NCBI GenBank assembly: GCA_041393395.1
Contig: JAWKKG010000002.1
Span: forward strand, 14,151 to 78,150
Length of the DNA stretch: 64,000 nucleotides
Source of the DNA: a bacterium
GTDB taxonomy: Bacteria; ARS69
Direction of reading: 5' to 3'
Shown: positions 1-64,000 of the stretch, piece by piece
How positions within the stretch are numbered: position 1 is the first letter of the stretch
Layout: each line of letters begins with the position of its first letter
Notes under the pieces: model-generated
Told to the model about the DNA's origin: nothing
The model's input: only the letters and a program-made list of their open reading frames with translations
Database searches by the model: none
Position numbers and translations under genes: made by a program

Positions 1-3
1 CTG

Positions 4-540
4 GTGGAGGCGCTGACCGGACTCCTGTTCGCGGGGACGGCGATGCTCGTCACGGATCCGCTCGCGCTCGGGTTCGCGCTCGCGTTCGTGGCCGCGATGG
101 TCGTGGTCACGTTCATCGACCTCGACCACATGATCATCCCGGACGTGATCACGTTGCCCGGAACGTTGATCGCGCTCGGCGCGGCGTTCCTCGGCGCCGG
201 CGTGGAGCCGAAGCAGGCGCTGCTCGGCGTGCTCGTGGGCGGCGGCGGTCTGTTCGCCGTGGCGGCGGGCTATCGCGCGGCCACCGGACGCGACGGGCTC
301 GGCGGCGGCGACGTAAAGCTGCTCAGTCTCGTGGGCGCCTTCCTCGGGCCGGTCGGCGCGTTCCTCACGATCATGGTGGGCTCGATCGCGGGGACGCTCT
401 ACGCGAGCGTGTTCCTGCTGCGTCGCGGCGCCGGTCGCACGGCGGAGCTCCCGTTCGGGACGTTCCTGGCCCCCGGTGCCGTTCTCGTCTACTTCTTCGG
501 CGCGCAGATCGTCAGGGCCTATCTCGGCCTCTTCCCGTGA
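4..540 (+). CDS. pilD: Type IV prepilin peptidase (A24 family), C-terminal ~178 aa; 5' end lies outside the window
   Basis: Polytopic membrane protein carrying the characteristic 'FIDLDHMIIPD' aspartyl-peptidase motif. ORF is open to the window edge. Sits directly upstream of the pilS/pilR-like pair and pilMNOPQ. Confidence 0.75.
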   Translation: MEALTGLLFAGTAMLVTDPLALGFALAFVAAMVVVTFIDLDHMIIPDVITLPGTLIALGAAFLGAGVEPKQALLGVLVGGGGLFAVAAGYRAATGRDGLGGGDVKLLSLVGAFLGPVGAFLTIMVGSIAGTLYASVFLLRRGAGRTAELPFGTFLAPGAVLVYFFGAQIVRAYLGLFP

Positions 541-2423
541 TGCGGACCAAGACGCCGATCACCACTCCGGCGCCCGACCTCCGCCGCGCGCACTCGCCGC
601 GGACGGAGCCCGCGCGCCCGGGACCGGGGCCGGCGGATCCGCCGCGATCCGCGTGGCTTCCCGTGTTCGGCGTGGCAGCGCTGTTCGCGCTCGTGCTGCT
701 CTCGCTGCATCTCGCAGTGCGGCTCAAGGAGTCCCTCGGTCACGAGCTGGCCGACCGCCTGCGCGCCGCGTCCGGCCTGTCGGCCGAGGTGGTGGCCGAG
801 GCAGGCTCGCGCCCGGTACGCCCCGGCGACCCCACGACGTTGCAGCGCCTCGAGGAGATCCGCCGCGCCACCGCGGTGACCGACATCGTGCTCTACGACG
901 GCGAAGGCGGCCTCGTGGGCGGAGTCTACGAGGGTGAGCTCAATCCGGCCGTCCCTCCGCGCGTGCGCATCGCGGCCGGCGCCACCGGCGACGCCGCCAT
1001 GCGCGAGCCCGAACGCGACGCCGCGGGCGGCCTGGTCGTGGTGCTCCCGATGGCGTCCGGAGGCTCGATCGGCGCCGTGCTCGTCCGCCTCGACGCGTCG
1101 CGCGATCGCGGCCTCGCGGCGGCGGAGTTCCTGCTGACGCTCGCGAAGATCCTCGGCGGCACCGTGGCCGCCGCCGGCGTGCTCATTCTCCTGCGGTGGT
1201 CCTCGCGCTCGACCGCGGATTCGCGCGGCGCCCCGGCCAGCACCTCCGACGTGGATCTCGTGCTCGGCACCATGAAAGAAGTGATGAGCACGCTCAAGGA
1301 CAGCGAGTCCGAGTACCGCGACCGCATGACGGCCGCCGTGCAGGACGCCGCCTGGATCCGGCGCACGAACGACCTCATCCTCGAGTCGATCGGGAGCGGG
1401 CTCGTGGCGTTCGATCACGACGGCCGCATCACGATGTTCAACCCGGCGGCCGAGGAGATCTTCGCCACGCCGCGCGGCCGCGCGATCGGGCGCGCCGTGG
1501 ACTCGGTGTTCCCGGAGGGCACGCCGATGGCGTCGCTCGCGCGGGATCTGCTGGATCGCGAGCGCGCGCGCCGGCGGGTGGAGCTCTCGATGCCGGGCGG
1601 CGACGGCGAGCCGCGCTGGCTCGGCATCTCGAGCTCCGTCCTGCGCAACGCGCGGGGTCAGGCGGCCGGTGGCCTGCTGCTCGTCGCCGATCTCACGGAA
1701 ACACGCCGCCTGCGCGACGCGGCGGAGCTGAAGGATCGCCTGTCCGCGATCGGGGAGATGTCCGCGGGGATCGCCCACGAGATCAAGAACGCGCTCCACT
1801 CGCTGCTCGGCTACGCGAACTTGCTGCGCGACGACCACGCCGGGAAGGAACCGCCGCTCGCGGTCGCGGGGATCCTCGAGGAGGTCGGTTCGATCGAGGC
1901 GCTCGTGAAGGGCGTCCTCGAGTTCGGCAAGCCGGCGCAGCTCGCGAAGGAAACGGTCGACCTCGCCGTGTTGCTGCGCCAGGTGGCCGAAGCGGTGCGG
2001 GGCCCGGCCGAGGAGGCCGGCGTGTCGGTGGCCCTGGAGATCGACGAGGTCCCCGCGATCACCGCCGACGCCGAGGCATTGCGTCGCGCATTCCTGAACC
2101 TCGCCCTGAACGCCGTGCAGGCGATGGAGGTCGAGGGCGGATCCCTCACGCTCGCCGCACGTTCGGCCGACTCCACGGAGGAAGGCGACGATCTCGGCGG
2201 GAGTGTCCGCGTCTCCGTCCGCGATACGGGCCCCGGGATTCCCGAGGGCGAGCGGCGCAAGGTCTTCACGCCGTTCTGGACGACGAAGCGCGACGGTCAC
2301 GGCCTCGGACTGGCGCTCGTGCACAAGACGGTCACCGATCACGGGGGCCGGATCCAGCTGCACAGCCGCGCGGGGGTCGGCACCGAGTTCGTGGTGACCC
2401 TGCCGGCGGGAGAGCTCGCATGA
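537..2423 (+). CDS. Two-component sensor histidine kinase, PilS/NtrB-like, partner of the downstream sigma-54 regulator. Domains: 2 TM segments flanking a ~150-aa periplasmic domain, PAS, HisKA, HATPase_c
   Basis: H-box 'EMSAGIAHEIKNALHSLLGYANLL'. N/G boxes 'DTGPGIPEGERRKVFTPFWTTK...GLGLALV'. PAS-like segment (NDLILESIGSGLVAFDHDGRITMFNPAAEEIF). Stop overlaps the regulator start (ATGA). Confidence 0.85.
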   Translation: MMRTKTPITTPAPDLRRAHSPRTEPARPGPGPADPPRSAWLPVFGVAALFALVLLSLHLAVRLKESLGHELADRLRAASGLSAEVVAEAGSRPVRPGDPTTLQRLEEIRRATAVTDIVLYDGEGGLVGGVYEGELNPAVPPRVRIAAGATGDAAMREPERDAAGGLVVVLPMASGGSIGAVLVRLDASRDRGLAAAEFLLTLAKILGGTVAAAGVLILLRWSSRSTADSRGAPASTSDVDLVLGTMKEVMSTLKDSESEYRDRMTAAVQDAAWIRRTNDLILESIGSGLVAFDHDGRITMFNPAAEEIFATPRGRAIGRAVDSVFPEGTPMASLARDLLDRERARRRVELSMPGGDGEPRWLGISSSVLRNARGQAAGGLLLVADLTETRRLRDAAELKDRLSAIGEMSAGIAHEIKNALHSLLGYANLLRDDHAGKEPPLAVAGILEEVGSIEALVKGVLEFGKPAQLAKETVDLAVLLRQVAEAVRGPAEEAGVSVALEIDEVPAITADAEALRRAFLNLALNAVQAMEVEGGSLTLAARSADSTEEGDDLGGSVRVSVRDTGPGIPEGERRKVFTPFWTTKRDGHGLGLALVHKTVTDHGGRIQLHSRAGVGTEFVVTLPAGELA

Positions 2424-3820
2424 GCCGCATCGTTCTCGTGGAGGACCGGGCGAGCACCCGGAAGATGGTCGCGGAGACGCTGAAGCGTCGCGGCTTCGAC
2501 GTGGTCTCGGCGGGGACGGTTGCCGCCGGCAAGGACCTCCTGCGCGAGGAGACGCCGGCCGACTTCCTGCTCACGGATCTCCAGCTTCCCGACGGCTCCG
2601 GCCTCGATCTCCTGGACTTCGCGCTCGAGCGCGACGCGTTGCTCCCCGTGATCGTGATGTCCGCGTTCGGGACGATCGAGATCGCGCTGGAGGCGGTCAA
2701 GCGCGGCGCCTACGACTTCGTTCCGAAGCCGTTCGACACGAATCGACTCGTGGAGCTGGTCTCGCTCGCCGTGACGCGACGTTCCCGGGCCGCGGACGCC
2801 TCCGCGGAGTGGAAGATCGACAGCGAGACGGCGAGCGGGATCGTGGGCACGAGCGAGGCGACGGAGGCGGCAGTCCGCAAGGCGCGCCGCGTTGCGCCCT
2901 CGGATGCCACGGTGCTGCTGCTCGGGGAGAGCGGCACGGGCAAGGAGCTGTACGCGCGCGCGATCCACGAGTGGAGCGGGCGCAAGGACGGCTCGCTCGT
3001 GGTGGTGAACTGCGCGGCGATTCCCGGCGAGCTGATGGAGGCGGAGTTCTTCGGCTCGGAGCGGGGTGCCTTCACCGGAGCGGTGGCGCGCAAGCTCGGC
3101 AAGGTCGAAGTCGCCTCCGGCGGCACGCTGTTCCTGGACGAGATCGGGGAACTGCCCTCCGGCCTGCAGGCAAAGCTCCTGCGCGTGCTGCAGGAGCGGA
3201 CGTTCATGCGCGTGGGTGGCACGGAAGAAGTCCGCGCCGACATCCGCGTGATCGCGGCCACGAACCGGGACCTCCGCCGTCAGGTGGAGGAGGGACGCTT
3301 CCGCGACGACCTGTACTACCGGCTCGCGGTGTTCCCCATCCGCATTCCCTCGCTCGGCGAGCGGCGCGAGGACATCCCGCTGCTCGCGCGTCGTTTCGTG
3401 CAGGAGGAGGCGGCGAAACAGGGACGGGCGCTGACCCTGACGGCGGATGCGGAGGCGCGTCTCGGCGAGGCGGCGTGGCCCGGGAACGTGCGCCAGCTCC
3501 GCAACGTCGTGGAGCGCGCCGTGATCCTCGCGGACGCCGACGAGATCGACGCGAGCTGCTTCGACGATCTGGAGCCGGCGGAACCGGCGCCCGCGGGCGT
3601 GGGCGACGAGCCCCGCGCGGCGAAGTCCGGTGAGGACGGCCGAACGCTTCTCGAGATCGGCCGCGACGCGCAGCGACGCGCGGAGTCGCGCGCGATTCTC
3701 GAGGCGCTCGAGGCGACGGGCGGCAATCGCACCGAGGCCGCACGTCGACTCGGCATCTCCTACAAGACGCTGTGGGCGAAGTGCAAGGAGTACGAACTGG
3801 GGGAGGAGGCGAAGGGATGA
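2420..3820 (+). CDS. Sigma-54-dependent Fis-family response regulator (REC, AAA+ sigma-54 activator, HTH); PilR/NtrC-like
   Basis: REC 'IVLVEDRASTRKMVAETLKRRGFDV...FLLTDLQLPDGSGLDLL'. Walker A 'GESGTGKELYARAIH'. Sigma-54 contact motif 'GAFTGA'. C-terminal Fis-type HTH 'GNRTEAARRLGISYKTLW'. The ORF-track entry 1196..3820 is an artefactual upstream extension; the ATG at 2420 overlaps the kinase stop. Confidence 0.9.
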   Translation: MSRIVLVEDRASTRKMVAETLKRRGFDVVSAGTVAAGKDLLREETPADFLLTDLQLPDGSGLDLLDFALERDALLPVIVMSAFGTIEIALEAVKRGAYDFVPKPFDTNRLVELVSLAVTRRSRAADASAEWKIDSETASGIVGTSEATEAAVRKARRVAPSDATVLLLGESGTGKELYARAIHEWSGRKDGSLVVVNCAAIPGELMEAEFFGSERGAFTGAVARKLGKVEVASGGTLFLDEIGELPSGLQAKLLRVLQERTFMRVGGTEEVRADIRVIAATNRDLRRQVEEGRFRDDLYYRLAVFPIRIPSLGERREDIPLLARRFVQEEAAKQGRALTLTADAEARLGEAAWPGNVRQLRNVVERAVILADADEIDASCFDDLEPAEPAPAGVGDEPRAAKSGEDGRTLLEIGRDAQRRAESRAILEALEATGGNRTEAARRLGISYKTLWAKCKEYELGEEAKG

Positions 3821-5322
3821 AGCAACCGAGACTCGACATCATGACGTTCCTGCTCCTCGCGGGAACGTCCGTCGCCGGGGCCCAGGCGATCTCGGACGTG
3901 CCGGTGCCGGTGGCGGCGAAGGCACGGACGGACTGGGTGCTGGACCACCTCGAGGCGCCCGAGGAGATCGCGCTCGGCACGATCGCGGTCAACGTGTGGG
4001 CGCGGATGCTCCCGCGCGGGCTCGCGGCCCCGCTCGTGTCCGCGACGCTCGTGCTCGAGGACGGCGACCCACCGCAACGTATCCCGATGCGACGCGTGGA
4101 GGAGGGTGCCACGCAGTTCGTCGCCACGCTCGACACGTACGCCTGGGTCGAGGACGCGGCGCACTCGTTCTCGGTGGTCGTGACGGCGGAGGACGGTGAG
4201 GCCAAGGTGGGCCGCGGGACGATCCGCGCGAAGCCGCGCATCGACGCCCGGGACCTGCTCGTGCTCGACGCGAACGGGTTCGCGCACACGTGGATCGGGA
4301 GCGGCGCCGGCGGCTTCACCCCCTCGGGCGAGGTCGACGCCGGCCTCGCGAGCGCGTGCCCGTGGATCGGCGACGTCGATGGGGATGGCCGCCCCGACGC
4401 GCTCGTCCCCACCCGGACCGGTGTCCTGCAAGTCCTGCACAACCGGGGCAACGGAACGCTGAATCTGTCCGCGTCGCACCGGTTCGGCCGCGCGGTGGAG
4501 GCCGCGATCGGTGACGTGGACGGCGACGGCAAGCCCGATCTCGTGACGGTCTCCGCGGATCGCTCGCTCGAGATCCGCGCGCCGTTCGACGCGGAACCGA
4601 TCTTCCAGTCGCTGACGCTCGCGCCGGAACGCCTCGCGCTCGTGGATCTCGACGGCGACGGCGCGGACGAGATCGCGATCGGCTTGCTGGGTTTTGCGGA
4701 TTCCGACGTGGAGATCTGGAGCCGCGAAGACGGTGCGGAACGTCGCTTCGGGGCACGAAAGCGCCTGCCTCCGCCCGGAAACGCGCGCGGAAGGCTGGTC
4801 GCGCTTCGCGGGATCCCGGGCGAGAACGGGGCTCCGGGCCGTCTCGTGGTGGCCGCCGAGCTCGACGGGGAAGGAACGCTTGAGTCCTGGGGAGGCGCTG
4901 CCGATACGGAATCCGGAATGTCCTTCCGGGCGGTCCGGCTGCCCGGGGAGCCGATCGGGGTTCTCCCTGGTCGATTCTCGTCGGCGAAAGATGGGCTCGC
5001 GTCGCTCGTGCTCGTCGCCGATGGGAGAAGGGTGGCGTTGATCGAGGTCCGCGAAACCGGGGAAGTGCTCCGGCGCGGAACTCTCGAGAAAGCGCCGGAA
5101 GTTCTCGGAGCGATCGATCTCGATGGCGACGGGGACGACGACCTGGTGACGGGTGGGGAGGACCTGAGGCTCTGGATCAACGTCCGGGGCGATCAGTTCC
5201 GGGAGGCAGGGGAATCGCCCTACCTCACGGACGCGCCGATCGTGGCGATCGCTTCCGGGAGTCTCGACGAACGGCAACAGCCCGAGCCGGCTCGGAATCG
5301 GCCGCGAGCGACGAAGGAGTAG
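3817..5322 (+). CDS. Secreted FG-GAP / calcium-binding beta-propeller repeat protein (501 aa), embedded in the pilus locus
   Basis: Signal peptide 'MKQPRLDIMTFLLLAGTSVAGAQA'. Four or more Ca-binding-like loops: 'DVDGDGRPDALV', 'GDVDGDGKPDLVTV', 'DLDGDGADEIAIG', 'IDLDGDGDDDLVTGG'. ATG overlaps the regulator stop (ATGA). Ends 6 nt before pilM. Confidence 0.6.
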   Translation: MKQPRLDIMTFLLLAGTSVAGAQAISDVPVPVAAKARTDWVLDHLEAPEEIALGTIAVNVWARMLPRGLAAPLVSATLVLEDGDPPQRIPMRRVEEGATQFVATLDTYAWVEDAAHSFSVVVTAEDGEAKVGRGTIRAKPRIDARDLLVLDANGFAHTWIGSGAGGFTPSGEVDAGLASACPWIGDVDGDGRPDALVPTRTGVLQVLHNRGNGTLNLSASHRFGRAVEAAIGDVDGDGKPDLVTVSADRSLEIRAPFDAEPIFQSLTLAPERLALVDLDGDGADEIAIGLLGFADSDVEIWSREDGAERRFGARKRLPPPGNARGRLVALRGIPGENGAPGRLVVAAELDGEGTLESWGGAADTESGMSFRAVRLPGEPIGVLPGRFSSAKDGLASLVLVADGRRVALIEVRETGEVLRRGTLEKAPEVLGAIDLDGDGDDDLVTGGEDLRLWINVRGDQFREAGESPYLTDAPIVAIASGSLDERQQPEPARNRPRATKE

Positions 5323-5328
5323 GACAGC

Positions 5329-6381
5329 ATGTTCAAATTCGGTCGGGGATCGAAAAGAGTGGTCGGCCTCGACATCGGGTCGAGCTCGGTCAAGGTCGTC
5401 GAGTTCGATCACTCGGGGGAACGGCCCGTCCTGGTCAAGTTCGGTCGCTGCGGTCTGCTTCCGGAAGCCATCGTGGACGGCGAGATCATGGACCGCGACG
5501 TGGTGGTGGATACCATCGCGGAGCTCATGGAAGTGAATGGCATCGCTTCCAAGGAAGTGGTGACCGCGGTCAGCGGTCGCGCCGTCATCGTGAAGAAGAT
5601 CCAGATGACCTCGATGACGGACGAGGAGGCGCGCGAGGCGATCCGCTGGGAAGCCGAGCAGCACATCCCGTTCGACATCGACGACGTGTCGCTGGACTTC
5701 CAGATCCTGAACCGCGACGCGGACCCGGAGAAGATGGACGTGCTCCTGGTCGCCGCGAAGAAGGAGATGCTGGAGGCCCGGGCGGACCTGATTCGCGCGG
5801 CCGGCCTCACCCCGGCCATCATCGACATCGACTCGTTCGCGGTCCAGAACGCGTTCGAGCACAACTACGAGATGCCCGAGGGCGCCGTGACGCTGCTGCT
5901 GAACGTGGGCTGCTTCGTCACGAACGTGAACATCGTGAAGGACGGCGTGCCGTACTTCACCCGCGACCTCTCGTTCGCGGGCAACGCGATCCTCGAGGCG
6001 GTGCAGAAGGACCTCGGCGTGGACTACGACGAGGCCAACGAGATTCTCGAATCGCCGGACGACGATCGCCGCGACGACCTGACCTCCATCGTGGGGCTGG
6101 TCGGCGAGGAGCTCGCGGTCGGCATCGAGAAGTCCCTGTCGTACCTGCGGGCGGCGGGCGAGGCGGACCGGATCGATCGGATCGTCCTCTCCGGCGGCAG
6201 CTCGTACGCGCCGGGACTACGCGAGTCGATCGAGAAGCGGCAGGGGTCGCCGGTCGAGATCGCGAATCCGTTCAAGAACGTGAGCTACGACGACGCGGCC
6301 TTCGGCGACAGCGATCCGGAGAATCTCGGACCGCAGTACATGGTGGCGGCGGGTCTGGCTCTGCGCGCGGGAGGTCAGTGA
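5329..6381 (+). CDS. pilM: Type IV pilus assembly ATPase-like (actin-fold) protein PilM
   Basis: 'VGLDIGSSSVKVVEF...' N-terminus and full-length similarity to PilM, followed by pilNOPQ. Confidence 0.9.
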   Translation: MFKFGRGSKRVVGLDIGSSSVKVVEFDHSGERPVLVKFGRCGLLPEAIVDGEIMDRDVVVDTIAELMEVNGIASKEVVTAVSGRAVIVKKIQMTSMTDEEAREAIRWEAEQHIPFDIDDVSLDFQILNRDADPEKMDVLLVAAKKEMLEARADLIRAAGLTPAIIDIDSFAVQNAFEHNYEMPEGAVTLLLNVGCFVTNVNIVKDGVPYFTRDLSFAGNAILEAVQKDLGVDYDEANEILESPDDDRRDDLTSIVGLVGEELAVGIEKSLSYLRAAGEADRIDRIVLSGGSSYAPGLRESIEKRQGSPVEIANPFKNVSYDDAAFGDSDPENLGPQYMVAAGLALRAGGQ

Positions 6382-6382
6382 C

Positions 6383-6970
6383 ATGATTCGCATCAACCTT
6401 CTGCCGCAGGACGCGCGGAAGTCCCGCCGCGGAGGCGGCGGAGGCTTCACGCTCGACAAGACCAAGGTCGTACCGCTCGTGGTGCTCGCCCTGGTCCTGA
6501 CGGCCTGCACGTCGACCCTGATGATCCAGGGTGCCCGCGTCTCCTCGGCGGAGCGTGAGGTGGCGGCGGCGCGGGCGGAGACCGAGCAGTACAAGAAGAC
6601 CATCGCCCTGATCGACGACATGGTCCGCAAGGAGCAGGAGCTGAACCGTCGGCTCGCGCTCGTGGACACGCTCGACAAGGACCGTTTCAAGACGGTCCGG
6701 GTGATGGACGAAGTGGCGCGGCGGGTGCCGCGGTACATGTGGCTGACCTCGCTCAAGAACGTCACGCCGGATCGGGTCGCGATCGACGGCTACGCGTTCT
6801 CGAACCTGGTCGTCTCCGATCTGATGTCGAGTCTGGAGAAGTCGGAGATGTTCCGGGAAGTCGAATTGAGCGGGGTGAGGCGGAAGGTCGTCGACGGCCA
6901 GAACGCGGTGAATTTCACCGTGACCTCGGGCGTCGATGTCGCCCGCCTCGAACGTGAGAGCGAGTCCTAG
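6383..6970 (+). CDS. pilN: Type IV pilus inner-membrane protein PilN
   Basis: Canonical 'MIRINLLPQ' N-terminus, single TM helix, coiled-coil periplasmic region. Starts 2 nt after the pilM stop. Confidence 0.85.
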   Translation: MIRINLLPQDARKSRRGGGGGFTLDKTKVVPLVVLALVLTACTSTLMIQGARVSSAEREVAAARAETEQYKKTIALIDDMVRKEQELNRRLALVDTLDKDRFKTVRVMDEVARRVPRYMWLTSLKNVTPDRVAIDGYAFSNLVVSDLMSSLEKSEMFREVELSGVRRKVVDGQNAVNFTVTSGVDVARLERESES

Positions 6971-6980
6971 GGAGGCCGGC

Positions 6981-7652
6981 ATGGGCAACATCGATTTCAA
7001 GGATCAGAACGTCCAGATCGCCGGTCTCGTGATCTTCGTGTCCCTGGTGATCGTGTACGTCTTCTTCTTCAGCGCCATGCTCCCGTTCGGGTTCAAGGCG
7101 CGCGGGGAGGAGATCGCGAGGCTGGAGACCGAGTACGAGAAGCTCTCGGCGGATCTCATGAAGGCGAAGCAGACGGCGAGCCGTCTGCCGCAGGTCAAGG
7201 CCGAGTACGAGGCCCTGGCCACGAAGTGGGAAGAGGCGAAGACGCTCCTCCCGACCGAGAAGGAGATGGCGGAACTGCTGTCCCAGGTCACGGTCGCGGG
7301 TCAGCGCTCGGGAGTCGACTTCCTGAACTTCGAGCCGAAGGCCCCGGTCGCGCGGGAGATCTATCTCGAGAACCCGATCGACGTGAAGGTGCAGGGTGGT
7401 TACCACGAGATCGGCCTGTTCCTGGGCCGCATGTCGAACCTCCCGCGCATCGTGAACGTCAAGTCGATCGATCTCAAGAACGTCACGAATCCCGACGACC
7501 CGGAGGCCCCGGATCTCGTGGAGGCGAGCATGAGCCTCGCCGCGTACGTGCTGTCCGACGCCGCTTCGCAGGCGCAGGGTGCCCCGGCCACTCCGGCCGG
7601 CAAGATTCCCCCCGCGCCCGCTCAGCCGAAGGGAGGTCGCGGTGGTCACTAA
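6981..7652 (+). CDS. pilO: Type IV pilus inner-membrane protein PilO
   Basis: Internal ATG of ORF 6936..7652. N-terminal TM (IAGLVIFVSLVIVYVFFF), coiled coil, periplasmic domain. Position between pilN and pilP. Confidence 0.7.
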   Translation: MGNIDFKDQNVQIAGLVIFVSLVIVYVFFFSAMLPFGFKARGEEIARLETEYEKLSADLMKAKQTASRLPQVKAEYEALATKWEEAKTLLPTEKEMAELLSQVTVAGQRSGVDFLNFEPKAPVAREIYLENPIDVKVQGGYHEIGLFLGRMSNLPRIVNVKSIDLKNVTNPDDPEAPDLVEASMSLAAYVLSDAASQAQGAPATPAGKIPPAPAQPKGGRGGH

Positions 7653-8250
7653 GGTGCGAGTTGTCGTCGCCCTGTCGGGCCTCGTGATGATCCTGGCCGG
7701 TTGTGGCGACGGCGGGGTCACCGGGTTCACCGGCGGTACGAGCTCCAAGGATAAGCAGCCGATCCCGCCCGCGGTCAACGCGGCGGCGGGAGTCGGGGTG
7801 GCGCACGCGGCGACGCCGGACGCCAGCCCGTCGATGGAAGGTCCGGCCGCCACGTCGAAGGCGCCCGAGACGATGGACGTGGACGACGTGGACTCGGAGT
7901 CCCCGATCCGTTCCCAGTCCATGCAGTACCGGGCCGACCGGATGCGGGATCCCTTCCTGTCGCTGATCGGCGACTCCGAGGGCTTCGGCGAACTGGTCGA
8001 TCTCTCGGTCGTGACCCTCGTGGGTGTGGTGCTGGGGGAGAAGCCGTTCGCGGTCGTCGAGAACGCCGAGGGCATCAGCTACGTTCTGCACGAGGGGGAT
8101 CGCGTGAAGAACGGGCGGGTGGTCGAGATCCGCGAAGAGGGGATCAAGTGCTCGCAAACGGTGCTGGGCTACACGACGACGGTCCAACTCAAGCTCGAGG
8201 AGCAGAAGAAGGTCGGGACGACCGGAAAGGGCGGAAAGAATGTCGGTTGA
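7642..8250 (+). CDS. pilP: Type IV pilus lipoprotein PilP
   Basis: GTG start gives a lipoprotein signal 'VVTKVRVVVALSGLVMILAGC' (lipobox LAGC). C-terminal PilP-like beta domain. Overlaps the pilO end by 11 nt and the pilQ start by 11 nt. Start codon choice is uncertain. Confidence 0.6.
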   Translation: MVTKVRVVVALSGLVMILAGCGDGGVTGFTGGTSSKDKQPIPPAVNAAAGVGVAHAATPDASPSMEGPAATSKAPETMDVDDVDSESPIRSQSMQYRADRMRDPFLSLIGDSEGFGELVDLSVVTLVGVVLGEKPFAVVENAEGISYVLHEGDRVKNGRVVEIREEGIKCSQTVLGYTTTVQLKLEEQKKVGTTGKGGKNVG

Positions 8251-9520
8251 TCTGATTCCCCGGAAGGGGCTGGCGCTTGGGCTGGCGATGTTCGCGCTCA
8301 CGGCGCTCGCCGGGTCGGCGCAGGCCGCCCGGCCGGAAATCGATACGGCCGGCATGGCCGCCATCGACATCGACGTGCAGGGCGCGACGGTGTCCTCGGT
8401 CCTCCGGATGTTCTCGGAGTTCTCGGGGCGCAACATCATCGCGGGGCCGGAAGTCAGCGGCAAGATCACGGCGAAGCTGGACGGCGTGCCGTGGCTCGTG
8501 GCGCTCGACAACGTGCTCCGCGCGCACGGTTTCGCGTGGGAAGAGACGGCGGACGGCGACATCATCCGCGTGACGACGTCCGAGAAGCTCTCGAACGAGC
8601 GTCTGAACGAGGAAGTCGTCGAGCGACGTCGTGAGGAGTTCCTCCCGCTCGAGACCGAGATCATCAAGGTCTCCTACGCCTCGGCGGAGGAGATGCAGGA
8701 ACCGCTCGAGATCCTGCTGTCCACGCGTGGCAAGATCGAGACCGACGAGCGCACGAACGCGCTCATCGTCACGGACATCGGCACTCGTCTCGGCCGCGTG
8801 CGCGAGATGGCGAAGATCCTCGACTTCAAGACGGCTCAGGTCGAGATCAACGCCGAGCTCGTGGACGTCGACACCCGCGCGATCCGGGACCTCGGCATCT
8901 CGTGGGACGTCACCGGCCTGAACCAGGGCGACGCCAGCGGCAGCGGCAGCGTGGACGCTACCGTGCCGGGAGTCGGCGTGGTGAACTTCAACCTCACCGG
9001 CACCGACGCGGACTTCACGTCGCAGCTCCAGGCGCTGGCCCGGGACGACAAGGCGAAGATCATCTCGAACCCGCGGATCACGACGGCCGACAACAAGGAA
9101 GCGAAGATCATCGTCGGCAAGAAGATCCCGCTGGTGGTCTCGGACGAGTCCGGCAACGCGGTGACCGAGCTCACGACCGTGGGCATCAAGCTCACCGTGG
9201 TGCCGCACATCAACCAGGACGACCGGATCACGCTCGACATGCACCCCGAGGTCTCCGACCTCTCGGCGCAGGCGACGGTCCAGGGCGGCATCATCATCGT
9301 GACGTCGGAAGCGCAGACGCGCGTGATCGTCGAGAACGGCCAGACGGCGGTGATCGGCGGTCTGATCCGCACGAACGAGTCGTCCGTGGATCAGGGCGTT
9401 CCGTACCTGAAGGACATCCCGCTGCTGGGCTACCTCTTCAAGAGCAACAACAAGGTCAAGGAAGAGCGTGAGCTGATGATCTTCGTGACGCCGAAGATCA
9501 TCCGGCCCGAGGACGTCTAG
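8240..9520 (+). CDS. pilQ: Type IV pilus secretin PilQ (short form, 426 aa)
   Basis: Signal peptide, N0/secretin domains, conserved C-terminal secretin motif 'VPYLKDIPLLGYLFKSNNKVKEERELMIFVTPKII'. No N-terminal AMIN repeats are visible. Confidence 0.9.
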   Translation: MSVDLIPRKGLALGLAMFALTALAGSAQAARPEIDTAGMAAIDIDVQGATVSSVLRMFSEFSGRNIIAGPEVSGKITAKLDGVPWLVALDNVLRAHGFAWEETADGDIIRVTTSEKLSNERLNEEVVERRREEFLPLETEIIKVSYASAEEMQEPLEILLSTRGKIETDERTNALIVTDIGTRLGRVREMAKILDFKTAQVEINAELVDVDTRAIRDLGISWDVTGLNQGDASGSGSVDATVPGVGVVNFNLTGTDADFTSQLQALARDDKAKIISNPRITTADNKEAKIIVGKKIPLVVSDESGNAVTELTTVGIKLTVVPHINQDDRITLDMHPEVSDLSAQATVQGGIIIVTSEAQTRVIVENGQTAVIGGLIRTNESSVDQGVPYLKDIPLLGYLFKSNNKVKEERELMIFVTPKIIRPEDV

Positions 9521-9550
9521 AAGGAATCGAATCGAGCCCGAGGCTCGAGC

Positions 9551-9588
9551 GGGGCCGGGAGCCAGGCGCTCCCGGCCCCGTTTCCATT
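9551..9588 (+). terminator. Rho-independent terminator after pilQ
   Basis: Perfect GC hairpin ggggccgggagc-cagg-cgctcccggcccc followed by gtttcc. Confidence 0.5.
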
Positions 9589-9683
9589 CACGCGGCCGAC
9601 GGCGGAGTCCGGGAGCTTCTCGTCGGTGTCTTGGCGAAGTCCGACCGACCCGGTTATCCTGTTCGCCTCGGAGGACCGTCGTC

Positions 9684-10241
9684 TTGCCCTGGATCTCGCT
9701 CATCGGCTTCATGTGCTCGGGAAAGTCTTCCACGGGCCGCCTCGTGGCGCGTCAGCTCGGCTGGCCGCACTTCGACACCGACCGCTTGATCGTGGAGCGG
9801 GAGGGGAAGTCCGTCGCCGAGATCTTCCGCGAGCGGGGGGAGGCGTACTTTCGCGACCTGGAGTACCGGATCGTGGAGGAGCTGCCGCCCGAGCGGGACA
9901 TCGTGGTCTCCACCGGCGGCGGCCTCGTGCTCGTGGAGCCGGCGATGGAGATCCTCCGGGTGCAGGGGCCCGTGTTCTGGCTCAGCGTGCAGCCGGAGGA
10001 CGTCCTGGAGCGAAGCCAGCGACCGTGGGCGGCCAAGCGTCCGATGCTGCGGGAGGGCGAGGACCTGCCGGCTCGCGTGGACCGGTTGATGGCCGAGCGC
10101 GAGCCGCTCTATCGTCGGTGGGGCACTCCAGTGCCCGGCGGCTTCGACCATCCGCGCGAGGCCACGCGTCACATTCTCGCGATCCTCTCGAAGCGACAGG
10201 AGTTCCGCCCGTACTTCGGGTTCGGGGAATCGCCGCGATGA
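9684..10241 (+). CDS. aroK: Shikimate kinase
   Basis: P-loop 'LIGFMCSGKSSTGRLVA', DTD motif. Probable TTG start. aroK after pilQ is a conserved arrangement. Confidence 0.85.
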   Translation: MPWISLIGFMCSGKSSTGRLVARQLGWPHFDTDRLIVEREGKSVAEIFRERGEAYFRDLEYRIVEELPPERDIVVSTGGGLVLVEPAMEILRVQGPVFWLSVQPEDVLERSQRPWAAKRPMLREGEDLPARVDRLMAEREPLYRRWGTPVPGGFDHPREATRHILAILSKRQEFRPYFGFGESPR

Positions 10242-10257
10242 ACGGGGTCGCCGGTCG

Positions 10258-10803
10258 GTGCGGGTGATCGCGGGAACGCTGCGCGGCCGCCGCCTGGTCG
10301 CCCCCGCCGGGCAGGCGACTCGTCCGACGAGTGATCGTGCCCGCGAGTCCCTGTTCAATCTGCTGGGTCCGATCCGCGCCGGCACGCGCGTCCTCGATCT
10401 CTACGCGGGTTCCGGCGCGCTCGGCATCGAGGCGCTGAGTCGAGGCGCCGCATTCGCCCAGTTCGTGGAGCGGGCCCGGCCCGCGATCGCCGCGATCCGC
10501 CGGAACGTGGAAGCGCTCGGCCTCTCGGATCGGGCGCTGATCCTCGCCGTCGACGCCCGTTCCGACGCCGCCTTCGACGGCGGTCCCTTCGATCTCGTGC
10601 TCGCGGATCCGCCCTGGGCGGACCGCCGGGACGAGGAGATCGTGGAACGAGCCGACCGAGTGCTCGCGCCGGGCGGGATCCTCGTGCTCGAGCACCCGGC
10701 GGCCCGCCCCGCCCCCGACGCCCCGGCCGGGCGGGAGCTCTGGAAGAGCCGCAAGTACGGAGACACCGCGCTGTCCCTGTACCGTTCGTCCCCCGACGCC
10801 TGA
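10258..10803 (+). CDS. rsmD: 16S rRNA (guanine966-N2)-methyltransferase RsmD
   Basis: 'VLDLYAGSGALGIEALSRGA' SAM-binding motif and 'DPPW' catalytic motif. GTG start. Confidence 0.8.
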   Translation: MRVIAGTLRGRRLVAPAGQATRPTSDRARESLFNLLGPIRAGTRVLDLYAGSGALGIEALSRGAAFAQFVERARPAIAAIRRNVEALGLSDRALILAVDARSDAAFDGGPFDLVLADPPWADRRDEEIVERADRVLAPGGILVLEHPAARPAPDAPAGRELWKSRKYGDTALSLYRSSPDA

Positions 10804-10887
10804 TCGCTCCCGCGCTGGCCCGCCGCGAGGTCCTGCGGTACCGTTGCCGGCCGGCCCGGGACCCGGGACGGAAAGGAGACCTCGATC

Positions 10888-11370
10888 GTGCGCACCGCGC
10901 TTTACCCCGGCACCTTCGACCCCGTGACCCGCGGCCACGTGGACCTCGTGGAGCGCGGCCTTCGCCTGTTCGACCGGATCGTGGTCGGCGTGGCGGACAG
11001 TCGCACCAAGGGCCCGCTTTTCACCACCGAGGAGCGGGTCGGCCTGTTCCGGGAGGCCGTCGACCGTCTGAAGGGAGTCGAGGTCGTCGCGTTCGACAAG
11101 CTCACGGTGCACTTCGCGCGGGACGTGGAGGCGTGCGCGATCATCCGCGGGTTGCGCGCGGTCTCCGACTTCGACTACGAGTTCCAGCTCGCGTGGATGA
11201 ACCGCAAGCTCGACTCGCAGCTCGAAACCGTGTTCCTGTGCCCGAACGAGAACTGGTCCTACCTGAACTCCTCACTCGTGAAGGAGATCGCGCGACTGGA
11301 CGGCGACTTCGAGGAGTTCGTGACACCAAGTGTTGCCCGCGCCCTGCGCCAGCGCTTCGGGAAAGCCTGA
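10888..11370 (+). CDS. coaD: Phosphopantetheine adenylyltransferase
   Basis: 'ALYPGTFDPVTRGHVDLVERG' (T/HxGH motif). Good SD 'ggaaaggag' upstream of the GTG start. rsmD-coaD pairing is conserved. Confidence 0.9.
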   Translation: MRTALYPGTFDPVTRGHVDLVERGLRLFDRIVVGVADSRTKGPLFTTEERVGLFREAVDRLKGVEVVAFDKLTVHFARDVEACAIIRGLRAVSDFDYEFQLAWMNRKLDSQLETVFLCPNENWSYLNSSLVKEIARLDGDFEEFVTPSVARALRQRFGKA

Positions 11371-11753
11371 TGCCGACGTACCGCTACGAGTGTGCGTCGT
11401 GCGATGCGACGCCCGAGTTCTTCCAGTCGATCAACGAGAAACCGAAGCGCAAGTGCCCGGAGTGCGGCGGCAAGCTCACGCGTCTGATCGGCGGCGGCGG
11501 CGGCGTGATCCTCAAGGGAAGCGGCTTCTACACCACGGACTATCGTTCCGACAGCTACCACTCGGCCGCGAAGGCGGATCGCGCGGAACCGGCTCGCTCC
11601 GGGGAGACGTCGAGCGGCGGGGCGGATTCCGGGAAGACGACGGCGGGCGACAAGGCGAGCGGGAGCGGGAAGACGGGTGGCGACGGGAAGACGACCGCCC
11701 GGAAGCCGACGGGTTCCGCCGCGAAGTCGAAGAAGAAGTCGGACTCGAAATAG
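11370..11753 (+). CDS. FmdB-family zinc-ribbon protein with Gly/Ser/Lys-rich tail
   Basis: 'YRYECASCDATPEFFQSINEKPKRKCPECGG' CxxC...CxxC zinc ribbon. ATG overlaps the coaD stop (TGATG). Confidence 0.7.
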   Translation: MPTYRYECASCDATPEFFQSINEKPKRKCPECGGKLTRLIGGGGGVILKGSGFYTTDYRSDSYHSAAKADRAEPARSGETSSGGADSGKTTAGDKASGSGKTGGDGKTTARKPTGSAAKSKKKSDSK

Positions 11754-11805
11754 CCCCCGCGATCCGGCCGGCGCATTGTCGGGCGAGCCACCTCCGGGAG
11801 GCCAC

Positions 11806-12480
11806 TCAGGCGGGCGGCAGCAGCAAGCCGCGCAGCTCGCCGTAGTCCCGCACGATCCGGTCCCCGTTCTCGCTCGGGGTCGAGAAGAACCCGCCCGCGA
11901 ACAGGACGAACGGAACGCCGTGGGCTCGCGCGGCCTCGCGATCGGAGTCGCGGTCGCCGACCATCACGGCCCGCGTCGGGAAGATCCCCGTCTCGCGCAG
12001 GATCGCGCCGACCATGTCGGCCTTGCTGCCGATGCCGGGGGTGTCCACGCAGTACGCCCCGGCGAGAATCGGGTCGAGCTTGAATGCCTGCACGAACCCC
12101 GCGAGGTAACGTCGGCCGCAGTTCGACGCGAGCGCGAGTTGTCGCCCGGCCGAGTGCAGGTCGTCCATCAGCCGGCGTGCGCCCGGATACATCGCCCCGA
12201 CGCCCTCGCCGAACGCGACTTCCTCCAGGTCCTGGGCCTCGCCCTCGATCTCGGACGCGAGCCCGTGCAACTCCTCCGGGAGCACGAACTGCCAGAACCG
12301 GTCCATCGGCAGACCGATCGCGCCCAGGAACTGCACGTCCTCCGGCACCGGGCGGTCGATCCCGTGTCGCGCGAAGACGGTCGCCACGGCGCGCTTGCCG
12401 AGATCGAGCCAGAAGCGATCGGTGGCGAGCAGGGTGCCGTCGATGTCGAAGATGACGAGCTCGGCGTGCGCGAGGTCCAC
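11806..12480 (-). CDS. HAD-superfamily hydrolase (phosphoglycolate phosphatase-like)
   Basis: Motif I 'VIFDIDGTL'. C-terminal 'MVGDRDSDREAARAHGVPFV' motif IV. GTG start. Confidence 0.8.
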   Translation of the reverse strand: MDLAHAELVIFDIDGTLLATDRFWLDLGKRAVATVFARHGIDRPVPEDVQFLGAIGLPMDRFWQFVLPEELHGLASEIEGEAQDLEEVAFGEGVGAMYPGARRLMDDLHSAGRQLALASNCGRRYLAGFVQAFKLDPILAGAYCVDTPGIGSKADMVGAILRETGIFPTRAVMVGDRDSDREAARAHGVPFVLFAGGFFSTPSENGDRIVRDYGELRGLLLPPA

Positions 12481-12563
12481 GTTCCCTCCCGGGATCCGGT
12501 GCGATCGATGACGCGTGGCCGGCGAGTCTCCCCGGGGGCCGCGGGGGCGTCAAGCCGAGCCGA

Positions 12564-14299
<1,736 letters not shown>

Positions 14300-14303
<4 letters not shown>

Positions 14304-15262
14304 CGCGCGATCGACTCGTTCGCCTCGGAATCTCCGTCTCGCGTCTCGCGCCCGTCACCGCCCGGAAGATCCGCGAGCACTACGGCGGATGGGTGGCGGC
14401 GGTCGAGGCGGCGGACCGGGATCGGGACTTCCCCGAATCCTGGCGAGAGACGTTCCGCGGGGCCGAACGCGCGGGACACGTCGCCATCGAGCGGGCCCGG
14501 GCGGCCCACGCGACCGTGTTGTGGCGAGGAGATGCGGAGTGGCCGGACGGTCTCGCCGGTCTCTCGGATCCCCCGGAGGTCCTGTTCGTGCGGGGCGATC
14601 CGCGTTTGCTGCGGGAACCGTCCGTCGCGATCGTGGGAACGCGCGAGTGCACGCCGGAAGGCGCGGACCTCGCCCGTCGACTCGGGGCGCGACTCGCCGA
14701 GGCGGGCCGCTGCGTCGTGTCGGGTCTCGCGCGAGGCATCGACACGGCCGCGCACGTCGGCGCGCTCGAAGGGGAAGGCGACACGATCGCGGTGCTCGGG
14801 GCCGGAGTCGACGTGCCCACGCCGCCCCGCAACGCCGCGCTCCACGAGGAGATCGCGAATCGCGGAGCGCTCGTCTCGGAGTTCGCCCCGGGGACCGAGC
14901 CGCGTCCCCGCCACTTTCCTCGCCGCAACCGGATCCTCGCCGCCCTCGCGCAGGCGATCGTCGTGATCGAGGCGAGGCTCCGTTCCGGCGCGCTCGTCAC
15001 GGCCCGCCACGGACTGGACCAGGGCAAGGAGATCTTCGTCGTGCCGGGATGGCCGGGATCCCCGCTCGCGGCCGGTCCTTTGGCACTGCTCCGGGACGGA
15101 GCCCGCCCGATCCGCGGGGCGGACGATCTGCTCGAGGACCTGTGCGGGCTCGGTGCCTCGCCCCCGTTCGCGATCGTCGCGGAGGGGGAGGACCGCCCCG
15201 TCGACTCTGCCGAGCAGCGAGCCCTGCGTGAGCTGCTCGGACCGGGTGTCCGCCTTGAGTAG
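14300..15262 (+). CDS. dprA: DNA-processing protein DprA (Smf)
   Basis: 'VAIVGTRECTPEGADLARRLGARLAEAGRCVVSGLARGIDTAAHVGALEGEGDTIAVLGAGVD' Rossmann-like DprA core. ATGA overlap with the upstream gene. Confidence 0.85.
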
Positions 15263-16208
15263 TGCGGGCAAGCGCGCGAAGCACGCACTCGAGACCGTGG
15301 GATTCCGTCTCCTCGTGGGGGCGGTCCGTCGCACGCCGAGGGCCTTCGCACTGTCGCTGGGCTCGGCGCTCGGGCGCTTCGCGTTCGAGATCGGGATCCG
15401 CCGTCGGGTGGCGGTGGACAACGTCCTCGCGCGGCTCGCGCCGGCGGGCGGACGTCGCGCGGCCGTCCGCGTCGCGCGTGAGAGCTACTCGGTGATCGCG
15501 CGCACGTTCGTGGATCTGCTCCGGACCGATGTCGAGCCGGACGCCGTGGTCGGTGCGCTCGTGCCGCGCGAGGATCTGGAGCCGATCCTCGCGGTGTGGC
15601 GGCAAGGGAAGGGCGCGATGTTCGTCTCCGGGCACTTCGGCAACTGGGAACTGCTGTTGAATTCGATTCGACGCCTCGGCGTTCCGGTCGGCGCGATGGC
15701 GAAGGACCAGTCGAACGCGGCCGTGAACGAGATGGTGAAGAGCATCCGCGCGCGCGGCGGGATCACCCCGCTCTCGTCGCGTCGCGATCTGCGGGAAGCG
15801 GTTCGCCTGCTGCGCAGCGGCGGGTACGTCGCCACGCTGATGGACCAGGACGCCGGGCGACGCGGCGAGTTCGTGCCGTTCCTGGGAACCCTGGCGTCCA
15901 CGCCGAGCGGCGCGGTGACGATGGCGGTACGGACGGGCGCCCCGCTCGTGCCCGGCGTGCTCGTGGATCTCGGCGGCTCGTATCGCGCCGCGATCGGCGA
16001 ACCGTGGTGGCCCCCCGCCGCCGGGGAGATGGCGGAAGAGGAAGCGGTGCGGGCCGGCGTGGTGCACTACACGCGCTTCCTGGAGGAGCACGTGCGCGCG
16101 CACCCGGAGAACTACTTCTGGGCGCACCGGCGCTGGAAGACGCGACCGATGGATGCGGGCCCGGACGGACGGGCGGGCCGGCCGTCCGGCGCGAAGGCGG
16201 GCTCGTGA
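15246..16208 (+). CDS. Lipid A biosynthesis (Kdo2-lipid IVA) acyltransferase, LpxL/HtrB family
   Basis: 'FVSGHFGNWELL' HX4D-type acyltransferase motif. Family-wide similarity. GTG/TTG start is uncertain. Confidence 0.75.
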   Translation: MSALSSAGKRAKHALETVGFRLLVGAVRRTPRAFALSLGSALGRFAFEIGIRRRVAVDNVLARLAPAGGRRAAVRVARESYSVIARTFVDLLRTDVEPDAVVGALVPREDLEPILAVWRQGKGAMFVSGHFGNWELLLNSIRRLGVPVGAMAKDQSNAAVNEMVKSIRARGGITPLSSRRDLREAVRLLRSGGYVATLMDQDAGRRGEFVPFLGTLASTPSGAVTMAVRTGAPLVPGVLVDLGGSYRAAIGEPWWPPAAGEMAEEEAVRAGVVHYTRFLEEHVRAHPENYFWAHRRWKTRPMDAGPDGRAGRPSGAKAGS

Positions 16209-17182
16209 CGTCGCCCGTCGTCGCCGTCATCGGCACCGTGAACCGCGACGTGATCGTGACGGCCGAGGGAGCGGAGCACACGAGCCTCGGCGGCATCCTC
16301 TACAACGTGCTGCCGCTCGTGGCGCTGCTGGAGGATACCGGCCTGCGCGTCGCGCCGATCGGCCGCCTCGGCGCCGGGGACCGGGACGAAGCGATCGCGC
16401 TGCTCCGCGGTTTCGCGGCGCTGGATCCGAGCGGTCTGATCGTGGATGCGGCGGGCACGAACGTCTCGCACCTCGATTATCGGGGTGGCGGCGAGCGGAT
16501 CGAGCACGTGGCGATGAACGTCGCGTCGCTGGGCGGTGGTGACCTGGTCGCGGCCGCGCCGGCGCAGGCCGTGCTGGTCAACATGATCTCGGGGCGCGAC
16601 GTGTCCCTCGAGGCACTCGAAGCGTTGCGAGCCACGTGCGATGGGACACTCTATCTCGACGTGCAGGCGCTCGCGCGCACGACGGACACGCCGCGTCGCC
16701 CGCGGGCGGAGCCGGAGTGGGTGCGCTGGGCCGCCGTCTTCGACGTCATCCGCGGCAACGAGGATGAGATCGGCTGGATCGCCGGTACGGGGGGAGACGT
16801 CGAGGCGGGGGTTCGCCGATTGCTTCACGCGGGCGCCGGCGAAGTGCTCGTGACGGCGGGATCGCGCGGGGCCTCACGTTTCGTGCTCGAGGGCAGCGAT
16901 GTGCGTCGCGACGTCGTTCCCGCGGTGCCGGTCGCGCGGGTCGCAGACCCCACGGGTTGTGGCGATTCGTTTCTTTCCGCGGTCGTGGCGGGGCGGCTGC
17001 TCGGCCTCGCACCGCTCGACTCGGTGGCGCTCGGTGCTTGGCTCGCCTCCGAGGTGGCAACGCGGACGGGCCTGTCATCGTTGCGGGAGCTGCGAGGTGT
17101 TCGCAAACGGGCGGCCGCTGCCGACCCCCGCTTCGCGACGCTCCTCCGGGCCCGCGAGGGAACCGGCCGGCCCCCCGGGTAG
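16205..17182 (+). CDS. PfkB-family carbohydrate kinase (ribokinase-like)
   Basis: 'VVAVIGTVNRDV' N-terminus. C-terminal 'DPTGCGDSFLSAVVAG' anion-hole motif. GTGA overlap with the acyltransferase stop. Confidence 0.75.
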   Translation: MTSPVVAVIGTVNRDVIVTAEGAEHTSLGGILYNVLPLVALLEDTGLRVAPIGRLGAGDRDEAIALLRGFAALDPSGLIVDAAGTNVSHLDYRGGGERIEHVAMNVASLGGGDLVAAAPAQAVLVNMISGRDVSLEALEALRATCDGTLYLDVQALARTTDTPRRPRAEPEWVRWAAVFDVIRGNEDEIGWIAGTGGDVEAGVRRLLHAGAGEVLVTAGSRGASRFVLEGSDVRRDVVPAVPVARVADPTGCGDSFLSAVVAGRLLGLAPLDSVALGAWLASEVATRTGLSSLRELRGVRKRAAAADPRFATLLRAREGTGRPPG

Positions 17183-17429
17183 GCCCCGCGGTTCCCACCC
17201 CGGTCGGGCCCTCGGCGCGACCCCGCGGATGCAAACGGTCGAAGTCTTGGCCCCAATCGTCGGTCGAGCAACGGCTTGCGGCGGCGCGCCCGGCCCGTCC
17301 CGCGAGAATTGCGGATCCTGGCGGAAGTTGGCACGAACCTTCCATCGGACCCGGGCGCGACCGGGATCGAGCTCTGCAGCCGAGTCTTTCCCGCGATTCC
17401 GGCCGTGGGCCGGCGAGGTTCGTCGGGAG

Positions 17430-18236
17430 TCAGTGAGAGAGGAGCTTCCGGGGGGGAGCCGCTGGCGATCGATCCGAGCTTCGTTCAGGTTCGGGCATCC
17501 GTCCTTCGGGGCGGATGCCCTTTTTCTTGGTGGCCGCTGCCGGAGCGACGTCCTCGGGCGGCTCGGACGGGCCGGCCAGTTCCGTGAGTCGCGCGAGCAC
17601 CGGGCGGGCGGTCGCGTGGTGCCCGGCCCGCCAGGCGGCGCCCGCGGGGCCGGCGAGGGCGGTCTCCGCGAGGGAGGCCTCGAGCATCCGGGATCCGGCC
17701 AGGAACAGGAAGCCGGCACCCCAGACCCGGGGAAGGTCCTCGAGGAGGAGCGGGGCGTGGGCGGCGTCGGCCAGGAAGGTCACGAGAAAGCCGCCGCCGG
17801 CGGCAAGCCAGATCGGCCCCGGAACGTCGCGCCCGCGCGGCGAGCGCGCGAGGGTCCAGAGCGCCGGCCCGGCCACCGCGACGAACACGAGCCACGCGAG
17901 GCGTTCGGCGGCGGGAGAGTGACCGGACAGTGCGGGAAGCACCCGGAAGCGCTCCTCGAACGCCACGAGGGCGAGGATCCACGCGAGTCGTGTTCGCGCG
18001 CCGTGCTCGGCGGGATTCGAGCGTCCGGCAAGACGCTCGGAGCGCGTCACCACCGTCAGCAGCAGCGCGCTCGCGAGCAAGAGACCCGCCGAGACGGTCG
18101 CGTGCGCGTGACCGAACGCCGGACTGCCGGAATCGAGGATCACGTCGCGAACCACGGACTCGCGGCCGACCCACTGCAGGTATCCGAGCACGCCGGAGTA
18201 GACGGCGAGCAGGATCAGAACGGCCTGGCGGATCAA
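17430..18236 (-). CDS. Hypothetical polytopic membrane protein
   Basis: Several predicted hydrophobic helices (e.g. AVLILLAVYSGVLGYL, GLLLASALLLTVV, LAWLVFVAVAGPALW). No family recognised. Only plausible coding frame in an otherwise empty ~1.2-kb interval. Confidence 0.35.
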   Translation of the reverse strand: MIRQAVLILLAVYSGVLGYLQWVGRESVVRDVILDSGSPAFGHAHATVSAGLLLASALLLTVVTRSERLAGRSNPAEHGARTRLAWILALVAFEERFRVLPALSGHSPAAERLAWLVFVAVAGPALWTLARSPRGRDVPGPIWLAAGGGFLVTFLADAAHAPLLLEDLPRVWGAGFLFLAGSRMLEASLAETALAGPAGAAWRAGHHATARPVLARLTELAGPSEPPEDVAPAAATKKKGIRPEGRMPEPERSSDRSPAAPPRKLLSH

Positions 18237-18419
18237 TCCGGTGTCCTCGCGGGTGGGGGCCTCTTCCCGGATCGGAGCGACTCGCTAGGACCTTGAACGC
18301 GTGTTCGTTCGCGACGATCGGTCCTGGTGAGGATTGATCGATCGTGACAACGATCTCGCCGGACTCCGGATCATCGTCTAGACTGGCCGGCCGGAACTTT
18401 GCTCGACTTCGAGGTGCGC

Positions 18420-19598
18420 ATGTTCGTCACCGATCGCGACCGCTTTCTCTCCCTGTGCGAGGCGATTCGCGCCGAGGGCACGTTCGCCTGGGATACCGAG
18501 TTCATCCAGGATCGCACCTACTGGCCGCGACTCTGCCTCGTGCAGGTGGCGACGCGCGGCGAGGTCGCCGCGATCGACCCGTTCGAGGTCGGAGACCTCG
18601 AGCCGCTCTGGGACCTCGTGACGGATCCCGCGGTGCGGGTCGTGCTCCACGCCGGCGCCCAGGATCTCCAGATCGCGTTCGACGCTGCGGAGCGACCGGC
18701 GAGAAACATTTTCGACACCCAGATCGCGGCCGCGTTCCTCGGCTACGGGGACAGCATCAGCTACGCGGGACTGCTGTCCAAGGAGCTCGGCGTGCGGCTC
18801 TCCAAGCGCGAGACGATGACCGACTGGTCCCGTCGGCCGCTCACGGAGGGCCAGCTCGAGTACGCGCTCGACGACGTCCGACACCTGCTCACGCTCTACG
18901 ACCGGCTGAACTCGCGGCTCGAGGAACTCGGCCGCTCGGAGTGGATCCGCGAGGAACTCGCGCCGTACGAGGACCCCGAGAATTTCCGCCGCGATCCGCG
19001 CAACGCCTGGGTACGCCTCTCCAAGCGCAAGTCGCTGGACAAGAAGGCGCTCGCGGTGCTGCGCGAGGTGGCCGCCTGGCGCGAGGAGACCGCGGCCCAG
19101 CGCAACGTGCCGCGGAACCGTGTGCTCGGCGACGAGATGCTCGTGGAGATCGCGAAACGCGCCCCGCGGGAGGTCCAGGGTCTCTCCGCGATTCGCAACC
19201 TGCCGGAGCGCATCGTGGCGCAGGCCGGGAAGGAGATCGTGTCGCGGGTGAAGGAGGGTCTCGCGATCCCGCCGACCGAGCGACCGGAGCCGCCCCCGCT
19301 GCGCTCGGAGGATCCCGCCCGCGCCCGGGTCGTGGACATCATGGATCTGTTCGTCCAGGTGCGGGCGCGAGAAACCGGAGTTGCGCGCAACGTGCTCGCC
19401 ACGCGACTCGATCTCGACCGCGCGGCCGGCCTCCACTACGGCGAGCGCGACGGCCACGACGCACCCCGCGTTCTTCGCGGCTGGCGCGCGAAGCTCGTCG
19501 GCGACGATCTGCGTCGCCTGCTCGAGGGCGGCATCGTACTCGGCGTGGATCCCAAGACCCGCCTGCCGCGCGTGATGGAGGCGGAGGCCGGCGGGTAG
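18420..19598 (+). CDS. rnd: Ribonuclease D
   Basis: DEDDy exonuclease motifs 'FAWDTEFIQDRTYWPRLCLVQV', 'LHAGAQDL', 'YALDDV'. HRDC region. ATG at 18420 preferred over the TTG at 18399. Confidence 0.85.
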   Translation: MFVTDRDRFLSLCEAIRAEGTFAWDTEFIQDRTYWPRLCLVQVATRGEVAAIDPFEVGDLEPLWDLVTDPAVRVVLHAGAQDLQIAFDAAERPARNIFDTQIAAAFLGYGDSISYAGLLSKELGVRLSKRETMTDWSRRPLTEGQLEYALDDVRHLLTLYDRLNSRLEELGRSEWIREELAPYEDPENFRRDPRNAWVRLSKRKSLDKKALAVLREVAAWREETAAQRNVPRNRVLGDEMLVEIAKRAPREVQGLSAIRNLPERIVAQAGKEIVSRVKEGLAIPPTERPEPPPLRSEDPARARVVDIMDLFVQVRARETGVARNVLATRLDLDRAAGLHYGERDGHDAPRVLRGWRAKLVGDDLRRLLEGGIVLGVDPKTRLPRVMEAEAGG

Positions 19599-19623
19599 CC
19601 CGCGCGGCCTCCCACGGCGAGCG

Positions 19624-21336
19624 CTAGACTCCGACTCCCGAGCGCTGCGCGATCTCGATGGCTTCGCGCACGGCCGGCTCGAGATCCGGGAAGAAGTCGT
19701 TCCGCGCTTCCAGCTTTTCGAGATCCGTGATCGCGTCCGCGGCCGGCTCACGTCCCGTGAGCAGTCGCCGTGCCGCATCGGCGCACGTGGCCACGTTTTC
19801 GGCGTGGCGCCGCAGTCGATCGGCCGCGTAGTCCGGCGCTCCGTTCGTCGTGATCAGGAACGCCCAGTCGGAGGCGCCGAGCAACAGGAACTCCCGCAGC
19901 GCGGCGAGCGCGAAGCGGCGCGCGAGATCTTCCTGCCCCGCCGTGCGGCCGAGTAGATCCCACACCTCGGACTCGGCGGCGTCGATCAGCGACCAGGTCC
20001 AGTCGACGCGCGGATTGCGCCAGACCGCGTGGCCGCCGCCCTCGCCCCACGATCCTTCCGGCAGAGCCAGCACGTGCTCCGGCGGAAACTCCTCGTGGTG
20101 ACGACCGAGCGTGGTCAACGCGATGTCCGGATCGCGTGCGAGTCGCGACAACGCGGCCTCGATCCAGGAGACGCCCTCGAACCACCAGTGTCCGAACAGC
20201 TCCGCATCGTACGGGGCGCAGAGGATCGCGCCGTCGCCCGTGTCCGCGAGAGTGGAATGGACGAGGTGGGCGAAATGGTCCGCGTGAGTCGCGACGCGCT
20301 CGAGCGCTTGAGTCGGCGAGTACAGGGACTTCTGCGCGAGGTCGACGCCGGGCCCCGTGATCCGCCAGTAGCGATGCCCGCCCGTGTCCGACTTCTTGTG
20401 GAAATCGAGGTACTCGGGATCGCCGGGATAGCCGTGGTCGCCGCACCACACCTGGATACCCGTGCCGGGGTCGCGCGAGAAGCACGCGCACCGCGAGGGG
20501 TCGCCGCCCGGCGCCGCGACCTGATACGAGTAGCGCGTGTCGCCCTCCGGCCGGATCGGCCGCACGAGGTCTTCCGCGCGCGCGGCGCGGCGCGCGTCGG
20601 CGAGCCGGTGGGTCCGCTCGGGGTACGAGCCGAGCGCGCGGCCCCCCGAGACGAGCGCCGAGTCCACCACGAACCAGCGAATGCCGGCCGCCCCCACGAG
20701 CTCCTCCACTCCCGGGCGCATCCGCGCGGAACCGTCGCGCCCCCACCACGTGCCGCCCGGGCGATACCCGCACTCGGGCAGCCACATCCCCGTGGGCTCG
20801 CTGCCGAATCGACGGACGTGCGTTCGCCGCGCGAGCACCGCCTGGAGCGCGATGGACTCGTCGCGCGCGGTGAGGGGGAAGTAGAAGTGGGTCGCGCCGC
20901 ACGTCGCGAGCTCGATCACTTCCTGATCCGCGAGGCGACGGAGCTCCCCGAGCAGATCCCCGCCCGAGGAATCGAGGAACCGGAGCGCGTCGCGATAGAA
21001 GTCGCGCCAGTAGGCCGCGAGCTCGGTCCGCCCGGGCTCGTCTTCCCACGTCTTGGCGGCGTCTTCTCCCGCCGTGCGCTCGCGATCCTCCAGATAGTCG
21101 CCGAGCATGGCCGTGAACTTCCCGTGCGCGAGCTGCTCCGCGAGAACGGGACTCACGCTCAGCGTGACGCCGCCCCGCACGCCGGAAGCGGAGAGACGAT
21201 CGAGCGCCCGCACCAAGGGAATCCAGGTCTCCACCGCCGCCTCGCACAGCCATTCCGCGCCGTGCGGCCACCGCCCATGACCGAGCACCCAGGGAAGATG
21301 ACCGTGCAGGAAGAACGAAAAGCTCTTACGCGCCAT
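19624..21336 (-). CDS. Glycoside hydrolase family 57 protein (1,4-alpha-glucan branching enzyme-like)
   Basis: N-terminal 'FSFFLHGHLPWV' GH57 signature and DUF1957-type C-terminal region. Confidence 0.85.
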   Translation of the reverse strand: MARKSFSFFLHGHLPWVLGHGRWPHGAEWLCEAAVETWIPLVRALDRLSASGVRGGVTLSVSPVLAEQLAHGKFTAMLGDYLEDRERTAGEDAAKTWEDEPGRTELAAYWRDFYRDALRFLDSSGGDLLGELRRLADQEVIELATCGATHFYFPLTARDESIALQAVLARRTHVRRFGSEPTGMWLPECGYRPGGTWWGRDGSARMRPGVEELVGAAGIRWFVVDSALVSGGRALGSYPERTHRLADARRAARAEDLVRPIRPEGDTRYSYQVAAPGGDPSRCACFSRDPGTGIQVWCGDHGYPGDPEYLDFHKKSDTGGHRYWRITGPGVDLAQKSLYSPTQALERVATHADHFAHLVHSTLADTGDGAILCAPYDAELFGHWWFEGVSWIEAALSRLARDPDIALTTLGRHHEEFPPEHVLALPEGSWGEGGGHAVWRNPRVDWTWSLIDAAESEVWDLLGRTAGQEDLARRFALAALREFLLLGASDWAFLITTNGAPDYAADRLRRHAENVATCADAARRLLTGREPAADAITDLEKLEARNDFFPDLEPAVREAIEIAQRSGVGV

Positions 21337-21682
21337 GAGCGTCGCTCGCGGCGTGAGGAGCGACCGGCGACGTGGGAGCGAACCCGATCGGCGTGTTCTC
21401 GTCGCGCCCCGGGAGCTTGATGGTCCCGTGCTTGTCCTCGAACGCGGACAAGTTCCGCTCCAGCAGCTCCTGGAAGGCCTTCGCGTGTTGCGGCGTCATC
21501 ACGACACGCGCATACACCTTTCCCTTGCGGACCCCGGGCAGTGCGCGCGCGAAGTCGAGCACGAACTCGGAGGGCGAGTGGGTCACGAACATCAGGTTCG
21601 AGTACTGCCCCTCGGCGACCTCGTCCGGCAGCTCCACCTGGAACTGGGGCGCCGGTGTGCGTGGCGGCGGATTCTGGCTCAT
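21326..21682 (-). CDS. DUF3467-family small protein
   Basis: 'YSNLMFVTHSPSEFVLDFA...VYARVVMTPQHAKAFQELLERNLSAFE' conserved core. Overlaps the GH57 start by 11 nt. Confidence 0.65.
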   Translation of the reverse strand: MSQNPPPRTPAPQFQVELPDEVAEGQYSNLMFVTHSPSEFVLDFARALPGVRKGKVYARVVMTPQHAKAFQELLERNLSAFEDKHGTIKLPGRDENTPIGFAPTSPVAPHAASDAHGA

Positions 21683-21754
21683 GCTTCCTCCCTCAGGCGC
21701 GGCACGATACCCGGGCGGGGCGGAACCGGCAACGCGGCTTCCCCCCGCCGACGT

Positions 21755-23500
21755 TCATCGCAGGAGCAACACCTTGCCGGTGCCGTGGATCCCGTTGCGG
21801 ACGCGAAAGAAGTACATCCCGGCCGGAACCGGCGCTCCCGCGTCGTTCGTTCCGTCCCAGCGCGCCGCGCGACCCGCGTCGACCAGCGACGACGCGTCCA
21901 GCGTGCGCACCCGGCGACCCGTCGCGTCGTGCACGGTGATGATCACGTCGTCGGGCGCGGAACCCTCGAACGTGAGCTGCAGCGACACGCCCGACAGTCG
22001 AGCGGGCAGCCACGGGTTCGGCGTGGCGTACGGGAGCGCGACCTCGATCTCCGTGTTCGTCACCGTGAAAGTCGCCGATGCCGAAGTCGCCCCCGACGAG
22101 TGCACCACGACCTCCACTCCGCTCTCCGATTCATCGAAGAGATGCGAGTTCGGCACGCTCGACTCGTCGAACACGCTCTGCGCGCCCGGCCACGGATCCG
22201 TGATCCCCGTGGTCAGTGCGAGGTCCGCGTCCTGGGGCTCCAGCGTGAGCAGGCCACCGCCGTCGGCGTAGGCGGACGCGCGATTCGTCACGCGGCCCTC
22301 GTCCACGTGGTACAGAAGCACCCCGCTCCCGGGAAGTCCCGCGTCCCACCCGGTGGGGGTGCGCATCTCGGCGAGGAAGAACTCGCCCGATCCGGGATCC
22401 CCGCTCCGCCAGTCCACGTCGCCGGGATTGGAGCGGAGCTGCACCGCGCTGCCGCCGGTCGCGATCGGTGTCAACGTTCGCGACGCGGTGATCGTCCGGC
22501 CGGGATCGGCCGCCAGCACTTCCGGCAGGTTCCAGTCCAGGTAAGCCCGGGACCACGCGGAGAACGAGCCCGGCAGCGCGCCCGGGGCCGCCGTCTCCGC
22601 GACGCCGCGCACTCGATTCCAGGTGCCGTAGTCCATGAGGTCCCATTGGCCCACGCGGTCCTCGAAGGTCTCCGTGTCGTAGAAATCCGGCAGCCCGAGG
22701 ACGTGACCGAACTCGTGGCAGTAGACGCCGATCGTGGCGATCGAGTCCGCCCACAGGGGCGCCACGGTCGGGCGCACGAGCTGGAGCTCGGGGCAGGTGA
22801 AGTAGTCGGCGACGCGAGGCTGACCGGAGCCGAAGTTCCCGTCGACCACGGACCACTTGTGGGAGTTGATCGCGAAGAGATCGGTCTCCGGCGTCAGCGC
22901 GGACGAGACGGCCCACTCGTAGCCCTGACCCGAGTGGATCACGAGAAGCGCGTCCACCACGCCGTCTCCGTTCGCGTCGTAGTCGGAGAGGTCGAGGCCT
23001 CCGGTCACGGCCGCCTGCACCGCATCTTCCGTCATGCGCTGGCCGTTGTTCGGATACGGGCCGACGCCCGCGCCGTTCGTGCCGCCGGAATAGAAGGACT
23101 GGGTCTCGGGCAGCGTGACCCAGCCCCAGACGTCGCCGGTGACGGACAGCGCTCCGTCCGACAGGTCCTCGTAGAAGCGGCGGAACGTGAAGCCCGTGGT
23201 TCCGAACAGGTGGCTCTCGAAGCGCGCGGGCGCGATGCGGGCGGGGCGGTCCGGATACTGGGCGAGGATCACGAGCAGGTGGACGCTGCCGGTCGGGTCG
23301 ACGGTCGCCCGGCTGGTGCCGCGTGCAATGACGGGCGGGACGGAACGCTCGGCCGGGAGGGCCGCGAGCTCGCGAAAAGGAGCCGCCACGCAATCCGGGA
23401 CCCCATCTCCGGGATCCGCGATCGCTCCACGCGCCGAGCCGGGCCCGAGCCCGAGCCCCAAGAGCATCACGACGAGAGTCCTCGTGTGGCGTGCCGTCAT
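21755..23500 (-). CDS. Secreted M6-family (immune inhibitor A-like) zinc metalloprotease with T9SS-type/FlgD-Ig-like C-terminal sorting domain
   Basis: Signal peptide. Zincin 'HEFGHVLGLPDFYD'. C-terminal ~80 aa 'DVIITVHDATGRRVRTL...WDGTNDAGAPVPAGMYFFRVRNG...KVLLLR'. Confidence 0.8.
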   Translation of the reverse strand: MTARHTRTLVVMLLGLGLGPGSARGAIADPGDGVPDCVAAPFRELAALPAERSVPPVIARGTSRATVDPTGSVHLLVILAQYPDRPARIAPARFESHLFGTTGFTFRRFYEDLSDGALSVTGDVWGWVTLPETQSFYSGGTNGAGVGPYPNNGQRMTEDAVQAAVTGGLDLSDYDANGDGVVDALLVIHSGQGYEWAVSSALTPETDLFAINSHKWSVVDGNFGSGQPRVADYFTCPELQLVRPTVAPLWADSIATIGVYCHEFGHVLGLPDFYDTETFEDRVGQWDLMDYGTWNRVRGVAETAAPGALPGSFSAWSRAYLDWNLPEVLAADPGRTITASRTLTPIATGGSAVQLRSNPGDVDWRSGDPGSGEFFLAEMRTPTGWDAGLPGSGVLLYHVDEGRVTNRASAYADGGGLLTLEPQDADLALTTGITDPWPGAQSVFDESSVPNSHLFDESESGVEVVVHSSGATSASATFTVTNTEIEVALPYATPNPWLPARLSGVSLQLTFEGSAPDDVIITVHDATGRRVRTLDASSLVDAGRAARWDGTNDAGAPVPAGMYFFRVRNGIHGTGKVLLLR

Positions 23501-23727
23501 CTTCCCCTCCCGTGACCGCCTGTCGTCACGATACGCCCGCGACGCGAAGGCCGCCAGGACACCTCCGGATCATCGGTCCCGGGGGCTGCGCGGCCGAGCG
23601 GGTCGGGCCGCCTTGACGGTACTTTCCCGCCGGTGATAGCTTGCGGGGTCTTTTGCGGCCGTTTTGCCCGTTGAAATGCCCTCGTCGGGACGTTCCCGGG
23701 ATCCCCGCGGCCCTTTGGGAGACCCGC

Positions 23728-24774
23728 ATGACGCCTCCGCTCCTGAGTCCGGGCGAGTTCCGGGAGCTCGCGGCCCGGTTCGCCGAGCGTCCGATCGTCG
23801 TCCTCGGCGACGTGATGCTCGACGAGTACGTCTGGGGCGAGGCGAGCCGGATCTCCCCCGAGGCGCCCGTCGCGATCGTCGAGGTCGAGCGGGAGACGCT
23901 CCGGCTCGGCGGCGCGGCGAACGTCGCGCGGAACATCGCGTCGCTGGGCGGCCGCGTGGAGCTGCTCGCGCTCGTGGGGGAGGACGCCCGGGCGGAGTCG
24001 CTCGCCGAGGCCCTGGAGGCGGAAGGCATCGCGGCGAACGGCCTGCTCGCGGATCCCGATCGCCCCACCACGCTGAAGACCCGCATCGTCGCCTCGCGCC
24101 AGCAGATCGTGCGCGTGGACCGCGAGAGCCGGGCTCCGTTGACCGGCAAGCTCCGCGAACGCTTCGTGGACTCGCTGATGGCGCGACTCGATACCGCCGG
24201 CGGCGTGCTCGTCTCGGACTACGGCAAGGGTGTGGTGGATCTGCCGATGATGGAACTCGTCGCGCGGGAGGCGCGGGCGCGCGAAATCTTCGTCGCCGTG
24301 GATCCGAAGGAGTCGCACTTCTATCTGTATCGTCACGTCTCGATCGTGACGCCGAACGTGCACGAGGCGTCGCGGGCCGCGCGACTCGAGATTCGCGGCA
24401 CGAGAAACCTCGAGGAGGCAGGACGCAAGCTGCTCGCGGAGCTGGAATCGGATGCGCTGCTGATCACGCGCGGCCCCGAGGGCATGTCGCTTTTCCGCAC
24501 GGATCGCGAGACCACGCACATTCCGGTGATGGCACGCGAGGTCTACGACGTCACGGGCGCCGGTGACACGGTGATCGCCACGCTCACGCTGGCGGCGGTG
24601 GCCGGCGCGTCCCTGGAGCACGCGGCGGCGCTGTCGAACGCGGCGGCGGCGGTCGTGGTGGGTGAGGTCGGGACGGCGGCGGTCACGCCGGACGAGCTGG
24701 AGATGTCCCTTTCGTTCGGATATCCGAAGCCGTCGGAGCGCGCCGGGGCTCGCGAGAGGGAGAAGGCGCGTTGA
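23728..24774 (+). CDS. D-glycero-beta-D-manno-heptose-7-phosphate kinase (HldE domain I / RfaE1, PfkB fold) as a separate gene
   Basis: 'VVLGDVMLDEYVWGE', 'VTGAGDTVIATL'. Confidence 0.85.
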   Translation: MTPPLLSPGEFRELAARFAERPIVVLGDVMLDEYVWGEASRISPEAPVAIVEVERETLRLGGAANVARNIASLGGRVELLALVGEDARAESLAEALEAEGIAANGLLADPDRPTTLKTRIVASRQQIVRVDRESRAPLTGKLRERFVDSLMARLDTAGGVLVSDYGKGVVDLPMMELVAREARAREIFVAVDPKESHFYLYRHVSIVTPNVHEASRAARLEIRGTRNLEEAGRKLLAELESDALLITRGPEGMSLFRTDRETTHIPVMAREVYDVTGAGDTVIATLTLAAVAGASLEHAAALSNAAAAVVVGEVGTAAVTPDELEMSLSFGYPKPSERAGAREREKAR

Positions 24775-25295
24775 ACGCGGAGGGCTCCCCGAAGGTCGGA
24801 GCGCTCGCGGAGATCGTGGCGTGGCGGAAGGTCGCCTCGGATCACGGCGAGAAGGTCGTGCTCACGAACGGCTGCTTCGACCTGATCCACCGCGGGCACG
24901 TGGAGTTGTTGCGCGAGGCGAAGGCACAGGGTGATCGCCTCGTGGTGGCGCTGAACGACGACGACTCCGTCCATCGCCTCAAGGGGCCGACCCGGCCGCT
25001 CGTGCGCCAGGAGGATCGGGCGGAAGTCGTGGCGGCGCTGGAGATGGTGGATCGTGTCGTCTTCTTCGGGGAGGACACGCCGGCCCGCGTGATCGAGGCG
25101 ATCCGCCCCGACGTGCTGGTCAAGGGCGCGGACTACGAGCTCGGCGAGATCGTCGGCCGGGACTTCGTGGAGAGCATCGGAGGGCGCGTTCACCGCGTGG
25201 CCCTCCGCGAAGGACGTTCCACTCGGGGCATCGTGCAGATCGTGCTGGAGAGGTTCGGCGCCCGCGCGCCGGAGGTCGGAAAGGAGAACCGATGA
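24771..25295 (+). CDS. D-glycero-beta-D-manno-heptose-1-phosphate adenylyltransferase (HldE domain II / RfaE2) as a separate gene
   Basis: Cytidylyltransferase fold 'VLTNGCFDLIHRGHVELLREAK'. TTGA overlap with the kinase stop. Confidence 0.85.
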   Translation: MNAEGSPKVGALAEIVAWRKVASDHGEKVVLTNGCFDLIHRGHVELLREAKAQGDRLVVALNDDDSVHRLKGPTRPLVRQEDRAEVVAALEMVDRVVFFGEDTPARVIEAIRPDVLVKGADYELGEIVGRDFVESIGGRVHRVALREGRSTRGIVQIVLERFGARAPEVGKENR

Positions 25296-26452
25296 ACCTT
25301 CACGAGTACCAGGGGCGCGACCTGTTCGCCTCCTACGGCATCCCGGTCCTGCCGGGCGAAGTCGCGACCACTCCCGCGGAGGCGAAGGACGCGGCGAAGC
25401 GTCTCGGCGGGCACGTGGTGGTGAAAGCCCAGGTCCACGCCGGTGGCCGCGGCAAGGCCGGCGGCGTGAAGCTGGCGGACAACCCGGATCAGGCGGCCGA
25501 CGTCGCGCAGGCGATCCTCAAGCTGAAGATCAAGGACCTTCCGGTCCGCAAGGTGCTCGTCGCGAAGGCGTCGGAGATCAAGAGCGAGGCCTACTTCGGC
25601 ATCACGCTCGATCGCGCCGCGCGTCGGCCGGTGGTGATCGTGTCGGCGGCGGGCGGCGTGGATATCGAGGAGGTCGCGGCGAAGACACCGGACAAGGTGA
25701 TCCGTCATCACGTGAATCCCAAGACGGGACTCACGGAGGCGGAGGCGCTCGACATCGCGGGACGGGTGTACTCGAACGCCGATCATGCGAAGCAGGCGGC
25801 GGACATCCTTCTCAAGCTCTGGAAGGTGACGAGCGAGAAGGACACGTCGCTCGTGGAGATCAACCCGCTGGTCGTGGACGGCCACGACAAGGTGCTCGCA
25901 CTCGACTCGAAGGTCGTGCTGGATGACAACGGCCTGTTCCGCCACCCGGATCTCGAGGAGCTGCGCGATCCGGACAGCGAGACGAAGTGGGAGCGGATGG
26001 CGCGCGAGATGGGACTGTCGTACGTGAAGCTCGACGGAAACGTCGGCTGCTGCGTGAACGGCGCCGGGCTCGCGATGGCCACGATGGATCTCATCAAGTA
26101 CTACGGCGGCGATCCCGCGAACTTCCTCGACATCGGCGGCAGCAGCTCGCCGGAGAAGGTCCTCACGGCGATGAAGATCATCCTCGCCGACAAGAACGTG
26201 AAGTCGATCGTGTTCAACATCTTCGGCGGGATCACGCGCTGCGACGACGTCGCGCGCGGAATCGTGGAGGCCGTGAAGAAGGGCAAGATCGAGCACCCGA
26301 TCGTGGTCCGGCTCACGGGCACGAACGAGGAAGAGGCGCGCAAGATCCTGGACGAATCGGACGTCGAGGTGACGCCGGCGAAGACGATGGACGAAGTCGT
26401 GCAGCTCGGCATTCGCGCCGCGCTGCGTAGCAAGATCGACAGCGTGAGCTGA
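25292..26452 (+). CDS. sucC: Succinate--CoA ligase [ADP-forming] beta subunit
   Basis: '[19 protein letters not shown]', ATP-grasp, '[18 protein letters not shown]'. Confidence 0.95.
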
Positions 26453-26464
26453 CGGAGGACGAGC

Positions 26465-27337
26465 ATGGGAATCCTGGTAAACAAGGACACGAAGCTGCTC
26501 GTCCAGGGCATCACCGGTCGAGACGGCTCGTTCCACACCGAGAAGATGATCGAGTACGGCACGAACGTCGTGGGTGGTGTGACGCCGAAGAAGGGTGGCC
26601 AGCAGATCTTCGGCAAGCCGGTGTTCGACACGGTGAAGCAGGCCGTGGCGGAGACGGGCGCGAACGCGACGGTGATCTACGTTCCGCCGGCGTTCGCGGC
26701 GGGCGCCGTGATCGAGGCGATCGAGGCGGGCATCCCGTTCATCACCTGCATCACCGAAGGCGTTCCGGTGAACGACATGGTGAACGTCTGGGCGGCGGTC
26801 GAGGGATCCGGCTCGCGCCTGCTCGGTCCGAACTGTCCGGGCGTGATCACGCCGGGCGAGTGCAAGGTCGGCATCATGCCGGGCCACATCCACCAGCCGG
26901 GCAAGGTCGGGGTGGTGAGTCGCAGCGGCACGCTCACGTACGAGGTCGTGGATCAGCTGACGCGCGTGGGTCTCGGCCAGTCGAGCTGTGTCGGCATCGG
27001 CGGCGATCCGATCATCGGCACGAAGTTCATCGACGTGCTGGGCCTGTTCGAGAACGATCCGCAGACCGAGTACATCGTGATGATCGGCGAGATCGGCGGA
27101 TCCGACGAAGAGATCGCGGCGGAGTTCATCCAGGAGAAGGTCACGAAGCCGGTCGTCTCCTTCATCGCCGGTTCGTCGGCGCCTCCCGGCCGCCGGATGG
27201 GCCACGCGGGCGCGATCGTGTCGGGCGGCAGCGGGAAGGCCGAGGACAAGGTCGAGGCGCTCACCAAGGCCGGGGTGAAGGTCGCGGTTACGCCGACCGA
27301 GATCGGCAACCTGGTCGCGAACATGGTGTCGGTATAG
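26465..27337 (+). CDS. sucD: Succinate--CoA ligase alpha subunit
   Basis: '[16 protein letters not shown]', phosphohistidine loop '[10 protein letters not shown]'. Confidence 0.95.
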
Positions 27338-27509
27338 CTTGACCGACCGCAACGGGGCGCCGGGCCGGGATCTCCCGGCCCGCCCCCGAGGCGACAGAAT
27401 AGACGGATCGAGAGGAGAGGTCTCGGATCGGCCGGCCCCCGCCGGGCACCGCAGGCCCGGAATCCCGTATTGCTCGGGCCCCCGTGGGTCGCGAGGGAAG
27501 GAGTCGAAC

Positions 27510-27938
27510 GTGGCCGTCGAGCGGACCCTGCTGATCATCAAGCCGGACGCGGTCCGGGCCGGAAACATGGGCAACATCCTCGCGATGCTGGAGGGCGAGG
27601 GGGGCTTCAAGGTCCTGGCTCTGCGGATGGAGCATCTGAACAAGGACTCGGCCGGCAAGTTCTACGCCGTCCACAAGGAGCGCCCGTTCTACGGAGAGCT
27701 CGTGGAGTTCATGACCTCGGGCCCGTGCGTGCCGATGGTCCTGGAGCGGGAGAACGCGATCCTGGGTCTCCGCGACTTCATCGGAGCCACCGACCCGGCC
27801 GAGGCCCGAGAGGGCACCGTGCGGAAGCGCTACGCCGGCAGCAAGGCGGAGAATGCCGTCCACGCGTCGGATTCCCCGGAATCGGCGGCCACGGAGATCC
27901 CGCACTTCTTCCCGGAGATGACGGCCCGCGTCGGCTGA
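27510..27938 (+). CDS. ndk: Nucleoside diphosphate kinase
   Basis: '[12 protein letters not shown]', '[12 protein letters not shown]' (active-site His). GTG start preceded by 'ggaaggag'. Confidence 0.9.
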
Positions 27939-28054
27939 CCCGGCGAGGTCCGGCCCGAATCCCGGCCTCCGGTCGCCCCCCCAGGGGCCGGCCGGAGGCC
28001 GCGGATCTTCCCGGGGGAGCGTCGTTTCCGCCCTTTTCCACCGTCCCTTCCGGT

Positions 28055-28083
28055 TTGACACGAATGGAACCTGTCCGTAATCT
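28055..28083 (+). promoter_or_regulatory. Near-consensus sigma70-like motif TTGACA-17 nt-TAATCT straddling the yceD start codon
   Basis: -35 TTGACA at 28055-28060 and -10-like TAATCT at 28078-28083, separated by a 17-nt spacer. The yceD ATG (28064) lies inside the spacer. Confidence 0.25.
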
Positions 28084-28648
28084 CGTCGCCGGATCGACCC
28101 GGGTCGATCTGCGTGCGCTGCAGGAAGGCACGTATCCGCTGATTCTCGAAGAGAGCGCGGCTTCCCTCGAGATCGATCCGGCGTCGTCGCTCGCGATGAC
28201 GGAGTTCCGGTTCGAAGGGGAACTCGTGTGGCTCCACGAGGATCGTCGGGTTCGTGGCTTGCTGTCCGGAACCCTGTCGTCGGTCTGCGACCGGTGTCTC
28301 GGAAAGTTCACGCGGGAGATCGGAGCCGAGGTGGAAGCCCGGATCCGGATCCCGACGACGGCGTCGGCTCCGCCGACTTCCGTCGACCGGGGGACTCCGG
28401 AGGTGAGTCCGGAGGAATTCGTGGCGGTCGAGCCGGATCAACCGGAGCTCGATCTCGCGGAGACCTTCCGGTCCGCCGTCCTGCTCGAGGTCCCCATCAA
28501 GAACGTGTGTCGTGAAGACTGTCGCGGTCTGTGCCCGGTGTGCGGGACGAACCGCAACGAAACGTCCTGCACCTGTGTGACGGAGAACACGGACCCGCGC
28601 TGGGATGCGCTCAAGGGACTCCGTTTCGATCCGCACCGCGAGGAATGA
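28064..28648 (+). CDS. yceD: DUF177 / YceD family protein (large-subunit rRNA accumulation), upstream of rpmF
   Basis: C-terminal Cys cluster 'CREDCRGLCPVCGTNRNETSCTC'. Conserved yceD-rpmF-plsX synteny. Confidence 0.8.
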   Translation: MEPVRNLVAGSTRVDLRALQEGTYPLILEESAASLEIDPASSLAMTEFRFEGELVWLHEDRRVRGLLSGTLSSVCDRCLGKFTREIGAEVEARIRIPTTASAPPTSVDRGTPEVSPEEFVAVEPDQPELDLAETFRSAVLLEVPIKNVCREDCRGLCPVCGTNRNETSCTCVTENTDPRWDALKGLRFDPHREE

Positions 28649-28651
28649 ACG

Positions 28652-28837
28652 ATGGCTCTTCCCAAGTATCGAATCGGGCGGACGCGCCGCCTCAAGCGGC
28701 GTTCCCACCACGCGCTCGGCGTACCGGCGAGAAACCAGTGCCCCGAGTGCGGCCAGACGAAGCAGCCGCATCGCGTCTGCATGCACTGCGGCTACTACGC
28801 CGGCCGCAAGGTCATGGCGGGCAAGGACGACGCGTAG
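28652..28837 (+). CDS. rpmF: 50S ribosomal protein L32
   Basis: 'MALPKYRIGRTRRLKRRSHHAL...CPECGQTKQPHRVC..CGYY'. Confidence 0.95.
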   Translation: MALPKYRIGRTRRLKRRSHHALGVPARNQCPECGQTKQPHRVCMHCGYYAGRKVMAGKDDA

Positions 28838-28882
28838 TCACCCTTCACGGGCGGACGCCCTACGGGGCGCGGGGTTGACGGG

Positions 28883-29905
28883 ATGAGGATCGTGGTCGAC
28901 GCGATGGGCGGAGACAACGCGCCCGCCGTCGAGGTGGAAGGCGCGCTCGAGGCCCTGCGTCACGCGGAGTCGGATCTCGCCATTTGCCTCGTGGGAGACG
29001 AGACGTCGATCCGGCGGGAGCTCGATCGCCTGGGCTTCCGCGGGGACTCCCGTCTCACGGTGGAGCACGCCCCCGAGAAGATCGACATGGGGGGCGAGGA
29101 TCCGGCCCGGCAGGTGCGCAAGAAGAAGGGCGCCTCGATCACCGTGGCCACGCGACTCCTGCGGGAGGGGCAGGCCGACGGTCTCGTGAGCGCCGGCAAC
29201 ACGGGCGCCGTGGTCGCCTCCGCGCTGCTCACGCTCGGCCGCATCCGCGGTGTGCGTCGCCCGGGAATCGCCACCGTGCTGCCGAGTCCGAGCGGCGGCG
29301 CCGTCATCCTGGACGTCGGCGCGAATTCCGATTGCTCCCCGCGCAACCTGCTCCAGTTCGCGACCATGGGAGCGATCTACGCCCGCAAGGTGCTCGGCCG
29401 GACCGAGCCGCGGGTCGGCCTCCTCAACATCGGGGAGGAGAAGTCGAAGGGGAACAAGGTCGTGCAGGAAGCCCACAAGCTCCTCGAGGAGAGTTCGCTC
29501 CGTTTCGTCGGCAACGTCGAGGGGCGGGACATCTTCCACGGCGCCACCGACGTGGTCGTGTGCGACGGCTTCGTCGGCAACGTCGTGCTGAAGTTCTCGG
29601 AGAGCGTGATCTCGCTGATCACGAATCTCGCGAAGGAGGAGATCGGGCACGATCTGCGGGGCAAGCTGGGTGCGCTGATGCTGCGTCCCTCGTTCCGCAA
29701 CATCTCGCGCGTCCTGAGCTACGACGAGTACGGCGGCGCGCCCCTTCTCGGTATCGACGGAATCGTCATCATCGCGCACGGCAAGTCCACGGTGAAGGCG
29801 ATCCGCAATGCGATCCTCGTGGCGGTGCGCTTCGCCCGGGAGCGTATCAACGACACGATTCGCGATGAACTGCAGGAGCAGAGCCTTGGCCAAGTACCTG
29901 CCTGA
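28883..29905 (+). CDS. plsX: Phosphate acyltransferase PlsX
   Basis: 'MRIVVDAMGGDNAP', 'GNTGAVVASALL'. Confidence 0.95.
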   Translation: MRIVVDAMGGDNAPAVEVEGALEALRHAESDLAICLVGDETSIRRELDRLGFRGDSRLTVEHAPEKIDMGGEDPARQVRKKKGASITVATRLLREGQADGLVSAGNTGAVVASALLTLGRIRGVRRPGIATVLPSPSGGAVILDVGANSDCSPRNLLQFATMGAIYARKVLGRTEPRVGLLNIGEEKSKGNKVVQEAHKLLEESSLRFVGNVEGRDIFHGATDVVVCDGFVGNVVLKFSESVISLITNLAKEEIGHDLRGKLGALMLRPSFRNISRVLSYDEYGGAPLLGIDGIVIIAHGKSTVKAIRNAILVAVRFARERINDTIRDELQEQSLGQVPA

Positions 29906-30884
29906 TCCCGCGGTCGGCATCGTCGGGATCGGATCCGACGCGCCGTCGCGCCTCCTGACGAACCAGGACCTCGAGAAGATCGTCGACACTTCGGACGAGT
30001 GGATCGTGGAGCGGACGGGGATCCGCAAGCGGCACATCGCGGACGAGAACACGACGACGCGCACGCTGTCGACGAACGCCGCGCGCCGCGCCCTGGACGA
30101 CGCCGGCGTCGACGCGGCCGACGTGGACCTCGTGATCGTGGGCACGGCCACGCCGGACATGTACTTCCCGTCCACGGCGTGCCTCGTGCAGAGCGACCTG
30201 GGGGCGCACAAAGCGGCCGCGTTCGATCTCTCCGCGGCGTGCTCCGGCTTCATCTACGGGTTGAACGTGGCGGCCGGGATGATCCGCAACGGGACGCACG
30301 AGACCGCGCTGGTGATCGGGGCGGAGACGCTCACGAAGATCGTGGACTTCGAGGACCGCGGAACCTGCGTCCTCTTCGGCGACGGGGCCGGCGCCGCGGT
30401 CGTGCGTCGCGTGGAGAAGGGAACCGGCATCCTGGCGACCCGCATCCAGTCGGACGGCGATCAGGGCGAGATGCTGAAGCTTCCCGCGGGCGGATCGCGC
30501 CAGCCGGCGACGCACGAGACCGTCGATCAGCGCCTGCACTTCATCAAGATGAACGGCAACAACGTCTTCAAGTCCGCGGTGCGGGCGATGTCCGACGCGC
30601 TGCTGGCGGGCCTCGAGGATGCCGGGCTGACCGCGGACGACGTGGACCTGTTCATTCCGCACCAGGCGAACATCCGGATCATCGAGGGTGTGGCGAAGCG
30701 CGCGGCGATCCCGATGGATCGCGTGTTCGTGAACGTGGAGGAGTGGGGCAACACGTCCGCGGCGTCGATCCCGATCGCGATCGACGAGGCGCGACAGTCC
30801 GGGCGCCTGAAGGCCGGCCAGACGGCGGCGTTCGTCGCGTTCGGCGCGGGCTTCACCTGGGGCTCGGCCGTGGTGAGGTTCTAG
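29865..30884 (+). CDS. fabH: 3-oxoacyl-ACP synthase III
   Basis: Catalytic Cys in 'DLSAACSGFIYGL'. 'HQANIRII' His. 'AFGAGFTWGSAVV' Asn region. Start codon uncertain: ATG 29865 overlaps plsX by 40 nt, and a later TTG is also possible. Confidence 0.85.
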   Translation: MNCRSRALAKYLPDPAVGIVGIGSDAPSRLLTNQDLEKIVDTSDEWIVERTGIRKRHIADENTTTRTLSTNAARRALDDAGVDAADVDLVIVGTATPDMYFPSTACLVQSDLGAHKAAAFDLSAACSGFIYGLNVAAGMIRNGTHETALVIGAETLTKIVDFEDRGTCVLFGDGAGAAVVRRVEKGTGILATRIQSDGDQGEMLKLPAGGSRQPATHETVDQRLHFIKMNGNNVFKSAVRAMSDALLAGLEDAGLTADDVDLFIPHQANIRIIEGVAKRAAIPMDRVFVNVEEWGNTSAASIPIAIDEARQSGRLKAGQTAAFVAFGAGFTWGSAVVRF

Positions 30885-30893
30885 GAGGTTCGC

Positions 30894-31829
30894 ATGGCGA
30901 AGACCGCCTTTCTGTTCCCGGGCCAGGGAAGTCAGTACGTCGGAATGGGGAAGAGCCTCGCCGAGGCGTACCCCGAGACGCGCGCGTGGTGGAACCGCGC
31001 CGACGAGATCCTCGGGTTCGACTTTACGCACCTGTGCTTCGAGGGCCCCGAGGAAGAGCTGAAGGAGACCCGCAATACGCAGCCGGCGCTGTTCGTGAAG
31101 AGCTGGGCGGCATGGAGTGCGGTGCGCGACTCGCTCTCGGCCGACTGGATGGCCGGACACAGCCTGGGTGAGTACTCGGCCCTGGCCGCGGCCGGCGCGC
31201 TGTCGTTCGACGACGGTCTCCGTGCCGTCCGCAAGCGCGGCGAGCTCATGTGGGATTCCGGCGTCTCACGGCCGGGAACGATGGCGGCGATCCTCGGGAT
31301 GACTCCCGCCGACGTCGAGGCGCTGTGCGAGGAGGCGAGCGCCGCCGGGCTCGTGCAGCCGGCGAACCTGAACTGTCCGGGCCAGATCGTGGTGTCGGGC
31401 GAGGTCGCCGGGGTCGAGCGCGCGGTGGAGCTCGCGCCCGAGCGCGGGGCCAAGAAGGCGGTGCGGCTCGCCGTGTCCGGCGCGTTCCACTCCGCGTTGA
31501 TGGAGGATGCGCAGCGCGATCTCGCCGCGTTCCTGGCCGAGCTCGACATCCGCGACGCCCAGGTGCCCGTGGTCTCGAACGTCCACGCCCGCCCGGTCAC
31601 GGCGGCGGCCGAGATCCGGCAGAACCTCGTGGACCAGATGACCTCGCCCGTCCGCTGGGAGGAGTCGATGCGCTTTCTCCTGGACTCGGGCGTGACCGAG
31701 TTCTACGAGATCGGGGCGGGAAAGGTCCTGCGGGGTCTCCTGCGCTCGATCGAGCGTTCGGCGAAGTGCACGAACGTGGGGCCGGCGGAGTCGATCCCGG
31801 AAGCTCTGGCGCAGGGAGGGATCGCGTGA
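30894..31829 (+). CDS. fabD: Malonyl CoA-ACP transacylase
   Basis: '[14 protein letters not shown]', active-site '[10 protein letters not shown]'. Confidence 0.95.
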
Positions 31830-32554
31830 GCGTCGCGCTCGTCACGGGAGCTGCCCGCAACATCGGGCGGGCGATCGCGGTGCGCCTCGCGCGCGACGGC
31901 TTCGACGTCGCGTGCACGGGTCGCAGCGAGGAATCGCTCGCCGAGACGGTCCACGACGTGCGGGCCCAGGGCCGCCAGGCGCTCGCGATCGCGGCCGACG
32001 CATCCGATCCCGAGGCCCCGAAGGCCGCCGTGGAGCGCGCGGTCAAGGAGCTCGGTTCCCTCGACGTGCTCGTGAACAACGCCGGCATCACGAAAGACGG
32101 TCTGGTGGCGCGCATGAGCGAGGAGGACTTCGAGCGCGTGCTCGACGTCAACCTGAAGGGCTGCTTCCGCTTCTGCAAGGCGGCGGCCCGGCCCATGATG
32201 AAGCAGCGGTCCGGCCGCATCGTGAACATCACGTCGATCATCGGCGTGCGCGGGAACGAAGGGCAGTCGAACTACGCGGCCTCGAAGGCGGGGATGATCG
32301 GGTTCACCAAGAGTCTGGCCCGCGAGCTCGCGGCGCGGAGCATCCTGGTCAACGCGGTCGCGCCCGGATACATCGTCACGTCGATGACCGAGTCGCTGTC
32401 GGACGACGTGAAGGAGGCAATGTTCCGGTCGATTCCGCTCGGACGGTTCGGTTCGCCCGAGGACGTGGCGGGGGTCGTCTCGTTCCTCGCGTCGGAGGAC
32501 GCCGCGTACGTCACCGGTCAAACACTGATCGTCGACGGCGGCATGGTCACCTGA
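31826..32554 (+). CDS. fabG: 3-oxoacyl-ACP reductase
   Basis: '[15 protein letters not shown]', 'NNAGI', 'YAASKAG' SDR catalytic tetrad. GTGA overlap with fabD. Confidence 0.9.
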
Positions 32555-32631
32555 GGCAGAACAGCATCGAAGGTGGAGCCGCTCGGACGAGGGGCTCGCA
32601 GGAAGCAACAACCACCGGAGGAGAGGGAAGA

Positions 32632-32880
32632 ATGGATTCTCCGAATTACGAGAAGGTTCGGGACATCATCGTGGATCAGCTGGACGTGGAGGCCGAGCAG
32701 GTCACGGCGGACGCCTCGTTCATCGAGGATCTCGGCGCGGACTCGCTCGACACGGTCGAGCTCGTGATGGCGCTCGAGGAGAACTTCGACATCGAGATCC
32801 CGGACGAGGACGCGGAGAAGATCAAGACCGTCCGCGACGCCGTGAGCTACATCGACAAGAACGTGAGCGCCGCGAACTAG
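32632..32880 (+). CDS. acpP: Acyl carrier protein
   Basis: 82 aa with the '[17 protein letters not shown]' phosphopantetheine-attachment Ser. Confidence 0.95.
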
Positions 32881-32937
32881 TTCCGGCGCCATCCGAGCGG
32901 TCGCCGGCCTCGGCCGGCGGAAGCGATTGGGAGCGAC

Positions 32938-34188
32938 ATGAGCGACAAGCGACGGGTGGTCGTCACCGGAGTCGGGGCGATCACTCCCATCGGCAACACG
33001 GCGCCGGAGTTCTGGCAGGCCGCGAGCACGGGTTCGTGCGGCGCGGGGCCGATCACCCGGTTCGACCCGACGGATCATTCCGTGAAGTTCGCCTGCGAGG
33101 TGAAGGACTTCGACGAGTCCCGGGCCGGCGACCGGAAAGAAGCCCGCAAGATGGATCGCTTCACTCAGTTCGCGATGGTCGCCGCCCTGGAGGCGGCGGA
33201 GGACGCGGGCATCGCTCCCGGCGACGGCATCGACGCGAACCGCTTCGGCGTGCTGATCGGATCGGGAATCGGGGGCATCCAGACCCTCGAGGACCAGAAG
33301 GAAGTCCTCATGGAGAAGGGACCGGGCCGGGTGAGCCCGTTCTTCGTTCCCATGATGATCGTGAACATGGCCACCGGTCTCGTGGCGATCCGTCTCGGCG
33401 CGAAGGGCCCGAGCAACGCCACCGTGACCGCGTGCGCCTCCGGAGCGAACGCGATCGGCGACGCATTCCGCGTCATCTCGTACGGCGACGCCGACGTGAT
33501 GATCGCCGGCGGCGCCGAGGCTCCGATCACCCAGATCGCCGTGGGCGGCTTCGCCAACATGAAGGCGCTGTCGACCCGGAACGACGATCCGATGCACGCG
33601 AGCCGTCCGTTCGATGCGGACCGCGACGGCTTCGTGATCGGAGAGGGAGCGGGAATCGTGGTGCTCGAGGAGCTGGAGCACGCGAAGCGACGGGGAGCCC
33701 GCATCTACTGCGAGCTCGTGGGCTACGGCTACAGCACGGACGCCCATCACATGACCGCGCCCGCCCCCGGAGGAGAAGGTGCCGTCCGGTCGATGCAGGC
33801 CGCGATCCGCGACGCCGGGGTGTCCCCGGCCGACGTCACCTACCTGAACGCGCACGGGACCTCGACGCCGTTGAACGACAAGTACGAGACGGCCGCGATC
33901 AAGACCGTGTTCGGCGAGCACGCCACGCGACTCGCCGTCAGCTCCACGAAATCCATGACCGGGCATCTGCTCGGCGCAGCGGGGGGAATCGAGTTCGTGC
34001 TCCTCGCCTACGCGCATCGCGATGGGCGAGTCCCTCCGACCATCAACTACAAGACCAAAGACCCCGAGTGCGATCTCGACTATGTGCCGAACGAGGCACG
34101 CGACCTGAAAGTGAATGTCGCCCTGACGAACTCACTCGGCTTCGGCGGTCACAACGTGACGTTGGCGACCAGGAGTCATGAAGGATAA
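32938..34188 (+). CDS. fabF: 3-oxoacyl-ACP synthase II
   Basis: Active-site Cys '[16 protein letters not shown]'. His motifs '[10 protein letters not shown]', 'GHLLGAAGG'. Confidence 0.95.
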
Positions 34189-35923
34189 TCAGACGAACGC
34201 GATCCAGGGAGCGGTCTCGGTTCTCGAGAAGCTCTTCTTCGGAACGCGCAAAGGACCGTCGGGGGAGCGTTCCCGGCTGCTGCGGAAGCTCCAGAAGCGG
34301 ATCGGTGTCCGCTTCACCGACATCTCTCTGCTCGAACAGGCGTTGACCCACCGCTCGTACTCGCACGTCACCGCGCAGACGCGCAACGACTCGAACGAGC
34401 GCATGGAGTTCCTCGGGGACTCCGTGCTCGGGCTCTCCGTCAGCCAGTTCCTGTATCTGCAGTTCCCGGAGCGCTCGGAAGGAGCGCTCTCCAAGATGAA
34501 GTCGCTGCTCGTGAGCCGGAAGGTGCTCTCCACGATCGCGAAGGAGGTCGGACTCGGCGAGTTCGTGCTCCTGTCCGGCGAGGAGTCGGAGATGGGCGGT
34601 CGCGACCGCACGTCGATCCTCGCGGACTCGTTCGAGGGCGTGATCGGCGCGATCTATCTCGATCAGGGCTACCGGACCGCGAACCGGTTCATCCAGAAGT
34701 TCCTGCTCGCGAACATCCACGAGATCCTGAAGGACGACGATCACACGAACTTCAAGTCGCTGCTCCAGGAGTACGTCCAGTCCAAGCGGCTGTCGCATCC
34801 CGTCTACCGTGTCCGCAAGGAAGAGGGACCGGAGCACGAGAAGGAGTTCGCGATCGACGTCGTGGTCAAGGGCGAGGTCTGGGGCACCGGTCGCGGCAAG
34901 AGCAAGAAGGACGCGGAGCAGAACGCGGCCCGCGCGGCGCTCGAGAAGCGACAGGGCAAGGTTGCCGGACGTCGCGGCGGGAACGGCGGCAGCTCGCCTC
35001 CCGAGAACGGTGACGCCGGCGAGAGCGCTCCGACCCGCGGTCGCGGGCGCCGGCGCGGACGCGGCGAGGCCACCGAGGTGCAGGCCGAGGCGCGATCCCG
35101 TGGTGATCATGGAATCGTCGCGTCGCGAGAGAAGCTGCGCGAGGCTCGTCAGGCCGAGGAGGACAGTCGTCGGCGCGGGCGCGATCGTCGTCCTTCGCGG
35201 CGTGGTCGTGCGGAATCGGAGGCCGCGGACAGCGAGGCGCCGGTCGAGGCGATGGAGAACGGCGGTCGGGGACGCCGGGCGGAGGGCGACAGCGACTCGC
35301 GGCCGCGTTCCGAGCGTCGGCGTCGGCGACGGCGGCGCGGCGGGGGCGGCGGTGCCGACGACGTTTCGCCGGGTGAGACGATGACGGCGGGGACCGGAGC
35401 CGCCGCTTCGGTGGTCGCGGCCTCGGACGTCGATGCCGGAACCGAACGGGAGACCCCGGCGAGGGACGAGTTCGAATCGCGACCGGTCGTCGAGAGCGAA
35501 TCGCGGGCGGAGTTGCGCGAGTCCGAACGGGTCGAGGCGCTGGCGCGTCCGGCACCGGAACGGGAGCGCCGCGAGCCCGAGGCTTCGAGCGAGACGGAGC
35601 GCCCACGCCGGGTCGAGCCGGCGCGGTTGGAGACCGCGGAAGAAGTGGAGTCCGAGCCCGCGGCGGAATCCTCCGAGCCGGAAGGCTTCGTGCGGCGCCG
35701 TCGTACCCGGCGGGAGTCGCGCCCGACGCCGTCCGGGGGAGGCGGTGCGGAGCGTCCTCCCGTGTCGACTGCGGTCGAGCCTCTCGACCCGGCGTCGTCG
35801 TCTTCGGACGGGGACGAGGCGGAGGTCGGCTCGACCGCGTCGGTAGACGGTGGGACCGGCGAAGAGTCCGCCGGATTCACGCGACGCAAGCGACGTCAGG
35901 TGCGCGGACTCCGCCGCCGCTAG
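34178..35923 (+). CDS. rnc: Ribonuclease III with a ~330-aa Arg/Glu/Gly-rich low-complexity C-terminal extension
   Basis: RNase III signature '[12 protein letters not shown]' and a dsRBD ending near residue ~250, in the conserved position after fabF. The same frame then continues open for ~330 more codons with a GC3-rich coding pattern. Confidence 0.8.
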
Positions 35924-38193
35924 ACGTTCGTCCCGGCGGGCGGCGGCGTCGCGTTCCGGCGCCGTCGCCCGCGCAGCGTCCCCCCGAGCAGCAGCAGCAT
36001 CCCGGCCGCTGCGGCCGCGCCCAGCATCGCGTCGGCGAAGTCGGAAGCGTTCGCCCCCGCGTGCGCCGCGACCGGCGGCAATGCCTCGTCTCTGCCGCGC
36101 ACCACGAACGCGCCCCACAGGAACGGATCGTTCAGGTCGGAGCGTCCCGAGAGGATCATCGCGCCGCGCGCCCGGCGCAACGCCTCCGACGGACGATCGC
36201 CTGCCGCGAGACGCTCGTGCAGTGCGGCCATCAGCTTCCCGATCGCGCGATCCTCGACCTTCCACAGCGCGCCGATCACCGAGCCCGCGCCGGCGTCGAG
36301 GAATGCGGACGAGAGAACGCCCACCGACGTGCGCCCCGCGACGTCCGAGAGTCCGGTCTCGCAGCCGGAGAGCACCACGATGCGTGCCGGGACATCGATG
36401 CGGCGGATCTCTGCCGGCTCGAGTCGACCGTCGCCGTCCTCGGCGGGAGCGAGAAGTACGGCGGGGGACCGGGGATCCGTGTGCGCGGCGAGGTGCAGGA
36501 TCGCGGGAGGGGGGCGATCGCGAACCCGCGCCTCCGTCGCGTCGGCGCCCAGCCACACCTCGACCTCGGAACCCGTGCGCGCGATCGCGTCCGCCTCGTC
36601 ACGCGCGCCGGGCAGCGGAACGAGCGGGGACGTCGGGCCGAGCACCGGGTCCGCCAGGACGCGGACGGCGCGGGTCGTGTTCGCGTCCGAATCCGGGGGC
36701 GGCCCCGAGACCGTCGCGTCCACGAGCGACCGGACGATGCCGAGGGGGCCGGCCCCGGTGGGAAGCACGGCGAACGGCAGGGCCTGGAGGGGACCGTCCG
36801 GCTCGAGCAGCATGCGGCCGTGCGACTGTTCCGCGTCGGCGGGAAACAAGCGCCCGACGAGGACCCGCCCGACGTCGTCCCGCTCGGTGGCGCGCGACGG
36901 GTCGGCGAGGAGGCCGCGGAACAGCAGGATCCACTCGCGCAGCTCGTCGGCCGCGCCGCAGTCGCGGGCGCGGTGGAGCGGGGCGGAGGATCCCGGCCAC
37001 TCCGCGAACGCGAGCACGCGCTCGCTGCCCCAGAACCAAGCGATCGCGAGGTCGTCTCCCTCCCGGGTGATTGCTCCGTGGGGATCCGCCCCGCGCACCC
37101 GGCGCACCCACTCGCGCGCCTCGTCGAACCGGGCCGGCTCCACGTCGAAGGCAGCGCCGTCCGTCGACGCCGGAAACCAGAGGTCGAGCGCCGTCTCGAC
37201 CCATGAGCGCGCGACCCGACACCGTGCGTCCGTTTCCGCGACGCCGCTCGCCTCCTCGATCCACGCGCGCGCCTGCGCGAGACACACGCCGATCCGGCGG
37301 GCGGCTTCCAAGCGATCGCCTCCGGCGACGGCATCGAGCGCGGCGCGCTGTTCCACGTCGGCGCGATCCCGCGCATCCCGCGCGAGGGTCCGGGCCCGCG
37401 TCGTCGCGTCGTGCGCGTCTTGCGGTCGTCGCGCCTTGGTGCAGGCTTCCGCGAGCGCGAGTCGGGCGCGACGCTCGATCGCGAGCGCCGTGTCCGCGCG
37501 CGCGCCGTCGGCGACGCGAGCGAGCGCGGCCGCGGCCTCGCGCGGGCGCCCGCGGTCGAGGTCGAGGAGGCCGCGCACGAATCCGATCTCCAGCTCCTCC
37601 CGGGGTGACGGCTTCGCGCGTTCGGCGACGTCGAGTGCCCGCTCCGCCGCGTCGAGGTGATCGGTGAGCCGGCGGGCGTCGGCCACGATGCGCCATGCGC
37701 GCGCCTCGGTCGCGCCGTCATCCGCCGCGCGCGCGCGTTCCGCGGCCCGCAGCGCGATCGCCTCGGCCGCTTCCCAGCGACCTTCCCGCAATCGGTGCTG
37801 CGCCTGGTTCGTGAGGACGAACCCGGCCGTGTCGTCCGGCACGTCCGTCGTCAGCGCGCCGGTCGCCATCTCGAGGAGCAGCGCGGCCTCGGCGTGATTG
37901 CCGGCCCGCGAAGCTTCCGCCGCCGCGTTGGACAGATGCAGTGCACGATCGCCGGGCTCGTCGGTGGCCTCCGCCGCGCGCCGGAACAGTCGCGTCGCGT
38001 CGCCGTGCTGGCCCGCGCGCGAAGCGGCAAGTGCGCGCGCGGCCCACGAACTCGCGTCGTCGCGCAACGTGTCGGCGGGGGCATCGCTCGCGTCGACGCG
38101 CTGCGCGAGGGCGGCCGCCGGACCGAGGATTCCGGGGCCCGGCCCGAGCGTGAGCGCGAGAAGAAGGAGAATCAGGGTGTGACGGCCGACCAC
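35920..38193 (-). CDS. Secreted TPR-like repeat + CHAT (caspase-like) domain protein with C-terminal hydrophobic segment and RRRR tail (757 aa)
   Basis: GTG start gives the signal peptide 'VVGRHTLILLLLALTLGPGPGILGPAAALAQ'. N-terminal Ala/Arg-rich helical repeats (TPR-like). C-terminal CHAT with His/Cys dyad contexts 'AILHLAAHTDP' and 'IVVLSGCETG'. Ends '...[32 protein letters not shown]'. The upstream 361 codons of ORF 35920..39276 are the antisense of the anti-sigma/sigma genes and are rejected. Confidence 0.65.
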   Translation of the reverse strand: MVGRHTLILLLLALTLGPGPGILGPAAALAQRVDASDAPADTLRDDASSWAARALAASRAGQHGDATRLFRRAAEATDEPGDRALHLSNAAAEASRAGNHAEAALLLEMATGALTTDVPDDTAGFVLTNQAQHRLREGRWEAAEAIALRAAERARAADDGATEARAWRIVADARRLTDHLDAAERALDVAERAKPSPREELEIGFVRGLLDLDRGRPREAAAALARVADGARADTALAIERRARLALAEACTKARRPQDAHDATTRARTLARDARDRADVEQRAALDAVAGGDRLEAARRIGVCLAQARAWIEEASGVAETDARCRVARSWVETALDLWFPASTDGAAFDVEPARFDEAREWVRRVRGADPHGAITREGDDLAIAWFWGSERVLAFAEWPGSSAPLHRARDCGAADELREWILLFRGLLADPSRATERDDVGRVLVGRLFPADAEQSHGRMLLEPDGPLQALPFAVLPTGAGPLGIVRSLVDATVSGPPPDSDANTTRAVRVLADPVLGPTSPLVPLPGARDEADAIARTGSEVEVWLGADATEARVRDRPPPAILHLAAHTDPRSPAVLLAPAEDGDGRLEPAEIRRIDVPARIVVLSGCETGLSDVAGRTSVGVLSSAFLDAGAGSVIGALWKVEDRAIGKLMAALHERLAAGDRPSEALRRARGAMILSGRSDLNDPFLWGAFVVRGRDEALPPVAAHAGANASDFADAMLGAAAAAGMLLLLGGTLRGRRRRNATPPPAGTNV

Positions 38194-38972
38194 TCGAACC
38201 GGCCGGGCGCGGACGAGACTTCCGATCCGTCCTCGCGTCGGGCGCGCACGATCCAGTGCAACTCGTGCGCCCCCTCGCCGAAGCGCTGCGAGATCTCCGC
38301 GCCGGGCAACAGCCAAGATGCCTCCTCCGTGGGGCCTAGCTCCGCGACGGTCGTTCCCGCCACGTCGACCAGCACGACGTGATACGAACGGGCGCCGGCG
38401 ACCGGCCCCCACGCGAATCGTACGTCGCCTCGGAGGTTCTCGTCTTCCTTCGGGGTGATCCGCTCGATCTGTTGCGCGCTCGCCGACGCGTGGGGATTCG
38501 TGCGCAGCTCCGCGCCGCGCTCCGGAGTGGACTCGCGGAGCACGAGCGCCACGAGCAACGTCGCCGCGGCGGCGCCGAGGAGGGCCGGGGTGGGTGAGGC
38601 GAGGAGCTCGCGCATCCGCCGGAAGATCCCGGGATCCTGCGAGCGCGACGACGGGACGCCGGCCGCCCGCACCTCGCGCAGCAACTCGCTCGGCGGGGTC
38701 GCGGCGAGGTCCGGCACGTCCTCGAGCGCCGCGCGGAGCTCGCCGAAGGCGCGGGCGAGTGCGGGATCCTCGGTGAGGCGACGCCGAGCCCGCGCGGCGT
38801 CCTCTCCGGAGAGCGTGCCGTCCAGCAGGCCGAGCAGCTCCTCGTCCAGCTCGTCGAGCTCGGCCGGGGTGCCGTCGCCGGAGGAGCGGGTCGCATCGCT
38901 CCAGGCGGACAGCAGGAAGGCCGTCTCGGGAAAGTCGCGCTCGGGAGATCGATCGTCGGGTCGGGTCGTCAT
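38172..38972 (-). CDS. Membrane-anchored anti-sigma factor: N-terminal anti-sigma domain, 1 TM, periplasmic C-terminal domain
   Basis: 'ELDEELLGLLDGTLSGEDAARARRRLTEDPALARAFGELRAALED' RskA/ChrR-like anti-sigma N-domain lacking Cys. TM 'ALLGAAAATLLVALVL'. ~120-aa periplasmic domain. ATG overlaps the ECF sigma stop (ATGA). Confidence 0.6.
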   Translation of the reverse strand: MTTRPDDRSPERDFPETAFLLSAWSDATRSSGDGTPAELDELDEELLGLLDGTLSGEDAARARRRLTEDPALARAFGELRAALEDVPDLAATPPSELLREVRAAGVPSSRSQDPGIFRRMRELLASPTPALLGAAAATLLVALVLRESTPERGAELRTNPHASASAQQIERITPKEDENLRGDVRFAWGPVAGARSYHVVLVDVAGTTVAELGPTEEASWLLPGAEISQRFGEGAHELHWIVRARREDGSEVSSAPGRFEWSAVTP

Positions 38973-39721
38973 GGTTCCCTCTCGTCCGGATCGGACACGC
39001 CCGCGGCGGCATTTTGAAACAGGGCGGCCCGAAACGTCTCCGCCGCCTCGGAGAAGGCCCGTTCGTCCCAGTCGGCCGACTCGCGGGCGCGAGCGAGGGC
39101 GGCACACTTGCCGAGCGCCTTGCGGAGCCGGTACGCCGCGTCGTTCGTGTCGCGCGCGCCGATCGCCTCGGCGAGCTCGCGGAGTTTGAGGCCACCGGCG
39201 AAGCGCAGGGTGAGGATCTCGCGATCCGCGGGCTCGAGTGCCGCCAGTGCGTCGCGGGCGGCGTGCCGGCCGACACCCACGGCCCAGGTCTCCCGCCGCG
39301 TCGTGGCCGCGAGGTCCTCCTCGGCCCGGGCCTCGCCCTCCAGCCGCTCCCGCGACGTCGCCTCCACGCCCTTGCGCCGGTAGAGACGGAAGCGCTCCGT
39401 CTTCACGACCCGGAACAGGTAGGTGCGGAAATCGCAGCGGCCCTCGAACGCCCGGAGCCGCCGGAAGTCCTCCGAGCGGAGCCGCTCGAACACTCCGCGG
39501 AATACCTCCGCGGAGAACTCCTCGGGGTCCGGGTGACCCTGCGCGAACTTCAGCGCCAGGGACCAGACGAACTTGGAGTATTTCTCGACAAAGAGCTGCC
39601 AACCTTTTGCGGGATCGGTGGTTAGCATTCCTTGGATGTCGGAGAACTCGAGCCCGGACCGGGAGTCCTCGAGCCGCGCGAGTCGGTCCAGAAATTCCCG
39701 GACGGGGCGTTCCTGAGCCAT
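38969..39721 (-). CDS. ECF-type RNA polymerase sigma-70 family factor with C-terminal extension
   Basis: Region 2 'FVEKYSKFVWSLALKF...FRTYLFRVVKTERFRLYRRK'. Region 4 'LEPADREILTLRFAGGLKLRELAEAIGARDTNDAAYRLRKAL'. ~45-aa extra C-terminus. Confidence 0.75.
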   Translation of the reverse strand: MAQERPVREFLDRLARLEDSRSGLEFSDIQGMLTTDPAKGWQLFVEKYSKFVWSLALKFAQGHPDPEEFSAEVFRGVFERLRSEDFRRLRAFEGRCDFRTYLFRVVKTERFRLYRRKGVEATSRERLEGEARAEEDLAATTRRETWAVGVGRHAARDALAALEPADREILTLRFAGGLKLRELAEAIGARDTNDAAYRLRKALGKCAALARARESADWDERAFSEAAETFRAALFQNAAAGVSDPDEREP

Positions 39722-39901
39722 ACGCGGGCCTCCGGTCGATCGCCGCGGCGAGGGTATCATGCGATCCGGGTGCGGTCACCCGAGGAGCCGCCGCGGCGAT
39801 CCTCCCGCTTGCCCATCAAGTCGATGCCGGGAAACGTCGATCCTTTGTCAGGATTGGGCGGCTTTGCCGGGAGCCCGGGGCAGGCGAGGAGTGGGGGCGT
39901 G

Positions 39902-42900
39902 ATGGCCGGAATCCACGAGAGCGGCGCGGGCTCGCGGTCCTCGTTCGAGGATTCGCTCGCGTTCCTCGTGTTGTTCTCGGAAGAGCTGCTCGATCTCGTG
40001 CCCGACGGGATCGGCGTGCTGGATGAGCAGCTCCGCGTGCGCGCGGCGAACCACGCGTTCCTCCGCGCGTTCGAGTTCGACTCCCTCGAGTCCGCCCGCG
40101 GCGTTTCCCTCGCCGAGGATCCCCTGATGCGCGTGCCGCTGCCCGACTGGCGCGACGCGCCGCTGCGCGAGATCGTGCCGGAGCTGCTTGCACGGGACGA
40201 GTCGGTCTCGCTGAACGCGGTGGAAGTACGGCATCCCGCGAGCGGCGAGCTTCGAACGTGGTCCCTGAAGGTCGTCCCCTGGGATACGGAGGACCCGCGC
40301 TTCCGGCGGCTGCTCCTCTGGGTCCACCCCTGGACCGACCGCCGGCCGGCGGATGCGTCGCCGGCACCGGACGTCACGTCGCCTGAGTTCCCGGCAGAGC
40401 ACCTCGCGCCCGACGCGGAAGGGCTCGCCCCGCCGGCGGAGCACCCCGCGCCCGACGCCGACGAGCCCGTCCCGCCGGCGGAGGTCTCCGCGCCGGGCGG
40501 CGCGGCGTCGGAGGAGACGTCCCCGGAGGATGCCGCCGAGCTGTTCCGCCTGACGAACCTCACCGCCCGCCTGCTCGAGACGTTGCCCGTGGGGATCGCG
40601 GTCCTCGACGGAGCGAGGCACGTGAAGGCGGCGAGCCACCGGCTCGAGACTCTCTTCGGCCGGGCGTTTCGCCGACACGGCCCGGGAGACCGCCACCTGT
40701 TCGCCGTGTTCCCGGAGCTGCGGGATCCGGCGTTCGACGCGTGGCTGGCCGGATCCCCCACCGATCGATTCTCTCACCCGGCGATTCCGCCGGGAGACCC
40801 CACTGTCCGATTCGAAGTCGAGGTCCAGTCCACGGGCTCCGTGGACGATGAAGGAACCGAGACCTTACTCGTCTTCCACGAGGTCGAAGCCATGCAACCC
40901 ACGCCGTCCGCGCCCGAACCGACGGTCGGAGGCCCGACTCCGGTCGGCCCCGCCGCCATTCTCGCCTCCGACAACCTCGGCCGCTGGCCGCAAGCGCCTT
41001 CCGATCGGCTGCTGATCGTGGAAGCCGACTCCTGGACGCGGATGGTGCTGTCGGACGCGCTCCGCGAGGGCGGATTCGAGGATCTCGTGTTCTGCGAGAA
41101 CCCGGCCGCGGTGTTCGACACCCAGGATCCGGCCGCATTCGCCGTGATCCTCGTGGGGCTCGACGGCGACACGAGCGGACTCCGTGCGCTGTGCGAGAGA
41201 CTCGTGCGCGACGCCGCGCGCGTTCCGGTGCTCGGCATCACGGATCGTACGGCCGAGGACGCGTTCGAGGTCGTGGGAGACGCGGCGCTCGCCGGCGTGC
41301 TGCCCGGCCTGCGGGGCAAGGAGCTGCGCGAGGTCGTGGCCGGCCTGATGCGGCGGGGCGCCGCGGAAGACGCGGCCGGATTCCCGGCCGAAGACGTCGC
41401 GCCGGATCTGACCATGGCGGCGGAGGGTGCGGAGAAGGCGGACGCGTTCGAGGTCGTGGTGCTGGGCGCCGGCGACGCCGACGTCTCCGTGCTGCGCATG
41501 CTCTACCGCGTGCCTCACGTGCGCGTGCGATTCGTGTTCGATCCGGATCCGGGCGCGTTCGGACTCTCGCTGTCCCAGAATCTCGGCATCCCGGCGATCT
41601 CGGGCGGCGTCTCGCTCGAGTTCCAGAACCCGCCCGCCGCCGTGGTGCTCGCGCGGTCCGGACTCGAGGAGCACCTCGCGCCGCTCGGTCTCGCGGAGGT
41701 CCCGCGCGTCACGCGTGACGAGCTGGAGCTGTTCCTCGTCGATCCCGCGTCGTACCTGGACGTCGAGAACGGCGCGGAGCGGGAGGCCGACGCCGGGGAA
41801 GCGGCGACGGAAGCCGTCGTCACCGAACCCGCCCGCGACGACTGGAGGGAGGACTCGCGTCCCGAAGACGAGCCCGTCGAGCCGACGGCCGACTGGGACA
41901 CGGCGGGCGACGACGGAACCGATCACGCACGGGCCGAGGCGCCCGCGACGGACACGGAGCCGAGCGCGCCCGCCGACGCATTCGAGGACTGGACCTCCGC
42001 CTTCGAGACGACGTCCGCTCCCGATCCCGCGCCGCCCGCGGAGGCGACGAACGAGCCGGCGCCGGAGCCGCCGCCCGCGGCCGCCGCGGCGCCGCGTCCC
42101 GCCCCGGCGATTCCGCCGGCCCCGGCGGCTCGTCCGCGCCCGACCACGCCGCTGCCCGCGCCGCCGCCGAAGCGCCCGGAGCTCGGCGCGTTCGCGGACC
42201 CGTTCTCCCCGGACTTCGCGGTCAGCGCGGGGCTGCCGGAGGACGACGAACCGGTGCGTCCGAACGCCCGGGTGGAATCGCTGCTCGAAGCGCTCGAGCT
42301 GCTGCTGGACTTCGACCGCTTCTCGTCCCACGTGCTGAAGCTCGCGCTCGATCTCACGAACGGCGCGTCCGGCAGCCTGATGCTCCTGCAGGAGGATCGC
42401 CGCGCGCTGCGGATCATCGCGGCGGCCGGTCTCTCCGACATCGTCGTGCAGAAGACCCGGCAGCGAGTCGGCGAGGGGATCGCGGGCCGCGTCGCCGCGG
42501 ACGGCGAGCCGCTCCTCCTCGTGGGCACGATCGGTGATGAACGCTTCCGCCAGCGGAGCGAGCGCAAGGAGATCCGCTCTTCGGTGTGCGCGCCCGTGAT
42601 CGCCGAGGGGCAGGTCATCGGCGTGCTGAACATCAACTCCGATCCGACGAATCACCCGTTCGACGAGACGCAGCTTCGCACCGTGGCGGCGCTCGGTCGC
42701 CAGCTCGGCAGCCCGCTCGATCGCTCGCGCCAGCTGCGCCGGATGCGCGGCCGTTCCTTCGAGCTGTCCGTGCGCGCGGAGATCGAAGCGATCGCGTCGT
42801 CGCAGGACGACATGGTCAGTCGCATGCGGCGGATCACGGCGCGCCTCGTGCAGATGCTCGACATCGACACCTGCGCGATCTGGCTGCTGGACGAGGCGCG

Positions 42901-43780
42901 CCACGGCCTGACGCTGCGCGCCGTCTCCGGTGTGACCGTGGCGTCGATGGATGCGGTGACGGTGCCGGTGGGCACGGGACTCGTGGGCTGGGTCGCGAAC
43001 AACCTGCGACCGCTCGTCCTGCGGAACTCGGCCGACGACCCGAACGACGCCACGCGCCTCACGAGCACCGGCGTGCCGATCCGCTGGCACACGGAGCTCG
43101 TGGGCGTGCTGGCCGTGGAGTCGACCTCGAAGAACACGACCGACGACGATCGACTCGGTCTCCTCGCCTCGGTGGCATCCGTGATCGGCGAGCAGATCGG
43201 CGTCTCGCGCGCGTACGAGGACTCGGAGCGGAAGGTCACGATGCTGTCGGCCCTGTCCGAGCTCGGGGTGGCGTTCGCCGCGGCGCAGGAGAGCTCGAAC
43301 CTCGCGAAGCTCGTCACGTTCTCGGCGTCGACCGTGCTCGAGTCCGACGTCGCCACGATCCGGTTCCGGCGCGTGGACGCGCCGAACCCCACCGGCACCC
43401 ACGACTTCGAGCTGCTCGCCTCCCACGGCGGGTCGATCGGGGGCGTGGGCGATCCGCTCGGGGATCTCGAGGAGTACATCACGCGTGAAGTGATCGCGAA
43501 GCGGAACCCGTGCCGCGACGCCGACCTGCCGCTGCAGGACATCGAGCCGCTCATGCAGCGGTCGAACGTCGCGTCGTTCCTCGGCGCGCCGATGATGTCC
43601 GGGCGGGACCTCGTGGGCGTGGTGGTGGTGTACCGCGTGCAGGACGCGATCGGACGCAACGTCGGCTATCGCGACGAGGAGATCGAGATCGCGATGCGTC
43701 TCGCCGACTACGCCGCGGCCGCCGCGGCCCGGTTCGTCGGCGCGACGGAGCCGGACGACGACTACGACGCGCAGCACTAG
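39902..43780 (+). CDS. Large multidomain signalling protein: 2x PAS-like, REC receiver, ~130-aa Pro/Ala-rich linker, 3x GAF; no recognisable output domain (1292 aa)
   Basis: PAS-like 'LLDLVPDGIGVLDEQLRVRAANHAFL' and 'LLETLPVGIAVLDGARHVKAASHRLE'. REC 'LLIVEADSWTRMVLSDALREGGFEDLVFCENPA...VILVGLDGDTSG'. Linker 'PAPEPPPAAAAAPRPAPAIPPAPAARPRPTTPLPAPPPKRP'. GAF segments with 'GIAGRVAADGEPLLL', 'GTGLVGWVANNLRPLVL' and a third C-terminal one. ATG 39902 chosen because upstream ORF sequence overlaps the divergent sigma gene. Confidence 0.75.
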   Translation: MAGIHESGAGSRSSFEDSLAFLVLFSEELLDLVPDGIGVLDEQLRVRAANHAFLRAFEFDSLESARGVSLAEDPLMRVPLPDWRDAPLREIVPELLARDESVSLNAVEVRHPASGELRTWSLKVVPWDTEDPRFRRLLLWVHPWTDRRPADASPAPDVTSPEFPAEHLAPDAEGLAPPAEHPAPDADEPVPPAEVSAPGGAASEETSPEDAAELFRLTNLTARLLETLPVGIAVLDGARHVKAASHRLETLFGRAFRRHGPGDRHLFAVFPELRDPAFDAWLAGSPTDRFSHPAIPPGDPTVRFEVEVQSTGSVDDEGTETLLVFHEVEAMQPTPSAPEPTVGGPTPVGPAAILASDNLGRWPQAPSDRLLIVEADSWTRMVLSDALREGGFEDLVFCENPAAVFDTQDPAAFAVILVGLDGDTSGLRALCERLVRDAARVPVLGITDRTAEDAFEVVGDAALAGVLPGLRGKELREVVAGLMRRGAAEDAAGFPAEDVAPDLTMAAEGAEKADAFEVVVLGAGDADVSVLRMLYRVPHVRVRFVFDPDPGAFGLSLSQNLGIPAISGGVSLEFQNPPAAVVLARSGLEEHLAPLGLAEVPRVTRDELELFLVDPASYLDVENGAEREADAGEAATEAVVTEPARDDWREDSRPEDEPVEPTADWDTAGDDGTDHARAEAPATDTEPSAPADAFEDWTSAFETTSAPDPAPPAEATNEPAPEPPPAAAAAPRPAPAIPPAPAARPRPTTPLPAPPPKRPELGAFADPFSPDFAVSAGLPEDDEPVRPNARVESLLEALELLLDFDRFSSHVLKLALDLTNGASGSLMLLQEDRRALRIIAAAGLSDIVVQKTRQRVGEGIAGRVAADGEPLLLVGTIGDERFRQRSERKEIRSSVCAPVIAEGQVIGVLNINSDPTNHPFDETQLRTVAALGRQLGSPLDRSRQLRRMRGRSFELSVRAEIEAIASSQDDMVSRMRRITARLVQMLDIDTCAIWLLDEARHGLTLRAVSGVTVASMDAVTVPVGTGLVGWVANNLRPLVLRNSADDPNDATRLTSTGVPIRWHTELVGVLAVESTSKNTTDDDRLGLLASVASVIGEQIGVSRAYEDSERKVTMLSALSELGVAFAAAQESSNLAKLVTFSASTVLESDVATIRFRRVDAPNPTGTHDFELLASHGGSIGGVGDPLGDLEEYITREVIAKRNPCRDADLPLQDIEPLMQRSNVASFLGAPMMSGRDLVGVVVVYRVQDAIGRNVGYRDEEIEIAMRLADYAAAAAARFVGATEPDDDYDAQH

Positions 43781-43789
43781 GGGCCTCGC

Positions 43790-44668
43790 TTGGAATCGAA
43801 CCTCACGCTCGCCGAACGCACGCGGCGTCGACTCGATCGGGTCGACGACGTTCCGACGTTGCCTCCCGTGCTGCTCATGGTGTGGGAGCTCACCGGCCGC
43901 TCGGACTCGTCGGCGGCGGATCTCGCGCGCGCGATCGGCTCGGATCCCGGACTGACGGGGGCCGTGCTCCGTCTCGCGAACTCCGCGTACTTCGGCTTCC
44001 CGCGCAAGATCGGCACCGTGAAGCAGGCGATCGTCGTGCTGGGCTTCGACACGGTGCGCAGTCTCGCGACCGGCGCCTCCGTGATGCGCGCGCTCGGACC
44101 GAGCTCGCCGAGCGGCATGGATGCAGGCGAGTTCCTGCGTCACTCCATGGTCACCGCGATGGCCGCGCGTCTGCTCGTGGAGCGTCGCTGGCGGGAGCTC
44201 GCCGGATCGGCGTTCTGCGGCGGGGTGCTGCACGATCTCGGCAAACTCGTGATCGCGGAGTACCTCGCCGAAGCGAACGCGGAGATCGGTTCCCGCGTGG
44301 CGGGCGGTGCCTTGCGCGAGGACGCCGAACGCGAGACGCTGGGGATGACTCACGCGGAGATCGGCGGCTGGTTTGCGGACCGCTGGAGCCTGCCGGAAGA
44401 GCTGGCCGCCGCGGTGAGATGGCACCATGATCCGGCCGGAGCCGGCGATCGCGAACGCTTCGCGGCCGCGGTTCACGTGGGAGACGTGCTGGCCCATCGG
44501 GTCGGCGCGGGCGGGAGCGGACGGACGGAGCCGCCTGCCCTCCGTCCGGAGGCTTGCACGATTCTCGGCCTCCCCGCGGACGAGCTCGGGGAGTGGACGG
44601 AACGCGTGGCTGCCCTGACGGTCGAGATGCCGTCGGCGGAGGCCGCGCTCGGCCTGGGGGCGAAATGA
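43790..44668 (+). CDS. HDOD (HD-related output domain) protein
   Basis: 'VPTLPPVLLMVWEL...LAQAIGSDPGLTGAVLRLANSAYFG...IGTVKQAIVVLGFDTVRSLA' HDOD signature. TTG start 10 nt after the upstream stop. Confidence 0.7.
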   Translation: MESNLTLAERTRRRLDRVDDVPTLPPVLLMVWELTGRSDSSAADLARAIGSDPGLTGAVLRLANSAYFGFPRKIGTVKQAIVVLGFDTVRSLATGASVMRALGPSSPSGMDAGEFLRHSMVTAMAARLLVERRWRELAGSAFCGGVLHDLGKLVIAEYLAEANAEIGSRVAGGALREDAERETLGMTHAEIGGWFADRWSLPEELAAAVRWHHDPAGAGDRERFAAAVHVGDVLAHRVGAGGSGRTEPPALRPEACTILGLPADELGEWTERVAALTVEMPSAEAALGLGAK

Positions 44669-44922
44669 GCGACTCGACCTCGGCGACGCCGCCACCGGCG
44701 TCGGATGATCGGGCCACCCGGATGGGAGAGGAGGCCCGCCGCATCGGACACGATCTCAACAACGTGCTCGGCGTGATCGGCGGCCGAGCCGAGCTCCTCC
44801 GCATGCACCTGGACCGTGGCAACGTGGACGGCGCCCGCAAGGGCGTCGACGTCATCCTGGAGCAGATGGACCGGCTCCGGCAGCTCTCCGACGAGATCCG
44901 CGACCTCCGCCACACGGAATGA
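44665..44922 (+). CDS. Stand-alone histidine-kinase dimerisation/phosphoacceptor (HisKA/DHp) domain protein, 85 aa, no ATPase domain
   Basis: 'MGEEARRIGHDLNNVLGVIGGRAELL' H-box-like helix followed by a second helix 'VILEQMDRLRQLSDEIRDL'. ATG overlaps the HDOD stop (ATGA). Confidence 0.5.
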   Translation: MSDSTSATPPPASDDRATRMGEEARRIGHDLNNVLGVIGGRAELLRMHLDRGNVDGARKGVDVILEQMDRLRQLSDEIRDLRHTE

Positions 44923-45136
44923 TCCGGCCCCGGCCCCGGGGCAATCTCCGGGAGGCCGGGCCCGCGGCGGCACGTCGCCGCGCCGCCGGGGTCACCGGGC
45001 GAAGACCCGGACCACCATCGGCGTCATCTTGACCGCCCCGGAACCGCTCGGTACCCTCCCGGGGCTTCTTTCCCGCATCCCGTCACGAGGCCCCATCGGG
45101 GCCGATTGCCCGTTCGGGCGCTCTGCAAGGGGGTAG

Positions 45137-46153
<1,017 letters not shown>

Positions 46154-47386
46154 ATGAGTCCGTCCCCGTCGACTCCGGCCGGCTCCAAGAAGCAGACGCT
46201 CGCGGACCTGCCCGACGTGCACGGCAAGCGCGTGCTCGTGCGCTGCGACCTGAACGTTCCGCTGAAGGACGGAAGGGTCGCGGACGACACGCGCATCGTG
46301 GCGAGCCTGCCCACGATCCGCCGCCTCGTGGAGGCGGGCGCCAAGGTCGTGCTGATGTCGCACCTCGGTCGTCCCAAGGGACAGGCGAAGCCCGAGCTGA
46401 GCCTGGCCCCGGTGGCCAAGGTGCTCGCGGCGGCGCTCGGGCGGCCGGTGCGGATGGCGCCGGACTGCGTCGGTTCCGCCGTGACGTCGCTCGTGGCGGG
46501 AATGAAGGACGGAGACATCGTGCTCCTCGAGAACCTCCGGTTCCACCCGGAGGAGGAGAAGAACGACCCCGGGTTCGCGCGGCGTCTCGCCGAGCTCGGG
46601 GATCTCTACGTGAGCGACGCGTTCGGCACGGTCCATCGCGCGCACGCGTCGACCGCGGGGATCCCGGCGCTGATCCGGCCCGCGGTTGCGGGGCTACTGC
46701 TCGAGAAGGAGCTGGAATACCTCGGCGGCGTCACGTTCAATCCGGCGCGGCCGTACGTCGCGATCCTCGGCGGCGCGAAGATCAGCGGCAAGATCGACGT
46801 GCTCGAGAACCTCTTCGGTCGCGTCGACACGATCCTGATCGGCGGCGCGATGGCGAACACGTTCTTCCGCGCGCAGGGCTTCGAGACCGGCAAGAGCCTG
46901 GTGGAGGAAGATCGGCTGGCTCTCGCGAAGGAGCTGCTCGCGCGCGCGAAGAAGGAGAACGTGGCGCTCGAGCTGCCGGTGGATTGCGTGGTCGCGACCG
47001 AGATGACGGAGACGGCGACCACGGAGACGTGCGCGGCCGACGCGATGCCGGCCGATCGCATGATGCTCGACGTCGGACCCCGGACGGTCGCGCGCTACCG
47101 CGAGATCATCGTCGCGGCGCGGACCGTGCTGTGGAACGGTCCGATGGGCGTGTTCGAGATGAAGCCGTTCGCGGCCGGCACGATCGGAGTCGCGAACGCG
47201 CTGGTGGAGGCGACGGGCAAGGGCGCCATCACCGTGGTCGGCGGGGGCGACTCCGCAGCCGCGATCGCTCAGGCGGGGCTGACCGAGAAGGTGAGTCACG
47301 TCTCCACGGGCGGCGGGGCGTCGCTCGAGTTCCTCGAAGGCAAGGTGCTGCCCGGCGTGGCCGCGCTGTCGGAGGCGAACGCGTGA
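46154..47386 (+). CDS. pgk: Phosphoglycerate kinase
   Basis: 'RVLVRCDLNVPL', 'HLGRPKG', C-terminal 'VSTGGGASLEFLEGKVLPG'. Confidence 0.95.
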   Translation: MSPSPSTPAGSKKQTLADLPDVHGKRVLVRCDLNVPLKDGRVADDTRIVASLPTIRRLVEAGAKVVLMSHLGRPKGQAKPELSLAPVAKVLAAALGRPVRMAPDCVGSAVTSLVAGMKDGDIVLLENLRFHPEEEKNDPGFARRLAELGDLYVSDAFGTVHRAHASTAGIPALIRPAVAGLLLEKELEYLGGVTFNPARPYVAILGGAKISGKIDVLENLFGRVDTILIGGAMANTFFRAQGFETGKSLVEEDRLALAKELLARAKKENVALELPVDCVVATEMTETATTETCAADAMPADRMMLDVGPRTVARYREIIVAARTVLWNGPMGVFEMKPFAAGTIGVANALVEATGKGAITVVGGGDSAAAIAQAGLTEKVSHVSTGGGASLEFLEGKVLPGVAALSEANA

Positions 47387-48138
47387 GGACTCCGCTCGTG
47401 TGCGGGAACTGGAAGATGTACAAGACGCCCTCCGAGGGGCGGACGCTGGCGCGTGAGATCTCGAACGGACTCCGGGGTGCCCCGGGGAAGGTCGAGGTGG
47501 CCGTGTGCCCGCCGTACCCCGCGATTCCGGCCGTGGCGGAGGCCCTGAAGGGCTCGCCGGTGGCCTGGGGCGCCCAGAACTGTGCCGCCGCACCCGAGGG
47601 GGCGTTCACGGGCGAGGTGGCCGTTCCCATGCTTGTTGACCTCGAATGCCGTTTCGTTATACTCGGCCATTCGGAACGTAGGCAGTTTTTCGGGGAAACC
47701 GATCCGGGCGTCCGCGAGAAGGCGGAAGCCGTTCTCGGGGCGGGACTTACGCCGATCGTGTGTGTCGGCGAGAGTCTCGAGCAGCGAGAAGCGGGGCGCA
47801 CGGAGGAGGTCGTCGATCGGCAGCTCCGCGAGGGGCTGGCCGGACTGCCGGGACCGGAGGTCGGGCGATCGGTGATCGCCTACGAGCCGATCTGGGCGAT
47901 CGGCACGGGGCGCACGGCGACCCCGGACATGGCGGAGGCGGTGCACCGGCGCATCCGGGTGACGCTCTCCGGGTTGTTCGGGGAATCGGTGGCGGTCGCG
48001 ACCCGGGTCCTGTACGGCGGCAGCGTGAAGCCGGACAATGCGCGCGAGCTGTTCGCGCAACCGAACATCGACGGGGGTCTGATCGGCGGAGCGTCCTTGT
48101 CCGCGGGCTCCTTTCTCGACATCGTGAGGGCGGCATGA
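47383..48138 (+). CDS. tpiA: Triosephosphate isomerase
   Basis: 'VCGNWKMYKT', 'ILGHSERR', 'AYEPIWAIGTG'. GTGA overlap with pgk. Confidence 0.95.
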   Translation: MRTPLVCGNWKMYKTPSEGRTLAREISNGLRGAPGKVEVAVCPPYPAIPAVAEALKGSPVAWGAQNCAAAPEGAFTGEVAVPMLVDLECRFVILGHSERRQFFGETDPGVREKAEAVLGAGLTPIVCVGESLEQREAGRTEEVVDRQLREGLAGLPGPEVGRSVIAYEPIWAIGTGRTATPDMAEAVHRRIRVTLSGLFGESVAVATRVLYGGSVKPDNARELFAQPNIDGGLIGGASLSAGSFLDIVRAA

Positions 48139-48611
48139 TCTACGGAATCATTCTCGGAATCCACGTGCTCGTGTGCATCCTGCTCGTGCTCGTGGTCCTG
48201 ATGCAGTCCTCGAAGGGCGGCGGCCTCGCGGGCGGCGCGTTCGGCGGTGGCGCGGAGTCGACGGTGTTCGGCGGTCGCGGCGCGGCCACGGTGCTGTCGA
48301 AGGCCACGACCGTGTTCGGCATGACCTTCATGGTCACGTCGCTCACGCTGACGTTGCTGAGCGCCTCGCGCACCGGTCGCAGCGTCCGGAGCGTCGTGGC
48401 GGAGGATGCCGCGTCGGCCGGGCTTCCGGTTCCCACGCAGACGGCGCCGCCGACCGGCACCGCGATGCCGGGGGCGGAGACCACGATGCCGGCCGGCCCG
48501 GAGGCGGGTCCGGTGTTGCCGGTGAATCCGACGCCGGCGCAGGGCTCGGAGTCCACGCCCGGCACGGATGCGCCGGCGGAGGAGACGACCCCCGCGCCGT
48601 CGGGAGAGTGA
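48135..48611 (+). CDS. secG: Preprotein translocase subunit SecG with Pro/Thr-rich C-terminal tail
   Basis: 'ILGIHVLVCILLVLVVLMQSSKGGGL' SecG TM1/Gly loop. ATGA overlap with tpiA. Confidence 0.85.
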   Translation: MIYGIILGIHVLVCILLVLVVLMQSSKGGGLAGGAFGGGAESTVFGGRGAATVLSKATTVFGMTFMVTSLTLTLLSASRTGRSVRSVVAEDAASAGLPVPTQTAPPTGTAMPGAETTMPAGPEAGPVLPVNPTPAQGSESTPGTDAPAEETTPAPSGE

Positions 48612-48620
48612 CCTTGTTTT

Positions 48621-48705
48621 TGCCCGGGTGGTGAAATTGGTAAACACGCACGGTTGAGGGCCGTGTGGGGCGACCCTTGCGGGTTCGAATCCCGCCTCGG
48701 GCACC
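48621..48705 (+). tRNA. tRNA-Leu (anticodon GAG), class II with long variable arm
   Basis: Acceptor GCCCGGG/CTCGGGC. Anticodon stem CACGG/CCGTG with loop TTGAGGG. T-arm GCGGG-TTCGAAT-CCCGC. Encoded CCA. secG followed by a tRNA-Leu as in many bacteria. Confidence 0.85.
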
Positions 48706-48711
48706 ATTCGA

Positions 48712-48750
48712 AGGCCGCCGCGAACGTTCGCGGCGGCCTGTTTCTTTTTC
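48712..48750 (+). terminator. Rho-independent terminator after tRNA-Leu
   Basis: Perfect inverted repeat ggccgccgcgaacg/cgttcgcggcggcc followed by tgtttctttttc. Confidence 0.7.
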
Positions 48751-48778
48751 GGCCGCTTTCACCTTCCGGAGGTGCCGC

Positions 48779-50212
48779 ATGAGCACGACCGAAACGCGCA
48801 GGCTCTCGATCCCCGGGTGGATCGGAACGGGGGAGATGCGTCCCCTCCGGTCGCCGTTCTCCGGCGAAGTGCTCGCGGAGGTCGAGCAGGCGCCGGCCGA
48901 CGCGCTCGAGACCGCCATGGCCACTGCCCACGAGGCGTTCCTCGCGAACCGCCGCACCCCGGGCTGGCTGCGTCGCGAGTGGCTGGAGCGCGCCGCCGAC
49001 ATGGTGCGCGAGGAGGCCGAGCAGCTCGCGCTCGGCATCGCGCGGGAGGGCGGCAAGCCGCTCGCGGATGCGCGGGTGGAAGTGGCGCGCGCCGTGAGCA
49101 CGATCCGCCTCGCCGCGGAGGAGGCGACGTCACTCGGCGGCGAAACGTTGCCCATGGACAAGGCGAAGGGACCGGAGAACCGGATCGCGTTCACGATCCG
49201 CGAGCCCATGGGCGTGGTCGTGGCGCTCTCCGCATTCAATCATCCGGTGAACCTCATCGCGCACCAGGTCGCGCCCGCACTCGCCGGCGGCAACACCGTG
49301 GTGGTCAAGCCGGCGAGCACCACGCCGCTGTCTGCAATCCGGATGGTGGAGATCTTCCGCGAGGCGGGCTTCCCGCCCGAGTCCGTGATCTGCACGCCGT
49401 GTCCCGGCGCAGCGGCGGAGCAGCTCGTGCGCGACCCGCGCACCCGCTTCGTGACGTTCATCGGGAGCGACTCGGTCGGCTGGCATCTGCGCTCGATCAT
49501 GAATCCGGGCGCGCGCTTCTCGCTCGAGCACGGGGGCGAGGCGGCCGTGGTCGTGGCCAAGAGCGCCGACGTCGATCGCGCGATCCCCGCGCTCGTGAAG
49601 GGCGCGTTCTACCACGCGGGACAGGTGTGCATCTCGGTGCAGCGAATCTACGCGCACGCCTCTCTGCGCGAGGAGCTCGAGACGCGCCTCGTGAAGGCCG
49701 CCGCGAAGCTCACGGTGGGCGATCCCACGGACGCGGACACGGACGTCGGGCCGATCATCACTCCGGACGAACGGCAGCGCGTGGCCGACTGGGTCGGCCG
49801 GGCCGTGGGGCGCGGCGCGAAGCTCCTGCTCGGCGGCAACGAGCTACCCGGGCAGTGCTACGAGGTCACCGTGCTCGCGGATCCGCCGGAAGACTCCGAG
49901 GTCGTCACGCACGAGGTCTTCGGTCCGGTGGTGTCGGTGCTCGAGTTCGAGCAGGAGGACGACGTGATCGAGCGCGTGAACCGCTCGCGGAATCCCTTCC
50001 AGGCTGCGGTGTTCGCGCAGGACGTGGACGCCGCGTTCCGCCTTTCGCGCCGGATCAACGCGAACGCGGTCGTGGTGAACGATCACTCCGCGTTCCGCGT
50101 GGACTGGATGCCGTTCGGCGGCCGGGAGAACGCCGGCTTCGGGATGGGCGGAGTCCGTTACGCGGTGCACGAGATGACGCGGGAGAAGCTGATCGTTCTG
50201 AATCTGCGGTAG
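48779..50212 (+). CDS. NAD(P)-dependent aldehyde dehydrogenase family protein
   Basis: 'FTIREPMGVVVALSAFNHPVNL', 'GGNTVVVKPASTTP', catalytic Cys 'YHAGQVCISVQRIY', 'EHGGEA' Glu region. Confidence 0.85.
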   Translation: MSTTETRRLSIPGWIGTGEMRPLRSPFSGEVLAEVEQAPADALETAMATAHEAFLANRRTPGWLRREWLERAADMVREEAEQLALGIAREGGKPLADARVEVARAVSTIRLAAEEATSLGGETLPMDKAKGPENRIAFTIREPMGVVVALSAFNHPVNLIAHQVAPALAGGNTVVVKPASTTPLSAIRMVEIFREAGFPPESVICTPCPGAAAEQLVRDPRTRFVTFIGSDSVGWHLRSIMNPGARFSLEHGGEAAVVVAKSADVDRAIPALVKGAFYHAGQVCISVQRIYAHASLREELETRLVKAAAKLTVGDPTDADTDVGPIITPDERQRVADWVGRAVGRGAKLLLGGNELPGQCYEVTVLADPPEDSEVVTHEVFGPVVSVLEFEQEDDVIERVNRSRNPFQAAVFAQDVDAAFRLSRRINANAVVVNDHSAFRVDWMPFGGRENAGFGMGGVRYAVHEMTREKLIVLNLR

Positions 50213-50291
50213 GCGGTTGCTATCGAACGAGGGGCGAACGGATTCCTTCCCCGGCTTGCGACGACGGGTCCAATCGCGCTACTCTCGGTTC

Positions 50292-51023
50292 ATGACCCTT
50301 CGAAGAATTGGCCGGTGGGGCCATCGATTCCTCGGCCCGATCGCTGTCGGCGCGTTCGCGATGGGCACTCCGGCCCTCGGTCTGCAGGTACAGCGGATCC
50401 AGCCACGCCTCGACGACCCCTGGCGCGACGGTCCCCCGGTGACTCTGTCCTACTACAACCTGTGTACCGGTTGGGTCTGGCACTGGAACCACCTCGAGTT
50501 TCGGGAGGGGGAGGTGGTGGGGACGACGCTCGAGGTTCCCTCCGGCTACGATGCCCTCGTGGGACAGTGGACGTACTTGGCCTACGGACTCGCGGGGCGC
50601 GGGTTCTGTGTCTGCTCGGTGGCCTCGGTGGACGGCGGCGTGGCCGACTCATTGCTGGCGACCACCTACTTCGTGCCGGAAGCGGGCTGGAACTTCATCA
50701 ACTGGGACGTTCCCGTTTCGGGAGAGATCTCGGTCTGGGTCGAGGGGCCCTACATCGACTACTTGGGGGGAGTCGTCACCGAGAATCCGGGTTTCGGTCC
50801 TGATGGTTCCGGGCCTGCGTGTGGCACCTGCTACCCGATCGGGCGGCCAACGCGGTCGCGCTACTCGTTCGGCGGGTACCCGCCCCCACAGGGAGCGGAG
50901 TTTCAGGACGGAAGCGGCTGCAGCGCCGAGTTGATCTGGGACTTCGTGCTCGCGTCTCCGACGACGGACGTGCCCGGCGTCGAGTCCACGAGCTGGAGTC
51001 GATTGCGAACGATATTCCGCTAG
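50292..51023 (+). CDS. Hypothetical secreted Cys/Trp-containing protein
   Basis: Signal peptide 'MTLRRIGRWGHRFLGPIAVGAFAMGTPALG'. No family recognised. Coding-like GC3 pattern. Confidence 0.45.
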   Translation: MTLRRIGRWGHRFLGPIAVGAFAMGTPALGLQVQRIQPRLDDPWRDGPPVTLSYYNLCTGWVWHWNHLEFREGEVVGTTLEVPSGYDALVGQWTYLAYGLAGRGFCVCSVASVDGGVADSLLATTYFVPEAGWNFINWDVPVSGEISVWVEGPYIDYLGGVVTENPGFGPDGSGPACGTCYPIGRPTRSRYSFGGYPPPQGAEFQDGSGCSAELIWDFVLASPTTDVPGVESTSWSRLRTIFR

Positions 51024-51068
51024 CCGCCTTGTTCGCCGGCCCGGGGGCCCGCGCCGCCCCGAGCGCCC

Positions 51069-52391
51069 CTACCTCGCCTCCTCGAGCAGCTTCCGCACGC
51101 GCGCCATGCCCTCGCGGATCTCGTCCACGCTCACGGCGCCCACGGACACGCGCACCCAGCCGTCGCCCGCCGGACCCTCGAGCCCGAACGCTTCGAACGG
51201 CACGACGGCGAAGCCCGCGCCGAACAGCAGCGCCTGACGCAGATCCTCGTTCGAGCGGATCGTGCGTCCCGCCACCGTCTTGCCGGCGAGGTCGAACCGC
51301 ACCGAGAGGTAGATCGCGCCCTGCGGCTCCACGAAGTCCACCGGAAGCCCGGCCGCCTGCATCTCCACGAGCGACTCGTGGATGAGCCCGAGCCGCGCCT
51401 CGAGCGCCTCGATCATCCAGCGCCGGTGCGCGTGAACCGCGTCGCGGTCCCGCAGGAAGCGGGCGAGCGCGACCTGTTCCGGGCGAGGCGCCCACGCGCC
51501 GTAGTGCCCGGCGAGCTCCGCCATCTTCGCGATGAGCTTCGGCGCGGCCGCCGCCCAGCCGACACGGAGACCGGTGCCGCAGAAGCCCTTGCTCACCGCA
51601 TCGAGCAGCACGGTCCAGGGGGCGATCTCGGGCACCAGGCCGACCGGCGTGTGATGCTCGACGCGTCCGAACACCTGCGAGTGATAGACCTGATCGTACA
51701 CGAGCCACAGCGGCGCCTCGCCGGCCTTCGCACGCCGGACGTTCTCCTCCACGATCGCCTCGCAGATGCCCGTGAGCGGAGCGCGCTTGATGCACGTGCC
51801 CGTGGGGTTGAGTGGCGAGTTCAGACACAGGAGCCGCGCCTGCTTCAGGTACGGCGCGAGGTCGTCGCGATCGAGGTGGAAGTTCTTCTCGGGCGTCACC
51901 GGGAGCGGCACGCCGCGCCCGCCCGACATCCGGACGTAGTGGTGGTTGTTCCACGACGGCACCGGGTAGAGGACGAGGTCCCCCGGATCCACGAGTGCCA
52001 TGTACGCGGAATAGAGCAGGGGACGGGCCCCGCCGGCGACGAAGAACGACTCCAGCGGATAATCGAGCCCGAAATCCAGCCGCAGGTGATCGCGCAGTGC
52101 CGCGCGCAGATCCTGGACACCGGCGACCGGCGGGTAGTTGGTCTCCCCGGCCGCCAGCGCCTCCTCGATGAGACCGCGGTACCGGGCCGGGACCGGGAAC
52201 TGATCCGGACGGAAGTCTCCGACCGTCAGGTTCAGGACCCGGTCGCCGCGGGCGGCCATCTCGCGGATGTCGCCGGCGATACGCAGGATGCTCGATCCCT
52301 CGACCGCTTCCGCGTAGCGCGACAGGCGGCTCGCGGGCGCCTTCGCGAGAACCTCGGACAGTTCCGGGTGCAATCGCGTGCTCCCCTCCAT
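51069..52391 (-). CDS. PLP-dependent aminotransferase, class I/II (aspartate aminotransferase-like)
   Basis: 'ETNYPPVAGVQDLRAAL', 'LCLNSPLNPTG', PLP-Lys region 'LLDAVSKGFCGTGLRVGW'. Confidence 0.8.
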   Translation of the reverse strand: MEGSTRLHPELSEVLAKAPASRLSRYAEAVEGSSILRIAGDIREMAARGDRVLNLTVGDFRPDQFPVPARYRGLIEEALAAGETNYPPVAGVQDLRAALRDHLRLDFGLDYPLESFFVAGGARPLLYSAYMALVDPGDLVLYPVPSWNNHHYVRMSGGRGVPLPVTPEKNFHLDRDDLAPYLKQARLLCLNSPLNPTGTCIKRAPLTGICEAIVEENVRRAKAGEAPLWLVYDQVYHSQVFGRVEHHTPVGLVPEIAPWTVLLDAVSKGFCGTGLRVGWAAAAPKLIAKMAELAGHYGAWAPRPEQVALARFLRDRDAVHAHRRWMIEALEARLGLIHESLVEMQAAGLPVDFVEPQGAIYLSVRFDLAGKTVAGRTIRSNEDLRQALLFGAGFAVVPFEAFGLEGPAGDGWVRVSVGAVSVDEIREGMARVRKLLEEAR

Positions 52392-52408
52392 CGACTTCAC
52401 CTCCCCGT

Positions 52409-53014
52409 CTATTTGCGCGTCGGCGCGATACCCATCTTCTCGATCGTCACTCGACCCTCCGCGAGGCGGTAGACGTCGCCGGTCTTCTCGCAACTGGCCC
52501 GGCCGTCGGCGCCGAACGCGAGTCGCGTCCCGTAGCGCCCGACCCAGCCGAGCGGCTTCGCGGGGCTTCCGACGACGAGCGCGAAGTCCGGCACGTCGCG
52601 CGTGACCACGGCCCCCGCGCCGACCATCGCGTGGCGGCCGATCGTGACTCCGCACACGATCGTGGCGTTCGCCCCGATGGAAGCGCCCTCGCGGATCCGC
52701 GTGGACTTGAACTCCGTCTCGGGGTCCTTCTTGAACGCGGCCCGCGGCAGGAAGTCGTTCGTGAAGCAGGCGTCCGGTCCGAGGAACACGTAGTCCTCGC
52801 AGGTGACCTTGTCCCACACGGAGACGCCGTTCTTCACGGTGCAGAAGTTGCCGAGCACCGCGCCCGACTCCACGAACGAGCCCTCGCCGATGTTGCAGCC
52901 GCGCCCGACGACCGCCCCCTTCATCACGTGGGCATGGGCCCAGATGCGACTCCCGGCCCCGATCTGTTCGGACTCGCACATGCCTTTCGCGTGCACGAAG
53001 ACGTCTTCGCCCAC
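52409..53014 (-). CDS. Left-handed beta-helix (hexapeptide-repeat) acetyl/acyltransferase
   Basis: Hexapeptide repeats 'IGAGSRIWAHAHVMKGAVVGRGCNIGEGSFVESGAVLGNFCTVKNGVSVWDKVTCEDYVFLG'. GTG start preferred. Immediately upstream of the aminotransferase. Confidence 0.7.
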   Translation of the reverse strand: MGEDVFVHAKGMCESEQIGAGSRIWAHAHVMKGAVVGRGCNIGEGSFVESGAVLGNFCTVKNGVSVWDKVTCEDYVFLGPDACFTNDFLPRAAFKKDPETEFKSTRIREGASIGANATIVCGVTIGRHAMVGAGAVVTRDVPDFALVVGSPAKPLGWVGRYGTRLAFGADGRASCEKTGDVYRLAEGRVTIEKMGIAPTRK

Positions 53015-53253
53015 TCGGATCCCCTCCCGGGTGCAAAGTGACGGTCCAGGATACGGGGGGACTCCGGGGTCTGGCAACGTCGCCTCGGGAGGGGCTCCTC
53101 GGGTCCGCCGGGGCGGCTCCCGGGTCGACGGGTCCGGCGGCCCCTCCGGGAGAGGGCGTCCCTTTCCGCCGGGACGACCCTTTGGTACCCTCGAAAGCAC
53201 TCGGATCGAACCCGGAACCCGCCGAAACAGCGGAAAACCCACCCGGAGGACCT

Positions 53254-54471
53254 ATGTCGACGCAGATGACGGACCGCTACATCGATCTCGCGGAGCGGTA
53301 CTCGGCCCACAACTACCATCCGCTTCCCGTGGTGATCGAGCGGGCCCAGGGCGTTTGGGTGCACGATCCGGAAGGCCACAAGTACATGGACATGCTCGCC
53401 GCCTACTCCGCGGTGAACCAGGGGCATTGTCACCCGAAGATCCTCGCGGCGCTGAAGAAGCAGGCCGAGCGCGTGACGCTCACGTCGCGCGCGTTCCACA
53501 ACGACCAGTTCGGCCCGCTGTGCGAGCTCCTCCACGACATGACCGGCTACGACAAGGCGCTGCTCATGAACTCCGGCGCCGAGGCGGTGGAGACCGCGAT
53601 CAAGATGGCGCGCAAGTGGGGCTACCAGAAGAAGGGCGTGGCTGCGGATCGCGCCGAGATCGTGGTCTGCGCGGGCAACTTCCACGGCCGCACCACCACG
53701 ATCGTGGGCTTCTCGTCCGACGAGCAGTACCAGGAAGGATTCGGCCCGTTCACGCCGGGCTTCAAGATCATCAAGTACGGCGATCCCGCCGCGCTCGAGG
53801 CCGCGATCACGCCGAACACGGTGGCGTTCCTCGTGGAGCCGATCCAGGGCGAGGCCGGCATCATCATCCCGCCGGACGGTTACCTGAAGCGCTGCGAGGA
53901 GATCTGCCGCAAGAACAACGTGCTGCTGATCTGCGACGAGATCCAGAGCGGTCTCGGCCGTACCGGCAAGCTCTTCGCCTACGAGTGGGAGGGAGTTCGA
54001 CCGGATGCGCTCATCGTGGGCAAGGCGCTCTCCGGCGGTTTCTATCCGGTGTCCGGCGTCCTCGCGAACGACGACGCGATGCTCGTGTTCCACCCGGGCG
54101 ACCACGGCTCGACGTTCGGCGGCAACCCGCTCGGCTGCGCCGTCGCGAAGGCGGCGCTCGAGGTGATCCGCGACGAGAAGCTCGTGGAGAACTCGCAGGC
54201 GCGCGGCGAGCAGCTCGCGTCGGCGCTGCGCGCGCTTCCGCAGGACAACGTGCGCGAGATCCGCGCTCGCGGCCTGTGGATCGGGATCGAGATCAAGCGG
54301 GAGTGCGGTTCCGCGCGTCCGTACTGCGAGGACCTGATGTCCAAGGGCATCCTCGCGAAGGAGACGCACGAGCAGGTCGTGCGTATCGCGCCGCCGCTCG
54401 TGATCACCAAGGAAGAGGTGGACTGGGCGGTGGAGCGCATCGCGCAGGCGCTGGCCGTGAATCACGGCTAG
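53254..54471 (+). CDS. rocD: Ornithine aminotransferase (ornithine--oxo-acid transaminase)
   Basis: 'NYHPLPVVIERAQGVWVHDPEGHKYMDMLAAYSAVNQGHCHP', 'LLICDEIQSGLGRTGK' PLP-Lys motif. Confidence 0.85.
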   Translation: MSTQMTDRYIDLAERYSAHNYHPLPVVIERAQGVWVHDPEGHKYMDMLAAYSAVNQGHCHPKILAALKKQAERVTLTSRAFHNDQFGPLCELLHDMTGYDKALLMNSGAEAVETAIKMARKWGYQKKGVAADRAEIVVCAGNFHGRTTTIVGFSSDEQYQEGFGPFTPGFKIIKYGDPAALEAAITPNTVAFLVEPIQGEAGIIIPPDGYLKRCEEICRKNNVLLICDEIQSGLGRTGKLFAYEWEGVRPDALIVGKALSGGFYPVSGVLANDDAMLVFHPGDHGSTFGGNPLGCAVAKAALEVIRDEKLVENSQARGEQLASALRALPQDNVREIRARGLWIGIEIKRECGSARPYCEDLMSKGILAKETHEQVVRIAPPLVITKEEVDWAVERIAQALAVNHG

Positions 54472-54652
54472 GGACAAGGGACAGTCCGCATGAACCGAGC
54501 GGGCCGGCTCCGGGAGGAGCCGGCCCGTGTTCGTTTTCGGGCATGTCGTCGCTCGGGCGGTCGGCGATATCGAGTTGCAGGCGGGATGTCCGCGGGTCTA
54601 CGCTCGCAATACACCTCCCCGGATCCAAGTCCCCGAGCCCCGAGGTGATGCC

Positions 54653-55369
54653 GTGAAGAACCCGGCTTCCCGAATACTCGCCGCTGTCGGCCTGGTGTTT
54701 CTCTGCGCCGCGCTCGCCGATGCGAGCACGATCTTCGTCTCGCAGGATCGCTCCACGTCGGTGTCGGGCGAGATCCACAACGCGAACACGGGACAGACCA
54801 CGAGCGACCAGATGTCGGAGTCCGCACCGGACGTTTCGCCGTTCCTGAGCAACGTCAGTGTAGGCGTCGGCGGCGACGCCTCGCTCGCGTTCGTCCGGGC
54901 GATTCAGAACTCCTTCCTCGAACCGGACTCGATCTCGACCGACGGCAGCTCGTTTGCTCTCCTGCTCGTTCCGACCGACTCCACGGCCGTCACGTCCTAC
55001 GGAGTCGCGATGTCGAACTTCGACGTGACGTTCGAGCTCACCGGCACGGCAGCTTTCACCCTGACGGGTCAGCTGCAGTGCGTCTTCGCCGGGGAAGCCG
55101 CGGCGACACTCACCGGACCGGCGGGCGTCGTCTATGACGTTACAGCCACGACGGAGACGGTGCTCGTCGATGTGGCGGGCACGCTCATCCCGGGACAGTA
55201 CCGCCTCGAGGTCCACGCCCTCGTGGAAGGGACCGTCCCCTTGGATGCCCCGAATGGGGCGTTTCAGGCGCTCTACGAAATCGTTCTCGCGCTCCAGCCG
55301 ACGGTATCGGTGCAGCCGGCGAGCTGGGCGGGGGTCAAGAGCGCCTATCGCTCCGGTCCGGATCGCTGA
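54653..55369 (+). CDS. Secreted hypothetical protein, tandem paralogue A
   Basis: GTG start gives signal 'VKNPASRILAAVGLVFLCAALADAS'. Clear homology along the mature length to the next gene: SQDRSTSV.GE..NAN.GQT, ESAPD, FDV.FELTG.AAF, PGQY.L..H, PTVS..PASW..VK.AY. Confidence 0.55.
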   Translation: MKNPASRILAAVGLVFLCAALADASTIFVSQDRSTSVSGEIHNANTGQTTSDQMSESAPDVSPFLSNVSVGVGGDASLAFVRAIQNSFLEPDSISTDGSSFALLLVPTDSTAVTSYGVAMSNFDVTFELTGTAAFTLTGQLQCVFAGEAAATLTGPAGVVYDVTATTETVLVDVAGTLIPGQYRLEVHALVEGTVPLDAPNGAFQALYEIVLALQPTVSVQPASWAGVKSAYRSGPDR

Positions 55370-55434
55370 CCGATGGGTCTCGCGAAGGCCCGTGTTCGTT
55401 CCGGGCAACCCAAGCGTGCGCGGAAGGAGAAGTC

Positions 55435-56142
55435 ATGAAACGATTCATCGCAGCCGGCGTCGCCATCGTCGCGCTGCTCGGAACGGTGGGCAGCCCTCGT
55501 GCGAACACGATCATCATCTCGCAGGACCGCTCGACGTCGGTGTACGGCGAGGTGTTCAACGCGAACTCGGGACAGACCTGGACGATGCAGGACGCCGAGT
55601 CGGCGCCCGACCAGGGACTGTTCGACAGCTCACTGAGTGTGGGACCCCAGGGTGACGGGGCTCTGGCGATGGCTCAGGCATTTCAGACGTCGAGCCTCGC
55701 CGTGGACAGCCTCTCCGCCATCGGGTCGACGTTTCTTCTGCTCGCGACCCAGCCGGATTCCTCGGCTGTGGCGGTCTCGGGAAGCGCGACCGCGACCTTC
55801 GATGTCGTGTTCGAGCTGACGGGAGCGGCGGCGTTCGCGCTGGCCGGCCACGTGTCGGCGGGGTTGTCGAGCACCACCGACCTCACGCTCAATGGCCCCG
55901 GTGGGCTCGTGTACGAGGCGCATCCGCACCAGGAGAACGTGTTCTTCGACGAAGCCGGGGTCCTCGGTCCGGGTCAGTACCAGTTGCAGCTCCACGTCGT
56001 GAGCGAAGGGAGCACGCAAGGAGTCACGCTGATCTTCGGGGCGGGATACGACCTGCTGCTCACGCTCGAGCCGACGGTCTCGCTGGAGCCCGCGAGCTGG
56101 TCCTCCGTGAAGGGCGCCTACCACGACGGGGCCGTTCGCTGA
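55435..56142 (+). CDS. Secreted hypothetical protein, tandem paralogue B
   Basis: Signal 'MKRFIAAGVAIVALLGTVGSPRA'. ~45% identical to paralogue A over ~210 aa. Confidence 0.6.
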   Translation: MKRFIAAGVAIVALLGTVGSPRANTIIISQDRSTSVYGEVFNANSGQTWTMQDAESAPDQGLFDSSLSVGPQGDGALAMAQAFQTSSLAVDSLSAIGSTFLLLATQPDSSAVAVSGSATATFDVVFELTGAAAFALAGHVSAGLSSTTDLTLNGPGGLVYEAHPHQENVFFDEAGVLGPGQYQLQLHVVSEGSTQGVTLIFGAGYDLLLTLEPTVSLEPASWSSVKGAYHDGAVR

Positions 56143-56161
56143 CCGGAGGCAGCATCGCTCG

Positions 56162-57076
56162 CTAGGGTCGCGATTCGGTTCGGGGCGCTGCGGCCAGCGG
56201 CGCCCCCGCCGGGTCCGCCGCCCCCGCGGATCCCACCTCCGACAGCGCCATCCCGGCGAGAATGATCGCGCCGCCGACCCACGCGGTGGGCGGCAACGAC
56301 TCCCGGAACACGAGCCACGCGAAGAACGACGCGAACACCGGCTCCGTCGCGAAGATGAGCCCCGCGCGCGTGGGATCGATGGCTGGCTGGAACCGGAGCT
56401 GCAGCCAGGTGGTGGCGACCGTGCCGAGCAGCGCGGTGACGAGCAGCGCCACGACGAGCGGAGCGGTCAGCCGGAAGTGCGGCTCCTCCAGCAGCGGGGC
56501 GCCCCCGAGCGCGAGACCGGATGTCACGACGAGCTGGGACACGAGCAGTCCGCCGGCGTGGAAACGATCGCCCACGCGCCCCACGAGCACGACGTGCAGC
56601 GCGAACAGCACCGCGCACGCCACGGTCCAGCTGTCGCCCGCGGTCCAGCCGCCGGCCGCCGGGGCGGTGAGCAGCCACATCCCCGGCAGGGCCACCACCA
56701 GTCCCAGAACGGAGAGCGGGCGTGGCTTCCTCCCGAGGACGAGTGCCGCCCACAGCGGCACGATCGCCACGTTCAGTCCGGTGAGGAACGCGGAGCGGGA
56801 GGGGCTGGTCGTGGTGAGGCCGATCGTCTGGGCGGCGAACCCGAGCGCGTACACGATCCCGAGCGGGATCCCGGCCCGGAGCGCGGCCCGGGTGCCCCGA
56901 CCGCGCCGGAGGAACGGCAGCGCGGCCACGGAGGCGATCACGAAGCGGGCGCCCAGAAACAGCAGCGGGGAGCTGTCCGCGAGGCCGGTCTTCACGGCTG
57001 CGAACGTGGTTCCCCAGAGGATCGCCACGCCCAGCAGCGCCAGGGGAGCCCAGGGATTCCGACGCGACCCGACCAT
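56162..57076 (-). CDS. EamA/DMT-family transporter (10 TM, duplicated EamA domains)
   Basis: 'LLGVAILWGTTFAAVKTGL' ... second EamA repeat 'LIFATEPVFASFFAWLVFRESL'. The internal Met of ORF 56162..57310 was chosen as start. Confidence 0.75.
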   Translation of the reverse strand: MVGSRRNPWAPLALLGVAILWGTTFAAVKTGLADSSPLLFLGARFVIASVAALPFLRRGRGTRAALRAGIPLGIVYALGFAAQTIGLTTTSPSRSAFLTGLNVAIVPLWAALVLGRKPRPLSVLGLVVALPGMWLLTAPAAGGWTAGDSWTVACAVLFALHVVLVGRVGDRFHAGGLLVSQLVVTSGLALGGAPLLEEPHFRLTAPLVVALLVTALLGTVATTWLQLRFQPAIDPTRAGLIFATEPVFASFFAWLVFRESLPPTAWVGGAIILAGMALSEVGSAGAADPAGAPLAAAPRTESRP

Positions 57077-57170
57077 CGTGGTATAGTAGCGGCCCGTACC
57101 ACGCACCGGCTTCCCCAAAGTGAACCGGCCTCCGTCCGGGGCCGTACCCAACCCGATTCGAGGTCCACCG

Positions 57171-59597
57171 ATGCGACCAGTCCGGTCCCGCTGCTTGATT
57201 CCGTCTTGCCTGGGGCTGCTGGCCCTGGCTTCCTCGGCGTCGGCGCAGTCCGCCGTCCCCCCGTACAACGTGACCCTGCTCGCGAATCTCGACGAACACA
57301 CGGGCGTCAACGACTGCTGGGGCTATTCCGCGCCGGGCGTGGAGATCGCGATCTACGGGCACCAGAGCGGGACGGCGTTCGTCGACGCGACCGACCCCGA
57401 GAACGCCGCCGAGTACTGGAGTCTCGCCGGCCCGACCTCGATCTGGCGGGACATCAAGACGTACCAGCACTACGCCTACATCGTCACCGAGGGGACGGGG
57501 TTCGGCACCGGGCTCCAGATCGTGGATCTCGCGAACCCGCTAAGCCCGGTCCACGTCCGCACCTACACGGACGGGTCATTCTCCTCCGCGCACAACATCT
57601 GGATCGACGAAGCTGCCGGCATCGCCTACGCGTGCGGCGCGGCGCCGGGCGGCGGCATGCACGTGCTCTCGCTCGCGGATCCGGAGAACCCCGTGGAGCT
57701 GGACTTCTTCGACTCGTACTACATCCACGACCTGTTCGTCGGAGGCGGGCGAGGATACGCCGGCGCGATCAACTCGGGTTCGCTGCGGATCATGAACACC
57801 ACGAACCCCGCGAACATCACCACGCTCGCGAGCCACTTCTACAACGGCGCGAACACGCACAACGCGTGGCCGAACGTGGCCGGTACGCACGTCTGCACGT
57901 CGGACGAGGTGGGCGGCGGCCACTTCAAGATGTGGGACATCACGAACCTGTCCTCCATCTCGCTGACCTCGGAGTGGCGTCCGCCGGATCATCCGATCAG
58001 CATCATCCACAACATCCTGAACAAGAACGACCTCGCGTACATCTCCTGGTACGCGGCCGGAGCGCGCATCCTCGACGTCACGGATCCGTACGAGCCGGTC
58101 GAGGTCGGCTTCTACGACACGAGCAACCGCGAGGGCGGCGGCTTCGAGGGCTGCTGGGGCGTGTACCCGTTCCGGGGCGACGACGTCTTCTACGCGTCGG
58201 ATCGGCAGAACGGCCTGTTCATCCTCCGCTTCGACGGCGACTTCGCCGGCGAGATCCAGGGCACGGTGCGCAATCTCGCCACCAGCGCGCCGCTGGATTC
58301 CGCGCACGTGCGCATCCTCGGCACGGAGTTCGACTACCCCACGGACGGTGCGGGGACCTACTCCGGACTCATCTCCGGCGGCTCCTACCAGGTGGTCACG
58401 ACGCGGTTCGGCTACCAGCCCGACACGGCGAACGTGGTCATCCCGCCGAACGGCGTGCTCGTGCACGACGTGGACCTGCAGGCGATCCCGAACGGGACGG
58501 TGGAGATCACGCTGCTCTCCGCGCGGGACGGGCAGCCGATCGTGGGCGCACGCGGCTTCGTCTTCGACTCGCCGATCGTCGATCTGGAGACCGACGCGAA
58601 CGGTCAGGTGACGATCCCGGGCCTCCCGGCCGGCATTCCCTGGACGGCGCGCTTCGGCAAGTTCGGTTTCGAGCTCACCGACGTGCAGGTCGTGCCGGCG
58701 GTCGGCACGACGACTCCGGTGAGCGCGAACGCGAACCCCGGTTTCTTCGACGACTTCCAGGCCGATCAGGCCTGGGTCAGCGGCGCCCCCGGCGACGACG
58801 CCACCGACGGGCTGTGGGAACGGGCGATTCCGTTCGGCAGCTACTGGCTCGGACCGGTCGGCCCGGACGTGGACGCGTCCGGCCTCGACACCGGCTACGC
58901 CTGGGTCACCGAGAATCACACGCCCTCGTTCGTCGGCACGTCGGACGTGGACAACGGCCGCACGACGCTGCTCTCGCCGGTGTTCGACGCGAGCGGCTTC
59001 GGAACGGTGGGGCTCCGGTACCAGCGCTGGTTCTCGAACCGCGCGCCGTCCCAGAGCGACGACGAGTTCCGGACCGACGTCAGCACGGACGGCGGCTCCA
59101 CCTGGACGAACCTCGAGACGCTCTCGTTCGGGACGGACTCCTGGGCGGAGGTCACGATCGACCTGAGCTCGGTGGTCACCCCGACGGCCACGATGCAGCT
59201 GCGTTTCGTGGCCGAGGACCTCGGAGCCGATCAGTACGTCGAGGCGGGCGTCGACGAGGTCGCCCTGCTCTTCGGCGCCACCGACGCACCGGGGGAGATC
59301 GCCGCGGGCTCGCTCTCGTCGCTGTCGCTTTCGGCTCCCGTGCCGAATCCGGCCCGGGATCGGCAGGAGATCCGATTCGACGTCCCGGCCGCGGGGCCGG
59401 CGATGCTCGCCGTCTACGACGTCGGCGGCCGCCGGGTGGCCACTCTCCTCGGCGGCAGCCGGGTGGCGGCCGGCCGGCAGTCCGTGACCTGGTCCGGCCG
59501 GGACGACGCGGGACGGGAGGTCGCGCCGGGCGTGTACTTCGCGAAGCTGGAGGCGGCGGGGGAGGTCCGGACCCGGAAGATCACCCGGATCCGCTGA
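57171..59597 (+). CDS. Secreted LVIVD-repeat beta-propeller ('choice-of-anchor B'-like) protein with CarboxypepD_reg-like domains and T9SS-type/FlgD-Ig-like C-terminal sorting domain (808 aa)
   Basis: Signal 'MRPVRSRCLIPSCLGLLALASSASAQS'. LVIVD-like blades (IVDLANPL, HVLSLADPE, ILDVTDPY). 'GTVRNLATSAPLDSAHVRILG' and 'GTVEITLLSARDGQPIVGARG' regulatory-like beta-sandwich domains. C-terminal CTD 'PNPARDRQEIRFDV...LAVYDVGGRRVATL...WSGRDDAGREVAPGVYFAKLEAAGEVRTRKITRIR'. Confidence 0.75.
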   Translation: MRPVRSRCLIPSCLGLLALASSASAQSAVPPYNVTLLANLDEHTGVNDCWGYSAPGVEIAIYGHQSGTAFVDATDPENAAEYWSLAGPTSIWRDIKTYQHYAYIVTEGTGFGTGLQIVDLANPLSPVHVRTYTDGSFSSAHNIWIDEAAGIAYACGAAPGGGMHVLSLADPENPVELDFFDSYYIHDLFVGGGRGYAGAINSGSLRIMNTTNPANITTLASHFYNGANTHNAWPNVAGTHVCTSDEVGGGHFKMWDITNLSSISLTSEWRPPDHPISIIHNILNKNDLAYISWYAAGARILDVTDPYEPVEVGFYDTSNREGGGFEGCWGVYPFRGDDVFYASDRQNGLFILRFDGDFAGEIQGTVRNLATSAPLDSAHVRILGTEFDYPTDGAGTYSGLISGGSYQVVTTRFGYQPDTANVVIPPNGVLVHDVDLQAIPNGTVEITLLSARDGQPIVGARGFVFDSPIVDLETDANGQVTIPGLPAGIPWTARFGKFGFELTDVQVVPAVGTTTPVSANANPGFFDDFQADQAWVSGAPGDDATDGLWERAIPFGSYWLGPVGPDVDASGLDTGYAWVTENHTPSFVGTSDVDNGRTTLLSPVFDASGFGTVGLRYQRWFSNRAPSQSDDEFRTDVSTDGGSTWTNLETLSFGTDSWAEVTIDLSSVVTPTATMQLRFVAEDLGADQYVEAGVDEVALLFGATDAPGEIAAGSLSSLSLSAPVPNPARDRQEIRFDVPAAGPAMLAVYDVGGRRVATLLGGSRVAAGRQSVTWSGRDDAGREVAPGVYFAKLEAAGEVRTRKITRIR

Positions 59598-59623
59598 TCC
59601 GGCGACCGTGCGCTCGAGAGAAC

Positions 59624-59659
59624 GGGCCGGCCCCCGCGAGGAGCCGGCCCGTTTCCGTT
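59624..59659 (+). terminator. Hairpin terminator after the LVIVD/CTD gene (convergent intergenic region)
   Basis: gggccggc-N11-gccggccc followed by gtttccgtt. A second palindrome ccgtaccgggcggtacgg lies at 59661-59678. Confidence 0.45.
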
Positions 59660-59692
59660 CCGTACCGGGCGGTACGGAATCGTGCGACGTCG

Positions 59693-60055
59693 TCAGGAAT
59701 TCGACGGGACCGGGATCGGCTCCCGCGGCCCCTTCTCTCCGCGCGTGAAGTGCTCCACCGTGTCCTCGCCGAGCCGCCAGGACCACTGCACTTCCTTGCC
59801 GTTCAGGAGGCCGGGGAAGTCCACGAGCCCGCGCTCGAAGTCCCGGAGATGGCAGCCGATCTCGTTCAGTTCCTGGATGAACTCCGCGAGCTCGCGCATG
59901 ATGCGATCGTGCTCGGGGGAGGAGTTGCCGTACTCCTCGCGGACCTTCACGAGGTCCTGCCAGCGCTCGGCCACGTCACCGACGATCGAGCGCACGAGCG
60001 GAAGCGCGCGATTCGCTTCCTCGACCGAAAAGATCACCTTGTTCTTCGTCGCCAT
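59693..60055 (-). CDS. Small conserved hypothetical protein (120 aa) downstream of korB
   Basis: 'MATKNKVIFSVEEANRALPLVRSIVGDV...' C-terminal part of ORF 59693..61054 after the korB stop. Coding-like composition. Confidence 0.45.
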   Translation of the reverse strand: MATKNKVIFSVEEANRALPLVRSIVGDVAERWQDLVKVREEYGNSSPEHDRIMRELAEFIQELNEIGCHLRDFERGLVDFPGLLNGKEVQWSWRLGEDTVEHFTRGEKGPREPIPVPSNS

Positions 60056-60075
60056 CGCACCCCTCCGCACACAGG

Positions 60076-61122
60076 CTATCGGCCGTTCCGGCCCCCATCT
60101 TGAACTTCCCAGACGTCGCCTTCCTCGAGCAGGGCCGCGAGATTCCCTGCGCCCTCGGCGTCCTGCGCGCGTCCGATCTGCGCACGGATCTCGGTCTCCA
60201 GCGTGGGGCGATGGACGGCGCGGAACACGCCGATCGGTACCGGGAAGTCCGGCGACTCCATGCGGCTCAGCTGGAACGCGCGCGACGGACGCTCGCGCGT
60301 CTCGTCGTGCACGAGGAGATCGGCCTCGGTGATCCCGTCCTCGCCGAGGCGCACGACCTCCAGCCCCTCGTCGCGGAACACCAGTCCGCGGTCGCGATCC
60401 TTGCCGAAGATCATCGGCTGACCGTGCACGAGTTCGATCTGCGCGTCCGAGCGGACCTCGCGCTCGGTCATGGTCTTGAAGGCGCCGTCGTTGAAGATGT
60501 TGCAGTTCTGGTAGATCTCCACGAACGACGTCCCGCGATGCTCCGCCGCGCGGCGGATCGTGTCGCGCAGGTGCGCGCCGTAGACGTCGACACTGCGCGC
60601 GACGAACGTCGCGTCCGCGCCGAGCGCCAGGCTGATCGGATTGAACGGCGGGTCCACGGTGCCGTACGGCGACGACTTCGTGCGCTTGCCGAACTCGGAC
60701 GTGGGGGAGGCCTGCCCCTTGGTGAGACCGTAGATCCGGTTGTTGAACAGCAGCACGACCACGTCGAGGTTCCGGCGGAGCAGGTGGATCAGGTGGTTGC
60801 CGCCGATCGAGAGCGCGTCGCCGTCGCCGGTCACCACCCACACCGACAGATCCGGATTCGCGACCTTCACGCCGGTCGCGATCGCGGGTGCGCGCCCATG
60901 GATCGTGTGGAAGCCGAACGTGTTCATGTAGTACGGGAAGCGGCTCGAGCACCCGATGCCGGAGACGAACACGAACTTCTCGCGCGGGATGCCGAGATCG
61001 GGCAGCACGTTCTGGACCGCGGACAGGATCGAGTAGTCCCCGCACCCCGGACACCAGCGCACTTCCTGGTCGGAGACGAACGCCTTCTTGTCGAGCGGCT
61101 GTCCTTCCGTCGTCGTCGTCAT
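60076..61122 (-). CDS. korB: 2-oxoglutarate:ferredoxin oxidoreductase beta subunit (TPP-binding)
   Basis: 'WCPGCGDYSIL', 'GIGCSSRFP', 'VVTGDGDALSIGGNH' TPP motif. Confidence 0.9.
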   Translation of the reverse strand: MTTTTEGQPLDKKAFVSDQEVRWCPGCGDYSILSAVQNVLPDLGIPREKFVFVSGIGCSSRFPYYMNTFGFHTIHGRAPAIATGVKVANPDLSVWVVTGDGDALSIGGNHLIHLLRRNLDVVVLLFNNRIYGLTKGQASPTSEFGKRTKSSPYGTVDPPFNPISLALGADATFVARSVDVYGAHLRDTIRRAAEHRGTSFVEIYQNCNIFNDGAFKTMTEREVRSDAQIELVHGQPMIFGKDRDRGLVFRDEGLEVVRLGEDGITEADLLVHDETRERPSRAFQLSRMESPDFPVPIGVFRAVHRPTLETEIRAQIGRAQDAEGAGNLAALLEEGDVWEVQDGGRNGR

Positions 61123-61123
61123 G

Positions 61124-62977
61124 TCAGCTCTTCTCCGCTTCCTCGATCGCGGCGACGATCTCGGAGCTCTTGAACGGCTTGCCCTGGATCTTGGTCACGG
61201 CCTTCGCGTCCACGAGATAGCGACCGCGCAGCACGAACGCGAGCTGGCCGAGGTTCAACTCGGGCACGATCACGCGCTCGTAGCGCGACAGGATCTCGCC
61301 GAGGTTCTTCGGGAACGGGTTCAGATGGCGCAGGTGCACCCAGGCCACCTGCGAGCCGCGCGCGCGCACCGTGCGCAACGCGCTCCGGATCGCGCCGTAG
61401 GTGCTGCCCCAGCCCACGACGAGCACCTTGCCGCGTTCCGGTCCGTCGACCGCGGCCTCGGGAATGTCGTTCGCGATGTTCGCCACGCGCTCGGCCCGGA
61501 GCTCGCTCATCCGTTCGTGGTTCGCGCCGTCGTAGTTCACGTGCCCGGTCCGGTCCTGCTTCTCGAGCCCGCCGATGCGATGTTCGAGCCCCGGCGTGCC
61601 GGGCACGGCCCACGGTCGGGCCAGCGTGCGGGGATCGCGATCGTAGGGGAGGAAGCCCTCCGGATCGGTGCGGTACTTCACGGGGATCCTCGGCAGGTCG
61701 TCCACCGACGGAAGCGCCCACGGCTCCGCGCCGTTCGCGAGGTAGCCGTCCGAGAGGAGGATCACCGGCGTCATGTACGTGAGCGCGATGCGCACCGCCT
61801 CGATCGCCACCCAGAAGCAGTCGCCGGGCGACGACGCGGAGACCACCGGAATCGGCGCCTCGCTGTTGCGGCCGTAGAGCGCCTGGAAGAGGTCCGCCTG
61901 CTCGGTCTTCGTGGGCAGCCCGGTGGAGGGGCCGCCCCGCTGGATGTCCACCGCGACCAGCGGGATCTCCGCCGCCACCGCGAGGCCGAGCGCCTCGGTC
62001 TTGAGCGCCATGCCGGGGCCGCTCGTCGTGGTGATCGCGATCTTCCCGGCGTAGGCGGCGCCGATCGCCACGCACACGGCGGAGATCTCGTCTTCCGCCT
62101 GGAACGTGACGACGCCGAATCGCTTGTAGCGCGAGATCTGGTGCAGGACGTCGCTGGCCGGCGTGATCGGGTAGCCGGCGAGGAACAGCGGAATCCCCGC
62201 GCGATCGCTCGCCGCCACGAAGCCCAGCGCGAGCGCGGCGTTGCCGTTCAGGTTGCGGTAGCGTCCCGGCGGGAACGTCGCGGGAGCGACCTCGTACGTC
62301 GTCTGGAAGAGACGCGTGGCGTCGGCGTACGCGACGCCGCCCTTCAGCGCCGTGACGTTCGCCTGGACCACGTCCGGACGCTTGCCGAAGTACCGCTCGA
62401 GCCAGGCCTCCGTCGGCTCGGTCGGACGGTTGTACAGGTAGTACATGATCCCGAGCGCGAAGAAGTTCTTGCAGCGATCGACCTGCTTGCGCGGCAGGTC
62501 GAGGCTCTCGAGCGCCTTGCGCGTGAGCGTGGTGAGGGGGACCGAGACCAGCCGATAGCCCTCGAGCGAACCGTCTTCCAGCGGATTGGAGTCGTAACCC
62601 GCGAGCTTGAGGTTCTTGTCCGCGAAGTTGTCCGAGTTCACGATCAGGAGACCGTTCAGCGGAAGGTCGCGGAGATTCACGCGGAGCGCGGCCGGATTCA
62701 TCGCCACGAGCGCGTCGGGCTCGTCACCGGGCGTGTCCACGTCGTGGCTCGCGAAGTTGATCTGGAAACCCGAGACGCCCGGCAGCGAACCGGCGGGGGC
62801 GCGGATCTCGGCCGGGAAGTCGGGGAACGTGCTCACGTCGTTCCCCAGGATCGCCGCCGTGTTCGTGAACTGGTTCCCCGTCACCTGCATGCCGTCGCCG
62901 GAGTCACCGGCGAAGCGCACGACGACGCGGTCCACCTTCTCGCGCTGGATCTCGGGACTCCGGGTCTCGGTGGTCAT
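61124..62977 (-). CDS. korA: 2-oxoglutarate:ferredoxin oxidoreductase alpha subunit
   Basis: 'VVVRFAGDSGDGMQVTGNQF', 'GYPITPASDV', 'VVGWGSTYG'. 617 aa. Stop 1 nt before the korB start. Confidence 0.9.
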   Translation of the reverse strand: MTTETRSPEIQREKVDRVVVRFAGDSGDGMQVTGNQFTNTAAILGNDVSTFPDFPAEIRAPAGSLPGVSGFQINFASHDVDTPGDEPDALVAMNPAALRVNLRDLPLNGLLIVNSDNFADKNLKLAGYDSNPLEDGSLEGYRLVSVPLTTLTRKALESLDLPRKQVDRCKNFFALGIMYYLYNRPTEPTEAWLERYFGKRPDVVQANVTALKGGVAYADATRLFQTTYEVAPATFPPGRYRNLNGNAALALGFVAASDRAGIPLFLAGYPITPASDVLHQISRYKRFGVVTFQAEDEISAVCVAIGAAYAGKIAITTTSGPGMALKTEALGLAVAAEIPLVAVDIQRGGPSTGLPTKTEQADLFQALYGRNSEAPIPVVSASSPGDCFWVAIEAVRIALTYMTPVILLSDGYLANGAEPWALPSVDDLPRIPVKYRTDPEGFLPYDRDPRTLARPWAVPGTPGLEHRIGGLEKQDRTGHVNYDGANHERMSELRAERVANIANDIPEAAVDGPERGKVLVVGWGSTYGAIRSALRTVRARGSQVAWVHLRHLNPFPKNLGEILSRYERVIVPELNLGQLAFVLRGRYLVDAKAVTKIQGKPFKSSEIVAAIEEAEKS

Positions 62978-63023
62978 TCTCTTCCGTTTCCGTTCGGTCG
63001 GGGTGATGGGCGGCGCGGCCCCG

Positions 63024-63989
63024 TCAGTCGGCGGCGACCTTCTCGGGAATCTCCATGGGCTTGCTGCGGATCGGCTTGGGGACGAGCGGCTCTCCCTCGC
63101 GGCCCGCGATCTCGGTGACCTCGAGGAAACGTCGGCACAGTTCCTGGGATGCGGACTCCTCGGTCGCCGGTTCGAAGCGGTCGATGAAGGCGATCCCGCC
63201 GGCCATCATGCCGTGGCCACCGGCCTTTCCTTCCTTGCCGACGATCTTCATGATCTTGCGGCCCGCGTGGCCGGAGCGATCGCGCGTACGCAGCGAGAGG
63301 TAGCAGATGCCCTCGCGGTGGCCCACGCAGAGTGCCCACCGGGTCGACTCCAGCCGCAGGATCATGTCGCAGAACTCGGCGCAGAAATCCGGATTCGAGA
63401 CCTCGCCGAGCCGCGTGAACGTCACGTCGCCGAACAGGGTCGTGCGGGAGAGGGCATAGCCCATCTGCCCGAAGTACTCCCGCGGGACGCCCGCGTTCTC
63501 GATCTCGTAGATGCGCCGGAAGTCGACCATCGGCATCAGCGCCAGGTACGCCTCGCGGTCGGCCTTCGACGCCTCTCGCGTGAGCGCCTGCGTCTCCGTG
63601 CGGATGCCGTAGAAGAGCGCGGTCGCGAGGTCGGCGTCCGGCTTCGCGCGCGCGGCCTTCAGGTACTCGTACATCATCGTCGCCGTGGCCCCGAACCGGG
63701 TCCGCACGTCGTGGAACTTCACCGGGCGTGTCTCCCGACGAAGCGGATGGTGATCGAGCACCGCGAGCGGACGCTTGCCGGCGGGCAGGGAGTTGTTCCC
63801 GGTGCGCGGCTGGGTGTCCACGAGCGCGAACTGCTGATAGCTCGCGATGTCGAGGTCGGTGAGCGGCTTGATGTCGGCCTTTACCGCCTTCACCAGGGTG
63901 CGGTTCTCCGCCCGCCCCACGATGCCGCCGTACCCGATGTCCACGGACAGCTTCTTGACCCGCTTCTGCAGGAGATGCTTCAGCGCCAT
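63024..63989 (-). CDS. DHH/DHHA1-family phosphoesterase (NrnA-like); N-terminus may extend beyond the window
   Basis: 'LAVLDHHPL' DHH motif. DHHA1-like C-terminus 'GKEGKAGGHGMMAGG'. The ORF begins 11 nt from the window end, so the true start is uncertain. Confidence 0.6.
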   Translation of the reverse strand: MALKHLLQKRVKKLSVDIGYGGIVGRAENRTLVKAVKADIKPLTDLDIASYQQFALVDTQPRTGNNSLPAGKRPLAVLDHHPLRRETRPVKFHDVRTRFGATATMMYEYLKAARAKPDADLATALFYGIRTETQALTREASKADREAYLALMPMVDFRRIYEIENAGVPREYFGQMGYALSRTTLFGDVTFTRLGEVSNPDFCAEFCDMILRLESTRWALCVGHREGICYLSLRTRDRSGHAGRKIMKIVGKEGKAGGHGMMAGGIAFIDRFEPATEESASQELCRRFLEVTEIAGREGEPLVPKPIRSKPMEIPEKVAAD

Positions 63990-64000
63990 GGCGGCCGCGA

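What the first reader, a model, noticed from the sequence alone, without database searches (positions are those of the whole stretch)
3817..5322. Secreted Ca-binding FG-GAP beta-propeller protein inserted between pilR-like regulator and pilM, translationally coupled to the regulator
The ATG overlaps the sigma-54 regulator stop and the gene ends 6 nt before pilM. It therefore sits inside the pilus operon: pilD - kinase - regulator - X - pilMNOPQ. The repeated 'D-x-D-G-D-G-x-x-D' loops are typical integrin-like Ca-binding FG-GAP blades.
Established knowledge: the T4P tip adhesin PilY1 uses a C-terminal Ca-binding beta-propeller.
Inference: this protein may be a PilY1-like functional analogue (adhesin or Ca-dependent retraction regulator), or a periplasmic accessory of the PilMNOPQ complex.
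Basis: partly seen in the sequence, partly recalled or inferred. Interest (0 to 1): 0.5.

Follow-up and report, generated by a model that had tools for sequence, protein, structure and literature searches.

The report
Calcium-loop propeller gene in pilus operon
A secreted protein built from an Ig-like domain and a seven-bladed, calcium-loop beta-propeller is always encoded between a sensor-kinase/regulator pair and the pilM-Q pilus machine genes in one uncultured bacterial lineage. It is not a PilY1 relative, and it is most likely an extracytoplasmic accessory of that regulatory pair or of the pilus machine.

Summary
Window 3817-5322 (+) encodes a 501-aa protein. Its ATG overlaps the stop of a sigma-54 response regulator (ATGA), and its stop lies 6 nt before pilM. 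The operon reads pilD - PAS kinase - regulator - X - pilMNOPQ.

X has a Sec-type signal peptide, an Ig-like beta-sandwich (aa 40-139) and a seven-bladed FG-GAP propeller (aa 146-481) with four DxDxDG loops. The AlphaFold2 model has pLDDT 86.

X belongs to a closed family of about 40 protein clusters from one uncultured lineage, labelled Ca. Eiseniibacteriota, Gemmatimonadota or just "bacterium". In all 13 independent loci, wherever the neighbours are on the contig, the regulator is upstream and pilM is downstream. Generic FG-GAP relatives in other phyla are not pilus-linked.

X is not a PilY1 family member. It has no PilY1 domain, no vWA domain and no adjacent minor pilins. The nearest outgroup lacks the kinase, the regulator and X together. 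Two further outgroups carry four minor pilins in the same slot.

My best reading (about 0.4) is a periplasmic Ca-dependent binding protein that works with the PilS2R2-like two-component system. The rivals are a structural accessory of the machine and a pilus-associated adhesin. It is a lineage-specific variant of a known system, of moderate interest.

The parts
3817..5322 (+). Gene X: 501-aa secreted Ig-like + FG-GAP propeller protein (stop TAG at 5320-5322)
   Evidence: ORF and junctions. Pfam FG-GAP_3 and FG-GAP. Family of about 40 clusters. AF2 model with pLDDT 86 and pTM 0.81.
3817..3888 (+). Sec-type signal peptide, aa 1-24 (MKQPRLDIMTFLLLAGTSVAGAQA | ISDV); no lipobox
   Evidence: Read from the sequence. 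The same basic n-region, hydrophobic core and AxA/AQ site recur across the family alignment. Residues 1-28 are disordered in the model. No predictor was run.
3934..4233 (+). N-terminal Ig-like beta-sandwich, aa 40-139 (eight strands)
   Evidence: Model secondary structure. No Pfam hit and no PDB sequence hit. A full HMMER scan gives weak matches to tandem Big_13 / Y_Y_Y-type Ig repeats in large surface proteins.
4252..5259 (+). Seven-bladed FG-GAP beta-propeller, aa 146-481. It has 28 strands. Blade 7 is closed by the C-terminal strand 475-481 together with the N-terminal strands 146-174.
4372..4398 (+). Ca-type loop 1, aa 186-194 (DVDGDGRPD), in the strand 1-2 hairpin of blade 1
   Evidence: Moderately conserved (0.59). 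D186 and D194 are invariant.
4513..4539 (+). Ca-type loop 2, aa 233-241 (DVDGDGKPD), blade 2
   Evidence: Conservation 0.74. D241 is invariant; D233 and D235 are nearly invariant.
4645..4671 (+). Ca-type loop 3, aa 277-285 (DLDGDGADE), blade 3
   Evidence: Conservation 0.69. E285 is invariant.
5116..5142 (+). Ca-type loop 4, aa 434-442 (DLDGDGDDD), blade 6. This is the most conserved element of the family.
   Evidence: Conservation 0.96. D436, D438, D440, D441 and D442 are invariant.
5197..5238 (+). Conserved FREAGESPY...P loop, aa 461-474, on the top face between blades 6 and 7. Together with GSGAGGF (aa 161-167, nt 4297-4317) and loop 4 it forms a conservation hot spot around blades 6-7.
   Evidence: Conservation 0.82 and 0.97. 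E463, A464, G465, S467, P468 and Y469 are invariant.
5275..5319 (+). Window-specific 15-aa C-terminal extension (aa 487-501). It reads through what is intergenic sequence in other loci and contains the pilM ribosome-binding site.
   Evidence: Alignment. Junction comparison. Disordered in the model.
537..2423 (+). Sensor histidine kinase (PilS2-like position): TM1 at about aa 36-64, periplasmic domain at about aa 65-197 (nt 729-1127), TM2 at aa 198-220, then PAS-HisKA-HATPase
   Evidence: Pfam. Hydropathy. The sensor domain is conserved within the clade but is not recognisable in sister-lineage kinases.
2420..3820 (+). NtrC-type sigma-54 response regulator (PilR2-like position). Its stop overlaps the start of X.
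   Evidence: Pfam and NCBIfam. ATGA overlap.
4..540 (+). 3' part of prepilin peptidase pilD (cut by the window edge). Its end overlaps the kinase start by 4 nt.
   Evidence: Peptidase_A24. Full-length homologues in L001, L002 and L004.
5329..9520 (+). pilM (5329-6381), pilN (6383-6970), pilO (about 6981-7652), pilP-like lipoprotein (7579-8250; the true start is probably later) and a short AMIN-less pilQ (8240-9520)
   Evidence: Pfam. Lipobox. Synteny.

Best explanation
X is a lineage-specific, Sec-exported and most likely periplasmic protein made of an Ig-like domain and a seven-bladed FG-GAP propeller with four integrin-type Ca loops. It is the third gene of a kinase-regulator-X module that sits between pilD and pilMNOPQ in a Myxococcus-type type IVa pilus supercluster. 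This is the position of PilS2R2 in M. xanthus.

The mechanism I think most likely is as follows. X is an extracytoplasmic binding partner, or co-sensor, of the kinase's roughly 135-aa periplasmic domain. It binds Ca2+, and possibly a Ca-dependent ligand such as a glycan. It thereby modulates phosphorylation of the sigma-54 activator and hence pilus gene expression.

Shown:
- the gene, its junctions and operon continuity
- the fold and the motifs
- a closed family with invariant gene position
- absence of the whole three-gene block from the nearest outgroup

Inferred:
- periplasmic location
- Ca binding
- interaction with the kinase
- the regulatory output
For: Position is invariant in 13 of 13 independent loci, down to 39% identity. 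One of these loci was sampled through PilM rather than through X.

X is joined more tightly to the regulator than to pilM. There is a 4-nt ATGA overlap in 4 of 7 loci with gene calls. The gap to pilM is always positive, 6-56 nt.

The nearest outgroup is L025 (PilM 61%, PilQ 65%, PilD 65% identical). It has pilC-pilS-pilR-pilA-pilA-ABC-ABC2-TPR-pilD followed directly by pilM. It lacks the kinase, the regulator and X together.

The kinase has two transmembrane segments flanking a periplasmic domain. That domain, like X, is specific to the clade. X and the sensor domain are the two fastest-evolving parts of the cluster: mean p-distances are 0.53 and 0.59, against 0.19-0.41 for the machine proteins.

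X has a signal peptide but no lipobox, no prepilin leader and no C-terminal FlgD_ig domain. Two other secreted proteins in this window do carry that domain.

Precedents from my own knowledge: sigma-54-type two-component systems with an operon-encoded periplasmic accessory, namely QseE-QseG-QseF and ZraP-ZraSR. The kinase and regulator here score against the AtoS/ZraS and AtoC/ZraR models.

Ca2+ is known to control type IV pilus genes in A. baumannii through an unidentified sensor (bioRxiv 10.64898/2026.02.23.707608).
Against: There is no direct evidence of an interaction between X and the kinase. The mirror-tree analysis did not separate the kinase (partial r 0.58-0.62) from PilQ (0.59) or PilP (0.48).

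The block-wise absence rests on a single outgroup contig. PilS2R2 in M. xanthus works without such a protein: the published cluster order has pilR2 directly before pilM (PMC6060248, and my own recollection of the gene order).

No internal promoter or terminator separates X from pilMNOPQ. Operon structure therefore does not assign X to the regulators rather than to the machine.

In integrins the Ca loops of FG-GAP propellers are mainly structural, so their presence does not imply Ca sensing.
Confidence: 0.4

Rival explanations
1. X is a structural periplasmic accessory of the PilMNOPQ machine. For example, it could be a peripheral ring or anchor that binds peptidoglycan or another glycan and stabilises the short, AMIN-less secretin. 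It would play a role like TsaP, FimV or the AMIN domains through a lectin-like propeller.
Against: AMIN-less PilQ also occurs in L026 and L029, which lack X, so loss of AMIN does not track X. The nearest outgroup runs pilMNOPQ without X. X evolves far faster than the machine's periplasmic parts. X is translationally coupled to a low-abundance regulator rather than to pilM.
Confidence: 0.25
2. X is a functional analogue of PilY1, or a pilus-dependent exported protein of the TcpF/CofJ kind. It would be a non-pilin Ca-binding propeller that associates with the pilus tip or priming complex and acts as an adhesin or as a Ca-dependent extension/retraction switch.
For: In two sister lineages (L026 and L029; PilM 57% and 55% identical) the slot between the most similar kinase-regulator pair and pilM holds four minor pilins, one of about 950 aa. 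The regulators of those pairs are 48-51% identical to the clade's regulator, against 40-44% to the PilR of L025. X is therefore positionally equivalent to a tip or priming cassette. This resembles fimS-algR next to fimU-pilVWXY1E in P. aeruginosa (own knowledge). PilY1 uses a Ca site in its C-terminal propeller, which contacts PilX (own knowledge of Orans et al. 2010). X evolves fast, as exposed proteins do.
Confidence: 0.2
3. X is a hitch-hiker: a secreted FG-GAP protein with a function unrelated to pili, such as a lectin or matrix protein. It would merely be fixed in this operon in one lineage.
For: FG-GAP/VCBS proteins are very common and functionally diverse. The next-best relatives (27-38% identical over part of the sequence) sit in unrelated contexts. 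X has no detectable counterpart in any characterised pilus system.
Against: Position is strictly retained over divergence down to 39% identity, in a compact and overlapping operon, in 13 of 13 loci. The family is never seen elsewhere among 5.8 billion clustered proteins.
Confidence: 0.1

Closest known systems
FG-GAP / VCBS integrin-alpha-type beta-propellers (Pfam PF01839, PF13517; e.g. ITFG2, integrin alpha, the Psathyrella lectin PVL)
   Different: X is a compact 336-aa propeller preceded by a family-specific Ig-like domain. It has no I-domain, no thigh or calf domains and no enzyme domain. It is a closed, clade-restricted family with its own invariant motifs (GSGAGGF, LESW..ADT, FREAGESPY, GSLDER) and is fixed in a pilus operon.
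PilY1 / PilC (type IVa pilus tip protein)
   Same: A Sec-exported non-pilin protein encoded in a pilus gene cluster, with a beta-propeller carrying DxDxDG-like Ca loops. In sister lineages the equivalent slot holds minor pilins.
   Different: X has no PF05567 domain and no N-terminal vWA or mechanosensing domain. It is half the size or less. It is not encoded with minor pilins. It is no closer in structure to PilY1 than to any generic seven-bladed propeller.
Myxococcus xanthus pil supercluster with PilS2-PilR2 between pilD and pilM
   Same: The gene order is the same: pilin, ABC transporter genes (pilGHI-like), pilD, kinase, sigma-54 regulator, pilMNOPQ (PMC6060248). In M. xanthus PilR2 is required for pilus-dependent motility (PMC6211767).
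   Different: The published Myxococcus cluster has no gene between pilR2 and pilM. I could not test orthology of this kinase and regulator with PilS2 and PilR2, because no Myxococcus sequence was available in the tools.
Sigma-54 two-component systems with an operon-encoded periplasmic accessory (QseE-QseG-QseF; ZraP-ZraS-ZraR)
   Same: A kinase with a periplasmic domain, an NtrC-type regulator and a third exported protein in one operon. The kinase and regulator here score against the AtoS/ZraS and AtoC/ZraR models.
   Different: QseG is a small lipoprotein and ZraP is a small helical metal-binding protein. Neither is a propeller and neither is pilus-linked. The comparison rests on my own knowledge. 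No interaction was tested here.
TcpF (V. cholerae) and CofJ (ETEC): proteins secreted through type IVb pili and encoded in the pilus operon
   Same: A Sec signal peptide, a gene inside the pilus operon, and a flexible N-terminal segment after the signal-peptide cleavage site.
   Different: Those are type IVb systems. Their secretion signal binds a minor-pilin trimer. The N-terminal segment of X is poorly conserved, and no such minor pilin is nearby.

Membership tests
FG-GAP / VCBS beta-propeller superfamily | FG-GAP repeat matches above the curated thresholds | tested here: met
   PF13517 scores 70.5 bits (cut-off 26.9). PF01839 scores 48.1 bits (cut-off 22.1).
FG-GAP / VCBS beta-propeller superfamily | Seven-bladed propeller fold | tested here: met
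FG-GAP / VCBS beta-propeller superfamily | DxDxDGxxD Ca-binding hairpins | tested here: met
   There are four loops, in blades 1, 2, 3 and 6. Loop 4 is invariant across the family. Actual Ca2+ binding cannot be tested with these tools.
PilY1 / PilC | C-terminal PilY1-type propeller domain (PF05567) | tested here: not met
PilY1 / PilC | Large N-terminal (vWA-like) domain; total length of about 1000 aa or more | tested here: not met
   X is 501 aa. Its N-terminal domain is a 100-aa Ig-like sandwich.
PilY1 / PilC | Encoded with the minor pilins (fimU-pilVWX type) | tested here: not met
   No prepilin leader motif occurs in the 64-kb window. The neighbours of X are a regulator and pilM in all loci. 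The rest of these genomes could not be searched.
Core type IVa pilus machine proteins (PilMNOPQ, TsaP, pilotin) | Homology to a known component, and presence wherever the machine is present | tested here: not met
   X has no pilus-family Pfam or NCBIfam hit. It is absent from outgroup pilMNOPQ loci L025, L026, L027 and L029. It has no lipobox, so it is not a pilotin.
Three-component signalling module (kinase + regulator + exported accessory) | Same operon; co-inheritance with the kinase and regulator | tested here: met
   Overlapping genes. The order kinase-regulator-X is kept in all loci. All three genes are absent from L025, which is only one outgroup.
Three-component signalling module (kinase + regulator + exported accessory) | The kinase has an extracytoplasmic domain and the accessory is in the same compartment | tested here: inconclusive
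   Two transmembrane segments flank aa 65-197 of the kinase. The periplasmic location of X is inferred from its signal peptide and from the lack of any anchor or sorting domain.
Three-component signalling module (kinase + regulator + exported accessory) | Physical and functional interaction with the kinase | not testable with these tools
   The mirror-tree analysis was not discriminating. No multimer prediction was available.

The most novel reading that the evidence does not exclude
In this lineage X has taken over the genomic slot, and perhaps the job, of the minor-pilin/PilY1 priming and tip complex that related lineages encode between the same kinase-regulator pair and pilM. It would be a non-pilin, integrin-like Ca-binding propeller that primes, caps or gives adhesiveness to a type IVa pilus. 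A milder novel reading, with probability about 0.35, is a dedicated periplasmic Ca2+ co-sensor that feeds a pilus-cluster two-component system.
Probability: 0.1. Interest if true: 0.75.

Novelty: new variant of a known kind. Interest (0 to 1): 0.4.

Why it matters
Type IV pilus clusters are among the best-charted bacterial machines, and accessory parts specific to a lineage are where new biology tends to appear. Examples are PilY1, TsaP, and PilW of Thermus.

Here a closed protein family is welded to a pilus-cluster two-component system across a whole uncultured lineage. It gives a concrete candidate for how an extracytoplasmic cue, plausibly Ca2+ or a glycan, reaches pilus regulation. That sensor is explicitly unknown in at least one model organism.

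The practical impact is limited. The hosts are uncultured, the fold is common, and no mechanism could be demonstrated in silico.

Tried and rejected
- Promoters and terminators. I looked for a sigma-54 or sigma-70 promoter, or a terminator, that would separate X from pilM. None was found in the window. No conserved -24/-12 element was found upstream of pilM in 10 loci; only a ribosome-binding site is conserved.
- Mirror-tree and rate correlation between X and the kinase sensor, PilQ, PilP, PilN and PilO over 9 loci. All partial correlations were similar (0.4-0.6), so the test did not discriminate.
- N-terminal domain. It has no Pfam hit even at E = 10 and no PDB sequence hit. A full HMMER scan found only weak similarity to generic Big_13 / Y_Y_Y Ig repeats.
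- The next-best relative, a 740-aa Myxococcales FG-GAP protein, is not pilus-linked. Neither are FG-GAP hits in Planctomycetota, Verrucomicrobiota, Polyangia, Zixibacteria and Gemmatimonadales.
- Homology between X and the sister-lineage minor-pilin cassette or the invasin-like proteins: none.
- 'X replaces the missing AMIN domains of PilQ' is rejected as a specific correlation, because AMIN-less PilQ also occurs without X.
- The RGD at aa 457-459 is not conserved in the family, so I treat it as chance.
- Kinase-first sampling of metagenomes with the sensor domain. The first alignment was too variable, and the second scan found no confirmed relative. The X-profile scan added one more syntenic locus, L030.
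- The afdb50 fold library was unavailable.
Full report
OBSERVATION

The ORF is real and the coordinates are exact. The ATG at 3817 overlaps the TGA (3818-3820) of the upstream gene. The stop TAG is at 5320-5322 and pilM starts at 5329.

Pfam assigns the neighbours as follows:
- a prepilin-peptidase fragment, 4-540
- a PAS-HisKA-HATPase kinase, 537-2423
- a Response_reg/Sigma54_activat/HTH_8 regulator, 2420-3820
- PilM, PilN and PilO
- a short secretin, 8240-9520 (N0, N1 and secretin domains; no AMIN)

The unassigned ORF in the PilP position (7579-8250) has a lipobox, LAGC, and its homologue in L001 has a faint PilP hit.

The junctions pilD/kinase, kinase/regulator and regulator/X all overlap by 4 nt. 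I found no sigma-70 or sigma-54 promoter consensus and no plus-strand terminator between positions 1 and 11000. The block therefore looks like one operon, followed by aroK and housekeeping genes.

WHAT THE PROTEIN IS

X (501 aa) matches FG-GAP_3 (E 1.8e-19) and FG-GAP (E 9.7e-13). It carries four DxDxDG loops. Its N-terminus reads as a Sec signal peptide (MKQPRLD / IMTFLLLAGTSVAG / AQA) without a lipobox cysteine or a prepilin motif.

An AlphaFold2 model built on a 28-sequence family alignment is confident: pLDDT 86 and pTM 0.81. Its parts are:
- aa 1-28: disordered
- aa 40-139: an eight-stranded beta-sandwich
- aa 146-481: 28 strands, i.e. seven four-stranded blades, with the C-terminal strand closing blade 7

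The Ca-type loops sit in the strand 1-2 hairpins of blades 1, 2, 3 and 6, which is the integrin arrangement.

Structure and sequence comparisons agree on the fold:
- Foldseek against the PDB puts ITFG2, an FG-GAP propeller, first (E 8.5e-10).
- A family profile against PDB sequences finds only an FG-GAP-containing esterase, ITFG2 and the lectin PVL.
- PilY1 appears in none of these lists.

The N-terminal domain has no Pfam or PDB sequence match. An exhaustive HMMER scan of 1.84 billion representatives links it only weakly to tandem Big_13 / Y_Y_Y-type Ig repeats of large surface proteins.

Conservation peaks around blades 6-7:
- loop 434-442: 0.96
- GSGAGGF: 0.97
- FREAGESPY: 0.82

FAMILY AND CONTEXT

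Searches of 5.8 billion clustered proteins, with the single sequence and with the family profile, define a closed family. It has 40 full-length clusters and 4 fragments scoring 600-699 bits. Scores then fall to 253 bits or less for generic 700-880-aa FG-GAP proteins.

All members come from metagenomes. Named records say Ca. Eiseniibacteriota, Gemmatimonadota or simply 'bacterium'.

I examined 13 independent loci, the window included. They span X identities of 39-58%. One was reached through PilM rather than through X. Wherever the flank is on the contig, the regulator is immediately upstream and pilM immediately downstream.

Further upstream lie a pilin, two ABC-transporter genes, a 354-aa protein and pilD. 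This is the gene order of the Myxococcus pil supercluster, where PilS2-PilR2 sit between pilD and pilM (PMC6060248; PMC6211767).

The start of X overlaps the regulator stop in 4 of 7 loci with gene calls. The gap to pilM is 25-56 nt except in this window, where a 15-aa C-terminal extension shortens it to 6 nt.

OUTGROUPS

PilM homologues fall into the X-clade (76% identity or more, 37 clusters) and then a gap down to 61%.

- L025 is the nearest outgroup (PilM 61%, PilQ 65%, PilD 65%). It has pilC-pilS-pilR-pilA-pilA-ABC-ABC2-TPR-pilD, then 198 nt, then pilMNOPQ. The kinase, the regulator and X are all missing.
- L026 and L029 are the next two outgroups (PilM 57% and 55%). They have a kinase-regulator pair that is the closest relative of the clade's pair: the regulators are 48-51% identical, against 40-44% to the PilR of L025. 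That pair is followed by four canonical minor pilins, one of about 950 aa, and then pilMNOPQ.
- L027, a Ca. Eisenbacteria contig (PilM 52%), has pilMNOPQ alone. Its PilQ contains an AMIN domain, and the downstream housekeeping genes are the same as in the window.

The kinase has a periplasmic domain of about 135 aa between two transmembrane segments. That domain is conserved inside the clade. It cannot be recognised in the kinases of L026 and L029.

INTERPRETATION

The association with the pilus cluster is strong. X is positionally invariant across deep divergence, sits in a compact operon and is never seen elsewhere. The fold prediction is also strong.

Membership in PilY1 fails on every testable defining feature. 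X should be described as an FG-GAP propeller, not as a PilY1 homologue.

For mechanism, three facts favour the two-component system as the partner. First, the three-gene block is present or absent as a unit. Second, X is coupled more tightly to the regulator than to pilM. Third, X arose alongside a clade-specific periplasmic sensor domain. I give this co-sensor or accessory model about 0.4. It has precedents in QseEGF and ZraPSR (own knowledge).

The positional equivalence with a minor-pilin cassette keeps a tip-associated, PilY1-like role alive at about 0.2. Adjacency to pilM, the short AMIN-less secretin and the lectin-like structural neighbours keep a machine-accessory role at about 0.25. 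A hitch-hiker role is unlikely, at about 0.1.

Rate-correlation analysis could not separate these models. No multimer modelling or whole-genome census was possible with the tools.

NOVELTY AND SCORE

Literature searches found no paper that links FG-GAP or VCBS proteins to pilM or pilMNOPQ clusters. NCBI labels the protein only as 'VCBS repeat-containing protein'.

This is a new lineage-specific variant of a known system: a type IVa pilus supercluster with a second two-component system. It is built from a common fold. A pilus specialist would find it mildly surprising. It offers a testable candidate for extracytoplasmic, possibly Ca2+, input into pilus regulation. However, the hosts are uncultured and the function is unproven. 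Interest: 0.4.

Noticed in passing
window 8240-9520 (+): PilQ is unusually short (426 aa: N0, N1 and secretin domains; no AMIN). A Ca. Eisenbacteria outgroup PilQ (L027, 553 aa) has an AMIN domain. The PilQ of L026 and L029 (about 440 aa) does not.
   Followed up: partly
window 21758-23500 (-) and 57120-59597 (+): Two secreted proteins end in a FlgD_ig domain: an M6 peptidase and an 825-aa LVIVD/CarboxypepD_reg protein. This is probably the lineage's C-terminal surface-sorting tag. X lacks it.
   Followed up: partly
window 4090-4110 (X aa 92-98): The window protein and its closest relative P0002 lack the DGAFDS motif that is otherwise conserved in the Ig-like domain. They have a 4-residue deletion there.
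   Followed up: no
window 5275-5322: X has a 15-aa C-terminal extension that reads through sequence which is intergenic in all other loci. The pilM ribosome-binding site (GAAGGAG) therefore lies inside the coding end of X.
   Followed up: yes
L026 3400-8852 and 13812-16796; L029 3378-8855 and 13807-16827: Sister lineages carry kinase, regulator, four minor pilins (one of about 950 aa with faint fn3 hits) and pilMNOPQ, followed by a Big_1/invasin-like lipoprotein of about 1000 aa. This is a different accessory set in the same cluster.
   Followed up: partly
window 729-1127 (kinase aa 65-197): The kinase periplasmic sensor domain is conserved within the clade (motifs YD..G.L.GG and PERDAAGGLTLVVPL). 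It shows no detectable similarity to the sensor region of the closest kinases in L026 and L029.
   Followed up: partly
window 39632-44668 (+): A 1382-aa PAS/GAF multidomain protein is followed directly by an HDOD-domain protein. No output domain was found by Pfam.
   Followed up: no
window 34178-35923 (+): The RNase III ORF is 581 aa, but the RNase III and dsRBD domains cover only aa 48-257. The C-terminal 320 aa or so are unassigned. They may be a real extension or a high-GC ORF artefact.
   Followed up: no
window 14135-15421 (-), 17430-18236 (-), 36276-37721 (-), 63024-63989 (-): These ORFs have high GC3 and no Pfam match.
   Followed up: no
window 3204-5180 (-) and 3760-5862 (-): Antisense ORFs of 658 and 700 aa run across X and pilM. 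They are artefacts of about 70% GC content. The plus-strand genes have conserved families and confident folds.
   Followed up: yes

Follow-up and report, generated by a model that had tools for sequence, protein, structure and literature searches.

The usual picture of bacterial RNase III is that of a compact enzyme with two domains, working on its own. In a Gemmatimonadota bacterium, the gene encoding this enzyme (rnc) stays open for 324 codons behind the dsRBD (the domain that binds double-stranded RNA), which raises the question of whether this extension is a real part of the protein and what it might do there. The gene was studied within a stretch of 64,000 nucleotides with a GC content of 70% (hereafter the window, whose first letter is position 1). 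A scan of genome contigs recovered seven loci, and residue conservation was determined from an alignment of 34 sequences. The features of the gene and of its 3' border are collected in Table 1.

Table 1. Position of rnc, of its encoded segments and of the adjoining convergent gene in the window
Feature	Position	Strand	Evidence or remark
rnc, RNase III with C-terminal tail (581 aa, ATG start, TAG stop)	34178..35923	+	Domain matches; start position common to aligned homologues
Clade-specific N-terminal extension, aa 1-37	34178..34288	+	Conserved consensus in 34 sequences
RNase III catalytic domain, aa 48-179	34319..34714	+	Ribonucleas_3_3, PF14622, E = 3.5e-39
dsRNA-binding domain (dsrm), aa 193-257	34754..34948	+	Pfam PF00035, E = 2.3e-19
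Disordered (predicted), highly charged tail, aa 258-581, 324 codons	34949..35920	+	AlphaFold2 (AF2), composition, conservation in close relatives
Island 1, 'RG-HGI-ASRE-LR--R', aa 308-324	35099..35149	+	N-terminal part of the sole predicted tail helix
Sole predicted tail helix, aa 313-335	35114..35182	+	AF2, pLDDT 76-88
Arg8-Gly5 run, aa 380-392	35315..35353	+	GCG/CGG trinucleotide-like repeat
Island 2, internal 'GF-RRRR', aa 503-512	35684..35713	+	Resembles the C-terminal motif
Island 3, extreme C-terminal 'GF-RRKRR--RG-RRR', aa 566-581	35873..35920	+	Alignment, close relatives
Overlapping stops CTAG	35920..35923	both	rnc TAG 35921-35923 (+); CHAT TAG 35920-35922 (-)
CHAT ORF, convergent with rnc	35920..39276	-	CHAT domain detected

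The RNase III core and its genomic context

Judged by its sequence, the gene product is a class 1 bacterial RNase III that is catalytically intact. The RNase III equivalog TIGR02191 (NCBIfam) covers aa 38-257 with a score of 259.4 bits (cutoff 166.25). The catalytic domain carries the 12-aa RNase III signature and the second acidic motif DSFEG, and matches the solved RNase III structures 1O0W, 2A11 and 7R97. It is followed by a single dsRBD, for which AF2 predicts the alpha-beta-beta-beta-alpha fold with high pLDDT. The preliminary description of this DNA, which had proposed an RNase III with a long tail and had placed signature and dsRBD in the first ~250 residues, was accurate on these points: the ORF was found exactly where it had been located, and the strings quoted from it (the catalytic signature, the Arg/Gly run and the terminal 15-aa peptide) are all present. 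Residues E74, E77, D81, D150 and E153, the equivalents of the catalytic carboxylates E38/E41/D45 and D114/E117 of the E. coli enzyme, are invariant among the 34 aligned sequences. The same holds for L19, G22, R24, G26, R31, R33 and L35 of the N-terminal extension, which is modeled by AF2 as two helices with low confidence.

Like the class 1 enzymes of E. coli, T. maritima, M. tuberculosis and A. aeolicus, the protein combines one catalytic domain with one dsRBD and has all catalytic acidic residues. Unlike them, it has a conserved 37-aa extension at the N-terminus and, at the C-terminus, 324 disordered residues that include three conserved motifs, and it is far longer (581 aa, while solved or typical enzymes have 220-252 aa). 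This length is a variant architecture and gives no ground for excluding the protein from the RNase III family.

The gene is the last of the plsX-fab cluster, following acpP-fabF. Its first 11 nt are shared with the 3' end of fabF, whose stop is at 34186-34188, and upstream of the rnc start in loci L003-L006 there are only 6-17 open codons. At its other end, rnc meets the convergent CHAT gene, which had been described as stopping at the end of the ORF; the two stops in fact overlap in the palindrome CTAG, leaving no intergenic space, and the same overlap is found in L001 and L009. Rfam and terminator scans gave no match within or after the tail. An antisense ORF of 837 aa (34043..36556) was considered as a gene and rejected, because it lies on the strand opposite the RNase III core and has the variable sites at its codon position 1.

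Composition and predicted disorder of the tail

The tail is rich in Arg, Glu, Gly, Ala, Ser and Pro. It contains 69 R+K and 65 D+E (net charge +4), and basic and acidic blocks alternate along it, ranging from +7 to -5 per 15 aa. [quoted passage not shown] The charge blockiness of the window protein has a z of 4.8, with the observed value reached in 0 of 300 shuffles, and in homologues z varies from -0.4 to 4.8. Because blockiness is so inconsistently conserved, a condensate-forming role is not a prediction for the whole clade.

AF2 models the core with confidence and assigns pLDDT <50 to aa 267-309 and to nearly all of aa 339-581, so that the intrinsic disorder proposed earlier is also what the model predicts for almost all of aa 267-581, apart from one helix. 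The Arg8-Gly5 run sits inside a 17-aa string (aa 379-395), and the GCG run coding for this Arg/Gly stretch was the only match of a tandem-repeat scan. In most homologues a basic block 'RRRRG-RG' aligns at the same place. The tail gave no match in Pfam, NCBIfam or PDB and no detectable similarity to RNase E. No comparable charged disordered region was found in other genes of the window, so the tail does not reflect a general habit of the proteome.

Distribution of tailed RNase III

All complete relatives with a core identity of at least 73%, which are Gemmatimonadota MAGs, are tailed (total length 430-693 aa, tails 170-440 aa). A search with the core only, which is unbiased with respect to the tail, gave the same result, with a tail in every complete relative at this level of identity. 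The comparison of orthologues that the preliminary description had suggested, with proteins ending at ~250 aa as the outcome unfavorable to the tail, thus came out in favor of it. Below 50% core identity, most relatives have a length of 230-270 aa. A net positive charge (+10 to +25) is found in most Gemmatimonadota tails, and repeat-like expansions are present in homologous tails.

In two neighboring RNase III clades the tails differ from these and carry C-terminal motifs of their own. The Candidatus Eisenbacteria-type enzymes and those of a third clade resemble the Gemmatimonadota enzymes in having the same core (51-59% identity), long charged tails and a conserved C-terminal peptide, and the tailed RNase III of a neighboring lineage (L010) occupies the same position in the fab operon. 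However, the Eisenbacteria-type tails are strongly net acidic with a basic tip and end in '[FYW]GRR..RR', while those of the third clade are RGG-rich, 75-250 aa long, and end in 'PWAASRLHTEP'.

Conserved islands within the tail

Three conserved islands are set in sequence that otherwise evolves fast and is otherwise unalignable. Island 1 has five residues that are invariant among the 34 sequences (H311, G312, S316, R317 and R324) and a sixth, A315, that is nearly so; the predicted helix whose N-terminal part it forms is amphipathic and Arg-bearing, and the island is restricted to the Gemmatimonadota clade. In the case of Island 2, many relatives carry 'GF[GV]RRRR[ST]RR' at a similar position. 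Island 3 is present in 39 of the 47 tailed close relatives, with F567 invariant and R569, R570 and R573 conserved to at least 90% (alignment of 34 sequences). Its peptide is preserved despite synonymous swaps among the Arg codons CGA, CGC, CGG, CGT, AGG and AGA, and it is kept whatever gene lies downstream.

A six-frame motif scan of the window and the loci found two of the motifs nowhere but in rnc. A 46-column profile of Island 1, which is without statistical power, gave no match at E<=10 among 5.8 billion sequences. When the tail alone (aa 297-581) was used in a word-indexed homology search, there were 0 matches, and even the 88%-identical protein P0001 was missed, evidently because low-complexity proteins swamped the candidates.

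Translation, selection and alternative explanations

One objection to the tail is that untranslated sequence is read through after a lost stop, a frameshift or an assembly error. Two arguments previously raised against such an artefact do not hold. The tail has a GC content of 0.80/0.67/0.78 at codon positions 1/2/3, and the core one of 0.62/0.37/0.91; the strong GC3 bias reported for the tail was therefore rejected as coding evidence, since its GC3 is below its GC1. Chance openness had been put at only a few percent, and our composition model gives a probability of ~0.5% for 324 stop-free codons, but open frames are common in this GC-rich DNA (in the 64,000 nucleotides, 16% of the six-frame segments of 324 codons have no stop) and the tail is also crossed by an open antisense frame, which makes the argument weak. 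The tail stands beyond chance because of its conservation, not because of its openness. The same architecture is encoded in more than 40 independent assemblies. Relative to the nearest relative, indels are of 3, 6, 9 and 12 nt, all multiples of three that keep the frame. Nucleotide differences in the tail from the closest relative number 26/28/87 at codon positions 1/2/3 and thus concentrate at position 3 of the rnc frame, which corresponds to position 1 in the antisense ORF. The invariant residues and the conserved extreme C-terminus point the same way. The artefact is already refuted by these comparative data and we give it practically no credence; on the same data, the tail is genuine and translated, and results neither from a lost stop nor from a frameshift. 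Its dN/dS, 0.22 for the comparison with the closest relative, is 0.49 for a further close pair and reaches 0.5-0.7 in more distant pairs. The tail is therefore under purifying selection that is weak overall (dN/dS 0.2-0.7), and the greater part of it might serve as spacer, with only the motifs functional.

A translated tail might nevertheless be mostly neutral, a drifting low-complexity appendage whose Arg-rich end raises non-specific affinity for nucleic acids or solubility, with no role in partner binding or scaffolding. Its fast divergence (67-80% nucleotide identity in the distal tail vs 97-100% in the core) would suit such drift, as would the upper dN/dS values of the more distant pairs, the repeat-like expansions in homologues, and the variable length and charge patterning. 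Generic charge, however, does not explain the invariant non-basic residues H311, G312, S316 and F567, nor the aromatic residue that always stands before the Arg cluster; the tail is also kept in every complete member of the clade, a motif is duplicated internally, and the helix of Island 1 is predicted with confidence. We consider a mostly neutral tail unlikely, though it retains an appreciable chance. Another explanation places the action of the tail within the enzyme itself: acidic blocks would mimic nucleic acid and the helix would dock on the catalytic domain or the dsRBD, so that RNase III is gated or auto-inhibited until a substrate, a partner or a modification displaces the tail. The near-neutral polyampholyte character of the window tail, with long acidic stretches at aa 393-500 and 528-565, is consistent with this, and the pLDDT of the lone helix, unusually high for a free segment, would fit packing on the core. 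The strongly net-negative tails of the Eisenbacteria type, with their basic tip, lean in the same direction. Most Gemmatimonadota tails, in contrast, are net positive and unlike a nucleic-acid mimic, and we regard internal gating as improbable.

Proposed function of the tail

The reading that we somewhat favor, by analogy with the RNase E CTD, is that the tail serves as a module which binds RNA multivalently and docks partners, a lineage-specific (Gemmatimonadota) extension on an intact RNase III. Its Arg-rich segments would add multivalent, low-specificity RNA contacts to that of the dsRBD, and the conserved motifs would dock a partner, which may be a protein or a structured RNA. RNase III would thereby be concentrated on its substrates (for example, pre-rRNA and structured mRNAs), or would be drawn into an assembly of several RNA-processing enzymes, which may be a condensate. 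Most of the tail evolves rapidly, by substitution and in-frame expansion or contraction of repeats, with its high charge content and the three motifs retained.

The non-catalytic C-terminal half of RNase E is the degradosome scaffold (PMC4435900). In Caulobacter it drives BR-bodies, and the Arg-rich blocks of this domain are required for foci (10.1101/272286). The RNase III tail shares with it a long disordered region on an endoribonuclease, Arg-rich segments, short conserved microdomains in fast-evolving sequence and, in the window protein, alternating charged blocks, the blockiness of which is not uniformly conserved in the homologues studied here. It differs in that there is no sequence homology, the catalytic domain is that of a dsRNA-specific RNase III, and no membrane-targeting helix is evident. 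Of the likeness to RNase E and phase-separating proteins that had been suggested before, the Arg-rich segments and the conserved motifs are borne out, whereas consistent charge patterning is not, and the likeness is one of analogy only.

A parallel for Island 3 is found in cyanobacterial RNase E, whose conserved C-terminal 'RRRRRRSSA' (C4 nonapeptide) binds PNPase (PMC3964918). In both cases, a conserved peptide with an Arg run stands at the very end of a variable disordered tail. However, the RNase III peptide contains no RRRRRRSSA; it has an invariant Phe before RRKRR, followed by RG-RRR, and belongs to another enzyme in another phylum. By this analogy, we hypothesize that the C-terminal peptide might bind PNPase. 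A bolder version, which we think improbable, is that in Gemmatimonadota (and with other motifs in Eisenbacteria-like bacteria) a degradosome-like assembly, or an RNA condensate, would have RNase III and not RNase E as its scaffold, with the C-terminal Phe/Arg peptide and the 'HGI-ASRE-LR' helix docking PNPase, a DEAD-box helicase or a short RNase E/G. A 2011 survey, a single one covering genomes other than these, reported a Gemmatimonadetes RNase E/G homologue of 520 aa with no predicted scaffold (PMC3071783).

The disordered-tail architecture is known from RNase E scaffolds and is new for bacterial RNase III as far as the literature was searched, where no description of a tailed bacterial RNase III was found. 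To our knowledge, the role of organizing hub in RNA processing and decay is known only for assemblies of RNase E, RNase Y and RNase J. A disordered tail that spans the phylum and carries conserved docking-type motifs suggests that the view of RNase III as a lone enzyme fails in some lineages, and that in tailed lineages a dsRNA-specific nuclease may be such a hub. The three motifs, each of 10-17 residues, offer short and concrete targets in cultivable Gemmatimonas species, and the three differently tailed RNase III clades form a natural set for studying how disordered scaffolds arise on ribonucleases.

Domain organization of the RNase III gene

The rnc gene was recovered as the open reading frame claimed in the preliminary description, and the protein strings quoted there were found in its product, including, within the tail, an Arg8-Gly5 run and the terminal [15 protein letters not shown]. 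The RNase III domains are confined, as claimed, to the first ~250 residues or so: Pfam and NCBIfam matches end at aa 257 (the NCBIfam bacterial RNase III equivalog covers aa 38-257 with 259 bits against a cutoff of 166), and no Pfam, NCBIfam or PDB match was obtained for the tail. Alignment of 34 clade members revealed a near-invariant core, which includes the catalytic residues E74, E77, D81, D150 and E153. The N-terminal extension ('[22 protein letters not shown]') is also conserved in the clade, with seven invariant residues.

Features of the rnc gene and its product, and the neighbouring sigma factor gene
Feature	Product (aa)	Window (nt)	Strand	Description
rnc ORF		34178..35923	+	ATG start, 581 codons and TAG
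N-terminal extension		34178-34288		37 aa, basic
Ribonucleas_3_3	48-179		+	Pfam
dsRBD	193-257		+	Pfam
Tail	258-581	34949-35920	+	324 residues
Island 1	308-324			R-G-x-H-G-I/V-x-A-S-R-E-x-L-R-x-x-R
Island 2	503-512			internal G-F-V/G-R-R-R-R; many but not all members
Island 3	566-581			extreme C-terminus; G-F-x-R-R-K/R-K/R-R-x-x-R-G-x-R-R/K-R
Sigma factor gene		38972-39760	-	ECF-type, Pfam-checked

The strong GC3 bias attributed to the tail was not borne out, since its GC content at codon positions 1/2/3 is 0.80/0.67/0.78, with no excess at the third position (the core values are 0.62/0.37/0.91). Openness of the frame had also been taken as evidence for the tail. A composition model does give a chance of only ~0.5% for 324 stop-free codons, but 16% of all 324-codon six-frame windows are open in this 70%-GC sequence and one antisense frame is likewise open across the tail, so openness alone proves little.

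Comparative evidence for the tail

A database search returned 652 relatives, and the closest among the matches listed are named at source as Gemmatimonadetes or Gemmatimonadota RNase III (taxonomic labels were taken from a handful of source names). Orthologue lengths were compared as the preliminary description had proposed. Among the matches listed, complete relatives with core identity of at least 73% do not end at ~250 aa; all are 430-693 aa long, with tails of 170-440 aa, and the few exceptions are contig-end fragments or diverge at the 3' end. To keep tail composition from biasing the result, the core alone was then searched against 1.84 billion cluster representatives. Tails were present in 9/11 listed matches with core identity of at least 70% (the other two are truncated fragments), and 22 of the 31 listed at 51-70% had tails 60 aa or longer. 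Below 51%, fewer than 30 residues follow the dsRBD in most of those listed (89/108).

The nearest relative among the matches listed, L001 (a MAG contig, GCA_020431545.1), has a core identity of 100% and an overall identity of 88%. Tail indels between the two loci measure only 12, 9, 6 and 3 nt, and tail substitutions by codon position 1/2/3 number 26/28/87. The tail dN/dS is 0.22, with a core dN of 0; in a second close pair of homologous loci, L005 and L006, the tail dN/dS is 0.49. The alignment with L001 clearly shows selection on the reading frame through the tail, and the comparative data establish that the tail is translated and under purifying selection. An artefactual tail is refuted on the same comparative grounds: a lost stop or frameshift is ruled out by indels in multiples of three, by the substitutions at codon position 3 and by the tailed relatives. 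An 837-aa antisense ORF spanning the whole of rnc (34043-36556, minus strand) was rejected as a gene; variable rnc sites fall on its codon position 1, which marks it as a GC-rich shadow ORF.

Across the 34 clade members the tail is mostly unalignable except for three islands. Its distal part (35354-35872) is a divergence hot spot with 67-80% nucleotide identity to L001, whereas the rnc core reaches 97-100% and the adjacent CHAT gene 88-97%. The tail dS is ~5-fold above that of the core (0.40 vs 0.07 between the window and L001, 0.51 vs 0.11 between L005 and L006), which would mean either that codon usage in the core is very strongly constrained (GC3 0.91) or that mutation or recombination is raised in the repeat-prone DNA of the tail.

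Disorder, charge and conserved islands

AlphaFold2, run with the clade alignment as input, predicted the core with confidence, whereas pLDDT stays below 50 across almost the whole of aa 267-581, in agreement with the intrinsic disorder proposed earlier. The one predicted tail helix (aa 313-335, block pLDDT 76-88) coincides with Island 1, where H311, G312, S316, R317 and R324 are invariant in the 34 members. Conserved positions recur there every 3-4 residues (I313, S316/R317, L320/R321, R324) and would thus share one helix face. Island 3 has an invariant F567, and conservation at R569, R570 and R573 is 90% or higher; the motif occurs in 39/47 tailed close relatives among the matches listed. Because Island 3 persists although all six Arg codons are freely interchanged within it, and with or without an abutting convergent CHAT gene, the constraint acts on the protein.

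The tail contains 69 R+K and 65 D+E, arranged in blocks of net +7 to -5 per 15 residues; this charge segregation exceeds all 300 shuffles (z = 4.8). The z values of homologues lie between -0.4 and 4.8; blockiness is therefore not conserved uniformly among them. No comparable charged disordered segment was found in any other gene of the window.

Two neighbouring RNase III clades, at 51-59% core identity, carry long tails with different signatures (P0045-P0120 and P0126-P0153 among the relatives; locus L010). In one of them (Candidatus Eisenbacteria according to some sources) the tails are net acidic, and a C-terminal '[FYW]-G-R-R...R-R' is found in 51/93 tailed sequences of this identity range among the matches listed; the other has RGG-rich tails, with C-terminal 'P-W-A-A-S-R-L-H-T-E-P' in 24/93. 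An aromatic residue followed by an Arg cluster is a theme common to the motifs of these clades and of Gemmatimonadota.

Possible function of the tail

The non-catalytic half of RNase E is organized likewise: an endoribonuclease carries a long, variable disordered region with Arg-rich segments and a few short conserved microdomains. Caulobacter RNase E has charged blocks of this size and needs its Arg-rich ones to form foci (10.1101/272286). By analogy, we propose that the rnc tail would provide multivalent RNA contacts and dock partners, thereby enriching RNase III at its substrates or within an assembly. A 2011 survey (PMC3071783) gives the RNase E/G homologue of Gemmatimonadetes as 520 aa long and without a predicted scaffold region, which leaves room for a scaffold function on RNase III in Gemmatimonadota.

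The tail might instead be a largely neutral appendage that contributes no more than a generic affinity for nucleic acid, as its fast evolution and variable length would suggest; however, invariant non-basic residues and universal retention of the tail in complete clade members argue against this. The acidic blocks and the confident AlphaFold2 helix also suggest that it may act as an intramolecular regulator.

In databases the tailed proteins carry the plain annotation 'ribonuclease III'. Structures of bacterial RNase III in the PDB are all 220-252 aa, and the full-text literature searched described neither these motifs nor a long disordered tail on any bacterial RNase III. The enzyme family and the scaffold-tail principle are both known; their combination, with defined motifs and conserved phylum-wide, seems not to have been described before.

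Genomic context

The rnc gene, which shares 11 nt with fabF, closes a plsX-fabH-fabD-fabG-acpP-fabF cluster. The same order, after ndk-yceD-rpmF, is found in L009 (a 4.7-Mb Gemmatimonadota-type genome) and in L010, from a different tailed clade. As described earlier, the convergent CHAT ORF stops at the end of rnc: both stop codons lie within the palindrome CTAG (35920-35923), leaving no intergenic space, and L001 and L009 have the same overlap. No Rfam family or terminator was detected in or after the rnc tail. Downstream genes vary between loci, so rnc has no conserved downstream partner gene.

In the window (35920-39760, minus strand) and in L009, a cassette of the CHAT gene, an ORF without Pfam match and the sigma factor gene separates rnc from a PAS/GAF sensor gene. 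At a minimum, L001 and L004 share the ORF that converges on the 3' end of rnc. L005 lacks one there, and its PAS/GAF gene is immediately downstream of rnc, which suggests an insertion/deletion polymorphism. The CHAT ORF (1118 aa) probably starts much later, at ~38180, where a signal-peptide-like stretch begins. The gene layout further suggests a pilM/N/O/P/Q-like cluster (~5300-9500), the plsX-to-fabF operon (28800-34200) and gap-pgk (45100-47400), with a Pfam check covering acpP, the PAS/GAF gene and the sigma factor; this layout is largely syntenic with L009.

What the first reader, a model, noticed from the sequence alone, without database searches (positions are those of the whole stretch)
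35920..39721. ECF sigma / anti-sigma / secreted TPR-CHAT protease operon: a CRISPR-less counterpart of the Craspase RpoE-Csx30-Csx29 module
Seen in sequence: three minus-strand genes are packed with overlaps (ATGA overlap sigma to anti-sigma; 22-nt overlap anti-sigma to CHAT).
(i) An ECF sigma factor with a C-terminal extension.
(ii) A single-pass anti-sigma with a Cys-less RskA/ChrR-type N-domain and a ~120-aa periplasmic domain.
(iii) A 757-aa protein with Sec signal peptide, TPR-like helical repeats and a C-terminal CHAT caspase-like domain (His in 'HLAAHTDP', Cys in 'VLSGCETG').
Established knowledge: in type III-E CRISPR systems the TPR-CHAT protease Csx29 cleaves Csx30, which controls an ECF sigma factor (RpoE). 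Here there are no cas genes in the window.
Inference: the signal peptide on the protease and the periplasmic domain on the anti-sigma suggest the CHAT protein is a periplasmic site-1 protease. It would cleave the anti-sigma on an envelope or infection signal, releasing the ECF sigma. That would be a regulated-proteolysis switch built from the same parts as Craspase but wired to an extracytoplasmic input.
Basis: partly seen in the sequence, partly recalled or inferred. Interest (0 to 1): 0.8.

Follow-up and report, generated by a model that had tools for sequence, protein, structure and literature searches.

The report
Sigma, anti-sigma and periplasmic caspase-like protease
A Gemmatimonadota chromosome carries a gene switch (an ECF sigma factor and its membrane-bound inhibitor) next to a separate caspase-like protease that sits outside the cytoplasm; this is a two-protein version of the recently solved DdvS/DdvA system of Myxococcus, and the trio recurs widely in soil bacteria.

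Summary
Three overlapping minus-strand genes encode:
- an ECF sigma factor (38969-39721);
- a single-pass, Cys-less anti-sigma-like protein with a periplasmic Fn3-like domain (38172-38972);

The trio is not a chance neighbourhood. It recurs in Gemmatimonadota and in Thermoanaerobaculia. Relatives of the anti-sigma lie next to CHAT genes in many soil-metagenome contigs, often convergently. The anti-sigma family has about 1,700 cluster representatives at E<=1e-30.

The locus lies among housekeeping genes (fab genes, rnc, gap, pgk), with no cas or defence genes.

The closest known system is M. xanthus DdvS/DdvA, where the anti-sigma and a periplasmic TPR-CHAT are one polypeptide. Its authors already proposed CHAT-mediated site-1 cleavage but did not prove it. 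Resemblance to Craspase is at the level of fold only.

A conserved Leu-[Met/Leu/Arg] motif in the disordered periplasmic linker of the anti-sigma is a candidate cleavage site.

I rate this a new (split) variant of a known kind, useful because protease and substrate are separate proteins.

The parts
38969..39721 (-). ECF sigma factor gene (250 aa). It has a roughly 40-aa N-terminal extension and a roughly 45-aa C-terminal extension.
   Evidence: TIGR02937 at 59 bits; Sigma70_r2 over residues 44-117 and r4_2 over 154-191. 72% identical to the L002 orthologue, tail included. GGAGG lies 8 nt upstream of the ATG at 39721.
38172..38972 (-). Single-pass anti-sigma-like gene (266 aa). Its start overlaps the sigma stop (ATGA).
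   Evidence: Orthologues are P0058 (43-45% identity) and L002 (51%). Thermoanaerobaculia relatives carry a canonical HxxxCxxC motif.
38721..38867 (-). Putative cytoplasmic anti-sigma domain (residues 36-84). The zinc ligands are lost.
   Evidence: Three helices (36-51, 56-68, 70-84) at pLDDT 68-77. Aligns with the ZAS segment of relatives. NF052375 is below its cut-off.
38529..38594 (-). Transmembrane helix of the anti-sigma (residues about 127-148).
   Evidence: Hydropathy; helix 129-148 in the model.
38502..38507 (-). Leu156-Arg157 in the disordered periplasmic linker. Candidate cleavage or docking motif L-[M/L/R].
   Evidence: L156 is invariant in A8. The motif lies about 26-30 residues before the F.W motif in every sequence where that motif was found (26 of the 28 examined, from all clades). 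The linker 149-170 has pLDDT below 50. A functional role is inference only.
38187..38462 (-). Periplasmic Fn3/Ig-like beta-sandwich of the anti-sigma (residues 171-262).
   Evidence: pLDDT 82-92. Foldseek matches CopC and Fn3 modules at E 1e-5. A family HMM built without this clade aligns 'FAWGPVAGARSYHVVLVD', domain i-E 0.004.
35920..38193 (-). TPR-CHAT protein gene (757 aa). It overlaps the anti-sigma gene by 22 nt and the convergent rnc gene by 4 nt.
   Evidence: AF2 model has pLDDT 87.8 and pTM 0.79.
38104..38193 (-). Signal-peptide-like N-terminus (residues 1-30, ...AALA|QR).
   Evidence: Hydropathy. The equivalent in P0001 is ...DAFA|QA, and L002 has one in frame. No dedicated signal-peptide predictor was available.
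37096..38055 (-). TPR-like helical repeat region (residues 47-366).
   Evidence: 16 paired helices in the model; weak TPR_12; TPR proteins dominate the profile hits.
36094..36951 (-). CHAT caspase-like domain (residues 415-700). Includes His571 (36481-36483) and Cys611 (36361-36363).
   Evidence: PF12770 at E 1.4e-44, covering profile positions 6-288 of 289. Dyad conservation. Structural matches to Csx29, separase and DdvA.
35956..36048 (-). C-terminal transmembrane anchor (residues 716-746) followed by RGRRRR.
   Evidence: Hydropathy and model helix. Conserved in P0001-P0003.
39816..39861 (-). Conserved intergenic block between the sigma gene and the divergent PAS/GAF gene. It contains the palindrome ATCCT-N5-AGGAT. 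Possibly a promoter or operator.
   Evidence: Nearly identical in L002, although the flanking DNA has diverged. Unique in the window and among the loci. No function was tested.

Best explanation
The locus encodes a three-component envelope-signalling module.
- An ECF sigma factor is held at the inner membrane by a single-pass anti-sigma. That anti-sigma has a zinc-less class-I-like N-domain, a TM helix, a disordered linker and a periplasmic Fn3-like domain.
- A separately encoded, secreted and C-terminally membrane-tethered TPR-CHAT caspase-like protease is its periplasmic partner.

In effect this is M. xanthus DdvA split into two polypeptides.

Most likely mechanism (inferred, not shown):
1. 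On an unknown periplasmic signal sensed through the TPR region, the CHAT domain cuts the anti-sigma in its periplasmic linker. The candidate site is the conserved L156-R157 motif.
2. This site-1 cleavage exposes the stub to an RseP-type site-2 protease and then to cytoplasmic proteases.
3. The sigma factor is released.

Shown here: the domain identities, the topology logic, the conserved dyad, and the conserved gene association across phyla.
Inferred: physical interaction, cleavage, the signal, and the regulon.
For: Domain calls and overlaps that suggest translational coupling.

The trio is conserved:
- In a 58%-identity relative, L002 (sigma 72% and anti-sigma 51% identical).
- In Thermoanaerobaculia: L004/L005, L089 and L090.

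Selecting by the anti-sigma: 5 of 5 contexts have an adjacent CHAT gene (L004, L089, L090, L091, L093).

Selecting by CHAT (79 metagenome loci):
- 9 carry a strong same-family anti-sigma plus a sigma-like ORF. These are convergent to the CHAT gene.
- 2 more are partial and co-directional.
- 15 of the 57 evaluable loci have an ECF-like sigma ORF within 3 kb. Density is 6.1 per 100 kb near CHAT against 2.6 per 100 kb farther away, Poisson P about 0.001.

Natural fusions of anti-sigma and TPR-CHAT exist:
- P0032 has zf-HC2, a TM segment, TPR and CHAT, and is preceded by a sigma gene with a 4-nt overlap.
- DdvA itself is such a fusion (PMC11506125).

Structure:
- The model has pLDDT 87.8.
- Foldseek's top hit is DdvA, E 7e-15, 19% identity over about 700 columns.
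- DdvA is the only CHAT-bearing PDB chain among the top 60 hits of the family profile, E 1.6e-24.

The dyad is conserved. The L-[M/L/R] motif is conserved in a disordered linker.

The convergent arrangements argue against the CHAT protein being a mere co-transcribed output of the sigma.
Against: - No cleavage, binding or regulon data exist for this locus. Even for DdvA the site-1 protease role is unproven: H862A and C907A mutants behaved like wild type under the conditions tested (PMC11506125).
- The window's anti-sigma is only weakly tied to the large family when its own clade is left out of the HMM: E 4.8e-5 in a database of about 5,700 ORFs, domain i-E 0.004.
- Its N-domain lacks the zinc ligands and scores below every curated anti-sigma cut-off.
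- The window's sigma is only 21% identical to the atypical long sigma of the Acidobacteriota-type trios. The Gemmatimonadota trio may therefore be partly convergent.
- Most CHAT relatives sampled (about three quarters) have no adjacent sigma.
- A distant relative of the anti-sigma pairs with an NHL-repeat protein instead of a CHAT protein.
- No complex model could be computed.
Confidence: 0.45

Rival explanations
1. The TPR-CHAT protein is a periplasmic sensor or co-anti-sigma rather than the site-1 protease. It binds the Fn3-like domain or linker of the anti-sigma and shields it from generic site-1 and site-2 proteases, much as RseB does for RseA or as the bulky DdvA C-domain does against RseP. 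Its protease activity is then directed at itself or at an incoming signal protein, and loss of the shield activates the sigma.
For: The same co-occurrence and fusion evidence as for the main explanation applies. In DdvA, removing the TPR-CHAT domain is enough for RseP-dependent degradation, and dyad mutants had no phenotype (PMC11506125). The large TPR surface suggests protein binding.
Against: The strict conservation of the His/Cys dyad and of a linear motif in the anti-sigma linker is more easily explained by an enzyme-substrate relation. No binding data exist.
Confidence: 0.27
2. The CHAT protein is simply an output of the sigma: an envelope protease expressed from the autoregulated operon to degrade periplasmic or surface proteins under stress. 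It plays no part in controlling the anti-sigma.
For: It is co-directional with overlapping reading frames in the window. Conserved neighbours of ECF genes can be targets rather than regulators (PMC7826278). Most secreted TPR-CHAT relatives lack an adjacent sigma, so they function independently.
Against: In at least 9 loci the CHAT gene is convergent to the sigma/anti-sigma pair and so is not co-transcribed, yet the adjacency is kept. Fusion proteins join the anti-sigma and the TPR-CHAT in one chain (PMC11506125). Every anti-sigma-selected context has a CHAT gene.
Confidence: 0.15
3. The locus is a degenerate or CRISPR-less descendant of the type III-E Craspase module (Csx29-Csx30-CASP-sigma) and serves anti-phage defence.
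Against: The Csx29 family model scores 17 bits against a cut-off of 300. The protein is secreted and membrane-anchored, not cytoplasmic. The anti-sigma is a TM protein with no similarity found to Csx30. There is no Cas7-11 or any cas gene, and PADLOC gives no hit above noise. The neighbours are plsX-fabH-fabD-fabF-rnc and gap-pgk, and this synteny is kept in relatives.
Confidence: 0.03

Closest known systems
DdvS/DdvA of Myxococcus xanthus (ECF sigma plus a transmembrane anti-sigma with a periplasmic TPR-CHAT; PDB 8ROT/8RW5; PMC11506125, PMC6061681)
   Same: - ECF sigma gene immediately upstream.
- Anti-sigma N-domain of the ZAS lineage, then a single TM helix.
- TPR-CHAT with a His/Cys dyad on the periplasmic side.
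- Best Foldseek match (E 7e-15, 19% identity) and best CHAT-bearing PDB match by sequence profile.
- The same proposed logic: CHAT as site-1 protease, followed by RseP.
   Different: - Here the anti-sigma and the TPR-CHAT are two genes.
- The anti-sigma has its own small Fn3-like periplasmic domain.
- The CHAT protein has a signal peptide and a C-terminal anchor.
- The zinc ligands are absent.
- No CBASS/CRISPR regulon is nearby; the setting is housekeeping.
- Different phylum. Published DdvA-like fusions were reported only in Myxococcota and one Comamonas.
Craspase: type III-E Cas7-11 with Csx29 (TPR-CHAT), Csx30 and CASP-sigma/RpoE (PMC10028731)
   Different: Craspase is cytoplasmic and RNA-activated through Cas7-11. 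Csx30 is soluble and unrelated to this TM anti-sigma. The Csx29 model is not met (17 bits against 300). No cas genes are present.
Canonical regulated intramembrane proteolysis of anti-sigma factors (E. coli DegS/RseP-RseA-sigmaE; B. subtilis PrsW/RasP-RsiW)
   Same: A single-pass anti-sigma with a periplasmic domain. A dedicated extracytoplasmic site-1 protease is proposed, followed by a site-2 protease.
   Different: In those systems the site-1 protease is a serine protease (DegS) or a metalloprotease (PrsW). It is not a caspase-like cysteine protease and is usually not encoded in the sigma operon.
ECF54 group (Actinobacteria), whose conserved gene context includes CHAT, subtilase and carboxypeptidase proteins (PMC8999054)
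   Same: An ECF sigma with a CHAT-domain protein conserved in its neighbourhood, and proteolytic control proposed.
   Different: ECF54 has no anti-sigma factor and is actinobacterial. Here a TM anti-sigma lies between the sigma and CHAT genes. The phylogenetic placement of this sigma was not tested.

Membership tests
ECF (group IV) sigma-70 factors | Regions sigma2 and sigma4 only, matching the ECF superfamily model above its cut-off | tested here: met
   TIGR02937 at 59 bits against a cut-off of 42.9; Sigma70_r2 at 24.7 against 24; r4_2 at 26.1 against 25.7.
ECF (group IV) sigma-70 factors | Co-encoded cognate anti-sigma directly downstream | tested here: met
   ATGA overlap with a TM protein carrying a ZAS-like N-segment. 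Binding was not tested.
Class I / ZAS anti-sigma factors | N-terminal helical anti-sigma domain recognised by curated models | tested here: inconclusive
   NF052375 at 22.6 bits against 100; no Pfam zf-HC2 hit. The model shows three helices at pLDDT 68-77. Relatives do score on zf-HC2, RsrA and ChrR models.
Class I / ZAS anti-sigma factors | HxxxCxxC zinc-binding motif | tested here: not met
   The window protein has no Cys at all in this segment. Thermoanaerobaculia relatives have 'THAxDCxxC', and the large family has two copies.
CHAT (PF12770) caspase-like cysteine proteases | CHAT domain model above threshold, with a conserved catalytic His and Cys | tested here: met
   E 1.4e-44, 153 bits. 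C611 and H567 are invariant and H571 is >=90% conserved in 57 sequences. Fold matches to Csx29, separase, DdvA and gingipain.
CHAT (PF12770) caspase-like cysteine proteases | Demonstrated peptidase activity | not testable with these tools
   Needs biochemistry.
DdvS/DdvA-type system | Anti-sigma domain, TM helix and periplasmic TPR-CHAT on one polypeptide | tested here: not met
   Two separate genes with a 22-nt overlap. The fused form is seen in P0032/L092.
DdvS/DdvA-type system | TPR-CHAT structurally like the DdvA C-terminal domain and located in the periplasm | tested here: met
DdvS/DdvA-type system | Controls an adjacent CBASS/CRISPR defence island | tested here: not met
   No PADLOC hits above noise. 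The neighbours are fab genes, rnc, a PAS/GAF gene, HDOD, gap and pgk. The regulon itself is unknown.
DdvS/DdvA-type system | Dimeric arrowhead architecture; active site lacking the three-helix motif | not tested
Craspase (type III-E) module | Csx29 family membership and association with Cas7-11 | tested here: not met
   NF041237 at 17 bits against 300. No cas genes in the 64 kb window.
Craspase (type III-E) module | Csx30-type soluble inhibitor as the substrate | tested here: not met
   The middle protein is a TM protein with an Fn3-like domain. No PDB sequence hit to Csx30 at E<=10.
Conserved sigma / anti-sigma(Fn3) / TPR-CHAT trio found here in metagenomes | Anti-sigma periplasmic domain homologous to the large family (F.W...Y.V..D ... 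W.V.A motif) | tested here: inconclusive
   An HMM that includes the window sequence itself (A8) scores it at E 4e-48. An HMM that excludes the window clade gives E 4.8e-5, domain i-E 0.004. The linker motif and the gene context agree.

The most novel reading that the evidence does not exclude
A widespread and so far undescribed class of ECF signalling, found in Acidobacteriota and Gemmatimonadota, in which a secreted caspase-like TPR-CHAT protease encoded beside the sigma/anti-sigma pair is the dedicated site-1 protease. It would recognise a conserved L-[M/L/R](G) motif in the anti-sigma's disordered periplasmic linker. DdvA would then be the fused special case of this class.
Probability: 0.35. 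Interest if true: 0.75.

Novelty: new variant of a known kind. Interest (0 to 1): 0.58.

Why it matters
Whether a periplasmic CHAT domain really performs the site-1 cut that starts anti-sigma proteolysis is the open question left by the DdvA structure. In DdvA the enzyme and its presumed substrate are one chain and the signal is unknown, which makes the test hard.

In this split version the protease and the substrate are separate, small and separately expressible proteins. The hypothesis can therefore be tested by simple co-expression or in-vitro cleavage.

The data also suggest that caspase-like control of ECF sigma factors is not a myxobacterial curiosity tied to phage defence. It looks like a common envelope-signalling design in soil phyla: the anti-sigma family has about 1,700 cluster representatives at E<=1e-30.

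Tried and rejected
- Complex prediction. There is no interface model.
- Genome-contig scan with the CHAT protein. It gave only one partial locus, L003 (Gemmatimonadetes MAG, 96% identity). This was useful for taxonomy only.
- The 22-sequence alignment A3 was too diverse to seed a metagenome scan. I used the 5-sequence A4 instead.
- Single-sequence and profile searches of PDB with the sigma and the anti-sigma gave nothing significant.
- The sigma-70 promoter and terminator scan of 35700-40000 found nothing. I could not assign an ECF-type -35/-10 within the conserved intergenic block from only two sequences.
- PADLOC gave no defence-system hit.
- The Casas-Pastor ECF classification has no mention of CHAT in its main text, and its supplements are not held.
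- The DUF928 lead: the big-family periplasmic domain scores 17-20 bits, below the gathering score of 26, and the window protein does not hit it. I left it as a lead.
- A motif search for an RseP-like M50 protease in the window found none. This says nothing about the rest of the genome.
- My first count of sigma adjacency looked only at co-directional upstream genes and underestimated the association. It was corrected after the anti-sigma HMM revealed the convergent arrangement.
Full report
**1. What is there**

The window is about 70% G+C. A 96%-identical fragment of the CHAT gene comes from a Gemmatimonadetes MAG. The middle protein is recorded in NCBI as R3B81_00260 of an unclassified 'bacterium' MAG, on a 1.16-Mb contig.

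- Sigma: 38969-39721.
- Anti-sigma-like gene: 38172-38972, with an ATGA overlap.
- TPR-CHAT gene: 35920-38193, with a GTG start and a 22-nt overlap.

The sigma meets the ECF superfamily model: TIGR02937 at 59 bits, with r2 and r4_2 just above threshold. It has a roughly 45-aa tail after region 4, and that tail is conserved in its orthologue.

The 757-aa protein has a full-length CHAT domain (PF12770, E 1.4e-44). C611 and H567 are invariant and H571 is nearly invariant across 57 homologues.

An AlphaFold model built on 57 sequences is confident (pLDDT 87.8, pTM 0.79). It shows, in order:
- an N-terminal hydrophobic helix;
- 16 TPR-like helices (residues 47-366);
- a small beta unit;
- the CHAT domain (415-700);
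- a short linker;
- a C-terminal helix (716-746) followed by RGRRRR.

It is conserved in the close homologues P0001-P0003. A signal peptide at one end and a positive-inside tail at the other place the TPR-CHAT body in the periplasm, tethered to the inner membrane about 15 residues from the CHAT domain.

**2. The middle protein**

No curated model recognises it above threshold. The best is NF052375 'antisigma' at 22.6 bits against a cut-off of 100.

Its relatives settle what it is.
- In Thermoanaerobaculia homologues the segment that aligns with 'LGLLDGTLSGEDAARARRRLTEDPALARAF' reads 'ELLARVAEKSADAVDREIVETHAxDCxxCRAEL'. That is a canonical ZAS HxxxCxxC motif.
- Members of the larger family score on zf-HC2, RsrA and ChrR models.

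So the window protein is a ZAS-lineage anti-sigma that has lost its zinc ligands.

The AlphaFold model (8 sequences, pLDDT 65 overall) gives:
- three N-terminal helices at pLDDT 68-77;
- a TM helix at 129-148;
- a disordered linker at 149-170;
- a confident beta-sandwich at 171-262 (pLDDT 82-92). This domain matches Fn3 and CopC folds.

**3. Is the trio more than a chance neighbourhood?**

Yes.

Close relatives:
- L002, with a CHAT protein 58% identical, has the same sigma (72% identity), the same anti-sigma (51%) and the CHAT gene in the same order. It also shares the flanking PAS/GAF gene.
- The convergent rnc flank is confirmed in L001 (RNase III and dsRBD domain hits). In L002 the convergent ORF is a partial 303-aa ORF with no family hit, so rnc there is only inferred from position.

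A second lineage (Thermoanaerobaculia; L004/L005, L089, L090) has:
- a divergent sigma-like gene of 275 aa;
- a ZAS anti-sigma of 289-297 aa with the same periplasmic motif;
- a CHAT protein of 713-750 aa, again with overlapping reading frames.

The HMM of the anti-sigma family showed that my first count had missed a convergent arrangement, sigma -> anti-sigma -> <- CHAT.
- Among 79 metagenome loci fetched solely for having a distant CHAT relative, nine carry a strong family member (E 1e-12 to 1e-68) directly beside the CHAT gene. A sigma-like ORF lies behind it.
- Two more have partial co-directional copies at contig ends.
- Several others have other ZAS anti-sigma/sigma pairs (L021, L036, L037, L046, L068).
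- Fifteen of the 57 evaluable loci have an ECF-like sigma within 3 kb of CHAT. Density is 6.1 per 100 kb near CHAT against 2.6 per 100 kb farther away, Poisson P about 0.001.

Going the other way, all five contexts reached through the anti-sigma have a CHAT gene adjacent. A weaker relative, P0065, pairs with an NHL-repeat protein instead.

An exhaustive profile search finds 1,679 cluster representatives of the anti-sigma family at E<=1e-30. Most are full-length proteins of 390-500 aa.

Caveats:
- When the window's own clade is left out of the HMM, the window protein matches only at E 4.8e-5, domain i-E 0.004.
- Its sigma is only 21% identical to the atypical long sigmas of the other trios.
- The Gemmatimonadota trio is therefore either a divergent offshoot or partly convergent.

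**4. Context**

The neighbours are plsX, fabH, fabD, fabF and rnc on one side. On the other side are a PAS/GAF protein, an HDOD protein, gap and pgk. PADLOC finds nothing. This is a conserved chromosomal position, not a defence island.

**5. Comparison with what is known**

The literature search immediately returned M. xanthus DdvS/DdvA. This is an ECF sigma plus a transmembrane ZAS anti-sigma whose roughly 900-residue periplasmic domain is a TPR-CHAT. Its authors proposed that the CHAT cleaves the linker in trans, acting as the site-1 protease before RseP. Dyad mutants had no phenotype, and the signal is unknown (PMC11506125, PMC6061681).

Structural comparisons:
- Foldseek ranks DdvA first for the window model (E 7e-15, 19% identity over about 700 columns).
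- DdvA is the only CHAT-bearing PDB chain among the top 60 hits of the family profile (E 1.6e-24).
- So the fold is shared by all three, and which is 'closest' depends on the method.

Fused, DdvA-like proteins also turned up among the homologues. P0032 has zf-HC2, a TM segment, TPR and CHAT, and is preceded by a sigma gene with a 4-nt overlap. A fusion in some genomes and separate genes in others is classic evidence that the two proteins work together.

Membership of the Craspase module fails on every specific feature:
- the Csx29 model scores 17 bits against 300;
- there is no Cas7-11;
- there is no Csx30-like protein;
- the CHAT protein is extracytoplasmic.

An ECF-CHAT association has also been noted for the actinobacterial group ECF54, but that group has no anti-sigma.

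Within the searchable literature I found no description of the split sigma/anti-sigma/secreted TPR-CHAT trio. Supplementary tables of the ECF classification could not be read.

**6. Mechanism**

The evidence establishes a functionally linked module. It favours direct interplay between the TPR-CHAT protein and the periplasmic part of the anti-sigma. It does not say whether the CHAT cuts the anti-sigma.

One new observation bears on this. In the otherwise variable linker, which the model predicts to be disordered, a Leu-[Met/Leu/Arg] dipeptide is conserved about 26-30 residues before the first conserved strand of the Fn3-like domain. It is usually followed by Gly. It is present in every sequence in which the F.W anchor motif was found (26 of 28 examined, all clades), and in the window it is L156-R157. 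Craspases cut after Leu or Met and separase cuts after Arg (as summarised in PMC11506125). This makes the dipeptide a reasonable candidate cleavage or docking site, but that is inference.

I give about 0.45 to the site-1 protease model, about 0.27 to a shielding or sensor role, about 0.15 to CHAT being merely an output, and very little to a Craspase-derived defence role.

**7. Verdict**

Novelty: a split variant of the DdvS/DdvA kind, apparently widespread and undescribed.

Its value is practical. Because enzyme and putative substrate are separate here, the unproven CHAT site-1 protease hypothesis becomes directly testable.

Noticed in passing
window 34178-35923 (+): The RNase III gene encodes 581 aa. 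A normal RNase III plus dsRBD core (residues about 48-257) is followed by a roughly 320-aa Arg/Glu/Gly/Ser-rich tail. Its stop overlaps the convergent CHAT gene's stop by 4 nt. A long-tailed rnc convergent to the CHAT gene is also present in L001.
   Followed up: partly
window 39816-39861; L002 181-226: A roughly 46-nt intergenic block between the sigma gene and the divergent PAS/GAF gene is almost identical in a relative whose proteins are only 58-72% identical. It contains the palindrome ATCCT-N5-AGGAT and, on the + strand, GGAAAC. It could be the sigma's own promoter or operator, or that of the PAS/GAF gene.
   Followed up: partly
window 39893-43780 (+) and 43790-44668 (+): A very large PAS-PAS-GAFx3 protein is transcribed divergently from the sigma operon and is followed by an HDOD protein. 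The listed ORF is 1382 aa, but the real start is probably the ATG near 39893. The divergent arrangement is conserved in L002.
   Followed up: no
L021 512-6903: A four-gene cluster: a long ECF-like sigma; a soluble protein with two zf-HC2 motifs and no TM segment; a CHAT-TM-DUF4384 protein; and a second, secreted TPR-CHAT protein.
   Followed up: partly
L049 2399-8839: One secreted TPR-CHAT gene is flanked by two different sigma/anti-sigma pairs. The upstream co-directional pair has an anti-sigma ending in a TonB_C domain. The downstream convergent pair is of the Fn3/TPR-hairpin family.
   Followed up: partly
L094 1070-5600: A weak relative of the anti-sigma (P0065) with its long sigma is convergent to an 805-aa NHL-repeat protein rather than a CHAT protein. 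This suggests the periplasmic partner can be swapped.
   Followed up: no
L025, L053, L050, L029, L080, L091 (sigma ORFs listed): The sigma of the large trio family is atypical. It is about 300-340 aa, has a roughly 150-aa insert between sigma2 and sigma4, and has a highly conserved C-terminus '...LWN.LPLDD..IA..LG.(T/S)RQQVINLRKSARERLARRL'. It scores below the TIGR02937 cut-off and has no Pfam hit.
   Followed up: partly
P0067-P0073 and similar hits: The Fn3-like module of the anti-sigma (profile positions about 150-230) also occurs as 7-34 tandem copies in giant proteins of 1,000-3,800 aa. Big-family anti-sigmas give sub-threshold hits to Pfam DUF928.
   Followed up: no
one search list (P0011, P0015, P0017, P0025, P0029, P0040, P0042, P0047, P0049): Many otherwise unrelated secreted TPR-CHAT proteins end in a hydrophobic helix followed by an Arg-rich tail, like the window protein. 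This may be a common tail-anchor or an unrecognised C-terminal sorting signal. There were only faint hits to LPXTG/LAVTG anchor models.
   Followed up: no

What the first reader, a model, noticed from the sequence alone, without database searches (positions are those of the whole stretch)
39902..43780. 1292-aa PAS-PAS-REC-(Pro/Ala linker)-GAF-GAF-GAF protein with no output domain, divergent from the ECF sigma operon
The protein combines two PAS-like modules, a phospho-receiver domain (acidic pocket 'LLIVEADS...LVGLDGD') and three GAF domains. A ~130-aa Pro/Ala-rich low-complexity linker (~41.95-42.25 kb) separates the receiver from the GAFs. No kinase, cyclase, phosphodiesterase or DNA-binding domain is recognisable.
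It is transcribed divergently from the ECF sigma gene, sharing a 180-nt intergenic region (39722-39901). It is followed, with overlapping stops and starts, by an HDOD protein and a kinase-less DHp domain.
Inference: this looks like a signal-integration hub (receiver plus three small-molecule-binding GAFs) whose output is exerted through partner proteins. It is possibly linked to the sigma/anti-sigma/CHAT switch next door.
Basis: partly seen in the sequence, partly recalled or inferred. Interest (0 to 1): 0.65.

Follow-up and report, generated by a model that had tools for sequence, protein, structure and literature searches.

The report
Output-less multi-sensor protein with mini-partner
This is a real 1292-residue cytoplasmic sensor protein of an uncultured Eisenbacteria-like bacterium that carries many input domains, a dead receiver domain and no enzymatic or DNA-binding output. 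It is always paired with a tiny stand-alone histidine-kinase dimerisation domain, an unusual but not revolutionary variant of two-component signalling.

Summary
The ORF 39902-43780(+) is real, with codon bias, Pfam domains and about 15 orthologues.

- **Receiver domain.** It has the receiver fold but is a pseudo-receiver. The phospho-acceptor Asp is Gly, the second acidic residue is variable, and the conserved Lys is absent in all orthologues.
- **Missed domain.** A conserved ~105-residue domain at residues 515-620 was overlooked. It is a Rossmann-like fold distantly related to NAD-binding domains, with a degenerate glycine loop and no Pfam or NCBIfam model. Remote homologues head X-GAF-GGDEF proteins and PAS/GAF histidine kinases.

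No cryptic output domain exists.

Only the 80-89-residue DHp-only protein is universally conserved next to the gene (15/15 syntenic loci, often with overlapping stop and start). Its His, Asp and Asn (H+4) are invariant. HDOD occurs in 7/15 loci and the divergent ECF sigma/anti-sigma/CHAT module in 6/15, so both are accessory.

The most likely mechanism is an inference: the sensor gates the free DHp domain, which acts as a phosphatase or phosphotransfer module, by protein-protein contact, possibly using the pseudo-receiver as a decoy.

The family is confined to one uncultured lineage. It is a new variant of a known kind, of moderate-to-low interest.

The parts
39902..43780 (+). Gene for the 1292-aa output-less multi-sensor protein (MEZ5063133.1)
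   Evidence: ORF and start codon. GC3 is 0.89. Nine full-length orthologues were found by word search and about 15 clusters by exhaustive HMM search. Exact NCBI match.
39989..40345 (+). PAS domain 1 (residues 30-148), including the invariant WDTEDPxFRR motif
   Evidence: Pfam PAS_4 at 51.7 bits against a cutoff of 23.1. Conserved in alignment A1.
40349..40540 (+). Ala/Pro/Glu-rich spacer 1 (residues 150-213); 11-63 residues in orthologues
   Evidence: Composition and length variation.
40565..40906 (+). Probable PAS domain 2 (residues ~222-335)
   Evidence: Pfam PAS_8 matches the N-terminal part only: 33.9 bits for the whole protein, 20.0 bits for the segment alone. The PDB profile search gives only weak hits, and all are PAS sensor domains (E 0.09-0.8).
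41006..41347 (+). Pseudo-receiver domain (residues 369-482)
   Evidence: The family profile hits CheY at E=3e-9. In that alignment D13 falls on a variable residue, D57 on G419 and K109 on G469; the invariant D421 aligns to CheY N59. The AlphaFold model has pLDDT 91 and a (beta-alpha)5 fold, with beta3 ending at G419. Foldseek TM is ~0.75 to receiver domains, including the CpaE/TadZ atypical receivers. Per-residue conservation.
41444..41761 (+).
41765..42271 (+). Pro/Ala/acidic low-complexity spacer (residues 622-790); 62-174 residues in orthologues
   Evidence: Composition is 22% A, 21% P and 23% D+E, and length is variable.
42308..42724 (+). GAF domain 1 (residues 803-941)
   Evidence: Pfam GAF/GAF_2/GAF_3. 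Colinear with the first GAF of X-GAF-GGDEF proteins.
42818..43198 (+). GAF domain 2 (residues 973-1099)
   Evidence: Pfam GAF at 52.6 bits on the isolated segment.
43307..43723 (+). GAF domain 3 (residues 1136-1274); the protein ends 18 residues later
   Evidence: Pfam GAF at 36.6 bits on the isolated segment.
44665..44922 (+). DHp-only (HisKA) mini-protein of 85 aa, the universally conserved partner; H-box RIGHDLNN
   Evidence: Pfam HisKA at 29.4 bits. Present directly downstream in 15/15 syntenic loci. The 23 homologue clusters are all 59-129 aa. H29, D30 and N33 are invariant. The profile aligns to the DHp of ThkA (3a0r) and HK853 (4jas) with the His in register.
43790..44668 (+). HDOD protein of 292 aa, an accessory member of the operon (7 of 15 loci)
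   Evidence: Pfam HDOD at E=1.8e-54. Presence and absence across loci. Its stop overlaps the DHp start through ATGA.
39816..39869 (+). Conserved non-coding element upstream of the gene (TCAAGT-N17-CCGAT-N4/5-TTGYCARGATTGGGCGG-N-TTTG)
   Evidence: Blocks are invariant across 10 aligned loci and also in L018, with or without the divergent sigma gene. Unique in the window. No Rfam match.
38972..39721 (-). Divergent ECF sigma factor, accessory (6 of 15 loci)
   Evidence: TIGR02937 at 59 bits against a cutoff of 42.9; Sigma70_r2 and r4_2. Distribution.
35920..38978 (-). Anti-sigma-like ORF (38172-38978) and TPR-CHAT protein (35920 to ~38175), which travel with the sigma gene
   Evidence: CHAT at E=4.5e-44. 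Weak anti-sigma hit. Co-occurrence with the sigma gene.

Best explanation
**Shown.** The gene encodes a soluble multi-input signalling scaffold with this order of parts: PAS, spacer, PAS, pseudo-receiver, degenerate Rossmann-like domain, Pro/Ala spacer, then three GAF domains. It has no catalytic or DNA-binding output. It is conserved as an operon pair with an 80-89-residue stand-alone DHp (HisKA) protein. That partner keeps the phospho-His, the adjacent acidic residue and the Asn at H+4. No ATP-binding (CA) domain is encoded in the operon.

**Inferred.** The output is exerted by protein-protein contact on the free DHp dimer. In HisKA kinases the isolated DHp domain is enough to dephosphorylate the cognate response regulator, and it is the surface that receivers dock on. 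The most likely mechanism therefore has three steps.
1. The DHp mini-protein acts as a CA-less phosphatase or phosphotransfer module for an unlinked response regulator.
2. The large protein gates access to it in response to ligands sensed by its PAS, GAF and Rossmann-like domains.
3. The non-phosphorylatable pseudo-receiver is the obvious candidate for a decoy that occupies the receiver-docking site.

HDOD, and the ECF sigma/anti-sigma/CHAT module, are lineage-specific accessories.
For: - **Architecture and absence of output:**
- **Pseudo-receiver:**
- **Rossmann-like domain X:**. Its recurrence as an N-terminal input module in GAF-GGDEF proteins and histidine kinases is shown.
- **DHp-only partner:** it is adjacent in 15/15 syntenic loci. 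Its start overlaps the stop of the big gene where HDOD is absent or the stop of HDOD where HDOD is present.
- **DHp-only family:** it consists solely of 59-129-aa proteins with invariant H-D-x-x-N. The His aligns in register with ThkA and HK853.
- **Literature on DHp:** the DHp alone suffices for phosphatase activity in EnvZ and NtrB, and the T/N at H+4 is the phosphatase residue (PMC3510030).
- **Literature on pseudo-receivers:** a pseudo-receiver regulates a kinase core by domain docking in ShkA (PMC6969517).
Against: - No interaction or activity has been tested, so every step after the anatomy is inference.
- Synteny in this narrow lineage extends over more than 20 kb (fab cluster, rnc, gap-pgk-tpi, aminotransferases). 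Adjacency alone is therefore weak evidence of a functional link; the stop/start overlaps are what add weight.
- A shorter relative (L014) sits elsewhere without a DHp gene.
- The target response regulator and any kinase are unknown.
- The invariant E374, D376 and D421 might form a non-canonical acidic site, so phosphorylation cannot be formally excluded.
Confidence: 0.4

Rival explanations
1. This is a genuine phosphorelay. The DHp mini-protein is a histidine phosphotransferase, like Spo0B or ChpT, that passes phosphate from an unlinked kinase to the receiver-like domain of the large protein. The invariant D421 would be the acceptor, and phosphorylation would reset the GAF and PAS modules.
For: - The receiver fold is intact, with pLDDT 91.
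- E374, D376 and D421 are invariant or nearly so, and Thr/Ser447 is kept in 9 of 10 sequences.
- The His of the DHp protein is invariant.
Against: - The residue at the end of beta3, equivalent to CheY D57, is Gly/Ala. D421 aligns to D+2.
- The D13 position is A/S/K/P/R.
- The K109 position is G/E/R/D/T and never Lys.
- The whole-domain Pfam score is 13 bits against a cutoff of 30.2.
Confidence: 0.1
2. The protein is a hub wired to the divergently transcribed ECF sigma/anti-sigma/CHAT switch, and to HDOD.
For: - The divergent arrangement, with a 150-280-nt intergenic region, recurs in 6 loci: window, L003, L004, L007, L009 and L017.
- In those six loci HDOD is always present too.
Against: - Eight syntenic loci keep the gene and the DHp partner but have neither the sigma/CHAT module nor HDOD.
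- One locus (L018) has HDOD but an rnc end plus a hairpin upstream, so HDOD and the sigma module are separable.
- The six sigma-containing loci cluster together on the tree, which is compatible with a single insertion.
- The upstream conserved element does not depend on the sigma gene.
Confidence: 0.12
3. This is a metabolic or redox regulator of the downstream gap-pgk-tpiA-secG operon. The Rossmann-like domain would sense NAD(H), as Rex does, and the protein would modulate glycolytic gene expression.
For: - The gene pair lies directly upstream of gap-pgk-tpi, in the same orientation, in all 15 syntenic loci.
- Domain X is related to NAD-binding domains.
Against: - There is no DNA- or RNA-binding domain.
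- The glycine-rich dinucleotide loop is degenerate (G-A-x-E/D-x-D/E), with acidic residues where the pyrophosphate would sit.
- Synteny is lineage-wide and includes unrelated housekeeping genes.
- A 220-nt gap separates the DHp gene from gap.
Confidence: 0.08
4. This is an evolutionary relic: a decayed histidine kinase or diguanylate cyclase whose output was lost, kept without a specific signalling role.
For: - The C-terminal half is colinear with X-GAF-GAF-GAF-GGDEF proteins but stops before the GGDEF domain.
- The receiver and the Rossmann loop are both degenerate.
Against: - An intact ORF of 1115-1293 aa is kept in about 15 divergent genomes (42-59% identity), with strongly conserved domain cores and variable spacers only.
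- Many columns in PAS1, X and the GAF domains are invariant.
Confidence: 0.05

Closest known systems
Multi-sensor PAS/GAF hybrid histidine kinases (for example P0010-P0013, the next-best database hits)
   Same: Tandem PAS and GAF input domains, a receiver-fold domain, and a HisKA DHp with a standard H-box.
   Different: The DHp is a separate 85-aa protein. No HATPase_c (CA) domain is found in the operon. The receiver lacks the phospho-Asp and the Lys.
X-GAF-GAF-GAF-GGDEF proteins of ~760 aa (P0028, P0033, P0035, P0054 and others), an unnamed family
   Same: The same degenerate Rossmann-like domain X ('LGAREDE...VYDPDP..GL.LA') is followed by GAF domains. The match is colinear over X, GAF1 and the start of GAF2 at 29-38% identity.
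   Different: Those proteins begin with X and end in a (weak) GGDEF domain. The window protein adds PAS-PAS-pseudo-receiver at the N-terminus, has a 170-residue spacer between X and GAF1, and has no GGDEF.
Pseudo-receiver-containing signalling proteins: ShkA Rec1 (PMC6969517), CpaE/TadZ atypical receivers, and, from my own knowledge, CikA and KaiA
   Same: A receiver fold without the phospho-acceptor residues, used for ligand or domain docking rather than phosphotransfer.
   Different: There is no sequence relationship beyond the fold. Here the pseudo-receiver is embedded between PAS and Rossmann-like modules in a protein without a kinase core.
Isolated DHp domains of EnvZ and NtrB, which act as phosphatases (PMC3510030), and, from my own knowledge, the Spo0B/ChpT phosphotransferases
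   Same: A four-helix-bundle DHp with His and an E/DxxT/N motif that works without autokinase activity.
   Different: The EnvZ and NtrB cases are engineered fragments, and Spo0B and ChpT keep a degenerate CA-like domain. Here a natural 80-89-aa DHp-only gene is conserved.
NAD-binding domain of acylating acetaldehyde dehydrogenases (DmpF/BphJ type, 4lrs_B), GFO/IDH/MocA and Rex
   Same: The Rossmann-like beta-alpha-beta core, a conserved Asp at the end of beta2, and the 'D..P.A.GL..A...G' helix.
   Different: Only ~105 residues are present. The GxGxxG loop is degenerate, and there is no catalytic or dimerisation domain.

Membership tests
Response-regulator receiver (REC, PF00072) | (beta-alpha)5 CheY-like fold | tested here: met
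   The AlphaFold model has pLDDT 91 and five beta-alpha units. Foldseek TM is 0.70-0.78 to receiver domains. The profile hits CheY at E=3e-9.
Response-regulator receiver (REC, PF00072) | Phospho-acceptor Asp at the C-terminal end of beta3 (CheY D57) | tested here: not met
   It aligns to G419, which is G in 9/10 sequences and A in 1/10. The invariant D421 aligns to CheY N59, and beta3 ends at G419 in the model.
Response-regulator receiver (REC, PF00072) | Acidic pair after beta1 (CheY D12, D13) | tested here: not met
   The D12 position is the invariant E374. The D13 position is A/S/K/P/R.
Response-regulator receiver (REC, PF00072) | Conserved Lys after beta5 (CheY K109) and Thr/Ser after beta4 (T87) | tested here: not met
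   T/S447 is kept in 9/10 sequences. The K109 position (residue 469) is G/E/R/D/T and never Lys. The Pfam score is 13 bits against a cutoff of 30.2.
Sensor histidine kinase (HisKA + HATPase_c) | DHp domain with phospho-accepting His | tested here: met
   It is met only in trans. The separate 85-aa ORF at 44665-44922 hits HisKA at 29.4 bits against a cutoff of 26.9. Its His is in register with ThkA and HK853.
Sensor histidine kinase (HisKA + HATPase_c) | ATP-binding catalytic (CA, HATPase_c) domain | tested here: not met
   There is no HATPase_c hit in the large protein, the HDOD protein or the DHp ORF. The next gene downstream is gap.
GAF domain proteins (PF01590/PF13185) | GAF fold profile above the curated threshold | tested here: met
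   Three copies are found: 133 bits for the whole protein, and 52.6 and 36.6 bits for the isolated second and third segments.
PAS domain proteins | PAS profile above the curated threshold | tested here: met
   PAS1 scores 51.7 bits with PAS_4 against a cutoff of 23.1. PAS2 is only partial: 20.0 bits with PAS_8 on the isolated segment, and PDB profile hits at E of 0.09 or weaker.
NAD(P)-binding Rossmann-fold domains | Rossmann-like beta-alpha-beta fold with an acidic residue at the end of beta2 | tested here: met
NAD(P)-binding Rossmann-fold domains | Glycine-rich dinucleotide-binding loop GxGxxG/A | tested here: not met
   Only G522 is invariant. Positions 3-6 are G/D/R/S/A/Q, D/E/A/K/V, A/G/P/S/D/L and D/E. 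Remote relatives in kinases keep GGGKGG or GAGHLG. Actual ligand binding cannot be tested with these tools.
X-GAF-GGDEF putative diguanylate cyclases | C-terminal GGDEF domain | tested here: not met
   There is no GGDEF hit at E of 1 or below, and the protein ends 18 residues after GAF3. Relatives carry weak GGDEF hits.
   The module is present in 6 of 15 syntenic loci. Those six loci group together on the tree.

The most novel reading that the evidence does not exclude
The large protein and the free-standing DHp mini-protein form a previously undescribed 'kinase-less' two-component-like module. A natural DHp-only protein would act as a dedicated response-regulator phosphatase or phosphotransfer hub. 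Its receiver-docking surface would be gated by a sensor scaffold through a pseudo-receiver decoy. The degenerate Rossmann-like domain X would be a new, widespread cytoplasmic input domain that is also used by GAF-GGDEF proteins and histidine kinases.
Probability: 0.2. Interest if true: 0.6.

Novelty: new variant of a known kind. Interest (0 to 1): 0.35.

Why it matters
If the inferred mechanism holds, it would be a natural example of a histidine-kinase DHp domain working on its own under the control of a separate sensor. So far this has been seen mainly with engineered fragments.

It would also give a function to a pseudo-receiver in a non-kinase protein.

Independently of mechanism, the work defines an unannotated Rossmann-like input domain that recurs at the N-terminus of GAF-GGDEF proteins and histidine kinases and has no Pfam or NCBIfam model.

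The practical impact is limited. The family is restricted to about 15 sequence clusters from one uncultured lineage (Eisenbacteria-like MAGs), and nothing can be tested genetically at present.

Tried and rejected
- **Cryptic output domain.** I scanned the whole protein and five sub-segments against Pfam at lenient E-values, and against NCBIfam. Nothing turned up beyond PAS, GAF and weak REC. The only unassigned conserved block is Rossmann-like, not an output domain.
- **N-terminal half as a profile.** A profile of PAS-PAS-pseudo-receiver searched against the 5.8-billion-protein set returned only a fragment of the same protein, probably because low-complexity words dominated the candidate selection. 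This was uninformative.
- **Riboswitch or leader in the upstream element.** An Rfam scan of 39650-40000 at E of 1 or below gave no hit.
- **Promoters and terminators.** The sigma-70 and terminator consensus scan of 39600-45200 gave nothing above the shuffled expectation.
- **Perfect co-variation of HDOD with sigma/CHAT.** This looked true for 13 loci. It was broken by L018, which has HDOD with an rnc end plus a hairpin upstream.
- **AFDB fold search for domain X.** The library was not available.
- **Gene-fission test.** A BLAST of the DHp mini-protein against the kinases retrieved here found only weak H-box similarity.

Full report
**Observation**

The window is 70-77% G+C, so long ORFs occur on both strands. 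A 1276-codon Arg-rich antisense ORF overlaps this gene.

The + strand ORF is the real one:
- It starts at ATG 39902, preceded by GGAG, and ends at TAG 43778-43780.
- Third-position G+C is 0.89.
- It carries significant Pfam domains.
- It is identical to the NCBI protein MEZ5063133.1, 'GAF domain-containing protein', on a 1.16-Mb MAG contig.
- Nine full-length orthologues of 1115-1284 aa at 42-59% identity came from a word-indexed search. An exhaustive HMM search of 1.84 billion representatives found about 15 clusters.

Relatives come from MAGs labelled Gemmatimonadetes/Gemmatimonadota, 'bacterium', or Candidatus Eisenbacteria/Eiseniibacteriota.

**Anatomy**

Pfam gives PAS_4 at residues 30-148, PAS_8 from residue 222, and three GAF domains at about 803-941, 973-1099 and 1136-1274. 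PAS2 is only probable: 20 bits on the isolated segment, and weak PDB profile hits that are all PAS domains. Three low-complexity spacers vary in length between orthologues. The main one, residues 622-790, is 22% Ala, 21% Pro and 23% Asp+Glu, and is 62-174 residues long in relatives.

*Correction 1: the receiver is a pseudo-receiver.*
- Pfam scores it at 13 bits against a threshold of 30.2.
- A family profile does find CheY at E=3e-9.
- An AlphaFold model (pLDDT 91) has the (beta-alpha)5 fold, with TM of about 0.75 to receiver structures. The top hits include the atypical receivers of CpaE and TadZ.
- In the HMM alignment CheY D57 falls on Gly419, which is G in 9 of 10 sequences and A in 1. This is exactly where beta3 ends in the model.
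- CheY D13 aligns to a variable residue (A/S/K/P/R). CheY K109 aligns to G/E/R/D/T and never to Lys. Only the D12 position (invariant Glu374) and T87 (Thr/Ser447 in 9 of 10) are retained.

*Correction 2: a conserved domain was missed.*
- Between the receiver and the Pro/Ala spacer lies a well-conserved ~105-residue block, domain X (residues 515-620), with 65% mean column identity.
- It has no Pfam or NCBIfam hit.
- Its profile matches the NAD-binding domain of an acylating acetaldehyde dehydrogenase (4lrs_B, E=6.6e-5) and, weakly, Rex.
- The Asp at the end of beta2 is invariant (D547). The GxGxxG loop is degenerate: G-A-x-[E/D]-x-[D/E].

Every stretch of the protein is thereby assigned, and the chain ends 18 residues after GAF3.

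**What domain X is elsewhere**

Beyond the family itself, the exhaustive search found about 65 weaker hits (E 1e-10 to 1e-3) in which the domain sits at the extreme N-terminus. There are two groups.
- Group 1: ~760-aa proteins with the same degenerate loop ('LGAREDE...VYDPDP.A.GL.LAE..G') followed by two or three GAF domains and a weak GGDEF domain.
- Group 2: PAS/GAF-HisKA-HATPase_c kinases in which the loop is canonical (GGGKGG, GAGHLG).

The C-terminal half of the window protein is colinear with the first 330 residues of the first group: X at 38% identity, and GAF1 plus the start of GAF2 at 29%. The protein therefore looks like PAS-PAS-pseudo-receiver fused to an X-GAF3 sensor that lacks its GGDEF end. 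One such relative lies between mutS and mutL, which says nothing about function.

**Neighbourhood**

I compared 15 syntenic loci. All share this order: fab cluster, rnc, the big gene, a DHp-only gene, then gap-pgk-tpiA-secG.

- The DHp-only gene (78-89 aa) is present in 15 of 15 loci.
- Where HDOD is absent, the DHp start overlaps the stop of the big gene. In one search the big gene ends at 13855 and the DHp gene starts at 13852. Searches show the same overlap.
- HDOD is inserted between the two genes in 7 loci.
- The divergent ECF sigma/anti-sigma/CHAT block is inserted between rnc and the big gene in 6 loci.
- Eight loci have neither insertion. L018 has HDOD but an rnc end plus a terminator-like hairpin upstream.
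- On an NJ tree of the GAF region the six sigma-containing loci cluster together. HDOD-only L018 is sister to an HDOD-less clade with 97% support. The sigma block is thus compatible with one insertion, and HDOD has been gained or lost at least twice.
- A 953-aa relative (L014) lies in an unrelated context without the DHp gene or gap.

In this window the big gene and HDOD are separated by 9 nt rather than overlapping. HDOD and the DHp gene overlap through ATGA.

An approximately 54-nt non-coding element at 39816-39869 is conserved upstream of the gene in all loci read, with or without the sigma gene. It is unique in the window and matches no Rfam family. Its first two blocks, TCAAGT-N17-GATnnT, have promoter-like spacing, but I could not assign a sigma factor.

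**The partner**

The DHp-only protein hits Pfam HisKA above threshold. Its 23 homologue clusters are all 59-129 aa. H29, D30, N32 and N33 of the H-box RIGHDLNN are invariant or nearly so. The profile aligns to the DHp of ThkA (3a0r) and HK853 (4jas) with the His in register. No CA domain is encoded in the operon.

According to PMC3510030:
- The isolated DHp domains of EnvZ and NtrB are sufficient for phosphatase activity.
- The T/N four residues after the His is the residue required exclusively for that activity. Here that residue is Asn33.
- Helix alpha1 of the DHp is the receiver-docking surface.

ShkA offers a precedent for a pseudo-receiver that regulates a kinase core by domain docking (PMC6969517).

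**Mechanism**

What is shown is the anatomy and the conserved pairing. I infer, with confidence of about 0.4, that the large protein is a sensor scaffold whose output is control of the free DHp dimer. The DHp dimer would most plausibly be a CA-less phosphatase or phosphotransfer module for an unlinked response regulator. The pseudo-receiver would serve as a candidate decoy for the docking site.

The rivals are set out with their tests in the rival explanations:
- a true phosphorelay through D421;
- a Rex-like regulator of the gap operon;
- a decayed relic.

**Comparison and novelty**

All domain types except X are ordinary, and output-less multi-sensor proteins are common in genomes though rarely studied.

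Three features are unusual:
- the natural, conserved DHp-only partner;
- the pseudo-receiver in a non-kinase protein;
- the unannotated degenerate Rossmann-like input domain.

The protein fails membership of true receivers, of histidine kinases and of GGDEF cyclases, in each case on a defining feature that was tested. I rate it a new variant of a known kind, with interest 0.35. The narrow distribution in one uncultured lineage and the absence of any functional data limit its value. The DHp-only/pseudo-receiver idea and domain X are the parts worth following.

Noticed in passing
window 39816-39869: A ~54-nt conserved non-coding element (TCAAGT-N17-CCGAT-N4/5-TTGYCARGATTGGGCGG-N-TTTG) lies 35-85 nt upstream of the start codon. 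Its blocks are invariant in all 11 orthologous loci read, whether or not the divergent sigma gene is present. It has promoter-like block spacing and a possible CCGAUC/GAUUGG hairpin, but no covariation and no Rfam hit.
   Followed up: partly
window 40865-44695 (- strand): A 1276-codon antisense ORF overlaps most of the gene. It is Arg-rich, has no domains, and is an artefact of 72% G+C.
   Followed up: yes
window 34178-35923 (+ strand); L001 7937-9835: The RNase III gene (rnc) upstream is 491-632 aa in this lineage, about twice the usual bacterial length. It has a long extension beyond the Ribonuclease_3 and dsRBD domains.
   Followed up: no
L014 9944-12805: A shorter (953-aa) relative has one PAS hit, a receiver-like segment and three GAF domains. 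It sits in a different neighbourhood (C25 peptidase, aromatic amino-acid hydroxylase, a 976-aa unknown ORF) without the DHp gene or the gap operon.
   Followed up: partly
L003 5028-5830: The HDOD gene of this relative is frameshifted after the 'ILHDLG' motif, and the C-terminus of the big protein (P0004) is extended by Arg-rich sequence. This is probably an assembly error, or possibly a pseudogene.
   Followed up: no
L015 6001-8328: An X-GAF-GAF-GGDEF relative (P0054, 775 aa) is inserted between mutS and mutL in another MAG. Its Rossmann-like N-terminal domain has the same degenerate 'LGAREAD' loop.
   Followed up: partly
window 35920-39721 (- strand): The ECF sigma, anti-sigma-like ORF and TPR-CHAT protein form a three-gene block inserted between rnc and the sensor gene. 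The block is absent from about half of the related genomes and behaves as a cassette.
   Followed up: partly
L018 1-60; L013 ~55-105; L001 ~9835-9960: In loci without the sigma block, the rnc stop codon (GCGCTGA) is followed by a G+C-rich perfect hairpin without a T-tract. It is a candidate terminator or processing site just upstream of the conserved element.
   Followed up: no
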